A DNA stretch of 64,000 bases, from positions 6,001,079-6,065,078 of the forward strand of contig OZ316898.1 of the NCBI GenBank assembly GCA_973895155.1, given 5' to 3'. Position 1 is the stretch's first letter; each line of letters opens with the position of its first letter. This DNA is from Marsupella aquatica. Its lineage: Eukaryota; Plantae; Marchantiophyta. Both the position numbers and the translations under genes were made by a program. Under the pieces are notes generated by a model. That model was not told where the DNA came from. It was given only the letters and a program-made list of their open reading frames with translations, and ran no database searches. This document shows, piece after piece, positions 1 to 64,000 of the stretch.

Positions 1-809
1 GTGCGGATTCGCAGGCCGAAGGGGCCATGGCCACAGGTTATGGGTCTCCCTTTATTCCACATGAACGATATTCTATGACAGAGGTAGAGAAAGACCCGTC
101 TTATAAGCAGGTGTACTATTCTGCTAGCTCTTTCCTTATTTTTCCATTACGTAGACATTCCTAAACGCCCTTCACCACTATCTTGAGAGGTATGTGTTAT
201 CTTGAAATCTTCCTTTTAGTTCTAAGCTTCCATACTCATCTGGATATAGACCCAAGGGGAAGTAATTACTCTGCCCCACGCAACTATCTGTGGGTCTCTC
301 TTGATTCTCTATTTTACGAAAGGCCGAGAGGAACGCCATCCGTCTCGAATTTTTGAGCTAGTCCTGTTATCGTGAATGCTTCTTCCTATTCCTAATCTTC
401 CATCCTGATGCGGATCCCCAGTCTGACGGGGAAATGATCACTATGCAATATGGTACTTATTACGAAACCTTCTCCAGTCGGAATCTCGCATACTCTCCGG
501 TCGAGCGACAGGACAGTGGGCAATATCAACTGGTAACTACGAAATTATGCTCGTTCTTTTCCTCCTCTGCAACGACTTTGCCATCTTTAACATTGTCCTG
601 TAAGCAATTGACCACTAATTTTGGGCAATTTTGTTATCCTGACAGCTTCTTCTACCTCTTAATGTTTTGGCCTGAATCTGATCCTTAGAACGAAGGGGAA
701 AAGGAAACAGGGCCAGTTGAAGAATCGCCGGTTCGGGAACTGCAGAACATGTTCCCTGCTCAGATCGCGGTAAGGAAATGCAAAACACACTGCCTTTATG
801 TGGTCTTCG

Positions 810-2634
810 CATCAGATGGGATGGATATATTCAATAATTTGTGAATTTCGATAGCTCTAGGAGACCTGCGATCTGCCGCTTTGCAAGAGTCTCTTTTCGA
901 CCCTGAGTACCGCTCGAAACGTTATGGCTGCCCGTCCTAGTAGAGCAAAGCGGGCTCACAGATCTCTTAAAGGCTTTAGACGTGGATCTTTGTTTTTGCT
1001 TTTACCATCTTGCTTCAGAATGATATAATGTTGCCCAGCATTGATAATGAACGTGACACATCGATTAGGTGACACTTTGGATCTATCAGTACTACGTTGT
1101 AAGGCTGCGCGGCTGAGTCAATCAAACCTCTCCAGTTCCTCAATGACTTCTCATAGTGGATTGTCCAGATTTTAGTTTCTAATCTGGTTTGCTGTTGATG
1201 ATCGTTAGGATGTCGTCCCGGATGTCTTTGCCTCAAACGAGGTTTCTGACAGTGGATCATTCGAAGCCTTCCTCGAGGACCTTTTAAGATCAGGGCCAAT
1301 TGGCGAACAGGCCGTGGACTCGCCGCACTCTCCTAGAATATCGACCTTTTATGAGGGAATGCAAAGCGGGACAATAGATCAGTTCTCGGTTCGTTGGTCT
1401 ATTCCTTTCCTGTCATCACTCGAAAGTTTGGGCTACAGTAGCGAACTTACTATAGTAGCTCGCTATGATAAGTTGCTCCAACCTTATGCCTGGTTCCATT
1501 TTCTCCGTTTTTTAGAGTACACGCAGCGGTGTTAGAGTCGAAGTCAGATTTTAATTCAAGGCATTGAATCATCGATCAGTCAGATTTCGAATCAGGCTTC
1601 AGGCTTCACGATATCTCGAAGTTAGTAATAGATAGTGGATATAGAAATATAGAAATTTAAGAGTTTTCGAAGCCTTAGGTATGGCATGTGCTCAAAGCTT
1701 CTCGATTATGTACTGTGGCTTTCTAATCCTAATTGTTGATCCTATCCTCAGGAACAGCATGATGTTTCTGATTCAGAGTCCCCGATGCAGACCATGGAGA
1801 ATAATCCAGAGTGGACAAACTCCATCATACATGCTGTAAACACAAAGATTTCGGAAATTTACTTCTGTTTTGATCAGGCATCTGACCGCACCAAGCTACA
1901 AACAACGCAATCCGAAGCCGAGGAGTGTTCTGTTAAATTACAGAAAAAGATCCGCCACTTCCAGGGAGAATTCAACGGTATGTTCAATGAATTGAAAACC
2001 ACTCTAGCAAAGATTTCGAAAAGAGTGCCTGAACCTCTCCAACAGCAGCTCAACACAGCAATTTCTCAAGTCGACCAGTTCAGCACCAAAGAACTGGAAC
2101 ACTTACTTCGTGAAGCGGACGGGATAACGAAAAAGCTCGTCAAGGTTGTCGATGACCTTCGGTACCGAAATGTCTCAACGAGCAAGACGTTCCAAAATTG
2201 TGCTTCGTCTGTCACGCAATTGGTGGAATCAGTCTTGGCTATGACCTCGAAGTTCGTTTCCGTGGCAGACTTCAATCGGTACACAAGCGAATTGTACAGT
2301 CTACCTAATTTTCGCGCTGGTGCCGGGAAGGTTGTGAGGAGCTAGTTTAACTTGATCTTACTTCCTCCACCGATTTTGACACAGTATCGTTCACTAGCTA
2401 AAGAATATACACTGAAGAGGGCAATTTTCATGGGTGGTCATCATACTACCGACAGACAATTCCGGCGAAGGTCAACATGTTTCCCAACCGAAGAAAGTTT
2501 TTATCAGCCGAGTTCAACTGCAGGCAGTAGAGACTTCGTCTTCGTAGATTTTAAATGTCCTTTTCTGCTTTGGGAAATAGTCCATTTCTGGTGCATAAGC
2601 AATTCCTCCACCTCAATCTTATGTTGCAAGATGA
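810..2634 (+). repeat. Copy A of a ~1.8-2.2 kb segmental direct duplication (copy B at 9996-12263)
   Basis: Colinear matches by eye from CATCAGATGGGATGGA (810/9996) through CCTAATTGTTGATCCTATCCTCAGGAACAGCATGA to GGGAAATAGTCCATTTCTGGTGCATAAGC near the ends. Confidence 0.9.
1785..2345 (+). CDS. Unknown alpha-helical/coiled-coil-like protein (exon or gene fragment), paralog of 11392-11937
   Basis: 186-aa ORF preceded by a splice acceptor (cctcag, 1751) conserved in both copies; aligns with the paralog (SDRTKL..SE..ECSVK, KEL.HL..EADG, N.ASS.TQLVES.LAMT.KF.S.ADFN). A possible further intron from ~2279 would change the C-terminus. Confidence 0.5.
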   Translation: MQTMENNPEWTNSIIHAVNTKISEIYFCFDQASDRTKLQTTQSEAEECSVKLQKKIRHFQGEFNGMFNELKTTLAKISKRVPEPLQQQLNTAISQVDQFSTKELEHLLREADGITKKLVKVVDDLRYRNVSTSKTFQNCASSVTQLVESVLAMTSKFVSVADFNRYTSELYSLPNFRAGAGKVVRS

Positions 2635-2789
2635 TATTTTCAAACCGGCTTTTGGTCAGTTGGCCAGGGGCTTAGCTAGAAGAGAAGGTCCTACGGTCAA
2701 TCCCCCCTCCACATGCAAGGGTCGTGGAGGGTATCTGTGGGAGGGGTCTAGTGGTGGGAGTTTTGGTTTGTCATCAACCCTGGCTCTTC

Positions 2790-2915
2790 TTCTTTGGGGC
2801 TCTGGTTCAACCCTCTCTCCCTGGTCTGGATCCCTGGGTATGACCCCCTTGTGGCTAACCTACAGAGGCATATGCTCTGGAGTGATCTTCTATCCTCTTG
2901 GATTTTTGGTTTCAA
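2790..2915. repeat. ~130-bp dispersed repeat, second copy at ~8650-8790
   Basis: CTTTGGGGCTCTG..CAACC...CCTGGGTATGACCC...GGCTA.CCTACAG...ATGCTCT.GAG is shared in direct orientation. Confidence 0.7.
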
Positions 2916-4639
2916 GGCAAAGCAAAAAATAAATTTAAAATGATAGTTTCAGATGTGTTTAGGAAACTATTTGAAGACCCTCGCTGCATTTTGTAATACA
3001 CTAAGCTCCATTGTCAGCAAAAAAGAGTAGATAATTGAGCACCGTTGTCAGCAAAAAGGAGTAGATGATTCTGTCTACACTCGCCTTGGCTAATATATAG
3101 GTGGATGTAAATCCCTACGTTTGTGAGAGGTAGGCATTGTGATCTACTCCTCTGGGTACCAATTTGTAATCTTTTGCATCAAATATTGGAATGTACTGTC
3201 ATTATATGGAAAATTTTCGGAACACAATTTGTTCTTTTCTGAGCTACAAGCCTTCTGATTTCGCTGACCTTGCATTGTAAGTAAGAAAACCCCCTGGGGC
3301 CCACTGCACTTGGGTTTACAGCCCATAACCCCCTCGATGCCATATGTCATTCTACACACTCGGATGAGACTAGGAGTCATTTCTTCTTCTGCCTTACCTG
3401 CCTTTTGCAGATTGGGAGGAAAGGTTGTCATAGGTTTTCCTTAAGTTATTTGGAAAGCTGGCAGAGCCAGGGTGGCACTTGGGTTAGGCCAACCTGAGGA
3501 ATGCTCATTCAATTATTTGTCTAGAGACTAGGTGCCTATGGTGGGCCAAGATGTGGTACCAGAAAGGTAGTGACACAAACAAGTCTTCCTGTAGGTCCTA
3601 GCAAAGGGTCAAATGAGCTGCCAGGGCAACAGGGAAAGAAAATCAGTGGAGTCATGAGTAATCCTCGCTTTTCTTCATAACACCTCAATTCTGCAAGAAC
3701 TCTGCCTACTTTAGTCCTTTGCCACCCTTTGGCTCCATTGTGTTCGACATTTAGGGGTTTCTAGTGACAGTGCAAACAAGTGTATGGAAATCAATAATAA
3801 AGTCCTTCTCCAAATCAAAGAGAACAGCTTCACCCTCGACAACAAAAATTGACACTGAAGAAACAATAGGCAAAGAATGAAGAACAAGCTGAAATAGTGA
3901 CATAATCCAAACCTAGACTAGAATGAACATGTGCTCATAGTAGGTTTCCAACCAGATTTGAAGGCAGGCTAGAATACCTAGCCTTATGTCGTACAGATGG
4001 GCCCATGCTAGAAGTTGTGACGGAGAATCAGCAAGGAAGAACATAATTGGACTTTAAGAGGCAGAAAGCAAGGAATCCGACAACAATGGTTCAGTGAACA
4101 AGCATTGGAAGGCAGTTCAGAGCAAGAAGTCCCAACAGGTAGGGGACAATGAATTGTTTGTTCAATGGACAAGAGATCCAAGGTAATTCATAGATGGGTT
4201 CATAGACGGAGCCATTGTTCAGTCTGGTCCATTCCAGCTTAGACTTGCAGGTTAACTTGGATGCACGATCCCATGCCTAGCTTTACATCATCTCCACTTT
4301 TGGAATCAATGTTGGATGGGTGATGATTTTGCTGTGCATATTTCAACTGGTTGATCCGGCACCATAAGAATGTGTTGGCAAATTTGCCAGCAAATGAACA
4401 AGTTGAGTTGTTAATTTTCATCTGTATAAGCATTTCAACTAAGAAAAATACTGCACACTGTCATAAGTGATATGCCAGTGTTATGTAGGGCAAAGTGATA
4501 TGTTAGTGTCAGTTGTACATCAAAATGCTTGAATGTATGTTTTTAAGTTATGTAGATAGTTAGAACCGATATGGCTCCATCCTGTAAAACAAAACAATCT
4601 AATTCTCCTTTTAATATTTCATGACCTCCTTAGTACTCG

Positions 4640-5160
4640 TCAAAATGTGCCAATGTTAGGGTCATTGGAAAGTTAGACAATTCAGAAATTCATGAGTTAG
4701 AAACACATGATTACCTTTGTACCTGACAAAATCTATCAATATCAGGCTTATTGGAAAAGTAAAGAAATCAATAACATCATGATCTCTCTAGTATTGGACA
4801 AATTTTGTAAATGTCAGGCTCGTTAGAATGCTACAAGAATTCAGAGTTCATGATCTATTTAAAATCTGCCAATGTTAGGCTCAATGGAAAGCAGGAAATT
4901 TTAAAATTTTCATCATCGTATCCTTTATTTAGGACTTGATAAAATCTGTTATTGTTAGGCTCACTAGAAAACTATATCTAAAACATGTCAAAGAGTTTAA
5001 GCACAAATGGCTTCATTGAGAATTGAGAGAGAAATTCATTTTAGTTTATTGCATAGGACATATCTAGATTCGAAAGGAAGGGCAGAGCAATCTAGAACCT
5101 GTGAGAGGTTTTAATATCTGATAAATTTTATCAATGTTAATGTGAGTCATTGCAAAGCTC
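4640..5160. repeat. Degenerate repeat cluster (consensus near AAATCTGCCAATGTTAGGCTCATTGGAAAG), further copies at ~7320 and ~7480; probable DNA-transposon remnant
   Basis: Copies at ~4645, 4730, 4800, 4862, 4942 and 5123, mostly 60-90 bp apart. Confidence 0.55.
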
Positions 5161-7605
5161 CATCCAAAACTTTTCTAAGAATTTTACACACGAAAGGATA
5201 TATTGAGAGATGAGCAAGAAATTTGAAATTGGTTTTTTGCTGACAACTTACACCGGTGACAACATAGTTAGACTTTCAAGGAAGGGGACTAGAACAATAT
5301 TTTTAAAAATTAGTTCGTGGACCCTGGGCTACACTTTTTAGGCCTTGTTTGAGTAAAAACAATCATGTATATAATATTAGCTTTAGCTCAAGTTGCGAGA
5401 GGCTATTATGCACCCTAAGCTTTCTAGTAGCTGACTCTTGTTTGTAGAAGATTTGTCGCCCGATTGGTCAATATACTTTCAAATAATTGGAAATTCTGGA
5501 CATTTCATTGAAGTTTGACTTTGGCAAGTTTTGAATTAGAGGTTAATAGCCTCATGACCTTGATGCAACTATTCACCAAGTGAGAGGAGAGAGAAGGGCA
5601 GAGAGCTTAAGCTTTGAGAAGAGAGAAGTTTGAGTAGGAAAGGAAGTTGGTGGTCATGTTGTGTTGGACAAATATGATAGATTTTACAGTGGCTTGCATT
5701 GTTTAAATTACATTTTCTCACGAAATCATTGTGGACCCATTCAGTGATGGCCTGAGCAGTTTGACATTCCTTCAACTGCCACAGGAATACTTTGCTTTGC
5801 AGGCCAACGGTAGCTACTCCTTTCCTTTTCCAAAGACCAAGAATGAATGCAGTCACATCGCTGATCATTTCTTCCTTGTATGTCTAACAGCCCTGGACCC
5901 GTTTGGAATCTTTGCGAGAGTTTGTCCACCCGGATTTAATCACTTCAATGGGGTGGACTCTACCCTGTATTCAACTGTTCCCAACTCTCCAAATTGCTTC
6001 GTCGTGAAAGAGGAAGGATGCTCTTCTGGTGCGCTGAAGAGCCAAAAGGAACACTTACACATGCTAGACAGGTCCAAAGCACAAAATCAGCTAGGTCCTT
6101 CCTTAAAATTAACTAGCAGCATCTGCTTTGGCAGAAATGCTCACCTCCGGGTCGAATGGTGCATCGAGTCCGACAGGTCAAAGTATACCTTCTCAGATAG
6201 AGGCTACCTCAGGGATTGGATTGATGTCTGAGGGTGGTTTTCAGTGGGTAAATGCTACTAGTGAACATGCAAGGCTGGAACAATTGCCAGAAGATTGTTA
6301 CTAGTCGAGTGGCTCAGCGGTTGGTCTCAAGGAGGGTAGAGACGGTTCCAATTCTCTTACTCATGGGTTTGAGGAACTTACCGCCGAAGGCTATGTCTCT
6401 GGTCTAAATTTGGGGTTGCCCACCAGAAGCAAATGGGATATAGCTCGTGTGCCGGAGGATGCATTTTGTGACTTCGGTGGGGCGCCTGTTGGCTGGCCGC
6501 TTCCAAAAGCGTTAGGGCAAATGGAGAATTCCGTCAATCCCCGGCCCATGAGCTGCGTAGATACAGTTCCACAATCTGCGAAGGGTGGGGCGATGCATTC
6601 AAGTGGCCTACGGAGAATCTTTTCTAAGGGTACTGCAGGGATACTGAGGCAGCCCTCTGAATCCACTGGGCTTACAAAGCTTCATGGAGTGGTTGCAGAG
6701 AAAAGTACTGACAGAGAATTTCAACAATTTGTTCACCCAGTCTTCTAATCAGACTTAGAGGACTGCATCAGGCAGAATGCAGAAGGTCAGCTCTCAGGTG
6801 GTAGGAGTCCAGCCTTCTGACGATCCGACTTCTGTTGTCTGTCCTACTGCATCAAACGCATGGTTTGGGTTATCCTTGTTTGGTCCTCCATAATCCGTAC
6901 CTGTTTGCAGATTACTTACTTACTTTTTGTGAGTTTCATGTCACCGCCCTGGAGTGTAATGGGCCGCAAAATTTAATTAATTACTTATTATTATTGGTTA
7001 GAGAATTAAACCAGAAAGAGCGTGGGCAATCGGTTATTCGGGGTAAAAAAATAGTTACGAGTCTACTACTAATTCAACATTCTGTTACCTAGGGTAAATA
7101 AAACGGTTATTTCTCAAACAGTTTTACATCAAGGTTTACGGCATGGTGTCCTCAATTTTACCAAAATCATGCCACAGACACGAATGTTGAAACAATTTTA
7201 TTTTGTAAACCATCTGTGCCTGTTTGCAGCACATCTCGATGACATGGCGTGCTATGGAGTCTTGAATTTTGGAAGGGACCTCTAGTGGGGTCAGTAATGA
7301 GTTCTTTCAATACTTGACAAAATTGGCAATGTTAGGCTCATTGGAAATATCTTTTGAAAATGTTTCTAAAAGTTTCATTTATAGATTAGGGAAGAATTTG
7401 AAATCATTTTTTTTATCACAGCTAGACTTTAAAAAAAGGCAGGGAAATTCATAAAATCAGGATCTCTTCCATATTTGATGATATATGACACTATCAAGCT
7501 CATTGGAAAGCTCTTTCAAAATGGTTCTAAGGAGTCTAAGCATATCAAAAGTTTGATCCATATATGAGGGAGTAATTGGAAATGGATTGAGGGTTATCAG
7601 GTTTA

Positions 7606-7937
7606 TGTTGAACTAAGACGTCATTCGCAACGACCATACAACCATGACTTATTTCATGCACACGTAGTCGACACAATCTCTACGTGGTTCACCTCTTCTC
7701 CAAGGCTACGTCCACACGAACACTCAAGCTTTACTTCAAGAGTAAACGAACACACATGCTCTCCCTCTTCCTCAAGTTGCTCCGTTACAATGAGTAAGCA
7801 CCACTCACCAGAAGCTTACACTAGCCCTGGTATATACAAGGTCACACACGACTAACCTAACCTCAGCTAAGACCCTAACTGTGGTTAGCCTAAGTGCCGT
7901 AACCTTTGAGTCACAAGACTAAGAGCAATCCTTAACA
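7606..7937 (-). mobile_element. Solo LTR (332 bp) with 5-bp TSD GTTTA
   Basis: Starts TGTTGA and ends TTAACA; GTTTA at 7601-7605 and 7938-7942; minus strand carries the GGACGTAG...GTGAACCACGTA motif common in plant LTRs; homologous to 59002-59293. Confidence 0.9.
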
Positions 7938-9995
7938 GTTTAAACTTCCAAGCTAACTAGTGTAAACTTTGAAAGAAATGGTGAGAAACTGGTAATGATA
8001 CTCTGTAGTGAGAGGCTTGGGCTAGGTTCAGAGTTAGATCCGGATTTGGAGACAAGTAGACTAGAGATGAGATAAATAAGGAAATGCAAAGTGAAAAGGA
8101 TCAAAGATTGAAATTGATCTAGACAAATAAATTTCAATGTTTGTGAAAGTGAAATAGATTCAGAATTAGGGGGAAGCAAGATGAACACTCATATGGAGAT
8201 CCAAATGACTTCACCTTCCAGGTTGTTTCACGAGCCCATATGCTTTGTTCACATAATCATGGTAAACATACGTGGTCACATAGGACTTGCACACCAAGAC
8301 ACACAATTGTAATACAACACTTAAAGTAGTTCCAGGGTGTCTCTCATTAGAATTAAGAACGTACAGCTCGAGAAAGGTGGGAGGACAAGGTCCCAAGCTA
8401 TTGTTTTGTTGAAACCTATTTGACTTTTGAATTTCTCTCATGTAATTGATTCATTGAGAGACGGACATCTATTGACAGAGGTGTTAATTGAAAGCAAAAC
8501 AAGATAGAAAGGTTAAGACGGCAATCAAAGTCTGGAGGGATTAATCGACATATGAAAACACCGCACCAACCACAAACAAATCCTTGCTTCCTGGGTGGTC
8601 TCTAATAATACCATGGTGCATGTCATAACATAAGGAACCCTAGAGGTCCACTTTGGGGCTCTGATCCAACCTTCTCCCTCCTGGTCCTGGGTATGACCCG
8701 CCTTGGGCTACCCTACAGTGGTGCATGCTCTAGAGTTGATCCTTTATCCTATGTTGGATGGATCAGCTTTGGTTGCTTTGGTTTTCAACGATATATAATA
8801 GGCGTGGCTGCAATCTTCTCCCAAACTAATTAAAAGCCATGATGGACCTCCGCTTTGTCTATGAAGCCCAGATGGACTGACAAAGCTTGGACTTGCTTAG
8901 AATATTTAAACTGACTGACTCAGATAAGATTATTTATATTTACCTAAACCGTGAGCTGGAAAGGATCTCCTTAGCGTTTGCAGCAGGTTTCAATTACACC
9001 AACTGGTAATGTAATTTTCTCGATAACTTGACAACTTCCATTTTGACTACATTCTCCCCGAGGTAGTCAAAGTTGTCAGCCATATGGGACCAGTCCATTT
9101 TTCTTTTTATCGTAAAAGCGAGAATCTCTTTACGCACTCCATGGGCCGTCCCGGCTTTGGTTTCTCTTTCTCCAACAAGCAGCTCTCCTATAACTAGAGT
9201 AGCATGGGCATGGGATAGCACATCTGAAAGGGTGTCACCGTTCTAGATACAGCCGACTGTTAGCGTGGCGCCCAAGTCTGAAGTCATCCCCGACACTGTA
9301 CGAGCTTGTCTGCCGACACGATCTGGCTAACGAAGATAACCATTCGTTTGCAGAATCACGCCAAATCAGGAAGTCAAATTTGTCTGGTCTAGGGAAGGGA
9401 TTTTTATGGCGCCGGGTCAGAATCGACCGACCTACACTAGAGACCAAAACTCACTTCACTTTTTGTCTGCCTGTTCACACCTTAGAATAAAGAATAGCTC
9501 CTCTCAGACATTATAAAAAGACAGAACTGTCGCCCAGTTGTTGCAAAGAGGGAATTGGAGCAATCGTTCTTGGATGGAATGAATGATCCTGCTGCTGATG
9601 CTGCTAGCGTGCGTTCTCTCTCCGGAAGACTCAGGAGCAATCGCGGGAGCACTCTTCGTACTTGCGATTGCGACTGCTGCTGCTGCATTCGGTTCTCACT
9701 TGTCGTTGGCAATCGGAAGAGCCTTTAAGCGCGAGGATTCTACTGAATTGAGCCACTTTTGAGATAAGCAACATGTTGCTCTCTGCTCAGCTCAGGTAAG
9801 AAACATCTGACTTCCGTTCTAACCGCAATTGAATTCCGCAAGAGTTATTAGTACCGCTGGAAAGGTTATGGCTGCCCTGTAGTAGTAGTAGAACAAAGCG
9901 GGGTCAGAGTTTTTTGAAAGGCGCTTAGGGTAACTTAGAGTTTAGGGTTTAGGGTAGTTTGAGTACTTATTATGCCGATGGGAATCAACAGGTTG

Positions 9996-12263
9996 CATCA
10001 GATGGGATGGACATATTCAATGATTGTGAATTTCCATAGCTCTAGGAGATCTATGATCTTCCGGTTTGCTAAAGTCACCTGCCGACCCTGAGTGCCGCTT
10101 GAAAGGGTATGGCTGCCTGTACTAGTAGAGCAAAGCTGGCTCATAGTTTCTGAAAGGCGTTAAACGTGGATCTTCGTTTTGCTTTTCCCATCTTGCTTTA
10201 GAAGGATAAAATGTTGCCCAGCAATGATAATGAACGTCATGACATCTATTAGGTGATTACTTTGGTATCGCAAGGATCTATAATTACTACGTTGTAAGGC
10301 TGCACGACATAGTACATCAAACCTCTCCAATTCCTCAATGACTTCTGACAGTGAACTGTCCAGCTTTTAGTTTCTAATCTGGTTTGCTGTTGATGATCAT
10401 TAGGATAGCGTCCCGTTTTCTTACAGTGACGAATTCATTTGGAAGAATTTTTCACTCTCAAGGATAAACGCCAACTCTGCTACAATATTAGCGGCCTCGC
10501 CCTTCGATGAGGCAGTGCAAAGAAGGACAAAAGATCAGTTCTGGGTTCGTTGGTCTACTCCTTTCCTGTGATCACTCGAAAGTTTGGGCTACAGTAGCGA
10601 ACTTAGTGCAGTAGCTCATACTAAGTTTCTCCGTTTTTGATAGTGCTCGCAGCGGTGTTAGAGTCGAAGTCAGAGATTTAATCAAGACATTGTATCATCA
10701 TTCGATCAGTCAGAATTCGAAATTGAAGGGGTTCGATCTATCAGTGCTACGATGTATCAGGCTGCACAGCCTAGTACATCAAACCTCTCCATTTCCCCAA
10801 TGACCTCTCACACGCGCTCTCACACTGGATTGTCCAGATTTTAGTTTCTAATATGGTTTGCTGTTGATGATGGTTAGGATGTCTATTCAGCAGTAATGAC
10901 GAATTCTGGGAGTGAACCATTCAAAGACGTCCTCGATAACTTTCCACAATTGTCGCCAACTGGCGAACAGGCCGTGGACTTGGTTCGTTGGTCTATTCCT
11001 TTCCTGTGATCACTCGAAAATTTAGGATACAGTGGTAGCGAACATAGTATAGTAGCTCGTTATGATAAGTTTCCCCAACCTTATGCCAGGTTACATTTCT
11101 CCGTTTTAAACACAACTCGCAGCGGCGTTATAGTCGAAGTCGGAGATTTTAATTCAAGACATCGTATCATCGATCAGTCAGAATTCGAAATTGAAGGGCT
11201 TCACGATGTCTCAAAGTAAGTTCTATATAGTGGATACAGAAATCCAGAAATTGAACAATTTTAGAATTCGTAGGTAGGGCATGTGCTCGAAACTTCTCGA
11301 TTATGCACTTGGCTTTTTAATAAATCCTAATTGTTGATCCTATCCTCAGGAACAGCATGACGTTTCTCATTCAGACTCCCCGCTGAAGACAATGGAGGAT
11401 GGTCCAGACCCGGGTCCAGAGCGGAGAAACCTCATCTTACATACTGTGAGGGAACAGCTTAAGATAAGTTACGACCGTATTGATACGACATCTGACCGGA
11501 CGAAGTTAAAACTCATGGAATCCGAAGTCCAGGAGTGTTCTGTGAAATCGGACAAGATCCGGCGGTTCCTGAGAAAATTTAACGATCAGTTTAATAACGT
11601 GAAAATCAGTCTGGCAAATCTTTTGATAACCGTGCCTGGACATCTCCAACACCAGGTCAACAAAGCAATTTATCAATTGAACCTTTTCAGCCCCAAAGAA
11701 CTGAAACACTTAGTCAAGGAAGCGGACGGGCTAACAAGCAAGCTCGCCATGGTTGGCAATACTCTTGAGAAGCGAAATCTCTCAATGAGCACGATGTTGC
11801 AAAATTCTGCTTCGTCTCTCACTCAATTGGTGGAATCACTGTTAGCAATGACCTTGAAGTTCATTTCGGCGGCAGACTTCAATTGGTACACTAGGACAGC
11901 CTACCTGGTTTTCGTCCTGGTGTCGGGAAGGTTCTGAGAAGCTAGTTTAACCTGGAGCGGAAGACTTGATCTCATTGCCTCCACCGATTTTGACTAGTTT
12001 GTTCACTGGGTCAGGAATAGACACAGAAGAGTTCAGTTTTCATGGGTGTTCATCATACTTCCAACAGACGATTCCGGCTAAGACCAACATTTTTTCTAAC
12101 CAAAGAAACGTTTTGATCAGCACGACTTCAACTGCAGGTAGTAGAGATTTCGTTCCCGTAGATCTTAAGGCTGTGCTATATTTATTTTTCTGCTTTGGGA
12201 AATAGTCCATTTCTGGTGCATAAGCTGTTCTTCAGACCTCAGACAATCTTATGTCGCATTATG
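9996..12263 (+). repeat. Copy B of the segmental duplication, with an extra internal ~450-bp tandem duplication (~10285-10725 and ~10746-11197)
   Basis: The block GGCTGCAC...TAGTACATCAAACCTCTCCA...CGATCAGTCAGAATTCGAAATTGAAGGG occurs twice here; copy A has only one diverged counterpart. Confidence 0.85.
11392..11937 (+). CDS. Unknown helical protein, paralog of 1785-2345
   Basis: 181-aa ORF, frame preserved relative to the paralog despite many substitutions; same upstream splice acceptor. Confidence 0.5.
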   Translation: MEDGPDPGPERRNLILHTVREQLKISYDRIDTTSDRTKLKLMESEVQECSVKSDKIRRFLRKFNDQFNNVKISLANLLITVPGHLQHQVNKAIYQLNLFSPKELKHLVKEADGLTSKLAMVGNTLEKRNLSMSTMLQNSASSLTQLVESLLAMTLKFISAADFNWYTRTAYLVFVLVSGRF

Positions 12264-12796
12264 AATAATTTCCGGAAATTCGCAAAGCGAAGGAGAGAAC
12301 ATTTGTGGGCTCGCTAAATTACAATTCGCAAAGATGACGGCATACTCACGGACCTTGCTGTATTAGAATACCAGATGCCATGGGTGAGCGACGAGTCCAT
12401 GAGTAGGCTTCGAGGCGATGGGCGGAACACGGAACACGGAACACGGAAAGCGGACCAGACCTGATTCCAAGACAGCCATGCCTGACTCCGGGATGACCGA
12501 GTCCTGGGGAAGATTGAGGACGCTGAGAGAGAGTGCATGAGGCGATGGGCCCATGAGCAGGATAATTTCTTTTGCCACAATAGCCTATATCACCTTGTCT
12601 GAAGAATGCCAAGAATATTTTGTACCTAACTTTACTCATTAACTTTTGACGCTTCGATCTCCTTACATTTAAAAACAAATGTCAGATTCTTGCTAGTGAA
12701 TCAGAAACTTATTTTTGTCACATTGAAGTGAAAAGACTTTTAACCAGGTGAAATTTAGCAAACAAGATTCACTACAAAGAATGCTGGCCATGAGCC

Positions 12797-13615
12797 CATG
12801 ACAATTTAGAGCATATAAAAGTCCTGGTTACAACGCATTTGTGTACACTAATACCCTAAAAACTAGAGTTTGGCACGCAAGATTTACTATATAGCATGTT
12901 CGTTCTAAGACAAAGCTATTTTAACTTATTGACAATAATGTCAATTGTATCCTATCAAATAGCAATTATAGCATAATATTCAAATGCATTAAAACAGGGA
13001 ATCAAATAAATAAATAGAAACTACCTTACTTTTTAGGTGAAAAACAAGTACATAACTTATAAGTCAATGTACCTTAGAGGTATAGTATTTTGTGGTTGAC
13101 TGAAAAGTATGTTAGCTTTATACTCTAGCTTTGTACTCTATTTTTAGGCCCTATTGAAAGATTCACTATTTAGGTGACACCTGTTAGCCTCTAAACCATA
13201 AGGGTTGGAAAGTTTTTCACCAATGGACATATAACCTACAGGGCATCTCTGGTTTTTGTACTGAGTGCATCCTGGTGAGTCTGACCATCTTGTGCAATAG
13301 AGAATGTATGGTAGAAAAAAAATCTCATCAAATACATGATAAGCTATCACAATAAAACATATCAAATCATAAACTTGAAATAATTAAAGGGATTAGATAA
13401 TTTGTCAAATTCAAACCAATGCAAAGTGAAATGATACACTAGGCCAGATTTAAAAGAAAATTCAGAACTCATATTTCTAATAAGACAAAATAAGGTAGAA
13501 GGTGTTCGCCATATAGCAATGTGGGAAAAAATTGAGGCCATAACAATTCAGGACAATAAAAGTCCTGATTACAACGCATTTCTGTACAATAGTACCCTAA
13601 AAACTAGAGTTTTGG
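12797..13615. repeat. Pair of ~75-bp direct repeats (~12797-12873 and ~13539-13615)
   Basis: TAAAAGTCCTG.TTACAACGCATTT.TGTACA.TA.TACCCTAAAAACTAGAGTTT occurs twice. Confidence 0.75.
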
Positions 13616-14264
13616 TTCAACGTTGGAGGGGCTATTATTTCCCATAATGTTGGGTCAGGGCCTTAATAAACTTCAAAATCTAAGAGATTTTCAATATTAC
13701 TAATTTTAGTACCAGTAGAGGAGAATCATGGTAGTGGGTTGATCCAAACAATCAGGCAATCTTTCACATGAAAATTACAAAGCAAACAAATCAAAGAGGA
13801 CAAACTTCATTGATCCAAAAATTACCATACTTGATTATTTTCATTTTTCTTCCCAAAAATGACAGAGAAAAATCAGATCACGAAGCGGTTAAAAGTAGGA
13901 AAGCGGGTCCGACTGATTCTGGGATGGCCATGCAGGAATCAGAATCACTTTTGGGCAGGGGGCACTTACTTACGTCCTGGCCGCCGGAAGTCTTGGCCCT
14001 CAAATTCAACGATGATGATGAAGGGAGCGGGTATTTCCCGGACCGGCGCTCTTGTTTCCAAGTTTTCGAGGACTTGTCCAACAGTCGGCAAATGACCTTT
14101 TGCGCAACCTACGGTGGAAAGCTAGTCCCGAAGTCCCGTTTCCCACGTGTCCTATATTCGTATGATCTTGGGGCGAGTCTTGGGTACTTCCGCGCCCGGT
14201 TCATGTGCCGTGACCGGCAATCGGAGGTATCCTTTATCAATGGTATATTTATTAGCAAGGTTTA

Positions 14265-14828
14265 TCAGCGGCTTTTCACGAGGGGCATGGTTCACATGTA
14301 CAACTGAAGTGAGGTTTAAGGAATGGGAGGATATCAAAAACCCTAAATACCCCTTCATATGGAGAGTTTCTATAATTTAATTGGTAATGTCCGATCATGA
14401 TTCAGTCATGGTTGATATGAATGCACTCAGAAAAAACCAGGGCTATAAAGTAGTAAGACAATCACATTCATGAAAGGGAAACAACCCAAGAGTAAATAAT
14501 AACCAGGTCTGACTTACATTACAAAACCAGCCAATGAAATGTTAATAGGGGACCAGTATCTATCACTAACTGCAAATTGAATTTAGGTGAGAAGACAATG
14601 CTAAGTGTGGTGGGAAGATAATGTCCACAATGTCTTCCCAAACAGTGCATTCATACCAACCATGACTGAATCATGATAGGACATTACCAATTAAATTATA
14701 GATCGAAACTCTCCATATGAAGGGGTATTTAGGGTTTAGGGCATTTTTTTGATATCCTCCCATGATTCCTTAAACCTCACTTCGATCAGTTGTACATGTG
14801 AACCATGTGCCTCGTGAAAAGCCGCTGA
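14265..14828. repeat. Near-perfect inverted repeat: arms 14265-14427 and 14644-14828, loop ~216 bp
   Basis: TCAGCGGCTTTTCACGAGG...GAATGCACT is mirrored by AGTGCATTC...CCTCGTGAAAAGCCGCTGA; the differences are a few substitutions and short insertions in the right arm. Confidence 0.9.
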
Positions 14829-17351
14829 GAAGTCGTCACCGTTCGAGCGTGGACAAGAAAAACAGAATGGGAGGATATCAAAAAAATGCGGAATGATGTT
14901 TATAAAGCAAAGACATTCATGTCAATGTCTTCGAATGAGAATAACCCTAATGTCGATGTATAAGCGGCGCAAACATTCAACGCCTACAGTTCAGTTTGCA
15001 TCATGGGAACGGTTGCGGCTTGACAACGCTCGGTCACTGTGATTTTGAGCATGGTTCGTGGTTGAAATGGCTACAGTGACAAGTGACCCAATTTGGTCTT
15101 TGTAAGGCAAAAACTCACTCTATAATAACTTATAGAAGAACAAAGGGTACGGATCATAAAGAGGGGGTCGATTGGGGCAAAAATGTTTCCAGGGGGTTGA
15201 TCAAGCAAACTATCTCCAGGAGGGGGTCTATTGAGCATATCCCTCTCCAAACCATCCAAGGATTGTGAAGGCCAAATATCTTGTTAATCAAGTACTACTT
15301 ATTATGTCAGCACTTTACAACCAATGTACTGTAGATGTGTTTGATTGATGTCACAAATCCTAGTTCCAACCAACCCCATGTTGTATGCAAATTTCATTGT
15401 GAATAGGCAATACCACAAACAGGAATTCTGTGGATGAATTAAAAGTTTGTAGAAGCAGCTCAAGCTACAAAGAAACTGTACATCCAAAAGGCGGGCCTTC
15501 CTCCACCGCCATTACTAAAATGTCCCTTCAAGTCAAATAAATTTTTTTGACAAATAAACCTAAAAAGATGTCCCTTCTGTCGACCATCAGAGAGGGAATA
15601 TAATGTCACTTTTACTTCAAGGTGTTTGCGTGATGGATACTACTTTGGGTCAGCCCTCACTAAGCTACTGAGGGAATATACATAAGATTTTGAAAAATCT
15701 GGTGGCAGTGGTTTTATCCACCCCATTTCTAAGGTTCTCCAAATTAAAAATCAAAATTGAATCAAGAATATGAATTTATGGGACATCTGGTGAACTTTCA
15801 TAAAAAGTGGTCTATACATGTGAATCTTTTGTTACAAGAAAGGTTTATGGGAGTTCCATTTTCTCCCCTGGATGAACTGCTTTTATTTAAAAATTAGTTT
15901 AGATGTCCATTTGAAAAAGAAGAAACTACTATATCGTGAAACTGAAGCCTGGTCGGGGCCTGGATGGACCAAGACATTGTTCCTGCCCATCCCCATGGAT
16001 TGCCCCAAGTCATCAGCCAGTTTACACTGGAAAAAAAGGGACCTGTTGGTATTGATAGCTTTGGGAAGGATGTTTCACTGACATCAAATCCTCTGACTCC
16101 AACTAGTTTTCCAGGCACCTCAAGTGACCAACTACGAAGTGCTGGTTTTGGGCAAACTTGTCCACATATTTGGGACAAATTTTTGGATATTTGTGTAAGC
16201 TAAAATTCTGAGAACATGTCCTTTCATGTCCAATCTACTATCCTGCCAAAGTTGAGACTTTTTTGAGATTTTTGGCTCCATTTCTATGAATATGAAGATG
16301 GTCAAGTATTATAAATGAACTAAAAATGGACATTTCACTTTTGTGAAAAATGCAGAGTAGTTTGGATACAAGCAGCGATTCACCATCAAGCTCACTGTGG
16401 ATCTAACTGAAACAGGCTGCAAACTGTCAGGAGACCAATTTTGTTGTGTATGGGTCACATTTCAAATGAACTTTGAAAGGTGCTATCCAAATCTTATCAG
16501 ATGTTCTGCCCAAGTCCATCTGTGCAAATTGGCCAGTCCATCCCAACTTTATTTTCATTGTACACTAGTATAATCTACATGACTGAAACATTGTTAGTCA
16601 AGTACTGTAGTATAATCTTTGACATGTGGCAGTATTCTAAACTGAAGTTTGATCTTCCTTTTGTTGTCCTTTAATAGGTCTTTAAATTAGAATAGCACTA
16701 GGGATCACAAAACATACACTAAGTTAACCTGCTATAGAGTGCGCCCTACACTATTCACTGTAATTGGTCTTATCTAGCTTGGAATTAGTGTTTGTCCCTA
16801 ATTAATGTTGGTGATCCTAATATGCAAGTGGGGCAGGTTTGAATAGAAACCTTGAGGGCTTCACTTCCACAAATTGGCATATGATCATGTGGGATAAAGT
16901 ATAGGGTCATTTTATTGATTATAGGGGAAGACTTAATAAATCAATTTTCTTGGAAGAACATTAGAGTATTTTGAATCAATTTTTTTGAGTATTCCAAGAA
17001 TATTCCAACTTTATATTAAGGGCTAACACCCAAAAATTAAATCTTACATTTTAGGGGGGTTGAGGCCTAAAAATGTTAGAGGTGATGGGAAGGCCTCCAT
17101 ATAGGTGGACCCCTGAGATAGAAAATAACACTAAACATGGTGGGTATTTGGGCTAAGACTATTTAGGATTGGAATTCCCTAGCCTAGAGCAATTCACTTT
17201 GTCTAGTCCTACTCCTTATTTGTGCTGACATTGTTTCACATTCAAGTAATGTAGCCTTGCTGAAGCTTTGTTCCCTACAGTAGCTGTAACTGTTTTGGTT
17301 CTAGTGATCTTGTGTGCATGAAACACACTTTGTTCCCTTGCCGTCAAAGGA

Positions 17352-17815
17352 CACTAGTAGAAAATGGGGCCTTTTATGACTATGACACATATGACTTATG
17401 TGCTCAAATGACACAATATGTAAATGACATAACATAAATGACATTGAAATGACTGTCCAAAATGACGGGGTGCAAAAAATGACTAATACTTGCAATAGTG
17501 TCGTTTAAACCAATGAGCCAAATGACTTTGACTGCTATAATGACAACAATCATGAGTTGTAGTCATTTTGGACAGTCTTTGTGAATGACACAATTAACAA
17601 AAACTCTGTCATATCAGTGTTTCACATATGGGAAGTCATTTCAGGCGACGGTGACTAATGACTAATAAATCAAATATGCAAATATCAGTGTTTAAAAATG
17701 TTAGTAGTCATTTAAACCAAAAGTGATAAATGACATGATAAACAACATATGACTATTTTGAGGTTTATGGTTTAGTATATGTTTTAGGGTTTAGGGTATG
17801 ATTAGTCATCCAAAA
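17352..17815. repeat. CACTA left TIR and subterminal region rich in ATGAC/GTCAT
   Basis: Numerous ATGAC(A/T) motifs in both orientations in the first ~460 bp. Confidence 0.85.
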
Positions 17816-19208
17816 TGTATGGTAGTATATATAAAGACTAGTGGCACTCACATATTAGATTTGAAATACAATTAGAGACCTAACAAGCCTTCTTTTGTTG
17901 TGAGTCTCATCATTAAATTGATGTACAACTTAAAGGCTTGATAATCTCTAATAAGTATGTACATTTATATATACTTGCACCCATTTATTACATCTTTCCT
18001 ATATATGCCAAGGACTCCTGAAGTGTTTACATTCCTTAAGCTATATTCACATTTCACATGTTGGAGTATATATGGGGGCATGCAAGGTTGCCAAATAACA
18101 CTCTCGGGCATAGGTCTAGGGTTTAAGGTTTAGAATTTAGGTACTACATGCCTATATTTGCTCATGTCATTTTTTTCAATATATTATTCATGTTATTTGC
18201 ACAAAAATGTGGGGTGTCGAAGGCGGGCTTATCTTTGTCGCACCCGTCACCTAGACATGGAAAAAGTTCTTCAAGTGAAGGCGAGGATATAGACGATGAT
18301 GCAGGGATCCATGACAAGTCGGGGTCCAACGACGACTCCTCTTGCAGTCGGGGTGGGTTTCGCTGGGGCGTTGGTTCTAGCGATTCCAACGATGATTCGG
18401 ACGTGTACAAGCCAAGCTGGTGGGAAGATTAACTGATCAACTGATCCAAGAGATTAACGCATGGACCGTCTGATCCTGGAGAACCCAGTAGTCCTGAGTA
18501 GATTACCAACCTCATTTGGTGTAGTTCGATGTTGACAGCCATGACCAGTTGATGCAGTGATGGTAGAAATGGTAGTCAATCTTTTGCCAGCACGATAGTC
18601 TCGGAATCTATTGGGAGGTTACTCTTATGTTTTTACTCAATATTTCAGGACTTTGTGAAGTAAAGCCGATACCATTAAATGGAGTTTGAATCTATTAGTC
18701 ATTCCCTTATGCATTTTTCATTATTCAGTTTGTGTTTTTCGATGTTTTGCCTTACGAGAATGAGTAAATCTTTTCACCAAATGTCTTTTGAAAGTCTTCG
18801 TAATGATGTAGTGGTCTTACCCGTGACAGGTTCCATATTAGCGCTCGGCGCTAGCATTGGAATCCTCAAACTTATGCTTCTAACACCAGATGGATTCTTA
18901 AATATTTGTGGAGATGTAAGAGTTTGTATTACTCTCTCGTGATGAGTAACATCGATTTGGATGCGATTTATGATAGCGCCAAGCGCTAATAACGCTTACG
19001 GATAAAATGGTCCAAATAATGTCCATTTTGTCCATCTATCCATGAATTCCATTTGAATTTTGTAAAATATATATACGTGGGAGATTTGTTAGCGCTCGGC
19101 GCTATTGAAATGAGTAGTTTGAATCAGGTAATATGGAGTTGTTTTTGCTAGCGCTTGGCACTATCAATAAGGCCAAAACGATCAACGGTCATATTTTAAC
19201 GGTAACAC

Positions 19209-19279
19209 TGAGGATTGCTAGTCACGCGTAACCTTGAGGATTGCTGGTCACGCATAACCTTGAGGATTGCTGGTCACAT
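19209..19279. repeat. 26-bp tandem repeat x2.7 (TGAGGATTGCTGGTCACGCATAACCT)
   Basis: Units start at 19209, 19235 and 19261. Confidence 0.9.
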
Positions 19280-19559
19280 AAGACGGTTTCTGGTCCAATG
19301 GTAATCTTCCAAGTGTTCAGATCTGTTGGTGTTACCGTTGAGCAACACTCTAATGTGCTCAAGACTCCATGTCTTAACCTTTTGATTAGGCTTGGTGCTC
19401 GTTGGAGAGACATGATTCTCCTGGAGAAGCCTGTTCGAGCGTGACATTCTATACCTGAGTCTGTTACTTCGTACTGGATCAGGGGCTCTAGGAGAGTTGT
19501 ACGATACTGTCCAACGTTCTACTCAACGCCATCGCCATCTCTCAGTGGGTAATACGAGG

Positions 19560-22500
19560 ATGGGAGATAGTCATGCCGGTCATTCCGAGTCCTCACAGTC
19601 CTTTTTTTTCAGGTTCTGTGTACACCCGTCGCGTGACTCGGTCCGCTGCGTCTCATTCACATTCAGACATTGGCTCAACTCTTCCGACTGCGTGATCAAG
19701 AAGGGGGAGAATGGACACGAGTGAGGAAGTTGCTCAAGTTGATTTCGGTGTTGCTGGACTTTCAATGGACGATTACATTTCCAAGCATGTCTTGTCCTTT
19801 GGGAAAGATTTCAGAGGATTGGAGAAGGAGCCTCCACAAATTCCTCTATGTCGATTGATTCATATGGAAGTGGTGCGGACGTTGCAGAAGCAGAGCGCCT
19901 CCATCGATAAATTGAAGGAGTTGTTCCAGATTTCTGGATACAATTTGCGCATGGGCATGCCATTTTACGTACAGCCAACGAATGCGGATGGGGTTCCACA
20001 GATTTGCACTAATGAGATTAGAGCCTCTTGGGACCCAATCTGGGTTTCCAAGAATGACAAGTTCGAGGAAGAGTGTGACGCTGATCCTGATTTCAGAGTT
20101 TTGAAGGACAAGATGTTTTGTGTCTTTGATGGAAATCACCATTTGTATTCGTGGTCGATTGTGACAGTAGAGCATCCGAACAACATTAAGTACCACCCTC
20201 GTGTGACTTGCATTGTTTTCAATGGAGATAAAGGTTCCCTCGTAGAGCTCGAGGCTGCCATGCACGCTATCAACCAGTAAGCCAATCCTCAGGACAACCT
20301 CATTTAATATGACGTACTAGTTCAAGATGGATTTTGGATGTGATATTATCTTTGGTGTTTTACTAGCGCCCGACGCTGCTAATTTACATTTAAATTTTGG
20401 CATAGGTTGGGACAAGTTGTGGTCGAGCCATCTTGGATTCTTGATGCCGACAGAATCTCTCGTCTTTTATCCCGTGACCTAGAGCACTACAAACCCCTCA
20501 TTGATGCTACGAGTTATGCTAAGTTTGAAGCCATTCGAAAGAAGACTCGAAAGGGTTCTTGGTATACACACAAGATGCCACAAGACGCGCTCATCTACAT
20601 TTTGTGTGAGAACAAGATTAAATCTTACACAAACCAGTTCAAAGTGGACATGGATTTCGTAGCCTCCCAGGGGACTCCGTGGTCCGAAGAGGAGACGCAG
20701 AAGAGGCATGAAGCTATGATGAAGGAAGCGATAAAAGACTGGGCTATCAAAGTAACAAAGATAAACTCCATTGCTGCACCCTGATTTTGGTGACTACTTG
20801 GCTACATGTGCCAAAATGTTTCCCGTCACAGAGAAGAACAAAAGAGAAAAAAAGCCCGATATAGTTGTTTGTACTGTGGACCGTGCTCGTCTGTTTACTG
20901 CAGTTACTTATCTGGATCCGAAGTTAAGGTGTACCCTTCTTGTTGCCCATTGCACTCCGGAGATTCGGAAACAGTTCTTTCATCCGGCTAGTGTGAACGA
21001 CGATCCTGTAAAACAATGGTGCCATACCTGGCATATCTGGAATTCAGTGGAGGAAATTGCTACTGGATTGATCCTCACCTCGCTCGAGCAGGTTTTGGAT
21101 CGCATGCTAGATGATCGTCTTGTCAAGTCTGGTTGTGAGTCCCTGGATGTTCTCATGAAGTCCATTATCGAAGAATTCAAATCATTTGGAGACCTTGTCA
21201 AGGCTAAATTTTTCAACATAATGTGGCCATCAAAGTATGCAGACAAGGAGGACTACATTGAGCGGAACCGGAAACGAGCCAAGTGATACGTTTACCATTT
21301 CTACATGTGGATGGAGTTGCGATCTCCTGAGGTTTTGTGGGCTTACCCTGGTGCATTTCAAAAGTGGGTGATTATCAAAGATGGTGACCACCTTGTTGAT
21401 CTGTTTTCGATGTACCCAGCTGAGGGAAAGTTCCCACCTCGCGCCTTGTCAGAGTGGGAGAGACTCCACTGCCCATGGTATCTTGACACTGACAAATGGG
21501 ATCTGCCTTTCGACGAGGTGGAGAAAGACGCTTTCATGAAGTTACAGAAGTCGCAAATCCCAGCAAGGTACATATCGAAGATGAAGCAGGGTCTTGCAAT
21601 TGAAGTGGACGCTTCGACAACTGAACTGCAAAAGAAATGCGAGACAGTCATCGTGCATGTTGATCGGAGCCGAAAGCCAGGAGTGAAGGCCAAGAATGAA
21701 TCTGCAGCTCCCAGTGAATCAACTCGATCGCTTAAAAAATGTAAGTTTGCCTCTTAGGATTCAGTAAAGTATTCCCGCTCTTGTTTGTATGACATATTTT
21801 CCCCCAATTGATACTAGCACCGAGCGATATTATGAGAACTAGTTCCGTTGAGTAACGCCTCTCCGTCTTTCAGGGGGAAGGAAGTTGGATGCTACCGGTG
21901 ATGTAAAAGAGGACGCTACTCCTCAGGCCTCTGAAGCTAACACTGGTGCGGAAAATACACCAGATCAGGGAACCCCTGGGGAGAGTGGAAAGGCAGTGGT
22001 TCCAATGGACGCGACAAGTATGAAGAAGAAGAAAAAGAGAGGAACACTTGAGGATAGGCTCGGATCTTCATCCCGAGATTCAGTTGCGTCTACTGGATTG
22101 CAAAGAGATGTGGGGAATTTCAAACAAAAGTGTACTCGACATTGTTTTGTGGAGTCGAGTGTTACAGAATGTTTTGATTCCCTGTTTAACAAGGGAGAAA
22201 AGCTGGACTGGGTTTCTAATATTGAAGGTTGGGGGAAAGAGCTGGTGAAGTCTGGGGATCGAGCAAAAGGGGTTGTCCGAGAGGGAAAAGAAAGAGCTTT
22301 TGGAGTTGATGCTGGTTTCATATATCTTCTGACTGGGTTGAAACCAACACTTGTGGATAGGAAGGTTCCTAAATGGAACCTTCAAGATTATACGATTCCA
22401 AGTGCCTTTTTCAGAACAATGGATCCTTTCCTAGCAAATGATGGATTGCTAGCAATTTTGCACAGAGGCGACTATGACCAAGTTTCCGAGGTCATTGCAG

Positions 22501-23769
22501 CTTGTCAAGATTCACAAAAATTCCAGTGTATCTCGACACACAATGTTGTCATGGGCACTCCAATGTACAGGCCTCGCTCGGATATGCAGGTATGTATAGT
22601 AGCGCCTAGCGCTATTCCAAAGTTTATGTTTGGTGTCCTTCTTTGGAGATTGACGGCAACGCTAGCGCCAGGCACTAGTGTGGAATATCCTCTTCGTGAA
22701 ATGTTTCCGTATTCTCGACGTAGCATCTGATGTTTATTATGAACAAAACGTTATTCGATGTGCAGATTTTTACGCTCACTCTCAATGTTTTTGGGCGTGT
22801 TTCGTCCAAAGGTAGGGTCCCTAAGGATCCCAAATTTCGGCCTCTTTCACATATAGAGGATCCTTCAATAACCAATCTCATTGGTTTTCCCGTGCCAAAA
22901 AATGATCCTCTGCCGGAGCTTGCGTTTGCCGGGAATTCAAGGCTGCCTGTGGGTTTCATGCAGTCCGTTTTAGAATTAATTATTCTCCCTGGGGATATTG
23001 TCATGGACTGGACTGTTGGGGCCGGAAGTACATTTGTTGCTGGAGATCATTGTGGGAGGTTTGTAGTCGGGATTGAAAATCGTAAAGAGTTTCTCGACAC
23101 TGCCACAAAAGTTTTCTTTGGACTTCTCAAGAATAAAGAGGCCTCCACGTCCACGCCTCCGGACCGGCAGGTGGGGAGTAAGAAGTAGGATAGACTCCGT
23201 GTTGTTCTTAATTTTGATTCTGACGAGGACAATGATGGAGGCGATGGTACGCAACAGTCCAAAGATGATGGGGCCTCCAAGAAAGTGGTGAACCTTGGGT
23301 CTTCTGAATCTGAGGGTAGTGAAGAGTCTTCTGAGTAATGATCTTCAGCTTCCCTATCTTTTTTTTCTTTTTAAGTGTGACGTTAGTGTCTCCAAGATTC
23401 CACCATTTTCCCGGACCCGACTAAAGATATCGGATTCAACTTTCCAGGTTTGAGTGGAATCTTCGGAAGCGCTTTCAACTACGAAGGAAAGTCGCTAGGA
23501 ATGCAATAGAAACCCCGGAGAAGCCGTTTGTCTTGCCTTCTTATGCAGAAAAGGCGGCTCGAAAAGCAGATTCTGTGAGAATGTTGACTTGGGAAAGCAA
23601 AGGCCTGAGGCTAAAAAGGGGCTCTGATAGAAAGTTTATGAAGAATCGCTATGTCAATGACATCGTCCCGAGCAAGTATGTAGACGACGAAGCTGAGTCT
23701 ACTGATAGATCACAAAGTAGTGAAGAAGAATTAGAACTAGATTCGACTGATTCAGAATCTGATGGCTAG
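19560..23769 (+). pseudogene. ParB/Srx-like domain + N6-adenine/N4-cytosine DNA methyltransferase-fold fusion gene; 4 exons, disrupted
   Basis: Introns 20277-20405, 21741-21873 and 22590-22765 are GT-AG and join the listed ORFs. Exon 1 has a ParB/Srx-like core (IPLCRL..VRTL..LKELF..GY...FCVFDGNHHLYSW). Exon 4 has RLPVGFMQSVLELIILPGDIVMDWTVGAGSTFVAGDHCGRFVVGIENRKEF, matching the C-terminal block of beta-class amino-MTases (KP..L...I...PGD.VLDPF.GSGTT..A....GR..IGIE). Stops at 19693, 21284 and 23186; frameshifts at ~19605 and ~20770; acidic tail to 23769. Confidence 0.75.
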
Positions 23770-25221
23770 CCAAACTTTAAAACTATATTTTGGGGATATA
23801 GATATTGGCTATTTTACAAAATAGCGCTTGGCGCTATTGTGAACACATGTAATATTGATGGGTGTTTATAAAGTGAGACGGACTGTCCACATTGTTTTTT
23901 GACTAAACTTTCCTCTGTGAAGCGGACAATCTTAACTTGGGATGTATTACAATTGGGTGATAATTAGAATACGACTTCCCCCTTTCCCAATGTTTCATCA
24001 ATTGGCATCTGATGGTCTTTAGTTGATCTATGTTTTTAAGTTTGTTATTGAGGTCTGTATACTAGCGTCGGGCGCTAGTATACATATGTTTTTGGGGATA
24101 CTTTTGCATATAGATGTTTTGAATGAGGTTTTGGGTATTTTGGACTATTTCAGGACTGTAGCGTTGGGCGCTAGTATCACGATGTGTTTCAAAATGATGG
24201 ATTTTAGAGGGTTCGATCTCATTTTCCGAGAGATGTCGGATTAGGGAAGATTTTTTTGGTGCAGACATTTGCTGCTATGAGCTTTACTGTTTGCTGTTTG
24301 TTGTTTGCTGTTTGCTGTCACCGTGAAAAGCCTCTCTCTCTTGTCTCATTAATTTTCGTCTGAACCAAACGGCAAATCATGTCTGAGGTCTGCTCTACTC
24401 TTCAAAGTCCGTTAATTTTAGAAGCATTATACTTCTTCCCTTCTGGTTATACTGCATTCTTTCATGTGATTTCCTGTCAGCAATGTGTGATTGTTGTGTG
24501 GTGGTTGTGCAGGGTTTATGGGCGTCTTGATTTGATTGAGCTCTCTACAGATTGTCTTCAAACCTTTCACCCTGAAGGTATTCCTGTCTGGCCTTATAGT
24601 TTTTGCAACAAGCCTGTAATTATTAATTCTGCTAAGGCCTTAGGTGCGTATTTGAGAATTGGAGCTGCTTCGAACACTTCAACTAATGATCTCCTGAACA
24701 GGATACCCATTAAAATTCATACAATCATGTCAAACCTAGAATTCAGTTGTACAGTATATTTACTTCTCCTGAAGTAATTTGATAGGGTGTGTCTCTCAGG
24801 GTTTGTATGTTTATTGATTGAGAGCTATGTACGGACGGTTGTGATTTGTTTGTTAAAGCGGAAGGTTTGGAGGTGATGATCAAAATGTTTTCAGATGTAT
24901 GTTCTGTTCTGGTCAAAGTGAAACAGAGGGTGCGTTGTTTTGTCAGCTGGGATGTTAGAGAAAACTTAATAGCTGGTGTAGGCCTGCAGGCTGGTTTGGC
25001 CAGACTGAGAATAAATATTGGGGCAATTGGGGAATAAATATTGGGGAGACTGATGAGTGTGGTAACCGCAGGTCTGTGCTGGTTGGAGGTGCGACTGGGG
25101 CTGGCTCAACTGCTCTGTGAGTAAGTACACTTCACTTACCTTCTTTGTGTTTGTCTCTTGGTTTTTGAATGGACTTTGGAGTGATGTTGAAGGCAATTGT
25201 GCAGATTTTATTTTCTTCAGC

Positions 25222-25920
25222 ATGGCACGGGCTGCTGCTGCCTGGTTGGATCCCAAGTTTGCCCATAAGGAGCACCTTCGCATGGATCCCCCCTGTTGTT
25301 TTGAATGTGATGAGGGAGGTACTGTTTTGTTCTGCGATGGGCCTTGTAGTCGACATTTTCATTACTTAGTTGATGGGCAGGATGCTGAGGAGCCTGATGG
25401 CCATGGGCCTGAGTGCACATGCATTGCCATTTCTAGAGGGCATGATTGGGACAAGGAGTGGCTCTGTGACCTCTGTCAGCAGAACCGAGCTTGTTGCTTT
25501 GCTTGTGGGTTACTTGGCCGAACCGTGAAACCCACTATAGATGAGCCCCTTGTGATTCAGTGTGCACAGGATGATTGCTATTCCTTTTATCACATGGGTT
25601 GTTTGCGGACTATATTGAGGGCGAGGGAGTTAGCTCTGATAACTTATGCAGAGAACTCAGATGCACATCCCGCTACTCTGATATGCCCAAGGCATTATTG
25701 TGATGTGTGCAAGGAGTATCGGGATGGCATCTGGGAATTTATCCAGTGTCGTAGGTGCCCTCGTGCGTGGTGCAGAGATGAAGGACCAAAGGCAGACAAA
25801 CACCTGAAGAGAGGGATTAAGGGTAGAGAAACTTGGGATTGTGGTCCATGGCGTATGGTGTACTGCAATCGCCATGTCATTCCAGAGGGTTCTGATGTGC
25901 CACCTCATGATTTCAAATAG
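25222..25920 (+). CDS. Stand-alone EDM2-like composite PHD-finger protein (232 aa)
   Basis: ATG follows a splice acceptor (ttttcttcag). CFECDEGG.VLFCDGPCSRHFH / CFACGLLG / VIQC...C.SFYH.GC / CPRHYCDVC / QCRRCPRAW / TWD...RMVYCNRH.I follows the order and spacing of the EDM2 PHD region as recalled. Reading frame uninterrupted. Confidence 0.85.
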   Translation: MARAAAAWLDPKFAHKEHLRMDPPCCFECDEGGTVLFCDGPCSRHFHYLVDGQDAEEPDGHGPECTCIAISRGHDWDKEWLCDLCQQNRACCFACGLLGRTVKPTIDEPLVIQCAQDDCYSFYHMGCLRTILRARELALITYAENSDAHPATLICPRHYCDVCKEYRDGIWEFIQCRRCPRAWCRDEGPKADKHLKRGIKGRETWDCGPWRMVYCNRHVIPEGSDVPPHDFK

Positions 25921-26141
25921 ATCATAAGCCTTCAGTTGTGTAGAAAACACGACATGTATTAAGTATTCATGAAGTGGACTAAATTGTTTGATTGTATGAA
26001 GTGGACTACACTGTCTAATGGACTAAACTCAAATGGACTAAACTATCTGATTGTATGAAATAGTTGAATCTTAAATTGTTGCATGAATTTCATTGAGTGT
26101 TTGGGTTGGATAAATTATTGCTTCTTGTATTTGTTACAATA

Positions 26142-26935
26142 ATGCCAAGGACGCGCAGTAGATTGGGAGCTGACCTTGAAGGCAGAGTTGAGAGGCTACG
26201 CCTGAAGCTGAGTGGAATGAGGTTGGTCCCTGCCAGTTCTGCTGTGCAATGGGAGTTTTCGCCTGTACACAAAGACACGTATAGATCACCCTATTCATTA
26301 AAAGTGTATTTTATTTTGTTCACTTTTAGGCCTCTAAATGTTCACTTTTTGGTCTCTAAATGTACACTTTTTAAACCCAAAAGGTACACTATAGTCCAAT
26401 ACTCTACACCTAAATGGTGAATTATAAACTTGAGGACACAAAAATGATCTTTACTGGAAGGAGTCTCATCCTAGTTCATGTACAAAGGATGAACATGGTG
26501 GTATATTTGATGGTCATCACCTTTATTTCTTGCCCAATTGTACACTTTTTGAAAGCCAAATGTACACTTTCTATCACCCAAATGTTCAGATTTTGAATAA
26601 TAATTCACTTTTAATGAATAGATTGATATAGTCGGCCCATTACTCTGGATGCTCCACCCTTGCCCATAGGTTTTTGTATTGTGGCAGTCGATAATGGAGT
26701 GGTACAACCACAGCAGATCTGCTACTCTGCCTGTATCCATAGTTGTGAGGATTTTTGCCCAAAATGTCGAGTGCGCCCTGGGGATATATATAGGCGGGAT
26801 GGACACATTAGACTGCAAAGGTGGTGTGCCTATATAATGTTCCACCATGATGAGCCAATCTTGGGACCAAGGGTTGAGACTGTTTGCCCTAGAGTAGAGC
26901 AACACTTAGTGGAGAAAGACCAGTATCAATTCTGA
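26142..26935 (+). CDS. Small two-exon Cys/His-containing hypothetical protein (146 aa; exons 26142-26278 and 26632-26935)
   Basis: GT-AG intron 26279-26631 joins two ORFs in frame (KD-T-RPITLDAPPLPIGF...ICYSACIHSCEDFCPKCR). No family recognised. Confidence 0.45.
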
Positions 26936-27763
26936 TTGTATGATGACTGTTTTGTCAATGGCAAACATATGAAGAGCCTGAATGGAGATACATAACAAAA
27001 GAACTAAAAAACATCACACTCACCTTAAGAGGCAAGACCTAAAATCCACCCAAGGTCTTAAAATTCTTGTTGTCCCTTTGAGGGATTTGGGCATAAGAAG
27101 ACAAACTTCACGTAATGTCTCTCAAGTTTTGTAGTACTGCCTTTCTAAACCCACACCCTTAACAACTCCTTCAACCCGGGTCTCAGAACTTTCTCCTTTT
27201 TGATAATTTTGAAGACTGAGTGACTGTATTTCATTCTTACTACTGCACAGAAACACTATATGTTTAATTATGTAGATTACATGAAACCCTTTTAGGCCCT
27301 TGTCCATATGTATCCTGGTTTGTGTGGGGATGATGAAATGTTGTGATGTGGAATCTATTCTAGTACCTGCCCAAATAAAAAATGCCTATTTGAAGAGGAT
27401 CATTTCAACAAATGTATTCAAAAGTCAAAGCATGAAAGAGGGGATTGATGGACATTATGATTAATGTTTCTTATTGTACTCACTGTTTTGAAGGGTCTGA
27501 GATTGCTGACTACTGTGAACACCCTTGGCCTAAATCTGGTTCAGGTAGGCCTTTCTTTGGTCTTGTAAACTGATGACATTTTGATTTGTACAATTCAAGT
27601 CTCCTTCAAATACCCATTGCCACTTACAATATGAAATGAGATTAGGTAACGTACCCAAGTAAATAATTTCTGATCAAGTTGCTAATATGTCATTTGTTTA
27701 CCTGTTGTTGGCATGCATGTGTAGTTTGCTATGAAGAACCAAAAACACACTTAAAGGTCTTCA

Positions 27764-28860
27764 AACTCGGTATTCGTTCCCGTAAAGAACAAGATGGGGT
27801 TGGTTTGATAGATTTAAACAATAATAAAGAACTAAAGATGTTTTCCACACATAGTAATCAAGTTTGATTACTTTAATAAGGTACTTTGAAGATCGCTCCA
27901 CAACGGTGAGTGGTTTTTAATGACAACTCAGCATCATGTAACCATAAATTAATGAAAAGGAAATGATTAATAAAACACAAGGGAAATAATCTCAAAGTAC
28001 GCTAGGGGAGTCTGGAATTGACCAAGGTTGCTCCTTAGGCATAAGTCAAAATGAAAAGACTTAAGGATTCAAATCCATATTGCTTTTTAGGTCTAAAATG
28101 TTTACTAGAGTACCTTTTAAAATGCCGTAAACATGTCTTATCCTTTCTTTCTAAGTGGTACTCAGATAAGATCTAAAAGGTAGCTACTTCAACATTTAGA
28201 TGGTACTAAGCAACATGAAAGAAAATCCATCAATTTCAAATAAGACTTAAACTCAATGAGTTAACTTTAAGAACTCAGGAGATTGCAATGAGTCACCAAA
28301 GAGGAATCTATCATCACAAGATCCAAAGATTTCTTACAAATGGATTTTATTTCCTGTGTTTATAATCAGAGGTAAAAACACAAGAAGGAGGTAAGTCTCT
28401 CCAAATGTTAAACCTAATCTCGAACTCATAGATTCATGATCAATGGGTTTAACACAAGGTAGAGGCAAAAATGCAAAACTTAACCATACTTCTACACTAG
28501 TGGTGGAGGGGTCTTATAGTAAAAACCTATAGGGTAAGAGGTCATAGGGTCGAAGAGACATGCCTCTTCATACTCCTCAAAAAGTCAAAACAGCGATTCA
28601 GTAAGTGAAAAGCCGGGAAATGGCTAAGTAAGAACCCGTAAAAGCATAAAAGCGTAAAGACATAATCGCGTAAAAGCGTAAAAACGTAAAGGCGTAATCT
28701 GGTGAATGCGGTAGACTTAAAGACTTACCAAATTCAACTATTTTTAACTTCCTAACTATAAGTCAGAAAACTCTGAGATTTTGCCGGGAGGTTTTCCTAG
28801 GTACAGACTACACACTAAATAAGTTTCATAGCTTTTAAAGCTCTATAACACATTTTGAAA
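27764..28860. repeat. Diverged long direct repeat, copy 1 (copy 2 at ~32064-33450)
   Basis: Colinear anchors AAACTCGGTATTCGTTCCC, GGGAGTCTGGAAT.GACCAAGGT, AAATGCCGT.AACAT.TCTTA.CCTTTC, GGAATCTATC, GACATGCC, CGTAA array, TTTTTAACTTCCTA.CTATAAGTC. Confidence 0.75.
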
Positions 28861-28915
28861 AATAGGGAAAGATGCACTATTCTTAAAACTTAACTAAAAA
28901 GACTTAGATTCTGCT

Positions 28916-31350
28916 TCAAGCTTGTTGTCGGATGTCTTCTGGTTCGAGTAGCTCCACGAGGGTAACAGTCCGAGCTTGAGTAACTTCCATCAGCTCAGCC
29001 TGGCGTGGGGATCCTCGAGAGTAGGGTAGGCATCTCAATTGCCTTTCAGGATACATCAGGGGCATTCTTCTCCTTAGATAACATATGTCTATTCGAAGAG
29101 CTTCTCTATATATCCCAATCACGTCATAATTATTGCAAGTAGCAGCATATACTTGGGGATAATGGTATAGAAATTCATCAGAGTTCAGCATCCTGGAATA
29201 GAAAGGGTGAAGCCTCCATTTGACATCTCTGAAATACCGGTTGAAGTTGGCTAGAGTTTGAGAGGTGACATTGTTCCAGATTCTCTGTTTCTCAGCTAAT
29301 GAACTGGTTGAAACAAGGGTAACCTTGGGCTCTCGAGGAAGATAAGCGTTCTGGGGAGAAGTAGATTTCTTACTCTGCATGAGAAAAGAAACCACAAAAT
29401 CTAGGGCATAAGCTGCCAAATTTCCAAAATATGCCAGAACTAAATCTGAATCCTCCACCTCCACCTCCACATCTCCTTGAAGTAGCATCACAGCAAGAAT
29501 GGGTCGGAAATAGAGAGAGTCAGTCCAGAACTCATCGAATTGTGCCATCTCCAGTCTGGAAGTTCCAAAACACCTGAGGTCGAAGATATAACTGGCCTCT
29601 GTCTTCTTGAGATAGTAGTATTTCCAAAATTCTCCAACCGGTGATCTGTTGGCCTGCATAATCTTACAGGTCTCCACATACCTGTGCACTTGGGACTCTG
29701 GATGTCTCGGGTATCTACTCTCGATGGTGGCATTCCGAGGTGTTTGAGTAGATGAAGTGACAACTGCTACTAAGTTTGGATTGGATCTTAAGGCAGTATC
29801 AACATCTTCAAATCCCTGCCTTGGGGATGACTCAAGAGAATTATCATAAGATCTATAAGTTTCACCATCTGAGGATGGATCAGAGTCTTCAGGTAGATCT
29901 TCTCTGTCAAAAGGGTGCTCATATTGTGACCGATTGTAGGTGGGTCCTTCTGTGGGTTCGTAGTTGGAATCAGGGCTGTAAGGTTGCAAACCTGGGCTAG
30001 GAGTAGGACTAGCAGTTGGACATTGTTGGATCAAGTTGCGGACCACAGATGCTATCTGTCGAGGTTCACACTGTAGTAGTTCTAACAAGTCATCCACAAT
30101 GGCCACACAGCTGATACTATTTGTTACTGGAATAGGCTCACTTGTTTCTAGGGGAGGGGGCTGTACAGTGACAGGAGTACAGATCACAAACTCCATTGGT
30201 GCTGGTTCTCTTGGGGGAGAGGTTATTCTGACAGGGCTTAGCTGATCATGAAATGGTGATCCCAAACTAACAGCCTCCATTCTCAAATTATTAACAGCAT
30301 CATATAGTCCATCATCACTACAACTGAGGAGAGATATCAACTTATCAATAAGCTGCTGATTCGACTCTGCCTTCGAAGGAGTGGACCTGGTGGTCTCATG
30401 AGGAGTAGCATCAGTTGGTGTAGCAACATCGTCTTGTTGATGAATGCTCCTTACTTCTTCAGCTTCTAGTGGATCTGCATCCATAGTCCGGCTAGGGAAA
30501 TTCTCATTACTTATTGATTGGCGAACAACTTCCCTGCTATGCATAGGAGAATGTGTAGGGATTTCTAATGAAGTATCCTCCATAGGAACATCAGCATTCT
30601 CCTCAACGTTCTGATCATTTGAATTCAATGGGGTGACATGTACAATGTCCTCCATAGGAATTTCTTCTTCAATACCCAAGTCAATCAGGAGTAACCCCTC
30701 TCTGTCTCTTCCTCCAGATATAAACAGTCATGAGTATAATAGAGCTGAGAGAGATAATTCTGTAAACAAGTGGTCCTCCCTGCTTCCAAGCTCCTTACTT
30801 GATCCTTCATTACATTAAACAGAAGTAGGGCCCAATTTACTTTTATAGCTCCACTGTGAGCAGCTACAATGGTGTTAGCCAAGGCCACAGGACAGAGAGT
30901 TGGCTTTTTCGGATGAAGAATGGGTACCAGAAATTCCATGAGCACTCTCAATTCAAGATAAGTACACTGGGACAAGTTCCAACCATTCTTGGCATTTCGA
31001 GTTCCTGAGAAGTATGGAGCAGATAAGTCCTGCTTCTTGGAACATAACGCCTCTCCTTCTGACGGGCATCCAAAGGCGTAAGCAATTTGCTCAACAGTCC
31101 ACAGGCTGGGGTGAGCTCAAATCGTTTGCCTGAATTCAATCGAGATGATAGTCCCCTTCACAAAATCCTGCAAGTAGGAGTCGAGCTCGACATTCCAGGG
31201 GATCCTGAGCAAGCGCTCCAATCCTAAGTGTTGTAAAGAGTCTTGTAAATTAGAAAGACTATCAGGCGCTCATGGTATACGAGCTGCCACTACTTTTGAG
31301 ACTGCTAGAGCTTCAATTTGATACTGTTCCTCAGCACCCAGGTTTGCCAT
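28916..31350 (-). pseudogene. Frameshifted mobile-element-associated ORF: conserved-looking N-terminal domain, Pro/Ser-rich linker, globular C-terminal domain
   Basis: ATG at 31350 (MANLGAEEQ..), stop at 31270, frameshifts near ~31150 and ~30695, then a 587-aa open segment. NGWNLSQC...LMEFLVPILHPKKPT...LANTIVAA.SG..KVNW..L...V resembles repeat-associated hypothetical proteins of bryophytes (recalled, unverified). Confidence 0.6.
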
Positions 31351-32063
31351 AGCTGCAACGGTGATTTGCGTGCTGCGAAGGTTGCTTTCGAAGAGAAAGA
31401 GCAAGTGAATAGGGGTGGTGAAAATACAGGAGTGAGCGCCTGAACTCTGTGCTTGATTCCTATCAAGGTATGAAGTCCCCAATCCGTTTCTAAGTCCCGT
31501 TGCGAAGTTAGCCGTAGCGCCATAACGTGAACTTTCCTTAAACACATAAGGCGTAAGCCGTAATCCCGTATTGGCGTAAACTTGTAACAGCGTAAACCCG
31601 TAAACCCGTTACGCTCTTACGCGTAAATGCGTAATCCCGTTATAAAGTATACCCGTAGTTTACACTTGGCATTTTAACAGCAACAGCAGGCTTAAATACT
31701 GTAAAAAGTTTAAATTTTTCAGTAATTTCAGGTTTTCGGTATTACCCAATACTCACATAGCCCTCTCCTCAAACGGCGCCGTGCCCTCACAAGCCTTCAG
31801 AATGAGGTAAATAATATTTCTTGACCCTGAAACTGTTGATTCTTGTTGCAAGGGGTTCTCCATTTAAAGTTGAAGTGTGTCCAAATAAACATTATCTCAT
31901 TGATTCTTAATTTGCAGCAATCCATTGAGTGAGAAGTTTTCCCTGAAAGAACATATACTTGGAGTCTTACATCAAAAGTGAATTTGCCTTTTGAGATATT
32001 CATTGGTTTCAAAAATTGTATGTAGTATTACATTAAGGACATAAATCAACATTTAATGCCCAA

Positions 32064-33450
32064 AACTCGGTATTCGTTCCCATGGAAGAACATGTTGGGA
32101 ATGGTTTTCTATCAATTAACACTTATGAATGACTAAGGTGTCGAAAACACAAAGGTGAGCCTTTTACTATGGATGCTCAGCAAGGCATAGATTTAAATGT
32201 TTGCTTAACATTATAAATACGATTAACAAAATGGAATAAATTAACAAAACACAAGAAAATCTTGAGGTATGATGAGGGAGTCTGGAATAGACCAAGGTAA
32301 CTCCTCAACAACACTTAATTTGTGATGATTTAAGGTGAAAAATCCGCAAGAACATTTCTGGAATGAAATACTTTACTAGGATGATTATTAAAATGCCGTC
32401 AACATATCTTAACCTTTCCTTCCAAGGTACTCAGTTAGGATTAATAACCAATCACTTCAGCATCCAGTCGGTACTCCGAGTCACGAATAATGAACACCAT
32501 CATCGTCAAACTAAAGTCATAGGTAATTGGTCAATAACATTCTTTACACCCTGTGCAAAAGCAATGTCATGCCAAAAACTTATGCATCAAGAACTTAGAA
32601 ATGTATAGCCTTCACCAATTAAGGAATCTATCTCCATACATTCAAAAGATTTCACCATTTCACAAGGTTTTACTTCTCTGGTTTGATCTCCAACATTCAA
32701 ACACAAGGAAGGGGGAAGAATTCCTTTGTATTAATCACTCATGCAAATACAGAGTTTCTCTCTACAAAGTGAAGCCTTGTCATGCTGCAAATTTGCAACA
32801 TAGTGCTTACATAATTCTTTCACATTTCAAATGACATAAATTCTACTTTATATAGGCTGGTAGAAACCCAAGGAGAGAGAAAATGAAAGGACATGCCCTT
32901 TCATGCCTCAAGGGTTCTTGAACTAAAGTAAAAATAACAAAGGTGTGCTACAGTAGTACCTAAGGGTCACATGAGGGTTCCTAGTATATAAAACTAACCA
33001 AAAGGTATTGCAAATGTGAACTAATGTAAAAGTGACATTAAGGTAAAACTAATGAATAGTGGCTTTGTCCTAATTTTAGTTTCTAAACCAAATATCAGTT
33101 TGAGATGAAACGTTCCCAGAGTATTCTCTTAGGTATAGTCTTCATGCTGGTAAAATCTCAGACTTTTCTGAGGTGTTTAGGTACTTCAATAAAATACCAA
33201 AAAGTACCGGAAATAAAGAACTACAGAAAATCGGAAAAAATTCCAAGTGTTGAAGGTATAAACGCGTATACACGTAAAAGCGTAAACTCGTAAAGACGTA
33301 ATCGCGGTGCAGCAAAAACTTAGCAGATCCAAACATTTTTAACTTCCTAGCTATAAGTCGGCTTGAGCTGAAACTTTCAGGGATGATTCTACTCCGTAAT
33401 GACTACCTCCTGAAAAAGTATGAAACTTTTCTGACCATGAGAACTATTTA
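32064..33450. repeat. Diverged long direct repeat, copy 2
   Basis: Same ordered anchors as 27764-28860. Confidence 0.75.
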
Positions 33451-34002
33451 ACTAAAATATCAGAGATCGGCTAATCGTGGTAATTGCACACAGAGCTCAT
33501 TTTTGATGAAGTGCTTTGGAGTCCGGTTCTTGAATCTTCTAGTCTGCATTGCTTCTCCAATGATGTCCAGTCTTCTTTCTTGGTAGCATGCAAAGAGCAA
33601 GGATTTATATGACGATCCTTGTCCAATAGAGGCAATAGCCTCCGATGAAGCATAACATCAGGTAAAGTGTTCAGTTGATCTAAATTGCTACAAAAGGTAA
33701 CTATATTACACCTTTGAGTTAGAAAAAGTTCAAAATTTATAAATTTTTCATCATTTCCAACTAATCTACTACATTACAGCATGTACTATTCTATTGGCAA
33801 TGAAGGCTAAAGTGGGAGCTGCCTTTACCTCAGTTGGAGTACTGTACCTCAAATGTATGTCTATTCTTCACTTGTGCACACGTTTGCTTCGCATGACGCT
33901 CTAGAAGATGGTATGGAAGGGTTTTGGAGTTGTCTAGAGCTCTGCAAGATGTCACAGAAGAAAGATGTGCAACTGTGTTTTTGATTAGGTAGTGCTGCAA
34001 TC

Positions 34003-37000
34003 ATGGCTTCTAGCCAGGCTGGGTCACATAACACTGCACATACAATAGAGGCAGACAACCTGAGAAGTTTACCTCTTTCCCATCCACGTCGAATACAGCG
34101 TCGTGATGATAACTTATGGGCTCGGGAACAGACAGCTTGCGCTCTGGTAGTGCTGATCATAGAATGTATTGCTCTTGCATGAAATGCAAAGGGATTGTTA
34201 AGACTACTCGAAAGACCAGTCGACAACATCTTCTTAAATATGGCCGCTACCCTGCCTGTCGAGTGTGGGTTGAAGACTCTTCTGATGAGGAGTGGAGATC
34301 CAATTACATCCGTAACTCTGGTCCAGAGGCACTAAGGGCAGGAATGTCTCGAGAGGCATTCCACTCAGGCATGCCATCAATAGATGTTGAAGAGCAGGTC
34401 AGAGTTTTACTTCAGGAGACATTGGCAAGAGCTTCTGAAGAGTCTGACGAATATGTGGATAATGATCCTCTTTTGATATAGATTCAATGTTTCAAAATGA
34501 TGAGAATGAGGCAGATCCATCCTCTACTGAGACCAGGGCTGAGGACACACCTACAGCAGGGCATCCTATAAATCCTGTCCCTCTGCAAGGGTCTTTAGAA
34601 GAAGCCATGAAACCCTTATTTCCAGGCAGTAAGACAGATGTAGTTTCCTTCATGTTGTTGTTTTTAAACATCTGTCACAACAATAGGGTTCTTGAACATG
34701 GGAGTGAATGCCATGTTGTCTTTGTTGACTGAGCATGGAATGCCAACAGAGCACACTCTCCCTAAAAACCTATATGCTGCAAAACAATTACTGAGAAAAT
34801 TGGGTTTAGACTATGAGAGAATCCCAGTCTGTGAGAATGGATGTATGTTATTTAGAAATGAGATTGCAGAGTTGGAAAATTGTTCCAAGTGTAATCAGCC
34901 AAAGATGAAGTTAGTGGGGAATTCTTTACAGCCTGTGAAGGTCTTGAGATATTTCCCTATAATCCCTCGATTGAAGAGATTGTATGCCACTAAGGGTACA
35001 TCTAAGCTAATGACTTGGCATCATGAGAACAAGAGCAAGGACAACATGGTCCAACATCCAGCAGATTCAAAGGCATGGAAGCATGTGGACACAAAGATCG
35101 ACCCTACTTTTGCTGCTGAGCCAAGGAATGTGCGAATGGGATTGGCACTTGATGGGGTAAATCCATTTGGGAATAATTCTACTGCCTGGTCTACATGGCC
35201 AATCCTGCTGTTGAATTATAATATCCCTCCTTGGCTTTCCACAAAGAAGTTCTTTGTCATGCTGGCTCTTCTAATTCCAGGTCCTATGTCTGTAAGCGAG
35301 GAACAATTTGATGTATACATGGCTCCACTTGTGGATGATCTTGAGACATTATGGTCATAAGGAGTAGATTGTTTTGATGTTCTACCAAGGCTAGGATTGT
35401 AGCAACAGTTCAAGCTAAGGGATTCAGTATTGTGGACAATCAATGATTATCCTGCATATGGATTAGTCTCTGGCCAACAACATGCAGGGTACAAAGGATG
35501 TGTGGTTTGTGGGCCAAATTGTGTGGCACATGGTTCAAAACAGTTGGGCAAGTTACTGTTTGCTGGCCATCGTTGCTGGTTACCACAGAAGCACTATTTT
35601 CGCAAAGAGGAAGTGGCAAAATACTTTAATGGTGAGGTAGAGGCACGAGCTGCACCATGTAGAGTGTCCAGCTCTGATAGGAAACGTTGGGAAGAAAAGG
35701 CCGCTAAATATGTGGAGAAGAAACCAGGGAATGCGCTGGATGATGAGAACTCTCCAGTAAAGAAGAATGGAGTGAAGAGGGTTACTGGATTATACAAGCT
35801 GCCGTACTGGAGTGTAAGTATCTGATTTCCCATACTGAATCCCTCAGTGTGTATTAATGTTAAGTAGCAAAGAGTAACATTTCTTATTCTAACTTAGTTT
35901 GTACTGAACTGTGCGTCCAATGCAGAAACTTCTCATCAACCATTGTTTGGATCCCATGCATTGTGAGAAGAATCTTGCACACAACATTGTGCACACTATT
36001 TTGGGGACAAAGGACACTCCTTCTGTTCGAGAAGACATGAAAGTCATGGACGTGCGGGAACACCTGTGGCTGGTTCCAAATCCAGATCCAAAAAAAGATT
36101 CAAAGATCATGCCGCCAGCCCCATACTGCCTCAGTAAGACAGAGAAGACTAAGTTCTTAGAGGTATTGTTGACCTTTAAAGGGCCCACTGGTTTCAGCAG
36201 TTCTTTGGCTAAATGTGTCACAGTTAAGAAGAAGTTATCAGGGCTGAAATCTCACGATTTCCATCACCTCATGCAACAAATCCTTCCATTGGCAACAATG
36301 GGATTACTTGATGAAGGTGTTCGGTTGGCCATAGCCAGAGTGAGCAATGTGTGGTGTACCAGCTGTGCCAAGGTTTGGGATCCCTCACAATACGACTCTG
36401 TGATGATGGATGTTGCATTCACACTCTGCCTTATGGAAATTCATTTCCCACCAAGCTTCTTTGATGTTATGACCCATCTATTTGATTCATCTGGTTCAGG
36501 AACTAGATATTTGTGGTCCAGTGAACATTAGATGGATGTACCCAATAGAAAGATATCTAAAGACCTTGAAGGGTTATGTTTGAAACAAGGCACGTCCAGA
36601 GGCTTCTATGACTGAAGGCTACCTTCTGGATGAATCTTTAGGATTCCTTTCTGAATACATTCAGATCGATGTTAAGGGGACAGGAATGAGAACATGGGAC
36701 TTGGAGAAGAATCCTGGTGTTGCAGGCATTGTCTTGGAAGGAGCTGGAAAACAGATCACCTTGGAGTGGAATGATATGATAGCTATGCATCATTACATAC
36801 TGGAGAATGAAGAGCTGGTGGAACCATGGTATAGGTATGAGCATGGTTTATATTGTTAAGTTCTCTGTTGTTTATTATTAAACAGAATTGAGTTTTGAGC
36901 AGAAATTGTGTGGGCCTAGGAGCTGACTATCATTCTTGCCATGCAGGGTTTATGATGATCAAAAGGAGGCAGTTACCAAGCACAGCTCTAGCAGATTTCC

Positions 37001-37707
37001 GGAAAGAATGGATGAAGAATCCAGGAAATCGGAAGAATCCTGTGCCTTATCCCTCTGATTTGGATGAGTTGCCTCCTTTTAGATAATGGTTTGAAGTGAC
37101 AATTAGAAGGCATAATTTGAAGAATGAGTTTGAACAAATGGTGTTGGCAGCGTATAGTGTACCACCTAGTCTGAAGGCACTACGGTACAGGGCCTGCAGA
37201 GCCTATGGGCACCATTGGAGGACCATTCCATCACTAGGTTCCTTGATTGATTGTGACTCATCTGGGTTCAAGACTTTTGATTCTGGGATGGCTTGGACAT
37301 TCACTGAGAAGCGGGTCATTAGGTCAGGGGCAACAGTAGATGAATCTGTACAATATGTGGGGGTGTTGACAGACATCTTAGTGTTGAACTATGGGCCTCT
37401 GATAAAGGAAGTGGTCCTTTTCAAAGGAAGGTGGGCAAACCCATCTTGGACTCCCAAAGCCACTGCAAGTATGAGATATGATGTGTCTGGATTGTGGCAA
37501 GTAAATTTTCAGAAGGAGCTGGGTGCTTCCAAGAAAATGGACTATGTATTGCCACGACAGATAGAACAAGTGTTTTTTTACCCAAATGATAAGGGGATTG
37601 CATGGAGGACAATCCTCCACAAGGAATCCAGGTCTATAAGGGTGTTGGGTGATTACATGAAAGTTGATTTCCATGATACTATGGATGACAATGTAAGTTT
37701 CACATAG
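34003..37707 (+). pseudogene. tnpD: CACTA TnpD/Tnp2 transposase, disrupted (transposase-associated domain, Transposase_21, DUF4218, DUF4216)
   Basis: MYCSCMKC...HLLKYG; HPADSKAWKHVD; EPRNVRMGLALDGVNPF; STWPILLLNYNIPPW; WTINDYPAYG; LDPMHCEKN; SGLKSHDFH; FPPSFFDVMTHL; WMYPIERYLKTLKGYV*NKARPEASMTEGY; YVGVLTDILVLNY..VVLFKGRW..QIEQVFF. Several stops (35358, 35399, 36581, 37084) and frameshifts. Confidence 0.95.
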
Positions 37708-38398
37708 AGTTGGCAGAAGCCTGTACAACTAGACAAGAGTCTGGACCAAGTACTACAGACAAAGGAAAAAGAAAGTATAAAAGGAAATGAATGGTTTGAA
37801 GATACTGTACAGTCCGGTTTCATTTAGTTGGGAGTGGGATCATACTAACATGGCATGCCATGGTCTAGCAGTGAATGCAGCGAATACCTCCATACGAGGA
37901 GGAACGAAATAAGAAGGTACCAGACAACAATAGAAAATTCAGAGAGATATTTGGATCAAATTTCAATTTCATGTGAGTATAACCTTGCATATTGTTTTGA
38001 ATGTGCAAAGATGTGTTAATATTGCTCATCAGCAACATTAGTTGGTTTTTGATACTTGTCATTCATGAATTGATATTCTCTGATGTAGACTGGGTGCAAC
38101 ACAGACCGTAGGGCGCAAGAAGGAAACAAGTGCACGTCAAACTCCTAGAAGTGAAGTTACCACACAGAGGAGACAGAGCTCCAGACTATCAAGAATTGCC
38201 TCAGTGAGTATGGCAGAGTCTGGTGATGAGGGCTCTGAATTAGATTATGACACTGATGCTGAGTATAGTGAAAATGAGAAACTAGAAAGTTCATCCAAGG
38301 TGAGATTCCTATATTACATTTCACCAACATTATGAGGAAACTATAGACATTGGTAGTGATTCTGTTTAATAACATTGGTTTTAACTTGATCTGGACAG

Positions 38399-40884
38399 GA
38401 ACATCTGCAACCTCCATCTAAGAGCTTGGCAGATGCAAAAGAAACCCCTACAGAGGTTGGACCTTCCATGAGTGGCATGGTGCAATGTTACAAAGACCCT
38501 GTGACTGGCCAGCTATTTGGATGTAAGTAATTTCAAAGATTTTCAATGTATTTATCAATGTTGATCTATATGAATGTTGGATTCATAACTCCAGTGGTTT
38601 GCATGTGTATAGTGGTGGTTCCATCAACATCGATTGGGAAATCTAGACACTCTACAGTAGTGACATCCAGTCAGGGTTCAGGTAAGTCAAATTCAATGAA
38701 GCCTCCTCCTATTATATTGTAATATTTCTTGTCCCTCATTTTGCAATTGTGGATGATCAATATTGGATGCTCATTGTGTATGTAGAGGGAAGAAAGACTG
38801 CAACAAAGCAACGTAGGGAATCTAGGCAAGCCAAAAAACAATTTCAGAGAACCGGTAGTGCAAGAAAGGGCTGATAATAAGAAGGGAAAATTGATAACGG
38901 TAAGATTTTCATTGCAGATTTCATATTTGTGGCCTATAGTTTGTGTACTCAGAAGCAATTGGATGTTTGTTTCATTCCCAATGTTGATGACTATCATTTG
39001 TGGTGTTTTTTTTCAGATTCATGACAATGATATTGATGATTCTCATCCTAATAAACCATATTGGATGGAGGAACTATGTGCCAATGTTTTGAGGCTTTTT
39101 GATGTATCAGAACCTGACTAGAACAAACAAAATCCAAAAGTAATTGAGGATGTGCAGAAAGTGATGGAGGCAGATTGGGAGTATCCAGATAACCAGTCAG
39201 TGTCTTTGAAGAAATTTATTAGTCACTGTCGGACGTTATTGAAAAGAGAACGTCACAAACTAAATACTTATTGGAAGGACGTATGTAAACGTGATCGCTC
39301 CAAACTAGGACCTCAATATGTTGACCCATTGAAATGGGCACGACTGGTGGATCATTTTGATAGTCCTGCTTTACTTGCAAGGAGTGTTGTGATGAAAGCA
39401 AGGAGGGCAGAAGTGGTGAACAAAGAGGATTTTGGAAGAGGAGGGGCTGCTGGAGCAGAAAAAAGATTGGTAAGAATCTTCAGATGGTCCATCTCACTGT
39501 AGGTCTAGATTGTCATTTGAATTGAAGTGTTTATCTAGTATAGGAATAAACAATGACATGATGAGTTCTCATTAATATTCCAATTACTTTGAATGTGATT
39601 ATGTGTTTTCAAAAAGCTAAAGGAATGACGAGCCCTGTTATATCAAAACTTGTGTCTAGTAGTCCAGTCCCCCCAGTGCAGATCAGTCCATCTATGGGCA
39701 GTGGTGAACATTGAGGTAGTAGTTTTGTTGGAATTGGATCTGCACATGGATCAGCGGTATGTATGAAAACCTGTGTATATATTCAATTTTGATTATCAAT
39801 TATCCATGATGTTCAAATTATTATTGATGATTGACATTGTATGGTGTGTTTGTGTATGTAGACTCCACTGTCCAGGGAAACTACAATTCAGGAACCAACT
39901 CGATTACTCAAGCTTGAACAGTCTGTGGAGAATTTAACCAAGCTTGAGTTCAAAGTGGACAATTTGACATCTATGATGACTTCTTTCATTGCACAAAATC
40001 AACAGAATCAGTTCCATATGCAATTATCAAATGCAATTGCTACTAAGGTGGTGGTTGAGCCTAAAGGTAGTAGCAGGAAACGTTCTCTTACTTTCTCAAG
40101 TGATGGTGATGGTAAGAACATACAAACTTATACTCTAAACATATTACATATGCAATAGTTTATTTTTCAATTTAGAATGAAGTTTTCTAAGCATTCATTG
40201 TTTGGTTTTGTGGTAGCTTCTTTAGGGGACTATCATGTATCACAGCGAGAGAAATCAAATACCTTAACAAGGCAGAAGCCAAAGCCAAGTATGGGAGAAG
40301 CAAATTTGGGAGCACTGCAGGAACCTTGCGTTGTACAAAGCAGCATTGGTAATGGTGAGAGTGATGAGATTGCTGTCACAGATGAACAGATAGTGTCAAA
40401 TGCAATTCAGGAACAAGAGGCTACACCACCTAGGCCTTCAAAGAGATTCAAGAAATCAACCCCTATCACTATCTCACCTAGTGAACGAGGACCAGTTCTC
40501 TCCCCAAATCCAGCAGCAAAGGTGAATTTGTTTTCAGTTGGCTTATGTTCTTAAATTGATAATATGCCCAAATCAGTATTACAAGACAGTATTTTGTTCT
40601 AACAATTTTGTGTGTGACAGTTTTCAAAAGGAGATGCTGTAGAAGTACGAAGCGTTGTGGATCGCTCTACAGTTGTTGCTAGAGGTGAAGTGACAGGGTT
40701 ACCAGGAGAGGAGAAATTTCATTGTGTCATGATTGAGAGTCCTTGGGTGCAAGTATCAATTAAGGCAGTGTATTGTGGTGATGCAGCATTGCCAATGCCC
40801 AACAAAGAAGAGAAACAACTCTGCTTACGGAATGTGTTAGGAATGAATACATTGTGGAATGTTAGGTTTCTTGGGAAGTGTTGA
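38399..40884 (+). pseudogene. CACTA TnpA/Ptta-like second gene, multi-exon, with a premature stop
   Basis: PQYVDPLKWARLVDHFDSP...S..MKARR......FGRGGAAG (Ptta/En-Spm Transposase_24-like) and terminal VVARGEV...FHCVMI...VQVSI..V...DAALPMP......L......TLW (Tnp1-like); many short GT-AG-bounded exons; TAG at 39119. The 5' end is approximate. Confidence 0.75.
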
Positions 40885-40989
40885 ACATTTTCTCTGATCA
40901 TGTAGAGCAGAGAATTTTTGAATATTTTGGTTACCATTGTTTCACTCATGCGAGTGAAGAATGTGTACTTTCTATCACTTCATCATAAA

Positions 40990-41133
40990 GACTTCTGTTT
41001 TTTCAATTGTTCTATACTAGAGCTTGTGAATGTTGGAGTGTGAATTTCTGAATACAATGATGACTTCTGTTTTTTCAATTATTCTATATTAGAGCTTGTG
41101 AATGTTGGAGTGTGAATTTCTGAATACAATGAT
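40990..41133. repeat. 72-bp tandem duplication
   Basis: 40990-41061 and 41062-41133 differ at two positions. Confidence 0.9.
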
Positions 41134-41243
41134 GATGCGCAAAGTGATGTCTTTGTTTAGGGTTTTAAGTGGATTCATTGTATGTGATTTTGAATGTAAC
41201 TATGAGCTCTTCTTAGATACATCCCAAATGACATTACTTAGAA

Positions 41244-41530
41244 ACACCCTGTATGACACCCTCAATGACACCTATATGACATCCTCAATGATACCCTGCA
41301 TGACACCCTTAATGACACCATGTATGACACCCTCAATGATACCATGTATGACACCCTCAATGACACCTTGTATGACACCTTCAATGACACCTTGTATGAC
41401 ACCCTCAATGACACTCTCAATGACATCCTGTATGACACCCTCAATGACACCTTGTATGACACCTTGTATGATATTTTTAATGACACCATGTACGACACCC
41501 TCAATGACACACTAAATGACACCTTAAATG
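41244..41530. repeat. 12-bp subterminal tandem array (ATGACACCCTCA / ATGACACCTTGT), ~23 units
   Basis: Directly visible; shares the ATGAC core with both TIR regions; explains the spurious low-complexity ORFs here. Confidence 0.95.
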
Positions 41531-43825
41531 ATTTATTATTGTGTCATTTATGACATGTTTGATATGACATAATGACAACCGTGCGTAATTGCCACGTGTT
41601 ATAATATGATTTGTTTAAATATGTGTCATTAAAGACATGCCTAAATGACTGACGGCCGTTCATTCAGTCATTTAGGATAACATGTCATTTCAGAAATATT
41701 GTGTCATTTAGGACTACCATAAATGACTGGTGAGAGTTTTAGTCATTTGTCTTAATTGTCTGTCTTAAAAGATGAGGCAAGTATGACAGAAAAGCTCTAG
41801 TCATATATTGGTACATATGACTCGTTTTTCAGTCCTCATTCTAGTCATTAAAGACACTATTTTCCACTAGTGGGAGAAAGAGCCGTGTCTTATGTATCTG
41901 TGCATTGGAACCCTCTCATTGACTATTGCTCGTATGAAGTAGCAATCTTGAAATACAGCCTCTAAGCAAAATCTCCAAATCGTGTTATACGCAAAGTAAC
42001 TGAATTACTAGTACCTCGATATTACCTTTGTTAGGAATTGACTCAAGTTCCCGAATTTAGTTATTTTGGCCTTACTAGGTTTAGTTAACCCTTGATTACA
42101 TTAGAATAAGATTCGCTTAGATTAGGTCCACACATCTTAGACAGGCAACCTTTTGGGTTGTCTAGCACCTTGCTTTGTTTAGGGATTATTTTTTGGGTCA
42201 CTATAGTAGAATATATCTATACTACAATTTGCGTTCAATGTCTATTGTTCATAACCTACTCCAAATGTGAAACAATTGACCACAATTTATCTGGTAAGAT
42301 ATATATTTTTATATATTCTGACTAATAATGCTTTAGTGCTTATTATGCATAATTATGCTCTGGTATGTGGGCTAGTACATCTTGAAAATTAGCCAAAATC
42401 CTCAGGGGTCTCACTGTATCGGGACCTCCCCATTACCTGCGACGTTTTTAGGCCTCGGACCCCCTAAAATGTAAGAATTTTTTTTAATTTTTTAACCCCT
42501 ATATTCTTAGAATATTTCAAAAATTGGATTAAAAAGACTCTAATGTTCTTATAAGTCTCAAAATTGAATTTAAAAGACCCTATTGTTCTTTTATAAAAAT
42601 TCTTAAATTTTCCCTTAGAACCTATAAAATGACTCTATCCTTCGTCGCACGTGATATGTCATTTTTGTGGAAGTGAAACCCCTGAGCCAAAATCTCCTCC
42701 CCCCATGTGAAGTTGAATGATATAACACAGCCAAAGAACAGAAAACACCAAACAGGGAGATAGGATCCAGAAGGCATGAGATCCAATAAAGGGGACAAAC
42801 AAGGTAAAAACTAGGAAGATGAAGAGCCAAAAAGCCCAAAGTCCCCAACAACAACAACAAAAGATAGTAAACCCTAATCCTTACTAAACAACAAATGAAA
42901 ACTTTGGTAAAGCTTCGGAGTACACAACATAGGAGGTCCCAAAGATGAATTTATCTAAACACTATTATATGAAATCCTACAATTTCTTTCTCATTCTCTC
43001 TTACTAGATGATTCTAGTGACATTTTCCTTTAACCATGACAGGAGCCCCCAGAGGAGCCTATTTTTCCTTGACGATGAGATGACCGTTGAGGTGCCAGTG
43101 TGACCCTATTTGCGCTCAACTTTTCGCTCTCTTTGCATCTTGCACTCTCCTTGCAATCCGGTTGCAAGTCTGCTGACTCTTGCAAAGTCCGACTTCCTAG
43201 CCATCTCAATTATGGTAGACAACACTTCGCTCAACATCACTTACCATGGACAAGACTCTTCAACCCAAGGGCATTGAACAAGTCTAGAGGGCAAAAAACC
43301 GACACAGCTGCTATTGAGGGAGAGGACAAAGTTACATTATTCTGAGGCCCTGCCTTGAAAGGAATCATTGCGTCGGCCTTATCCAGAGCTTAAAAAATAG
43401 GCTGTTGCTTTTGATGGAGAGGAAGGAAGGGCAAAATTAACATTATTCCTGAGTCCCTGAGCCTTGAAAGGAATCACAGCGACAGCCTTATCCAGAACTG
43501 TCCTATCGTTTTGTGGGGTGTCCAGTTGTAGGGTCTCCTTCCGTTCAATGAAGATTGGGGGACGAAGGAGGTACCGAGCAGAGCAGACCGTCCGCCATTC
43601 ATCCATGGTAATCGCAGCATGTTGTAGAGAAAACGATCTTAGCTGCACGAGAGAAAAGGTGGAATGTGCTTGCTGGAGCTGAGATTTAGCGTACAGTAGA
43701 AGTAAGAGAATCAGTCAAGCGACGAGGGTAACCTCTCGGGCAAGCAGAGGGGAGCAGAGCAGAGCTGAGCAGGGGTTTCGACTCTGTTGTCATCGATTTT
43801 GTTGCAGCTCTCGTTGTTGTGTGAG

Positions 43826-46800
43826 ATGGCTGCGGTTTCAGCCTCGATTGTTAGTGCTGCTCTCGGATCCGTTGCTGCGCGGCAGACGGCTGCAACTCAG
43901 GTGTGGACTCGATCGGAGCCCATAGCGATTTCTCTTTGAGAGATTCGAGGACTGTCCTGTGCCGTTCGCCCCCTTTTTTCCTGCTTCAGTTGGGTTTCAT
44001 TGTTCGTATCTACTGTAGTAGAAGTGGTAAGCGAAAGTTTGTGTGGTTTGCGTGACAAGAATGCTTGATCTAGAACCTATGGCGTAAGATATCAATGACG
44101 AAGAAAATAAAAGGACCCCCAGCTCTTGCATGGTTGCAATGCCATACTTGAGAAGTAGAGCCCAGGAACTCCGACCAACAGCATATGTACCGACCCAAAC
44201 GTCACAACACGACTGAAGCAACCCACACCACATAAGTTGCACTCACTTCTTGGGACGGACAACAATGGGAAAAAAACTAACATTCTATGCACCCATTGGC
44301 TTTTAGATCGACAACTCTCAAGTGAAGCAGTCCTCATTCTATGTGGACACCTGCACCACAATCTCGAGAGAAATTCACAGGACCTGAGTTCTACCTCTGA
44401 AGCTTCCAAGGCGTGTCATAGTTGCTATATCAAGGACACTGTTCAGTCTTTCAAAATACACTCGGAAAACCATTTTATGATACAGTACGCACGGCCAACA
44501 AAGATTGCAGACAGGTAGCAACAAAGCAATCTTTATGTTGGAAGAAACCCTAGACTCCAACAGCTGACACAGCAGTGATTGTCTATTTGAGAAGTTTGTC
44601 TGTCTTTTGCTGTACAAGTACTTTTGGTTACTTCTGAAGCCTGGATGTTACCGTTTCGTCTTCTGACTCTTGTAATTCTACATTCTGTTCTGCAGTTGGT
44701 TGCCACATTCAATGGATTAAGACCGTGTTCCGTGCTGAGGCAAAGAGCCACCTTCCGCCTGCCGGTGGCTCCTCGGAAGTTGACCATCACCTCCCTTGTA
44801 AGCACTCGCAACAGATATCCCTTTGAATGACTAGACGGTCAAGGAATATGCAATGACCTTCGTGACATCAAGTGGGTGGGGTCAGGGGTTTTGTCTAGTT
44901 GACACATCTGTAGTCTTGGTTGACACATCTGAAGTAATTCTCGTCTATCAAGTATCAGACATGGCAAAGCCGGGTTAAAAAGGAACCCTTGTCTGTTCAT
45001 TTTGATGTTCAAAAGTAAGTGGTAGACGGTTTACATCGGTAGAAATCAGAGATAAAACGGTGTTGAAATATCCTGAACCAGATCCGTTACAACGACTCAC
45101 GATGAGAGCGTACAATGGGACATTTTCAAGGCTAGAAGTGCACAGCATGACATGGTTAGAGGAGATATCAAGCAAGAGACGCATTAAATGTCTAGTTGTA
45201 GGTAACGATTTCATGGGCTTGTTGCTGCACTATGGAACTAAGCCAGGAAATTTAGTTTGTGATGAACGATTTTCTGACTCATACCTGGTATGGTTGTTTT
45301 TTTTGGCTTGACATGATGAGAATCCTTTCCTGATGTGAAGAAGTGGGATCAGGAGAACCATGACCCAATGTGACCAAATATGAGTTTACTGACAAGCTTT
45401 TTGGTGGATTATCCTTGCAGTTTGGAAGGAAGAAGCCTGCCGTAGTAGTGAAAGAAACTGTCATACCGGGCCCCGACTACCGCATTCCCATTGTATTGCT
45501 CGGTAAGTATTTAGCATCATATATAGTTGCTTTGGCGTAAAATCTCTATAGACGAGTGGCTGGCCTCTCTTGTAGGCCAAATGCGTTGAGCGATTGAAAA
45601 GATGCTGCCCTATATCATGTTTAGTGATGTGTTTTGGTTTTGCTTTGCCGGAATTTCAATTAGATTCATCCACTAGCACGACAATTTCGGGGCCTGGACT
45701 CTTTCCACACGCGTCTGCACTCACCAAAACCCATAATATCAGCGCTCGATGCTATCCTTTGCTGTGCCAGGTTACCTCGGAAATGTAATTTGCTATACCA
45801 CCTTGTCTAGAAATCTGTGATATTCTTGGTTCACTGATTAAGCATCGTGATGCCAAAAGTGCTCTTGGACGTCTGAAACTCTCTTGACTGACGCCAACTT
45901 CTCTAATGTTTTCAGGTGCGGCTGGGGCATTTATTTACTCTGAAAATCTATTTGCTGCAGCTCCCGTGGGCCTCCTTGGGTTGTTCTTGCTCTTTCAGGT
46001 ACTTTGAAACCTTTGACTTCGTGAGTTTAGCTTTGACGTGATGTGATAGGATTCATTGAATACTGCAGAATTGACTATTAAAACGTAATTGAAGCCACGT
46101 AGTGCTCAAAGCTACTGAAATGTGGTAAATTGATCGCAAAGATTGGGTGACATCAGCTATTTTTAGGCACGCAATGGATGAAAGAACCGATTGATTAATT
46201 TGAATGTTACAAGTTTGGAAGAAGTCTTACATCATGTGGTTTGGAATTCACAGACCACCCGTGTCAAATTTGTATTTGACAATGATGCCCTGGTATGTCC
46301 CACCTGTTGGAACTTGGTTTCCTTCAAATCTCTGTTGTGATGTCTCGCAAGCAGTATTTGTATGCTATTCACGATCTGTAGCTTTGGTGGCCGCGGGAAA
46401 TTTGCTCTGCTGAGGTTGCCGACTAGCGAATCTCATGTCGTTCACTCAGTCGTATCTATATTCTTGGTATTTTCTTCTTTTAGACTTCTCACCAGAAGCA
46501 AATATTTTTTGCTCCAATTTTCGTATGGTACTTTATTGATGTGTAATACTGTAATGCAGGAAGTGAAAATTGGGGAAGATCTTCAGGACTCAGGAGAAAA
46601 TGTTTTCGTTGGTGGCGAAAATCGTTGGAAGTATGTTTTAGACGAATAAGATGAAGCATTTCAGACCTGTATTTGAGCACAAGGGATACATGGCCGCCTT
46701 GTTTACGGAATAAGTCTCGTCAGTTGAAGATATGATGCGGTTCAGCTATGCCATGCCTCAACCTTGGTCGCCATGTAGAAAAGACACTGTCTTTAGGGTA

Positions 46801-47470
46801 TAAGTGAGCAACCTAATCAAAATTAATACACCTTGTTAAGTGCTTACTGTGCAATAACTTCCTCCCACAGGTACTCAACTTTCATCAACTGGGAGTTTTG
46901 GTGGCCGAATTTTCCGGTCCTTGTTTACTTTAAGGAATCGCAGACAAAGCCTGAAGGCCAGATCCACTTTTTCCCAATCATTTTTGTAAGTATCACTATT
47001 GCTCTAATTCGGATTTGCAGCGAGGGAGTCTTCTTCTACTTTAATCTCGAAAATCGTCCCTTATAATTATGACATCTCCACGCGAGAGAAAAGTGCCTCT
47101 CGCTCAGTTTTGTTGGTAATCCAATACTCTTGGTGAACAAGTTGTCAGGATTAAGAGAGAAACTATTACTATGCTGCTGTGTGATCTGTGTACTATCCAT
47201 CGTTTAGAGCAGATTTTGCACCTAAAGCGGGTATAACCTGTTGTAGACTGTTCAAGGATGCTCTGTATAGTCAGCAGAGCTGCATTGCTTTTTGAGTTGG
47301 TGCCTGTGAGTGCCAATTATCATGGCATCACTTATCTGGCCCCAGCTCTTGAGTTGTGATCATCCGCTAATGAAGATTTTCTCTGTTGTCTGGGGTGTCA
47401 GAATGGGAAACAGGTATATGATACGATGGTAGAGCGTTGCGGACCTTCTAAAAATAGCGGTCCAAAGTAA
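43826..47470 (+). CDS. DUF3119-family protein, likely plastid-targeted membrane protein, 211 aa, 8 exons
   Basis: Exons 43826-43900, 44696-44797, 45421-45502, 45916-45998, 46254-46292, 46560-46630, 46871-46985 and 47402-47470 splice in frame. Ala/Ser-rich transit-like N-terminus; PDYRIP, GLFLLFQTTRVKFVFD..LEV, GENVFVGGENRW, NWEFWWP.FPVLVYFKE.QT...GQIHFFPIIF. Confidence 0.88.
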
Positions 47471-48076
47471 TGTCCAGCAGTTGATCAAGATTAAAGGGCA
47501 GGAGTCCGTTCTTGGATGTGCAATCGGCTAGCTTGTCCTGCGTAGCGTCGTGGATCCAGGCAGATACCAACATCTGTGTTGTATAAAACACCTTCTCGGA
47601 GGTAGCATTGTAATATTTGTTGATGTTCTTGCATGCCAGTGATGTATCCAATGTGTATTTCAATCATGGCAGCATATTAGCGATCACCGTGTAGCCTCGT
47701 ATGTACAACCTTCATGACAACGGACTGGGAAAGAAATGTTGTACGCTCTCTAATCAAGGGCGACGGTTTTGCCGAGTACTCGTCACCTAATGCTCCCTAC
47801 CTCGTCTAAGTGCCTTTGCGAATTGCATGATTCTTTCCCCTCGCTAGTTCGATGGACCCTCAGCCGGGGTGTTGAAAATCTCTCCTACAGCAATCATTTA
47901 ATGAGAATATTAGAAAGACCATCAGTGGAGCTGTCCCTGGAGTGGTCTATCTAGCAACAACGTGGCAAACTTGCTGTTCAGAAGAGATTTCGCGAACGCA
48001 AGGCGAACGCCAGCTCACCTGGGAGTCAAGTATAGATTTGGAGTGGCCCGAGTTTTTCATACTTGACACCCAAAAA

Positions 48077-50582
48077 ATGGGGACTTTAACGGCGGGGCAG
48101 CCGATACACACCAGTCTGCCCCGCCATGGATGGGTTGCAGATTCTCTGATTGAATCCAAGAGTTGGAGTCCTCCGTCTCCACTACTTGATCTAAGCGTGG
48201 TTCTTCCACGCTTTCATTATATTCAGGTGAGTAGCTTCCTATCCACAATGACAGAGCTAGAGTTCAATGAGGAATTCTACGGGCTATGTATCAATTCGTT
48301 TCGTGAATTCTCCTCTTATAGGTTGTCTTCTCTTCCTACAGGTGCCTCATGTAAGGCAGCTGTACAGCTGGGATTGCGGTTTGGCGTGTTGTTTGATGGT
48401 TTTACGAGCTTTGGGCGTTGATAACTGTGATCTGAAATCATTGGCCAAGCTATGCTCGACTACAAGGTAAAGAAATTCCTTTTCAGTTCACTCATGATGA
48501 ATGGAACTGAATTGGGACATGGCCATACCACCCCATCTTGATTTTTGGGGGTTCTTGTGTGTCAGTTAAGGTAGAAAAGATTGTAAGGAGAGCTATGAAT
48601 TGCTGGCGAGCTAAGAATCGCTCATATCAAACAAGCTACACAAGGTCTGGCATAGGTGTTTTAACACGTTCTCCTGTCTAGTAGGAGTCTGCTATTCTAC
48701 ATTTGATGCATAAGTCACACTGGATATGATTGAAGACAAACACTGAAGGTTTGCACTTATCGTTGCATGTGGACTGTGCAGCGTATGGACCATTGATTTG
48801 GCCCACTTGTTACGTCGCTTTGCCGTCAGTGTGTCTTTGATCACTGTGACAATTGGCGCCAACCCTCGTTTCGCTGTGGAGAGTTTTTACCAGGTTAGTC
48901 TTCTCGATGCGTAGTGATCTGAAACTGCTATTTGTATTTTCTTGTACACACTAGAAGCTTGACTTTTATCTAGACCTTTTGTATCGTCATTCATAGTAAT
49001 TGGGTGAACCGGGGTCGAAGTTGATCTGAAGGCGCAACGGTTATTTTTCAGGATCACATGGAAGAAGACGGTGAGAGAGTGAATAGTCTTTTTGAGCAGG
49101 CTCCGCTAGTTGGGATCCAGATACAGGTCATCTTCCTGCTTACGATATCTTCTTGCCTCTGCACTACTTGTCCGAGTATGTTCTGCGGTTGTACAGCCTT
49201 AACAATTACTTTCCTTTTGATTCACCCTCGTGCTGCCACTCGGTGAGAATGCTGTGTTGTCATACTTCGGTCCGAAAGTAGGAGGAAACCATGCTGTAGT
49301 ATCAGAGTTCTTCAGTCTCTCAAACTGAATCTCATCAAGCTTGTTGGATGATTCAGTGGCGCTCAATCAGTGGAGACGAAATCTGTATGCTGATGCTATC
49401 TGGCAGATACCTGGCTATTGCATTGGTGGACAAGAGACGGCTAAGGTTGGTTGGTTCCTTGTCTGCTGCAGTGTCTACCTCGACGAACTTCGTGGGTTGT
49501 TGTCATAATTTAGCTTTAGCCGCACTCGTTTTTTCATTTTCAACCTAGTATCCTGAAACTAGTGCTTGCGTCTCTAATCCGTGGCTTGTCTTGATTGCCT
49601 GTACCCTAACTGAATTATGCGGTTTCATTTGCAGTCATCCCTGGTTAGATGATCTTTGCTTGGGAGATTGTTGTGGTACAGACACTGGATATACAGGTGC
49701 GTTCTCATCCTTAACTCTTAGCCTTGTGAGTTCTTTCGATTTCTAATCTTTATCTCAAGTGTCCTCTTGTACATCAAGTACCTATTGCCAAGATCGTCAT
49801 GTTGAGCTGAAGGCATCATGGGACGTCGAGCACATCAGACTTTTGCATGAAGCTCTGACAACTTCGACTGTAGTGATCTTCATTACCCAATTGGATGCTT
49901 CTGAGTAACTTGGACGGATTATCTTTGCTTTTGTTGACATGTTGCGGCTGTCATTGCTATCCAGGGCATTATGTGGTAATATGTGGATATGACTTAGAGA
50001 CAGATGAGTTTGAGATCAGAGATCCAGCTAGTAGCAGGTATTACTCTCTCTTGGACGTGTGACATCACCCTAGATCTATCTAATCTTCTGATTGCTATTT
50101 GCTACGACATGTGAGACCCTGTAAAGCTCATTCTTAAGTGTTTTGCTGCAGTGGGAGTGGACGCATCTCTTTGGATGCATTGGAGGCAGCACGGAAATCT
50201 TTTGGCACGGATGAAGATATTCTTTTTGTAAGCCTTTCTACACACCTTAGTTTTGAAATAAAGGCAAACATAAAATTTACTTCAATTAGTAACGGGGAGT
50301 TTGCCTATACCAGGCGTGGGGAAGGATCTTTGGAAGGACACTGAAGCTGGATGAGCTCGTTTGTTGGGATCCTAGTATGTTTAGGATTTTATGAGGGCTG
50401 CCTACTAGAACTCTCCACACTTTCAGGCTGTACCTTTGTCTTGAACAAGAAGCCGTCCTGTGATGAGCTGACAATGGACCCGCATTGTGCAGGTGTCTCT
50501 TGACAGTCTTGATTCAGAATCAATAGCCATGGATGCTCTGAAGGAGCCCAGTCAATTCAACGTAGACTTTAGACCAACTTGA
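48077..50582 (+). CDS. GC1: Guanylyl cyclase 1 / GUCD1-family protein, ~283 aa, 9 exons
   Basis: Exons 48077-48226, 48342-48466, 48782-48893, 49052-49126, 49357-49445, 49635-49696, 49965-50037, 50152-50227 and 50493-50582 splice in frame; VPHVRQLYSWDCGLAC, SVWTIDLAHLL, TIGANP, YTGHYVVICGYD, RDPA, ARKSFGTDEDILF. Start codon less certain. Confidence 0.9.
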
Positions 50583-51462
50583 GCCGGCAACTTTAGAATT
50601 GGTGGCCATAGTTTGCAAAGAGCACCGGAAATTCATTGTAGAAATCAGACCCGGAATTTAGTGACATAGTCGGCTGTTCGAGCATCCGCGGTCAGGCTTT
50701 GCTCTCTCCACGGATCCTAGACAATTCATTGTAGAAATCCGATTCCATTTGTCTGGCCCATTCATATTATGAAAGGATATGTCTCATGTAACTTAAATCC
50801 TTATTCATCCGGTAAGAATATGTTTCTGTTTCTGATCTAGCTTGCATAGTATATCACTGTAGTTAGCTTCATCAAATCTGGAAAGGCACACAGGCTCAGC
50901 TTTTCTTGTGAATTTCTGATAGCTGAGTAACTGTCAGTCAACAGGTTGTCCATGTAATCCAGAAGACTGAAAATTTAGAAAGCCATCGTCAATAGGAATG
51001 GCCACATAATATTAAGAGTTATTCATGAATGTATGATCTATGATGGACCGTAAAGTGTGGCACTGGAAATATCCCTTTATTCACATTCAGGTTGCTTCAC
51101 TGACGGGAAGTGGAACACGATACTAAATTAAAGAAGAATTCAATTCGCAACAAAACACTCGGAAAATACACTCTTAATGTCTGGTGGGAGTCCCACACAG
51201 AATAAAAAGCGGGATTTAAAGAGGCCGGTCTGAGGGTATACTCGACGTCTGCTAATATAGTCACTACTACCGGAAACTAACATCCGATCAAATAATGTTA
51301 GGATGAAGTTCTGTCACATTGACTGAGAAGCTTTATCTTGATTGGAGATCACTTGGAATGCTGAACTAGACGCCTTGAGAATGATCATAAAAGTAATCTA
51401 AGCCAAATCTAGCCTAGACAGTAAGTGTATACCATGCATGGAGGTTCCAATGTAAATCTCTG

Positions 51463-54400
51463 TCAGTCGCAATCTGTCGAGCCACTGTCAGCTCGTCCCC
51501 CTGTTTTTCGAATACCACCGGGCATCTGAATGACGTTAGTATCACTGTTGGAATATGTGCTGTTGTTGTCGGAGGAGAGTCCGGAGTATAGGATTATGCT
51601 TTGGCTTCGTCCATCCTCACTGATAGAGTCCAAAATCTTGGATGTGCCTTCAAGGTCAAGCAATAAGTTTTGCAGCTCTTTCCACACATCCTTCATGCTG
51701 GGTCTGGCCTTGGATCTCATGTCTAGACATTTCAAAGCCAATTTCCACACATTTAAGATAGACTCCCTCCCATGGCCAGTCGGGTCACTGTAGGTCTCTG
51801 TGAGAGAAGGATCAATCATTCGTCGTAAGTCTCCAGTGCTCTGATTGATTGTGTTGGCAAAATTCACCAGACTAGTTTCCTCTTCATTCCCGAGGTCTAC
51901 TGCAGGCCTGGCCGAGATGAGTTCTAGCAGAACCACTCCAAAGCTATAAACATCACTTTTATTTGTAAACTTGCAGGAGTTATAGTACTCAGGATCGATG
52001 TAGCCGATGGTGCCCTTGACTGCCACGGTTGAGACATGGGTGGCTGCAATGGGAGCCAGCCTTGAGATACCAAAATCTGCAACTTTAGCATCAAGGTCGT
52101 CGTTTAACAAAATGTTGGATGACTTGACATCTCTATGATAGATGGGGAATGTAGTTGCTGAATGAAGATAGTTTAGAGCATCGGCAGTTTGAACTGCAAT
52201 GTTAAGTCGTTGTTCCCAAGTCAAGCGTGTAGGCCCGATTTTGCCTAGAAGATGCTGTTGGAGAGTGCCATTGGAAATGAACTCCAAGACAAGCAAGGAA
52301 ATCTTGTTCTCCATGCAGCAACCCAAGAGCTTCACAAGATGCCGGTGGTTCACTTGGGACAGGATCCTCACCTCGTTCAAGAATTGTTGCTTGTTCTTTT
52401 CAGATCCTTCGTGCTTGCTTCTCTTGATGGCCACGATGGTTCCATCATTGAGTTTGCCAGTGTAGACAGTCCCAAATGCTCCCTCTCCTATTCGTGCACT
52501 TTCAGCAAAGTGGTCTGTCGCTTTCTTTAGCTCCCAAAGGGGCATTAGTGTCGTTGATTCCCTCTCCATTAGAGTTTTGATCAAATCTGCATCTTGCTGG
52601 TGCCTTTTGTGGTACACTCTCCATCGCCAGGTGGCAATTAAACAACTTCCCACAGCCATTATCACAGATCCACCGACTATGATCAACAGTACCCACCATT
52701 GTATGCTTGATCCTAAACCTTGGGGACAAGGATCCAAGGGAGCGCCACAAAGTCCATCATTGCCTAAGAAAAAGCTTCGGTTATACAGTCTACTGTTAGG
52801 AGCCATGACAGGAAGCTGTCCCGAAAGATTATTGTTGGTAACATCTAGAATTACCAAATTTGGAAGCAGAACAATGGTTTCTGGGACAGATCCAGTTACA
52901 TCATTGTTAGACAAGTTTAAGGTCTGAAGAGAAGGCAACCATGTGCTATTGAAAGCCGCCCCTAACATCTTCCCTTTCAGATGACTATTGCTAAAATCCA
53001 AGACTTCTAAGTTGTTGTAGTTCCCAAAGTCTGAAGGTAGAGAAGTCCCTGAGAAATTGTTCCCTCCCACCCGAAACTCTTTTAAAGATCCACCAATGGC
53101 AAAAAAATCCAGCAGAGTCCTGATTAGATCTGGAGTAGCTCCCGTGGCACTCATTTGAAGATTGTTGTTACTGAGGTCTACAATTCGCAGGTATCGCAAA
53201 CTGTTGTTGATATTTACAATTCTTGACAGGTCTCCAGTGAATAAATTGTTTGGGAGTCTGAGCTTTGTCAAGTATTGCAAACCAGGACTGTTACCAAGAA
53301 AATCGACAATGTCACCCGAGAGGAAGTTGTCGCGAAGCCTTAAGGAGTAGATCTGCATATTGTTGGAGATGACGGGGATGGGTCCACTAAGGTTATTGTA
53401 ACTAAGATCTAAAAATAGGTATGAGTATTTCTTGGTCCCATCAATAGGTATATTACCTGTAAGAAAATTGTGTGACAAATTCATGGAAAGTGTAGAATAA
53501 TTGGAAATTTGAGGTTGGAGCAAATCTGCAGGAATACTGCCCGTGAGCTGATTTTGAGAAAAATCCAACAAAAGGCTATTAGACAGTGCTCGGGAGAACC
53601 CGAAAGGGATGTCACCTGACAGTTTGTTGTTTGAAAGATCAAGAACCTTGAGATTCGAGAGGTTTCCTATGCCAAGTGGAATCTGACCCTCGAGTTGATT
53701 ACCCTGTACAGAAAGATGCTCCAAACTCTTCACACCGGGGAACATCGGCCCGTCGAACTCCGTGAAGTTGTTGTTGTGAAGACTCAAGTCTATCAGATTG
53801 GTTAAGTTTGGAAGAGAAAGGATAGTACCATTCAACATATTGTTAGAAATCTCTATGTTGACAAGACTAGTAATCTCCCCCAGCCCTTTCGGAAAGGGGC
53901 CAGTGAGTTGATTGTTGCTAAGAAGGAGAACTTGTAAGTCCTTCAAGCCCCGTAGATTAGGAATCTCACCGGAAAGGTGATTATTCTCCAACGAGAGATG
54001 TTTCAAGCTCTGGCAAGCAGAAATGTTGGGTGGAATTGGGCCCGAGAAGTTGTTTCGCGCGAGATGCAAACGGACAAGCCCAGTCAAAGTCTGGATTGTG
54101 TCCGGAATGTTGTAAGGAGGACCTGTACCCAAATAGTTCGATGACAGGTCCAATTTACGAAGACCAGTAAGGTTGGACAATATTTCCAAACTCACAGATG
54201 GCAGTTCCGACAGTGCCCAACCCGAAAGATCGAGCTCCTCTACAGTCGACCTCGTTGTACAAGTTACTCCGACCCAATCGCATGGGCGTTTGTCAGATGT
54301 CGCCTTCCAGCTGCTCCAATAAGACCAGGCTCCTCCAGAATTGCCAATGTCTATCCAATCATCTCCAAATAGGCCCACATGCCCATTACTTGACTCCATT

Positions 54401-54561
54401 GAATCCTTGAAACTCAAAAGGGTCTGAACTTCCTCGCTCTGATTCTGAGCATTCGCTTGCGAGAATAACAAAAACCAGAGAAAGAAGAGCGAGATCTGTT
54501 GAAAGTATGTCGAGCTCCTAAACAGCGACGAATATTGCGCTGAAGCCGTTTTACCCGCCAT
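51463..54561 (-). CDS. Intronless LRR receptor-like Ser/Thr kinase (RD type) with WAK-like kinase domain
   Basis: Signal peptide (ISLFFLWFLLFSQANA), LRRNT (PCDWVGVTC), many plant LRRs (LxxLxLSxNxLSGxIP), GNDGLCG cap, TM helix, kinase motifs GEGAFG, VAIK, HRDVKSSNILL, DFG, GTIGYIDPEY. ATG at 54561 chosen as it is closest to the signal peptide; the ORF is open to 54738. Confidence 0.95.
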   Translation of the reverse strand: MAGKTASAQYSSLFRSSTYFQQISLFFLWFLLFSQANAQNQSEEVQTLLSFKDSMESSNGHVGLFGDDWIDIGNSGGAWSYWSSWKATSDKRPCDWVGVTCTTRSTVEELDLSGWALSELPSVSLEILSNLTGLRKLDLSSNYLGTGPPYNIPDTIQTLTGLVRLHLARNNFSGPIPPNISACQSLKHLSLENNHLSGEIPNLRGLKDLQVLLLSNNQLTGPFPKGLGEITSLVNIEISNNMLNGTILSLPNLTNLIDLSLHNNNFTEFDGPMFPGVKSLEHLSVQGNQLEGQIPLGIGNLSNLKVLDLSNNKLSGDIPFGFSRALSNSLLLDFSQNQLTGSIPADLLQPQISNYSTLSMNLSHNFLTGNIPIDGTKKYSYLFLDLSYNNLSGPIPVISNNMQIYSLRLRDNFLSGDIVDFLGNSPGLQYLTKLRLPNNLFTGDLSRIVNINNSLRYLRIVDLSNNNLQMSATGATPDLIRTLLDFFAIGGSLKEFRVGGNNFSGTSLPSDFGNYNNLEVLDFSNSHLKGKMLGAAFNSTWLPSLQTLNLSNNDVTGSVPETIVLLPNLVILDVTNNNLSGQLPVMAPNSRLYNRSFFLGNDGLCGAPLDPCPQGLGSSIQWWVLLIIVGGSVIMAVGSCLIATWRWRVYHKRHQQDADLIKTLMERESTTLMPLWELKKATDHFAESARIGEGAFGTVYTGKLNDGTIVAIKRSKHEGSEKNKQQFLNEVRILSQVNHRHLVKLLGCCMENKISLLVLEFISNGTLQQHLLGKIGPTRLTWEQRLNIAVQTADALNYLHSATTFPIYHRDVKSSNILLNDDLDAKVADFGISRLAPIAATHVSTVAVKGTIGYIDPEYYNSCKFTNKSDVYSFGVVLLELISARPAVDLGNEEETSLVNFANTINQSTGDLRRMIDPSLTETYSDPTGHGRESILNVWKLALKCLDMRSKARPSMKDVWKELQNLLLDLEGTSKILDSISEDGRSQSIILYSGLSSDNNSTYSNSDTNVIQMPGGIRKTGGRADSGSTDCD

Positions 54562-57500
54562 TGGGCTTCTTAGTCTAACAGAGGCAAAGGATGGGATTAT
54601 ATGATTGTACGGCGATAATGAGCAGCTTCCTAAAAGGAAAGTATGCTTTCTTGTGCTGCTATTTCCTGGACCCGTCCATCGTCTCATCTGTCTCTGACGG
54701 AAGGTACCTGAGAAACTGAAAACATCTCGTTCAGACATGGTGATTGATGTGTACCATCAGCAAGCTAACGAAATTAACACAGTTGACTATCGTTTAATAA
54801 TGGTGGTCATCCAATTTTTTAATATTAAAATTTCCGAGAATTCCGTAAACTTCCTGGCTGTCAAGAGAGTTTTTCAAAGCTACACAAACGCAGATATTTT
54901 AGACACTTTGACAATTGAATCAACCGGCACGGATCGTCTGGGAACGAAACTTCTAATCCCGCTTCTAATTAATATGCTGCAGCTTAAATCTACGTCCGAG
55001 GAGACAGCACTGCAGCAAACCAAGATGAAGGCAATGGATGCGGATAGGTAACTTGGAGCAAGTGCCTGAGAGTATGCATCAGAAACGATGTTTGCACAAA
55101 TATGGTCAGTGCTAGCCACATCCTGCACATTCTCATCACCAGACGACCAAGTATAACTCAGAGCGCAAAGTGAATATGGCAGACGTTATTCGAAGAAGCT
55201 CACTCACCAGAAGAGTTTCAGCCCAGGTTTCAGCGGTCCATGCAAAACTTTTGTTCCGTCGTTGTGGCGTTCTTGCAGATCAGGCAGCTTTCACATAGGA
55301 ACGTACCCAGCAACATCTGTCAAACCTTCTGCGGGCACTTGAAAAGAGTGCAAGTGTGAGAGAGTGTTGAGACGTACTACGAAACCTTTTGCTGCAAGAT
55401 TGTAACCTTAATTCATATGATGCAAAGAGTGTTAGAATAATACTGCGGGCCGTTATCTAGTGAACGCTGAATGATCTTGTTGAAGCTCAGTGACGATAAC
55501 TTCTGCAAGCATACAGGAAGCTACTTAGTCCAAACTACTACCAGTAACTAATTTTATCTGTCGAAGACGTACATAATTCAGACATCCTTCAAGAATTTTT
55601 TTACCTCAATCTACTACTTTCTCCGCTTGCAACGAGCATGCAGATCCCGCAAGATCTAGGAGCTCGGTGTCGACGCGGTCTAAGTCAGCGGAATGCATGA
55701 AAATGCTAACAGACAGCTCAGACAATGCAATTCTGAAAATTTCGTACTCCCCGAAAATTCACCTGTGCCCTACTTCTTGTGACGAATAGCAACGGGGAAA
55801 GCTGGCTATATATCTTCTGCCAGACAGCACCCAGCCCACTTGTCCATGTATCCGGTGTTTGGAGCTGTAGACTTTCCATGCATTTGAGCTTCAGCAGATT
55901 AAATACCAAGACTTCACGTGGTGTATGATGGAGCTCGAGAACATAGAAATTTCATGCAAGGGGAAAGACTTCAACTTAGACTTAGTCCTTCGCCCTGCCC
56001 TTTTGGATTTGTTGCGTCACTTGCCCCATCTACTACCTAGTCAGAGCTAGCTAGAAGTTTAGCATACTAGGGGCATGCACACAACTTTCTGTGAGTTGTA
56101 ATTATTTCTCCGTCCGGGAGATAGAACCGACGACTTTTGAGGTCAATTGTGGGGCCAGCCCAAGAACCATGAGATCAAGTGGCCGACCGAACGGCATTGA
56201 TAAACATTGACGATGAGAATCTCATCGCTGTAGAATGTAGCAACCGTGATGACAGAAGTTGCCTGGAGAGAGAACTCGAAGACGTTGCCTGGAGAGAGAA
56301 CTCAAAGACTTATTACCCCGCGTCATTGACCACTCTCCAGTAGTGGTGCAGATCTCCAAGCCTCAGTGTGCAGCTTAAGCTTTGCACAAATGCGTCCACC
56401 TATTTCCCGCTCCGAAGAGGATCTACAGTAGCTTTCTCGATTCATGTGAATGATGGTTGAATGAGTCCACGCATCAGACATTTTCAGAACCTTCACACTA
56501 CCGAGCAGCGCTGCTATTAGCTGAGGGTAGCTTTAGAAGAAGTGGGGGCCATCGTCTGTCAGATTATTAAATCTCTAGGATGCAAGGGGCCGCAGATTCA
56601 TTGTTTACCAATCCTGCATGGCAAGCAGTGCGCTGCCATGCAGTGCGCTGACGTGAAGTGCTACTTTATGTACAATTTTTGAAACACCTAAAGAGATGTT
56701 GTGACTTTGGTTCACCACAGGAAACTGGAGGGCCGTTTCCAAAGGTGGTCCAAACATTTCCTAACGTTGGCTCCAACATTCAATCATAATTTAAAGCCCC
56801 ACTGTCCGAGAAGCAAAACCTGGTGTATCAGATTACTAATAAGTCAATAATGTTCTCAAGAAAATAAACAAGCACATTTCTTTGCCCTCCCCAAACTTGC
56901 TGGCGGGCTTATTCGTGGACACTGGCGATTGGACTTCATTTCAGAATTTTTTTGGTCCTCAAACTATATTTTGAACCAAAAATGGCTCTCCAGAGTTCCT
57001 AAGTAAGGTGGGACAAAGTCACAAATGCCTTCTAATAAAGTCACCCTTACTAGCTATGCAGGTTCAGTCACCTTTTGGGTGTGAAGAAACCATGCAGTGG
57101 GGAACGATAAAATATTATCGATTAATTATCTCAAATCGTTTGTGTTGGGCCCATTGGCCTCCCTAGGATCACGTTAAATTCACTTGGGCCATCATACAAT
57201 AATTCATGATTTTGGAGCTTGTATTTAGAGGCTTGGTGTGAATATAGTGGCCAAACCTCACTTAAGCTCAACTTGTATTTTGGTGAATGTAGCCTTGACA
57301 AAGGTGAAATGTCTCAATGACTACAGAATAAAAATTGAGTTAGTGTTCGTGGATGGAGTCCTACTGTAATTGCCTAGTTGAACCTGGAAAGGTAAAATTT
57401 TCTCATGAAAAGAATCTGGAATGCCAATAAAGGAAAATATGTACCTACTACAAACTAAGGAAATAAATAAATCAAAAGTGTTGGACTAAAATACTAAAGT

Positions 57501-58060
57501 GAAAATAATGCGTGCGAGAAGCATAGAATAAACCAAATTAATATAAAAATACATTGCAAGCATTTTTGAATAAGACAAGATAGCCAGATGATGTTCTGTC
57601 ATATAGCATGTTCATTGTATTACTGAGTCAGTGCTCGTTGATTTCTTGTGTATGACATTTGCAGGTTTCCTCAACAATAAGCTCCAATGGCTATTGCAGC
57701 ATTTGCCAACATTGGTCTAGAAGCAACACCCTTGATATTTCAAGGCTTGCCTCCTCCGTTGCCCTGGCTTGTCAAAAACAATGAGAGTTGAGTCCTGAGT
57801 TGCCTGCCAGGCTCATGTGCTTTACATCTCATAATGTGGGGTCTCAAAAGTAGACTCATAGTCTTTGGCACAAACATTATTTGAATGTCACAATAAATTA
57901 AGTCACACCCTTTTGCATTAGTCAGTAGGAGACAAAGTTTGATTAATTGTGGGGAGGGGCCTGGGCATGCTTTTGCCGTGCCCATATTCTCTGGCCCCAA
58001 AATGGGTTTCCTGAGAACACCATGATGGCACTCCTGGCTCTTGGAAATCTGACTGTACAC

Positions 58061-58891
58061 TGAACTCTCTCTAAGTGCACACTCCTTGGAACACCCCCAG
58101 TTAAGTAATTATAGATAGTTTGCACCATGTGATAAGTACAAGACAGGTTACCATAACTATTGTGGTCAATTGCAAATACTGATCAATACGAATTCAGGAT
58201 GAGGGTTATGCTTTAAACATAGAGCAGTGAATGCCTCTTATAGACAGGTTTTATTACACTTATACATTTGTTGTTTAGTCAGACCTCTATGCAATTAACC
58301 ACGACTTTCTGTATAAGTACTCTGGGTAGCCCATTGTACTCATTTCACATAAAGTACAATCATGTATAGATATGAGAGAGCACATGGTACTCTCAAGATA
58401 CCATGTGGGACAAGTCAGTATAGGTTACCCTACACTTGAGGGTTACCAGTAATAGTATCAACTCATTAGTTGGCATAGGGGGTGATCAACTGCTGAAAAC
58501 CACATCTAGAAATAGTTCATGTTATCCAGAAACCATTTAGGGTACAAGGGTCCTATGATAGGGAGTAAGTGGGAGGCCTTCCAAGGTAGGTTCCAAGGTA
58601 GGTCCACTGTTGACCTAAGCAACTGATCAGTGGTTGGTTAGGGTCAAGGCCCTATTAGAGGTGCATCTGTGGCTTAAACCACTACTACGGGTATATAAGG
58701 CAGTCTCGTACAATGTATGGTATTATACAATGTGCATAACCCTTGATAGAGATTTTGCACTTATATATTCATAGTTTAGTGCAGCTGTCTTTGCACTTAC
58801 CAAAGTGACAAAATGGTCAGACAGTGAAGAACTGACTTCTTGCAATTATCCAGATCTTGCACTTATGGAGTGTGCACTTAGAGAGAGGTCA
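58061..58891. repeat. 25-bp inverted repeat pair ~830 bp apart; possible MITE
   Basis: CTCTCTCTAAGTGCACACTCC (58065-58085) and its exact reverse complement (58867-58887), extendable by 4 bp with one mismatch; no TSD seen. Confidence 0.6.
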
Positions 58892-59001
58892 TCCTGAAAC
58901 CAACTCACATTGTCACTTCAGCTCACTTCTTGGTTCAACTTTGAAATCCTCACCCGCTCAATTTTTCCTACGATCCTCTCTTCATTTATGGCTGACTTGC
59001 C

Positions 59002-59293
59002 TGTTGAGGATAATCTTTGTTCCTAGACACCATGCACATGTGAACACCATACAAAGTAGTCGACACAGCGAATACGTGGTTCACCTCATGACTGAGGCTA
59101 CGTCCACAGAAAAACGGGAAAGTGAGGACCTTTACTTCACTCTTGCTCCACTCCAACAATGAACTGAAGATCCACCAGGGTTGTCATCAGCCCTGGCATG
59201 CATGCATCACTGCTAACCTAAGCTAAGTCCTAACCTGAGTTAGCCTAACTGCGGTTAGCTCTAGAGTCACAGCACTAAGAGCAATACTCAACA
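59002..59293 (-). mobile_element. Solo LTR (292 bp) with 5-bp TSD TTGCC
   Basis: TGTTGAG...CTCAACA termini; TTGCC at 58997-59001 and 59294-59298; homologous to 7606-7937. Confidence 0.92.
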
Positions 59294-59784
59294 TTGCCGA
59301 TGTTATCTCTACGCAAAGAATACCGGTGGGTAATCATTTTTGCAAGTACTTGTTATTCCCATAACATCTTGCCCACAAGTAACCTTTTCATGGACAATGA
59401 TAACATACCTTTAAGGTCATGTGTTGATATATTATGGCCCTTCTCCATTGATATCTCATCATGTGTACCTTTTAATCTTTCATTACAAAATGTACTATCC
59501 GTGTGCACATTTCAGCATTGAAAACTGTGTGAAAATACTCATAGGGTTACTTTGAGCCAATCAGAACTCAGCACATGACCTGAAACTACGATGAAGGACA
59601 TATGTATCCCTTTACGAGAATATGGTCTCTCCTATTTCTCCCCGCGTAAGCGGATTGATATATGGTCGCCCTATACCTCGTAAAGGCTACCGTACATCCT
59701 TAATCCTATACATAATGTCCTTGTGGGCAAGGGTTCTAGCTTGAACCTTGTTCTAAAAAAACTCAGAAAAACTTTCTATGTGCC

Positions 59785-60040
59785 TCTGGTCAAGTGTTTT
59801 TCATTTTCTGGTCACAGGGTTAAGCTCGAAAAAACTTCTCGAGTGTCTCTGGTTAATTTTATTTGTTTTCATCTGGTCACAGGATTATAGGCTAGTAACC
59901 TTCTCTCGGGTCAACTTTTCCTCACCTTCTGGTCTTGGGGTCACTCGGGTCAACTAACTTTTCTGGTCATAGGGTCAACTTTTCTTCACTTTCTGATCAC
60001 TGAGTCACTCGGGTCAACTTTTCTGGTCATAGGGTTAGAT
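59785..60040. repeat. Degenerate tandem array of TTTTCTGGTCA.AGGGT / CTCGGGTCAACT units
   Basis: Repeated TCTGGTCA and GGGTCAACT blocks. Confidence 0.7.
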
Positions 60041-63000
60041 GCTAGTAACCCCAGATCGACATCTTAGTGTAAAAGTGCCCTTAAGTCTACTCTTAAGGGC
60101 CTAGGTCTAGAGTGAGACCTCCAGACCATAACTTTTAATATAGACAAAAGTGATTATGAGTCTCAATAAAAACATTTAAATGAAAATAAAATATTAATTT
60201 TATAAGGTAAACAAAAAACAAGGATAATACAAAGATTATCTGAAATAACACACAAATTTTAACATACAAGATTATATTTATTAAGGGTAATCGGGCTAGT
60301 TATCCTATATTTCTCTTCCCGCTGCTTCCTCCGATTGCTGATCCGAGCTCTCTTCTTGTTCCTCTCTCCGATCAAATCAAGCTTTTCCCGCCTTTTTTTC
60401 TCCTCGTCTGATCCTCTCTTCGTCTCGTCGAAATTCTTCGAACTCTTGTGATCCGATTCTGTCTCGAATTCCTTTGCGGCTCCCTCTTTCTCTTGCTCTC
60501 TAAAATGGAGAACGAATTTGGTTTCTGTGTTGTAATTCACTTCTTTTGGGTTGTTCTGATCCCCTCTCTCAATTCTTGTTTGTTCGACGTGCAAATCCTC
60601 TGCCGTCCTTGTTTTCCCGATCCTGTCTGTATTTTCTGGCAGACTTCTCTCCCCGCTTCTGTGTCTTCCGATCCACTCTGGTCTTGTTCGACGTTCTAGT
60701 TTCTCTTCCCCGCCATTGTTCCATTCTTCTGATCCGCTCTTGCTCGCGTCTAAAAGGTTGGAATTCTTGTAATTGAGTTCATACTTTCACAGCACGTCGA
60801 ATTCTGTTCTCGGTTGCTTTTTCCTTGCGCTCTGCGCTTTTAGTGTTAGATTTCACATGGTGTTGAAAATCAGTGTTCTTGCTTTCTTCTGATCCTCTTC
60901 TCCTTCTTATCAAAAATATGTAAATTCATCTAAATGCATACTTTCCAGTTTCAACTCTTTCTCGGCTTCTTTTCCTTGCTCTCTTCCCTTCTCGTGGTTC
61001 TTGAAAAAAGAATCGAGATAGAATTGGATTTGTGTTGAACATCAGTCTTCTTGCTTTCCCTGATCCTCTTTCGGGTTCTTGGCTAAAACATCCTACTCCT
61101 CGTTAACGGGATACCTAGTTTCACACCAGTCCCAGTTCTTTCTCGGCTTCTTTTCGTTGTGAACCTCATATGTCGTGTTTTGGGAAACAGATCCAGTCAC
61201 CGAAACGCATCCAATCACTTCTTGGTTGACGCTCAAATTCCTTCTCCTCTTGCGATCCTTTGGGTTGGTTTCCCACCGGTTCTGTCTCGCCTTCTGTCGG
61301 ATCCGTGCCGTCTCTGTTTGACGGACGATTTCTTTATGCTCCTCCTCCGATTCGTTTGATGCGTTTCCCACCGCCGCTGTTTCGCTGTTTCCCTCGTTTC
61401 TCGCATTTGCCCGCCTCCGCCAATCTTATCTCCCTCGTTTTTCATACCGAGCCGCCCATCCCTCCCTGACGACCTTGTGTTGCAGAGCAAACATGCTTTG
61501 CGGCGGGGTTTTTCCGCTCCTCTAGGGCTCTCGTCATGTTTCAGCTGCTGCAGCTAGTTCCCTTATTTCCCATATTGCACATTGCGCTGTCACTTGCGAA
61601 TGGGACTAATACCCTAGCGTTTCCACTACCGAAAGGACTGGTGAGTGCGGCTTCGTCTTCGCTTTCCCGATTCCCTGGGAGTGCTCTGAATTCCGTGATA
61701 ATCATTTCGGACCTATGCAGCACGGATCACTGGACGAGTGATGCAGGTAAATAATTGATTCAGGAATTTTACGAGGAACGCCTGCTACGGTGTCCGCCTG
61801 TTCTTGTTGCGGTTCGTTGATATTCTTTATGCGAATTGTTTCCTCTTGCCTGATTCATCCCCCTGGCATAGATGAGGATGGGCAAGAAGGAGGGGAGGCG
61901 GTGGGAGGGCAGTATAGATTGCTTTTGGTTCTTTCGTGGACCATGTTCGTAATGAATTTTCCATGACTGGTCTTACGTACTTCCAAGATAATTGCGGCCC
62001 CCAATTTTCCTCTCTCGCCCGACTTAGGATGAATAGTTTCCTGTGAAGGAAATTCGCATTTTCAAAAGACACTCGCTCATCATAAGAGCACAAAAGTACG
62101 AACAGAATCAAAAGAACATGGGTGCATAGCAGGACACGGATTTGGCAATTTGTGATCCACGCTGGTCGAAAGAAACGTCCGCTATAAGTTGTAGAGGAAG
62201 GCGTGCATTCCCAGTACTTAAGGATATTCTAGCAAGAAATGTCATCATTGGAGACGAATCCCTGTCAGTTTCAGAACAGAGGAATTTGAGAAGAATCTTG
62301 TGTAAGTCCAAGTAAGAGAGAGCCAAAGCGGCATTACTCCCCATCGAATTTTAATGTGAGCAAATATAACCACACCAACCGGTTTACAAGTTGTTTTGCT
62401 GCGCCGTTGCTTCTGTTTTTGGAACAGTAGGAACCATTACTGCGGGGAAGAGGTATATTTGAGAGGCTGGAGTTTATCGGATATAGATGGGCTGGACTAA
62501 AACTTCTGTCTAGCTACCGTACGCAGCTCTGCCTGCTTCGCCAATCCACAACCGGTACTGTCAACTTTGCCACATTTTCTTTCCTTCAGTGTTTTGCGCA
62601 CATCTGCTCTGCGCGTTGTGAAACCTTTCTATCACTTGCTAAGTAGTATCCTTGACATTTGGGCAAGATTAAACGATAGGGCTCACCAAGGAGATCCTTT
62701 GAACGAAAACTTATCGATAAATGTTCATTCTCTTAAACTGGCGGGAACCTAGTAACGCGATCATAGAGTTCAGAGATTGCAACCCCATTATTGCTCGTAA
62801 AATGCAGCACACGCTTATACATGGTGTGGTACAGTTTTGGTTTCCGTGGATGCAGCACCGGACAATTTCCTCCTTCTCTGTCAACGCTCGTCCAAGAATA
62901 TGTCTCGCGCCAGAACTAATCTATTAGCTCTTGATGGGACATCCAATTAGAGGAGACTTCGTCTTTCCATTATGGACTCTGACTAAGGGCTCCAACTGGT

Positions 63001-63475
63001 TGTCAGGACTTCACAGTATCTCCCGAAACTTCTAACTTCATGTAATGTAAGCTTTGGTATAATTTGAAGGGAAGGCAACCTTGAACGACGTGATCAGGGG
63101 GAAGGACTGAAGGAGGGAGCCAGATCCCTCGCAATTGCCTCCATTCGCCAATTGGCGAACAGACAGAGTGAACACGCGACCCAACGAGCCGTCGAATTGG
63201 ATAAAGATTGGTTTCTCCGAAAGCGGAGAAGTTCGACGAGTAGGCAGAGATGTCTATGGGTTTCAGCCCGAAGTCTTGAGGGCCTGGAGATAAGAATCGC
63301 ACGGTAGAGAAGATGGCACCATTCACGAGGTACGCACGGGCCACCGTTTAGGTACGAAGAACGGAATCATTAGAGTGAGCACACCCGGGAATGAAGTAAT
63401 ACGGAAAAAATCACAATCAATGATTGAAAAGACGAGACTGTTCAGTTTGTGAATGAAGACGAGAGCAGTACATTG

Positions 63476-64000
63476 ATGAAGACACCACCCATGGAATCAG
63501 GTAGGCTCTCATCTAATAGTAATTTGGAAACAGCAGCAATACTGGAAAACTTGGGTGGCTGCTGTGAGGGGACTGTCTTCACCTTCACTAGTGCAGGTTC
63601 GAGGTGGAGATTAAGGCAGCGCCTCAACAGAAACAAAGCCTCATTGGTCAGCGCCCATGGTGGACTGCTACTCAGAGAGGACCCAGCAGATTCCGTTTTC
63701 ACGGAGATGAGAATTATGCCTCGAAGCAGCGAACCAAATCCATCAAATGCTGTTGAGCTTTGGGACCGCAACAAGATGTTGAATTCTGTCAGGACTGAGG
63801 AATCTAGCAGAGCTAACAGTATGGCCAATTATGGTTCTGCGGATCTGAGGGATTACTGCAGCGATAAGAAATTCACTGGCCAGGTAGGAGGGGATGTAAG
63901 AGCCAAAGTCTTCTCTCAGCAGGCAGTGAAGGCCGACCACGAGAGACGAGAGTTGCAGGTTTCGACAGAGGAGACTACTCCACGGAAAAGTAGAAGATAC
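63476..64000 (+). CDS. 5' part of an unidentified ORF running off the window (MKTPPMESGRLSSNSNL...)
   Basis: My own translation gives 175 codons with no stop to the window end; a pyrimidine-rich upstream region and a donor at 61747 suggest a 5' UTR with an intron. No family recognised. Confidence 0.45.
   Translation, partial: MKTPPMESGRLSSNSNLETAAILENLGGCCEGTVFTFTSAGSRWRLRQRLNRNKASLVSAHGGLLLREDPADSVFTEMRIMPRSSEPNPSNAVELWDRNKMLNSVRTEESSRANSMANYGSADLRDYCSDKKFTGQVGGDVRAKVFSQQAVKADHERRELQVSTEETTPRKSRRY

Follow-up and report, generated by a model that had tools for sequence, protein, structure and literature searches.

The window, by which we mean the whole 64-kb stretch of DNA analysed here, contains a 24.5-kb CACTA/EnSpm transposon and, within it, a four-exon accessory gene interspersed with and surrounded by short palindromes (Table 1). 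The transposon ends in the inverted repeats CACTAGT(A/G)GAAAAT (at 17352 and 41858-41872), is flanked on both sides by a GGA target duplication and carries subterminal AATGAC repeats at both ends. Its transposase, which is broken into pieces, matches tnp2 (PF02992, E 4e-40) as well as DUF4218 and DUF4216. The element thus shows all the features by which CACTA/EnSpm transposons are recognised, namely CACTA termini, a 3-bp duplication, tnp2 and subterminal repeats. The gene and its palindromes occupy about 5.3 kb, which we refer to as the cassette. Neither an inverted repeat nor a target duplication bounding this cassette was found in the window, and a second copy of it was not found within the 64 kb.

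Table 1 Features of the cassette and of its carrier transposon (positions in the window; mismatches are counted against TAGCGC-N3-GCGCTA).
Feature	Position	Strand	Description
CACTA/EnSpm carrier	17352..41872	+	24.5 kb; terminal inverted repeats, GGA target duplication
palindrome 1	18839..18853		upstream; perfect; position 7 C>T relative to the fuller consensus
palindrome 2	18974..18988		upstream; perfect; position 9 G>A relative to the fuller consensus
palindrome 3	19090..19104		upstream; perfect; position 7 C>T relative to the fuller consensus
palindrome 4	19149..19163		upstream; 1 mismatch
exon 1	19711..20277	+	predicted ParB/Srx-fold domain; DGNHR in the family, DGNHH here
palindrome 5	20364..20378		intron 1 (20278-20405); 2 mismatches; position kept in L001, L002 and L010
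exon 2	20406..21742	+	family-conserved region without match to a known domain
palindrome 6	21815..21829		intron 2 (21743-21873); 2 mismatches; C at 21827 in family copies
exon 3	21874..22590	+	low-complexity linker, then first half of the methylase-like region
palindrome 7	22600..22614		intron 3 (22591-22765); perfect; 10 nt past the 5' splice site; G at 22608 in family copies
palindrome 8	22663..22677		intron 3; 1 mismatch; G at 22674 in family copies
exon 4	22766..23188	+	N6/N4 DNA-methylase fold, SAM-binding end (positions 165-220 of the PF01555 profile)
palindrome 9	23822..23836		downstream; perfect
palindrome 10	24063..24077		downstream; 1 mismatch
palindrome 11	24159..24173		downstream; 1 mismatch; 31-nt stretch in common with palindrome 10
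CACTA transposase, broken pieces	34692..37707	+	Transposase_21 (tnp2), DUF4218, DUF4216

The exon limits of the cassette gene were set by splice sites and by alignment to Riccia proteins. Each exon was searched separately, and positions at which other copies carry a different letter are given as such. The gene belongs to a high-copy family. In the window copy, exon 2 bears a one-base frameshift near 20763-20781 and an in-frame TGA stop at 21284-21286, while a premature TAG at 23186 stands where other family copies read CAG; in those copies the frame of exon 4 continues past this point into an acidic tail that ends near 23338. The frameshift, both stops and the change of DGNHR to DGNHH mark the window copy of the gene as dead. 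Decay has also reached the palindromes, as other family copies retain the intact letter at three sites (21827, 22608 and 22674). The spectrum of changes in the window copy is typical of cytosine-methylated, silenced DNA. No RNA runs containing this stretch were found. A single contig lacks intron 2 of the gene.

The predicted model of exon 1 (pLDDT 91.7) assigns this part of the protein to the ParB/Srx fold. When the model was searched against 48,161 chains, all 13 chains with a Z score of at least 2 belonged to the ParB/Srx superfamily, with KorB as the best match of this wide search (Z 6.8 over 95 residues). A second look at the model gave ParB and Noc at Z 7.5-8.0 over about 96 residues with an rmsd of about 3, and the top rows returned by Foldseek were all ParB, Noc, KorB or Srx (E 0.09-0.5). 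The Z scores of the fold matches are middling. At the level of sequence, exon 1 had no match in Pfam or the PDB: Pfam searches with exons 1-3 and with eight full-length or exon-size homologues returned nothing, a profile built from the exon-1 family and run against PDB sequences gave only a chance match (E 0.13), and the same search with the Riccia protein P0164 gave nothing. A nucleotide-binding motif of the GxxR/DGxHR type is present as a near-invariant DGNHR in the family, other copies reading NHRLYSW (at 20138). The middle of the protein is helical (pLDDT 70-89) in the model of a full-length Riccia paralogue (mean pLDDT 50). Neither a helix-turn-helix nor another DNA-binding domain was recognised in this low-confidence model, for which Foldseek returned no match, and an Atlas search with the middle region yielded weak leads only (DUF6551 and DndB, 0.76-0.80).

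Towards its C-terminal end the protein resembles a DNA methylase. Exon 4 matches PF01555 with 30.3 bits (cut-off 26.7) at profile positions 165-220 of 221 and contains SAM-binding motif I of the FxGxG type at the C-terminal end. Riccia paralogues match the same end of the profile, mostly below the cut-off. Profile positions 1-160 found no match in the window gene or in the Riccia paralogues, and the catalytic motif IV, (D/N/S)PP(Y/F/W), is absent across the whole cassette family; in the position expected for DPPY, the window copy has YLLTG, the other copies have YLPTG and the Riccia paralogues have D[LMI]PTG. Only the SAM-binding end of PF01555 is recognisable in the cassette protein. The first-pass annotation, made from the letters of the window, had spoken of a ParB-methyltransferase gene. 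The first part of this name is borne out by the fold of exon 1; of the second, the SAM-binding motif is left, and DPPY is missing throughout the family.

Eleven palindromes of the form TAGCGC-N3-GCGCTA had been listed in that annotation, and all 11 were found where it had placed them. Five are perfect (palindromes 1-3, 7 and 9), four have one mismatch (palindromes 4, 8, 10 and 11) and two have two mismatches (palindromes 5 and 6). In 100 dinucleotide-preserving shuffles, perfect sites did not occur, compared to five in the window; at up to one mismatch, the shuffles again gave none and the window nine. At up to two mismatches, the window holds 12 sites and the shuffles a mean of 0.44 with a maximum of 4. 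All but one of these 12 lie within 18839-24173, and the remaining weak match at 60825 corresponds to the number expected by chance, given the shuffle mean. The earlier claim that the motif occurs nowhere else in the window is therefore correct at up to one mismatch, with this single chance-level exception at two. Four of the 11 sites are upstream of the gene, four are intronic, with all three introns used, and three are downstream. Their reported absence from exons was borne out (0 of 11, with a non-coding share of 40% in the span; chance p ~4e-5). The flanks, described as unrelated, are so for nine sites, but palindromes 10 and 11 have a stretch of 31 nt in common (81% identity), which looks like a local duplication. 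All of the sites probably go back to one of roughly 17 bp, with the fuller consensus (C)TAGCGCC-N-GGCGCTA(G), from which they have decayed. Across the array there are 16 departures from this consensus. Fifteen of them are transitions, as the first reading had suggested for most mismatches, and 14 are C>T or G>A; from this near-pure decay, the sites were probably once cytosine-methylated.

Named matches to the cassette gene come from Riccia and from Adiantum ferns, and a metagenome scan with a narrow alignment gave three short loci, one of which was informative. Three homologues retain the motif. L001 (65% identical in exon 1) has the palindrome in intron 1, L002 (60%) has two copies of GCTAGCGCCGGGCGCTAGC in intron 1 and carries it upstream as well, and in L010 (49%) one CTAGCGAG-N-CTCGCTAG lies in intron 1 and two more lie upstream. 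The intron-1 palindromes of these three are the same as the window motif or one step from it, and when the four intron-1 sequences are aligned, the palindrome alone lines up while the remainder is unalignable. On the short contigs L003, L011 and L012, one palindrome or none is present, and L009 has none near the gene. The paralogues of Riccia sorocarpa carry CCAGCG(A/G)-N3-(T/C)CGCTGG in 7 to 14 copies each, situated upstream, downstream and in introns, and share with the window palindromes their length and an AGCG-N5-CGCT core. Some Riccia elements bear a second palindrome class, GGCGGA-N-TCCGCC, and more than one binder may therefore be involved. A relative with 32% identity has a different, 18-bp palindrome in three copies upstream. 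The partner transposase is MULE-like and without tnp2 in Riccia and of the tnp2/CACTA type in the window, so the motif travels with the ParB-like gene and not with the transposase. A 587-aa ORF in the window (28916-30679, minus strand) was considered as a relative of the Riccia partner transposase and found to be unrelated.

In the gene tree, a CTAGCG clade and a CCAGCG clade are separated with a support of 100/100 each, and the palindrome motif shifts stepwise along the tree. Whether diverged homologues carry different palindromes had been set beforehand as a check, and they do, in the form of stepwise variants, the Riccia CCAGCG type and the 18-bp type. Shared descent of the gene and its sites would also yield a motif that tracks the tree; thus, the covariation, which draws on few independent contrasts (about five motif states), shows retention and not recognition. 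The sites themselves are real, are excluded from exons, have been kept at homologous places over deep divergence and change between lineages.

These patterns suggest that one accessory gene and its own sites may form a portable cassette. The gene product would start with the ParB/Srx-fold domain, continue through a long helical region and finish with the methylase-like end, and most likely a dimer of this protein would recognise the sites. Site recognition would allow the protein to find copies of its own element. Acting there on the chromatin or the DNA, it may counteract silencing, in the way that VANC does on VANDAL elements, or mark the DNA. Recognition of the palindromes by the cassette protein followed by such action is the reading we favour, and we give it somewhat better than an even chance. 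We infer, rather than observe, both that the binder is the cassette protein and not some other factor and what would follow upon its putative binding. We are doubtful about a more far-reaching version, in which a self-contained recognition cassette would move among land-plant transposons of the CACTA, MULE and Sola types. The protein would then work in eukaryotes as a nucleotide-dependent clamp of the ParB type, loading at the sites, spreading over its own element and shielding it from silencing or marking it, and the methylase fold would have been kept as a SAM-binding or DNA-reading module, not as an enzyme.

That the sites encircle a single gene would also be expected of a cis-regulatory cluster, that is, a promoter or an intronic or downstream enhancer of the cassette gene which is bound by a host factor or another element protein instead of the ParB-like protein. 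Some Riccia arrays, moreover, lie between divergently oriented transposase and accessory genes. However, the motif stays with the accessory gene whether the carrier is a CACTA or a MULE element, and it differs among lineages within one genome, that of the Riccia paralogues, which a single host factor would not explain. We regard a cis-regulatory role of this kind as unlikely. It is less likely still that the palindromes serve as structural or epigenetic signals in DNA or RNA without a dedicated protein, be it as cruciform or hairpin formers, as small-RNA or methylation targets or as recombination sites. Their perfect symmetry, their richness in GC with 2-4 CpGs each, a CpG observed/expected ratio of 0.97 in non-coding DNA that is largely owed to them and the likely cytosine methylation behind their decay would all be in line with such signals. 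Against a role in RNA, the transcript probably does not include the sites that precede the start codon or those situated far beyond the last coding exon. A stem of 6-8 bp with a loop of 1-3 nt would also make a poor hairpin, and conservation of the AGCG-N5-CGCT core and of its fixed spacing over deep divergence fits better with base-specific reading.

Plant DNA transposons such as En/Spm and Ac carry repeated short motifs that are bound by the element's own proteins, and the palindromes might accordingly be sites of the CACTA transposase or a TNPA-like protein. We rejected this reading as very improbable: the CACTA ends bear another repeat, AATGAC, no palindrome was found in the remainder of the 24.5-kb element (both subterminal regions, 24.2-41.9 kb), and the same core occurs in Riccia next to a MULE-like transposase without tnp2. 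Chance, base composition or remnants of a tiny inserted repeat, to which the 31 nt common to palindromes 10 and 11 might point, have a negligible probability and are refuted by the lack of perfect sites in the shuffles, by the unrelated flanks of the other nine sites and by recurrence of the motif in independent homologues.

If recognition by the cassette protein holds true, it would represent a second, unrelated kind of sequence-specific self-recognition in plant transposons after VANC, built from a bacterial ParB module. With the palindrome defined, binding can readily be put to a direct test, and the cassette could yield programmable DNA-binding or epigenome-targeting parts. With the bacterial and plasmid systems ParB/parS, Noc/NBS and KorB/OB, the cassette shares an N-terminal domain of predicted ParB/Srx fold and palindromes of about 16-17 bp that cluster at or near the gene, here with 11 sites within 5.3 kb. 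As is established for ParB and Noc, the specificities of paralogues there differ by a few base positions. Unlike its bacterial and plasmid counterparts, the cassette protein has no recognisable helix-turn-helix, is fused to a methylase-like part and acts, if at all, in a eukaryotic chromatin setting, and no ParA-like ORF was noticed in the element. Compared by eye, TAGCGCC-N-GGCGCTA has no half-site in common with canonical parS. Of the ParB/parS-like self-recognition module proposed in the first-pass annotation, the gene-linked sites and the ParB/Srx fold thus stand, but the sites resemble parS in design only and not in sequence. ParB-type modules are also joined to an amino-methyltransferase fold in ParB-methylase fusions of phages and plasmids and in ParB-HTH/Dam fusions of chlorophytes and chytrids (PMC4738411), and the ultimate origin of the fusion likely lies in prokaryotes or phages. 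Those reported from eukaryotes in that study belong to the Dam class, whereas the cassette has a remnant of the PF01555 (beta) class without the catalytic motif.

A parallel in motif layout is offered by VANC, the anti-silencing protein of VANDAL elements in Arabidopsis, and the motifs it acts on (PMC5735166, PMC10398659). In both cases, a transposon protein acts, here putatively, on short motifs confined to the non-coding DNA of its own element, and from one related element to the next the motif diverges along with the protein. VANC is, however, unrelated to ParB or methylases, its motifs are non-palindromic and it is carried by a MULE; experiments have demonstrated that VANC binds and that methylation is lost, while the cassette is known from its sequence layout.

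The idea of self-recognition is not new, as it has already been voiced for algal transposons (PMC12477816; bioRxiv 10.1101/2025.02.11.637652), and brown and red algae are known to have transposons whose ParB-like/methylase genes are accompanied by arrays of inverted repeats. Compared by architecture and setting, the cassette has the features of these accessory genes, namely ParB-like and PF01555-type parts, a DNA transposon as carrier and inverted repeats nearby. The Plavaka transposons (EnSpm lineage) of Bostrychia and other red algae carry the accessory genes PAG2 and PAG3 (bioRxiv 10.1101/2025.02.11.637652). Shared with these are a carrier of EnSpm/CACTA descent, a methylase domain of PF01555 (PAG2), a ParB-like domain (PAG3), inverted-repeat arrays beside the ParB-like gene and the movement of accessory genes between transposon superfamilies. 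In Plavaka, the two domains are encoded separately, in fusions with SET and with a 2OG-oxygenase, and the repeats form tandem arrays, whereas here a single fusion gene is accompanied by single dispersed sites, some of them intronic. In Ectocarpus, the transposon Sola1-1_Ec32 has a ParB-like/DNA-methyltransferase accessory gene, the product of which was proposed to bind and modify its own element (PMC12477816). Both proteins are about 1,100 aa long, combine a ParB-like part with a methylase part of the N4C/N6A type and belong to giant cut-and-paste transposons. The carrier is a Sola1 element of a brown alga there and a CACTA element of a land plant here, and the cassette protein lacks the catalytic motif. 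No binding motif was reported for Sola1-1_Ec32 (PMC12477816), while the sites described here are defined, conserved and lineage-specific. To an idea voiced for algae without a defined motif, the locus therefore adds the exact site and its drift between lineages, the conservation of the palindrome inside introns and evidence that it belongs to the accessory gene and not to the transposase.

The exact palindrome TAGCGC-N3-GCGCTA occurs five times in the window, and allowing one or two mismatches raises the number to nine and 12 sites, compared to 0, 0 and 0.44 in dinucleotide-preserving shuffles. Eleven of the 12 sites fall within 18839-24173, around a four-exon gene with a ParB-like start and a methylase-like end, and none of them lies in an exon (p ~4e-5 for such placement, with 40% of the span being non-coding). 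The cluster and its confinement to non-coding parts, as described in the first-pass annotation, are thus real. The motif was also said to be missing elsewhere in the window, which holds for exact and one-mismatch sites but not for a stray two-mismatch copy at 60825. Similarly, flanking sequences are unrelated, as had been claimed, except at 24063 and 24159, which have 31 nt in common (81% identity). The middle triplet is Y-N-R in every case, an early hint of a longer palindrome. Measured against an intact reference site, taken as (C)TAGCGCC-N-GGCGCTA(G), the eleven sites show 16 departures, 14 of which are C>T or G>A, in agreement with the earlier remark that mismatches are mainly transitions. 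At 22608, 22674 and 21827, the intact palindrome letter is present in other family copies, as seen in contigs of public runs. This decay may reflect cytosine methylation, being the pattern expected for cytosine-methylated DNA.

Judged from its reading frame, the window copy of the gene is dead: the frame shifts by one base near 20763-20781, and stop codons interrupt it at 21284 (TGA, in frame) and 23186 (TAG). When four public runs were compared to the stretch, 736-983 short contigs per run matched it at 88-100% identity, so the ParB-like gene belongs to a high-copy family. As these contigs stem from many copies, the letters of other copies are known but not assignable to a given copy. They deviate precisely where the window copy is disrupted: 20763/4 is one base shorter, 21284 is C, and 23186 is also C, from where the frame continues into an acidic tail. 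NHR likewise replaces the NHH of the window copy. In one contig of run X1, 21739 is joined directly to 21874 and intron 2 is missing, as would fit either a transcript or a DNA copy without the intron.

Protein searches were run separately for each exon. Pfam recognised exon 4 alone, which scored 30.3 bits against the SAM-binding end of PF01555 (positions 165-220 of the 221 in the profile), and this end was likewise the only Pfam match in the Riccia sorocarpa paralogues. In the place expected for DPPY, D[LMI]PTG is found in the Riccia paralogues and YL(L/P)TG in the window lineage, so the putative methylase retains its fold without the usual catalytic motif. The middle region is helical in a model and was matched to no known domain. 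Exon 1 had no sequence-level match in Pfam or PDB. Its family comprises 233 representatives (E up to 0.001), the named members being from the liverwort R. sorocarpa (43 gene models) and Adiantum ferns. DGNHR is near-invariant and conforms to the type of nucleotide-binding motif found in the ParB/Srx superfamily. An exon 1 model from 44 sequences (pLDDT 91.7) was compared to 48,161 chains independently of Foldseek; only 13 reached Z 2, all of the ParB/Srx superfamily: KorB (Z 6.8 over 95 residues), PadC, sulfiredoxin, the pNOB8 ParB N-domain, SerK, SbnI, SspE, BrxU and Spo0J are among them. Re-examination of Foldseek's list gave Z 7.5-8.0 for ParB and Noc (~96 residues, rmsd ~3). The assignment of the modelled exon 1 to the ParB/Srx fold is sound, with middling Z values and a common fold that says nothing on function.

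Features of the Marsupella window and of Riccia sorocarpa loci (window positions unless a locus is named)
Feature	Location	Basis or description
CACTA element with cassette	17352-41872	Termini, target duplication, subterminal repeats, transposase
Exon 1	19711-20277	ORFs, splice sites, alignment to Riccia proteins
Exon 2	20406-21742	ORFs, splice sites, alignment to Riccia proteins
Exon 3	21874-22590	ORFs, splice sites, alignment to Riccia proteins
Exon 4	22766-23188	ORFs, splice sites, alignment to Riccia proteins
Palindromes by place		4 upstream, 1 intron 1, 1 intron 2, 2 intron 3, 3 downstream
PHD-finger ORF in CACTA element	25117-25920 (+)	NSD-type PHD zinc finger, PF22908, E 1.5e-9
Short repeat arrays	25972-26059, 26314-26588	Directly downstream of PHD-finger ORF
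587-aa ORF	28916-30679 (-)	
(A/G)CGTAAA(N) arrays	28628-28710, 31550-31634, 33240-33314	8-nt unit; flank the 587-aa ORF
12-nt tandem array	41228-41555	AATGAC unit; right subterminal region of CACTA element
Enclosing inverted repeats	16860-17117, 42401-42675	~170-260 nt, 74-82% identity
~1.7-kb segment, two copies	839-2502, 10024-12114	72-90% identical, 9.2-9.6 kb apart
Coiled-coil-like ORF, one per segment copy	1785-2345; 11392-11937	
Small element	14262-14831	Inverted arms almost perfect (93-97% over 36-59 nt); resembles a MITE or hairpin repeat
LRR receptor-like kinase gene	51463-54738 (-)	Intact, intronless, 1,091 aa; presumably an ordinary host gene
CCAGCGG-N3-CCGCTGG	L005, L006	Riccia
(G)CCAGCGA-N3-TCGCTGG(C)	L007, L008	Riccia
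Second class, GGCGGA-N-TCCGCC and variant	L004, L005, L006	Riccia
Second-class arrays (GGCGGA-N-TCCGCC or TCCGGCGAG-N-CTCGCCGGA)	L004 1545-3894, 8368-9212, 14268-15085; L006 8382-9353	Riccia MULE-type elements

Whether diverged homologues carry different palindromes was a question raised at first pass; the palindrome is kept or slightly varied in some of them and different in others. On other contigs, homologue L002 (exon 1 identity 60%) carries GCTAGCGCCGGGCGCTAGC 465 nt ahead of the start, and a close variant plus GCTAGCGCCGGGCGCTAGC once more in intron 1; L001 (65%) carries CTAGCGTCGGGCGCTAC in intron 1, and in L010 (49%) two upstream copies of GCTAGCGAGGCTCGCTAGC are joined by GCCAGCGAGGGTCGCTAGC in intron 1. 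In an alignment of the four intron-1 sequences, the palindrome was in register and the remainder largely unalignable. L013 (32%) carries three upstream copies of a different 18-bp palindrome. Around the Riccia paralogues, 7 to 14 perfect palindromes occur per locus, and the intragenic ones are all intronic. The CCAGCG-type class equals the CTAGCG-type window site in length and has the AGCG-N5-CGCT core in common. The ParB-like-domain tree separates a CTAGCG from a CCAGCG clade (100/100 support each), and motif variants track its sub-branches, an agreement that, read from the sequences, shows long retention and stepwise change. Palindromes of the second class form regularly spaced arrays of ~95 nt between divergent transposase and accessory genes; these Riccia elements may hold two recognition systems each.

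It is somewhat more likely than not that the protein encoded by the cassette binds the palindromes as a dimer; it would thereby locate copies of its element and then act on their chromatin or DNA. Of the self-recognising ParB/parS-like module proposed earlier, the conservation of the sites, their tracking of the accessory gene and the predicted ParB/Srx fold stand, while binding, loading, CTP use, spreading and methylation by the protein are putative. As gene and sites are co-inherited, the agreement of tree and motif is by itself no proof of recognition. The palindromes might instead be cis-regulatory sites read by a different factor; we regard this as unlikely. Protein-independent structural or epigenetic signals appear more doubtful still. 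The CACTA element that carries the gene in the window has CACTAGT(A/G)GAAAAT termini flanked by a GGA target duplication, AATGAC subterminal repeats and a broken tnp2 transposase, and no palindrome was found in its remainder outside the cassette. In Riccia, in contrast, a MULE-like gene is the partner (Atlas score 0.95, at four loci) and tnp2 is missing from the vicinity. The site thus follows the accessory gene rather than the transposase, which makes transposase sites very improbable; this contrast is more telling than the agreement of tree and motif. Chance is hardly credible beside the shuffled counts.

The bounds of the 5.3-kb cassette showed neither an inverted repeat nor a duplication. 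Elsewhere in the element, the PHD-finger ORF is perhaps a second cargo gene connected with chromatin, and the 587-aa ORF, unmatched in Pfam and unlike the MULE-like partner of Riccia, forms with its arrays a further gene-plus-own-motif layout. The enclosing repeats each start with GGG(C/G)TT(T)CACTTCCACAAA, beside what may be a TGA duplication; apparently, an older element was the site of the CACTA insertion.

ParB-like/methylase transposon accessory genes are already known. The Ectocarpus Sola1 element encodes a 1,104-aa ParB-like/methylase accessory protein (PMC12477816), and red algal Plavaka (EnSpm-lineage) elements hold a PF01555-SET gene and a ParB-like-oxygenase gene, the latter adjoined by inverted-repeat arrays, with accessory genes transferring between superfamilies (bioRxiv 10.1101/2025.02.11.637652). 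ParB-HTH/Dam fusions were described earlier in chlorophytes and chytrids (PMC4738411). To these, the window locus adds a CACTA carrier in a land plant, the exact motif with its lineage series, site conservation within introns and the argument that the sites pertain to the accessory gene. VANC of VANDAL elements is an analogue, a transposon protein for which reading of motifs in its own non-coding DNA was established by experiment (PMC5735166).

Follow-up and report, generated by a model that had tools for sequence, protein, structure and literature searches.

A palindrome-associated gene with predicted ParB/sulfiredoxin-like and methyltransferase-like domains in a CACTA-type transposon of the liverwort Marsupella aquatica

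Introduction

Why should a plant DNA transposon carry a spliced gene that resembles a fusion of two bacterial-type domains, and what might the encoded protein do for the element that harbors it? This question is raised by a locus in a 64,000-nucleotide stretch of the Marsupella aquatica genome (hereafter, the window), in which a first-pass annotation had described a ParB/Srx (sulfiredoxin)-like domain joined to a prokaryote-type amino-DNA-methyltransferase. Two alternatives were offered at that stage, i.e., a transposon-encoded 4mC/6mA writer that marks self DNA, or a catalytically dead DNA-binding derivative. Accessory genes of the ParB-methyltransferase kind have been briefly reported in algal transposons (PMC12477816), and our survey of the literature found recent mention of such transposon genes for algae and apparently none for land plants. 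A different arrangement occurs in Plavaka elements of Bostrychia moritziana, where PAG3 combines a ParB N-terminal domain with a 2OG oxygenase and PAG2 an N6A methylase with a SET domain; arrays of inverted repeats adjoin the ParB-type gene, and self-binding has been suggested by the authors of that study (10.1101/2025.02.11.637652). ParB-terminase loci, in turn, have been discussed elsewhere (PMC4738411).

Results

The gene lies within a CACTA-type element and has full-length relatives in Riccia

The features of the locus are compiled in Table 1. The gene sits in a CACTA-type element of approximately 25.8 kb, which runs between inverted termini from about 16.86 to 42.68 kb and has inverted-repeat arms at positions 16949-17117 and 42401-42555. 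A possible 3-bp target-site duplication (TGA) was found directly outside the left end—a match that, at 3 bp only, could be due to chance. Around two Riccia genes, no transposase was detected up to a distance of 10 kb.

Table 1. Position of the gene, its exons and introns, the palindrome clusters and the transposon features within the window.
Feature	Position	Strand	Detail or basis
Left terminal inverted repeat region	16856..17117	.	Similarity begins at GGGCTTCACTTCCAC; local alignment of ends
Upstream cluster, four palindromes	18839..19163	.	Starts 18839, 18974, 19090, 19149
Whole gene, five exons	19711-23769	+	Four GT-AG introns
Exon 1, predicted ParB/Srx-fold domain	19711..20276	+	Predicted structure; 233 homologs
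Intron 1 (GTAAGC...TAG)	20277..20405	+	Degenerate palindrome inside at 20364-20378
Exon 2, family-specific middle region, ~445 residues	20406..21740	+	tblastn with Riccia homologs
Intron 2 (GTAAGT...CAG)	21741..21873	+	Degenerate palindrome inside at 21815-21829
Exon 3, acidic/Lys-rich linker, then first half of methyltransferase-like fold	21874..22589	+	BLASTP to Riccia P0026; alignment; tblastn to L001
Intron 3 (GTATGT...CAG)	22590..22765	+	Palindromes inside at 22600, 22663
Exon 4, putative SAM-binding half of methyltransferase-like fold and acidic tail	22766..23334	+	PF01555, PDB, PADLOC
Intron 4 (GTAATG...CAG), inferred	23335..23447	+	Exon-length sum
Exon 5, conserved C-terminal tail (LPSYAEKAA...YVDDEAE)	23448..23769	+	L001 1815-1952; Riccia P0026 C-terminus
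Downstream cluster, three palindromes	23822..24173	.	Starts 23822, 24063, 24159
CACTA/EnSpm-type transposase remnants (Transposase_21, DUF4218, DUF4216)	34692..37707	+	Inside same element
Right terminal inverted repeat region	42401..42683	.	Inverted-repeat arms and local alignment of ends

The exons were searched singly, and full domains were studied on natural homologs. All named matches in a large search came from Riccia or Adiantum, and the homolog search with exon 1 retrieved 233 homologs. Models containing both halves of the protein were identified in Riccia sorocarpa (P0154, 1207 aa, and P0160, 1244 aa), with full-length Riccia proteins spanning 1,191-1,244 aa. Word-index searches gave no match for exon 3, one relative only for exon 4, and exclusively Riccia paralogs for the C-terminus of P0154.

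Many database entries are single-exon fragments, and most of those found with exon 1 stop at query residue 188. Such fragments would agree with the notion that the two halves are separate genes, juxtaposed by chance or captured as host fragments, and that the fusion is an artefact of reading open frames. We consider this scenario highly improbable: the order of ParB domain, middle region, linker and methylase is kept in several annotated Riccia proteins, intron 1 occupies the same position in Riccia, the splice sites are canonical with consistent phases across all exons, and the reading frame of the charged linker stays open on either side of intron 2. Furthermore, the exons total 3508 nt (approximately 1,169 codons), a sum of the form 3n+1 that fits a single frameshift. 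Predicted structure, profile matches and Riccia homologs of full length support the spliced fusion proposed in the first-pass annotation and its setting in a plant DNA transposon; the gene is interrupted by four GT-AG introns (Table 1), and not by three as originally counted.

The window copy is a pseudogene

Alignment by tblastn with Riccia homologs across the lesion placed a frameshift near positions 20765-20784 in exon 2, and the same approach uncovered a TGA codon at 21284-21286, also in exon 2, replacing a conserved arginine (KRAKR). A premature TAG codon lies at 23186-23188 in exon 4, a site at which reading continues in P0169, a 57%-identical relative. Given the frameshift, the two premature stops and the changes at key residues, the window copy is a pseudogene and is unable to make the protein. 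The first-pass annotation of the locus did not mention this pseudogene state.

The N-terminal domain is predicted to adopt a ParB/Srx fold

Folds of the ParB/Srx type carry a Gly-x-x-Arg type phosphate-binding motif at a strand-helix junction, e.g., GERR in ParB, GCHR in Srx and DGxHR in many others. In the window copy, the corresponding sequence is DGNHH at positions 20128-20142 (codons GAT GGA AAT CAC CAT), just as the first-pass annotation had it, while DGNHR is the family consensus, present in 89 of the 106 matches carrying a DG.H. motif. Given this consensus, the loss of the arginine through a CpG transition from CGT to CAT is a fair reading. In the AlphaFold2 model of exon 1, obtained with a pLDDT of 92.4, the site falls between a strand (residues 136-140) and a helix (residues 142-154).

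Comparison of this model against 48161 PDB representative chains with VIA-align returned 13 chains at Z≥2, led by KorB, whose Z score of 7.6 is middling by the scale of the tool, and followed by PadC (7.2), Arabidopsis Srx (6.4) and the N-terminal domain of Pnob8 ParB (6.0). We take 12 of the 13 chains to be members of the ParB/Srx superfamily, the exception being an O-phosphoserine sulfhydrylase at rank 12 (Z 2.2). The Foldseek matches, weak at E values of at least 0.1, consisted from rank 1 to 44 nearly entirely of ParB, Noc, KorB, PadC, Srx, SbnI and SerK. Since both structural lists are near-exclusively made up of ParB/Srx members, exon 1 is assigned, on the strength of its confidently folded model, to the ParB/Srx fold superfamily.

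The assignment rests on predicted structure because sequence profiles gave no significant match. No significant hit was obtained for exon 1 in Pfam, NCBIfam, PADLOC or PDB (phmmer and family profile), and no PHROG family matched below an E value of 0.18; neither the family profile nor any of 55 family members matched a ParB/Srx profile, the sole result being DndB at an E value of 0.066 in 3 members. The ParB/Srx-like domain described in the first-pass annotation therefore holds at the level of the predicted fold, as judged by AlphaFold2, VIA-align and Foldseek, but not as a curated sequence-profile match. In the ESM Atlas, the nearest neighbors of the N-terminal domain were fungal DUF3723 clusters (0.96); no Pfam match to DUF3723 was found among the 55 family members, and no paper connecting DUF3723 with ParB was identified in the literature.

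The middle region encoded by exon 2 gave no match in Pfam, NCBIfam or PHROG, and the ESM Atlas was uninformative (0.75).

The C-terminal domain resembles beta-class amino-methyltransferases and has an altered motif IV

The SAM-binding stretch highlighted in the first-pass annotation, PGDIVMDWTVGAGST (22988-23032) together with GRFVVGIE (23054-23077), matches the C-terminal end of the N6_N4_Mtase profile PF01555. With 30.3 bits and E 5.1e-7, exon 4 exceeded the cut-off of 26.7 and covered positions 165-220 of the 221 in the profile, and the Riccia homologs fell slightly under the same cut-off with 23.7-26.2 bits. Exon 4 was also recognized as a Type II methyltransferase by PADLOC (E 4.6e-9) and matched the beta-class enzymes DpnA/M1.HpyAVI and CcrM in PDB, while PHROG DNA methyltransferase families matched the methylase-like region of the window protein. 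When the family profile was compared with PDB, the alignment to DpnA spanned 165 positions, with E values of 1.9e-4 for the whole sequence and 2.3e-4 for the stretch, and CcrM was recovered as well.

An AlphaFold2 model of the domain, built on Riccia P0155 with 17 sequences, reached a pLDDT of 50.5—low confidence, such that the matches of this model are consistent with the profile evidence and should not be over-read. The best Foldseek matches were CcrM (8.5e-7), M.BceJIV, M1.HpyAVI, RsrI and MboIIA; approximately 240 columns could be aligned to CcrM, M.BceJIV, RsrI and MboIIA, with an order of strands and helices that agrees with the permuted class. The Rossmann-type methyltransferase fold anticipated for this region was thus recovered with a profile above threshold and with beta-class enzymes at the top of the structural list, and both lines of prediction place the C-terminal domain among beta-class N6A/N4C methyltransferase-like folds. 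The motifs follow the permuted order, with the position of motif IV in exon 3 (22305-22343) and motif I in exon 4 (22988-23032).

The SAM-binding motif I is kept together with the acid of motif II, reading DWTVGAGST/GIE in the window copy, DFAGGWGAT/VAE in Riccia and DWTVGVGNT/GVE in P0169, yielding a family consensus of D-x-[FW]-x-G-x-G-x-T for motif I. Between P0154 and P0157, dN/dS was 0.24 overall and approximately 0.16 in the methylase-like domain (215 codons); this domain is under purifying selection in the Riccia paralogs. Other pairs were set aside as too close (P0154-P0156, dS 0.03) or saturated (P0154-P0160), and the domain labels do not apply to the pair P0156-P0157, as the ranges are given in P0154 coordinates.

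The catalytic motif tells a different story. The first-pass annotation had found DPPY/SPPY not recognizable in the window, where the equivalent position, VDAGFIYLLTGLK, reads IYLL; the intact Riccia homologs, aligning as ADCLYLD[LM]P[ST]GLK, proved to lack the canonical motif too. Overall, (D/N/S)-P-P-(Y/F/W/H) is absent from the window (I-Y-L-L), from 13 Riccia paralogs (D-[LM]-P-[ST]-G) and from the homologous locus L001 (S-F-P-N-G). In amino-methyltransferases, the first proline and the aromatic residue of (D/N/S)PP(Y/F/W) hold the target amino group in place and stack against the base that is flipped out, and an analogous EPPL change in METTL14 goes with loss of catalysis.

These observations bear on whether intact members of the family could be active amino-methyltransferases with an unusual motif IV, writing 6mA or 4mC on the palindromes of the element (see below) or on nearby DNA, with the ParB domain targeting or loading the enzyme. 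The conserved motif I and motif II acid, the purifying selection on the domain and the conservation of the motif IV loop itself all speak for such an activity; the leading serine of this loop in L001 is reminiscent of SPPY in N4C enzymes, the palindromes resemble Type II sites in being short and rich in GC, and the same role has been proposed by the Ectocarpus authors for algal transposon proteins. Against it, the first proline and the aromatic residue occur in no member, the HMM alignments start only past motif IV, and the analogy with METTL14 points towards loss of catalysis. We regard a writer of this kind as possible, if on the doubtful side. A catalytically dead or non-canonical DNA-binding derivative, the second of the original alternatives, fits better than a writer that marks self DNA, because (D/N/S)PP(Y/F/W) is found in no member examined despite purifying selection and the kept motif I. 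As far as motif comparison can tell, the methylase fold is probably a non-canonical SAM-binding module rather than a standard 4mC/6mA writer, and the conserved [DS]xPxG loop together with the intact motif I could still support catalysis on some substrate.

Palindromes surround the gene and differ between lineages

The window contains 11 copies of the palindrome TAGCGC-N3-GCGCTA, all of them in non-coding parts of the gene, i.e., the promoter, introns and 3' flank; the chance expectation for the whole window is 0.00 copies with up to one mismatch and 0.44 with up to two. Three Riccia genes are flanked by different palindrome arrays, with 18, 9 and 18 sites against an expectation of ≤0.05, and L001 has another palindrome, within an intron. 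The palindromes are therefore lineage-specific, with each lineage examined pairing the gene with a different one. They occur around the gene only, and none was found at the ends of the element, a distribution that does not imply recognition of the element as a whole.

This distribution also matters for the idea that the gene encodes a second transposition protein, and not an epigenetic or regulatory factor, in which the ParB/Srx domain would be a nuclease or NTPase that nicks DNA or promotes synapsis at the palindromes and the methylase fold would act as a DNA clamp. In CACTA elements, the transposase has to be joined by a second protein that binds DNA (TnpA in En/Spm), and the VIA-align list includes ParB/Srx nucleases and NTPases of the DGxHR type (Atu1540, Osa, SspE, BrxU, SbnI, SerK). 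However, such a cofactor would act in the subterminal regions, and the clusters of palindromes are instead found around the gene; we judge this role to be quite unlikely.

Discussion

Taken together, we lean, by a modest degree, towards the interpretation that the locus is a decayed accessory gene of a CACTA element, whose protein recognizes or regulates its own element via the palindromes and contains a methylase fold as a non-canonical module. The intact protein would comprise approximately 1,170 residues, with a predicted ParB/sulfiredoxin fold carrying DGNHR, a middle region of about 445 residues, a charged linker, a methyltransferase-like fold and a short conserved tail; within the methyltransferase-like fold, SAM motif I and the motif II acid would be kept and [DS]-x-P-x-G would stand in place of DPPY. 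By analogy with ParB-parS, such a protein may bind the palindromes as a dimer, and its own element might thereby be recognized or regulated, be it through autoregulation, self-marking or protection from silencing. The methylase fold would then serve as a SAM-binding or DNA-gripping module and not as a standard 4mC/6mA enzyme. Counting against this explanation, no fold was recognized for the middle region in Pfam or the ESM Atlas, and these searches pointed to no DNA-binding part.

In a bolder and doubtful extension, plant DNA transposons belonging to several superfamilies would carry a ParB-parS pair of their own. Here, a nucleotide-dependent ParB-type protein would load at element-specific palindromes surrounding its own gene and spread over the element, and its SAM-binding pseudo-methylase would read or block host DNA methylation, the whole constituting a self-recognition or anti-silencing module; the specificity of the palindromes would diversify by lineage, much like plasmid partition incompatibility groups.

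By its described properties, the window gene appears to be the land-plant counterpart of the ParB-methyltransferase accessory genes of algal transposons (PMC12477816). Both are accessory genes of large cut-and-paste transposons, encode a protein of approximately 1,100-1,200 residues in which a ParB-like domain at the N-terminus is combined with an N4C/N6A-type amino-methyltransferase domain, and have been assigned a proposed role in binding and modifying their own element. They differ in host (a land plant, with relatives in Riccia and Adiantum), in carrier (CACTA, not Sola1) and in the conserved [DS]xPxG that replaces the canonical motif in the window family, and the likeness drawn here is one of described features. 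The Bostrychia elements are likewise giant Plavaka/EnSpm-type DNA transposons with accessory genes, a ParB-type domain and inverted repeats next to the gene; in that case, however, the fusion partner of ParB is an oxygenase, with the methylase residing in a separate SET protein, whereas the window gene unites ParB and methylase in one polypeptide and its repeats are palindromes dispersed over the promoter, introns and 3' flank.

ParB-domain methyltransferases of phages and prophages share the succession of a ParB/Srx domain and a permuted beta-class amino-methyltransferase, a similar motif I, and the PHROG DNA methyltransferase matches. The window gene departs from them in its middle region of about 445 residues, its charged linker, its introns and the missing DPPY, and its N-terminal domain has no sequence-level match to Pfam ParBc; on these parallels, descent from phage ParB-methyltransferase fusions is plausible. 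The tie to N4C methyltransferases of Marchantia and bdelloid rotifers drawn in the first-pass annotation is weak. MpDN4MT1a/b and N4CMT are also bacterial-type beta-class N6_N4_Mtase folds in eukaryotes, one of them a liverwort, but they retain TSPPY and have been proven to write 4mC; extra domains are absent from MpDN4MT1, N4CMT carries a chromodomain, and neither is transposon-borne or fused to ParB. Close kinship to these enzymes was rejected on such domain and motif grounds.

In 2025, proteins of this type had received no more than a passing mention, for algae. The present analysis adds that the family is present in land plants, both liverworts and ferns, that selection conserves in it a methylase-like domain lacking the canonical catalytic motif, and that a different palindrome accompanies the gene in each lineage examined. 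The window copy itself is dead, and intact homologs in R. sorocarpa make the question of function accessible to binding and methylation assays. If transposons encode proteins that recognize the element they come from and bear on DNA modification, the conflict of these elements with host silencing would gain a further layer.

Genomic setting and gene content of the element

The window consists of plant-like DNA. Its inverted repeats (table below) continue outward to GGGCTTCACTTCCAC and GGGGTTTCACTTCCAC, at about 16856 and 42683, so that an element of about 25.8 kb lies between the inverted ends; immediately outside them is a possible 3-bp duplication, TGA—a TSD short enough to have arisen by chance. 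Because these ends enclose the ParB-methylase-like gene, its placement inside a plant transposon, as proposed in the first-pass annotation, is supported, with further backing from the CACTA-type transposase pieces, and nested insertions are possible.

The ratio of observed to expected CpG is 0.46 across the whole element (16862-42676) versus 0.74 in the ParB-methylase-like gene region (19560-23769), and approximately 0.6 in flanking DNA. Near the right end, about 27 tandem copies of a 12-bp unit (41228-41555) read in one frame as a repetitive MTPS/MTPC peptide. At 14262-14831, outside the CACTA element, nested inverted repeats of 36-59 nt (93-97% match) form a compact structure some 570 bp long that resembles a MITE or hairpin element.

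Two additional open ORFs were observed. The first (267 aa; 25117-25920, +) carries NSD-type PHD fingers (PF22908, E 1.5e-9) and lies in the same element, 1.35 kb 3' of the ParB-methylase-like gene and on the same strand; it may represent a further chromatin-reading accessory gene. The second (587 aa; 28916-30679, -) had no Pfam match. Short arrays of the 8-bp unit CGTAAANN flank it on both sides and recur upstream of the transposase—these may constitute another set of candidate binding sites in the element.

Features mapped in the window
Feature	Position	Strand
Inverted repeat, left	16949-17117	
Exon 1	19711-20276	+
Intron 1 (GT-AG)	20277-20405	+
Exon 2	20406-21740	+
Intron 2 (GT-AG)	21741-21873	+
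Exon 3	21874-22589	+
Intron 3 (GT-AG)	22590-22765	+
Exon 4	22766-23334	+
Intron 4 (GT-AG)	23335-23447	+
Exon 5	23448-23769	+
CGTAAANN arrays	28623-28715, 31553-31613, 33243-33311	
CACTA-type transposase pieces (Transposase_21, DUF4218, DUF4216)	34.7-37.7 kb	
Inverted repeat, right	42401-42555	
LRR receptor kinase ORF, intact	51463-54738	

Gene structure and decay

The gene model was built from the three forward frames together with the junction DNA; exons were analysed singly, and natural homologs were used in place of whole domains. The resulting model contains four introns rather than the three initially described. The summed exon length is 3508 nt, i.e., 3n+1—the remainder that a single frameshift would leave—and a frame change was indeed located at about 20765-20784, across which homolog alignments continue unbroken. 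In addition, a TGA at 21284-21286 replaces the conserved Arg of the KRAKR motif of relatives, and a TAG at 23186-23188 breaks a frame still open in a 57%-identical relative (P0169). With this frameshift and both stops, the window copy is a pseudogene. A short ORF (19573-19695, +) lies in frame with exon 1, parted from it only by the TGA at 19693-19695, and the alignment of one Riccia homolog begins at 19516; the original N-terminus may have extended further upstream, in which case this TGA would count as an additional stop.

Two Riccia sorocarpa models, P0154 (KAL3677308.1; 1207 aa) and P0160 (1244 aa), each unite in a single protein DGNHR, the middle region, the linker, the loop resembling motif IV (the DPPY/SPPY catalytic motif) and the SAM-binding motif I. 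KAL3686416.1 is another intact homolog from R. sorocarpa. The conserved tail LPSYAEKAA...YVDDEAE is also present in the locus of the closer relative (L001) and in the Riccia homolog P0026.

The N-terminal domain adopts a predicted ParB/Srx fold

The exon 1 sequence found no match in Pfam, NCBIfam or PDB, and nothing below E 0.18 in PHROGs. HMMER, run in full over 1.84 billion representatives, recovered 233 relatives (79 of them below 1e-10), the named ones being hypothetical proteins from the liverwort R. sorocarpa and from Adiantum ferns. Most of the relatives are single-exon fragments whose end falls precisely on query residue 188, placing a conserved intron site there.

The AlphaFold2 model of exon 1, based on 55 aligned relatives, was confident (pLDDT 92.4, pTM 0.86). 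When compared all-against-representatives, only 13 of 48161 chains reached Z>=2, led by KorB (Z 7.6) and PadC (Z 7.2) and including Arabidopsis and human sulfiredoxin, Pnob8 ParB-N, Atu1540, SerK, SbnI, Spo0J, SspE, BrxU and Osa. We take all of these to belong to the ParB/Srx superfamily except for the chain at rank 12, an O-phosphoserine sulfhydrylase (Z 2.2). Foldseek E-values were weak (0.1 or more), with nearly all of the first 44 or so rows from the same superfamily. The family consensus DGNHR sits at the strand-helix junction (89 of 106 hits), and the window reads DGNHH, with the CAT codon seen at 20140-20142 as previously noted. The ParB/Srx-like assignment thus stands at the level of predicted fold, supported by the structural searches, and does not extend to sequence-profile membership.

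Language-model features place the ParB-like domain (19711-20277) nearest to clusters of fungal DUF3723 proteins (score 0.96), and no HMM support was found for this link. In fungi, Starship elements carry DUF3723 as an accessory gene; fungal and plant transposon-accessory ParB-like domains may thus be distantly linked.

The C-terminal domain is methylase-like, with a non-canonical motif IV

The proposed similarity to beta-class N6A/N4C methyltransferases was borne out: the exon 4 piece scored above the Pfam gathering threshold for N6_N4_Mtase over the SAM-binding end, and also matched beta-class enzymes in PDB, NCBIfam, PHROGs and PADLOC. A profile combining Riccia paralogs with window exons could be aligned to DpnA/M1.HpyAVI for 165 positions and to CcrM for about 200. 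For the 273-residue Riccia fragment P0155, the AlphaFold2 model was poor (pLDDT 50.5); with this low-confidence model, Foldseek ranked CcrM first (8.5e-7), followed by M.BceJIV, M1.HpyAVI, RsrI and MboIIA.

All aligned members keep motif I and the motif II acid. The motif IV position reads LD[LM]P[ST]G in 13 Riccia paralogs, ISFPNG in L001 and IYLLTG in the window, (D/N/S)PP(Y/F/W) being absent there from all of them—the lack of a recognisable DPPY/SPPY noted earlier for the window copy is shared by these aligned homologs. Between the Riccia paralogs P0154 and P0157 (dS ~0.6), Nei-Gojobori estimates from predicted gene models gave a dN/dS of 0.16 for the methylase-like domain (215 codons) and 0.24 overall; on these values, the domain is under constraint in these paralogs rather than in decay.

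The gene is paired with lineage-specific palindromes

The palindrome TAGCGC-N3-GCGCTA occurs at nine sites when a single mismatch is tolerated (0.00 expected). Allowing two mismatches, 11 sites fall in 18839-24173, against 0.44 expected for the whole window: four upstream, one each in introns 1 and 2, two in intron 3 and three downstream, with none in exons or elsewhere in the element. Mismatches lie mostly at CpG positions.

Other palindromes flank the Riccia genes, namely CCAGCGG-N3-CCGCTGG and CGGCGA-N3-TCGCCG at the locus of P0154 (L002) and GGCGGA-N-TCCGCC at a second locus (L003), with 18, 9 and 18 sites versus 0.05 or fewer expected; L001 has two copies of GTCAAGCTAACGG-NN-CCGTTAGCTTGAC 5' of its exon 3. 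Across these loci, the pairing of the gene with lineage-specific palindromes is thus reproducible. At L002, the two palindrome families (8510-9369 and 14353-15163) differ in placement, one being upstream only and the other mainly downstream, and further copies occur at 2630-4270; the two families could reflect two binding specificities or an adjoining element.

Relationship to known systems

Domesticated N4C methyltransferases of bacterial origin occur in Marchantia, as the first-pass annotation noted. Marchantia MpDN4MT1 retains TSPPY and is devoid of extra domains, unlike the window gene, and is thus not closely related. A 2025 survey of transposons in Ectocarpus reports a 1104-aa accessory protein of a Sola1 element combining ParB-like and DNA methyltransferase parts (PMC12477816), the Bostrychia genome paper describes accessory genes of Plavaka elements in which a ParB domain is joined to a 2OG oxygenase, beside inverted-repeat arrays (10.1101/2025.02.11.637652), and Iyer et al. 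list eukaryotic methylase clades as derived from phage ParB-terminase loci (PMC4738411). Our literature search turned up no paper describing the ParB-methylase accessory gene in land plants.

The observation made in the first-pass annotation is real. The window gene is a decayed copy from a conserved family of transposon accessory genes, which combines a ParB/Srx fold with a non-canonical beta-class methyltransferase fold. The family protein would most likely recognise its own palindromes rather than perform standard DNA methylation—a land-plant variant of the kind lately noticed in algae.
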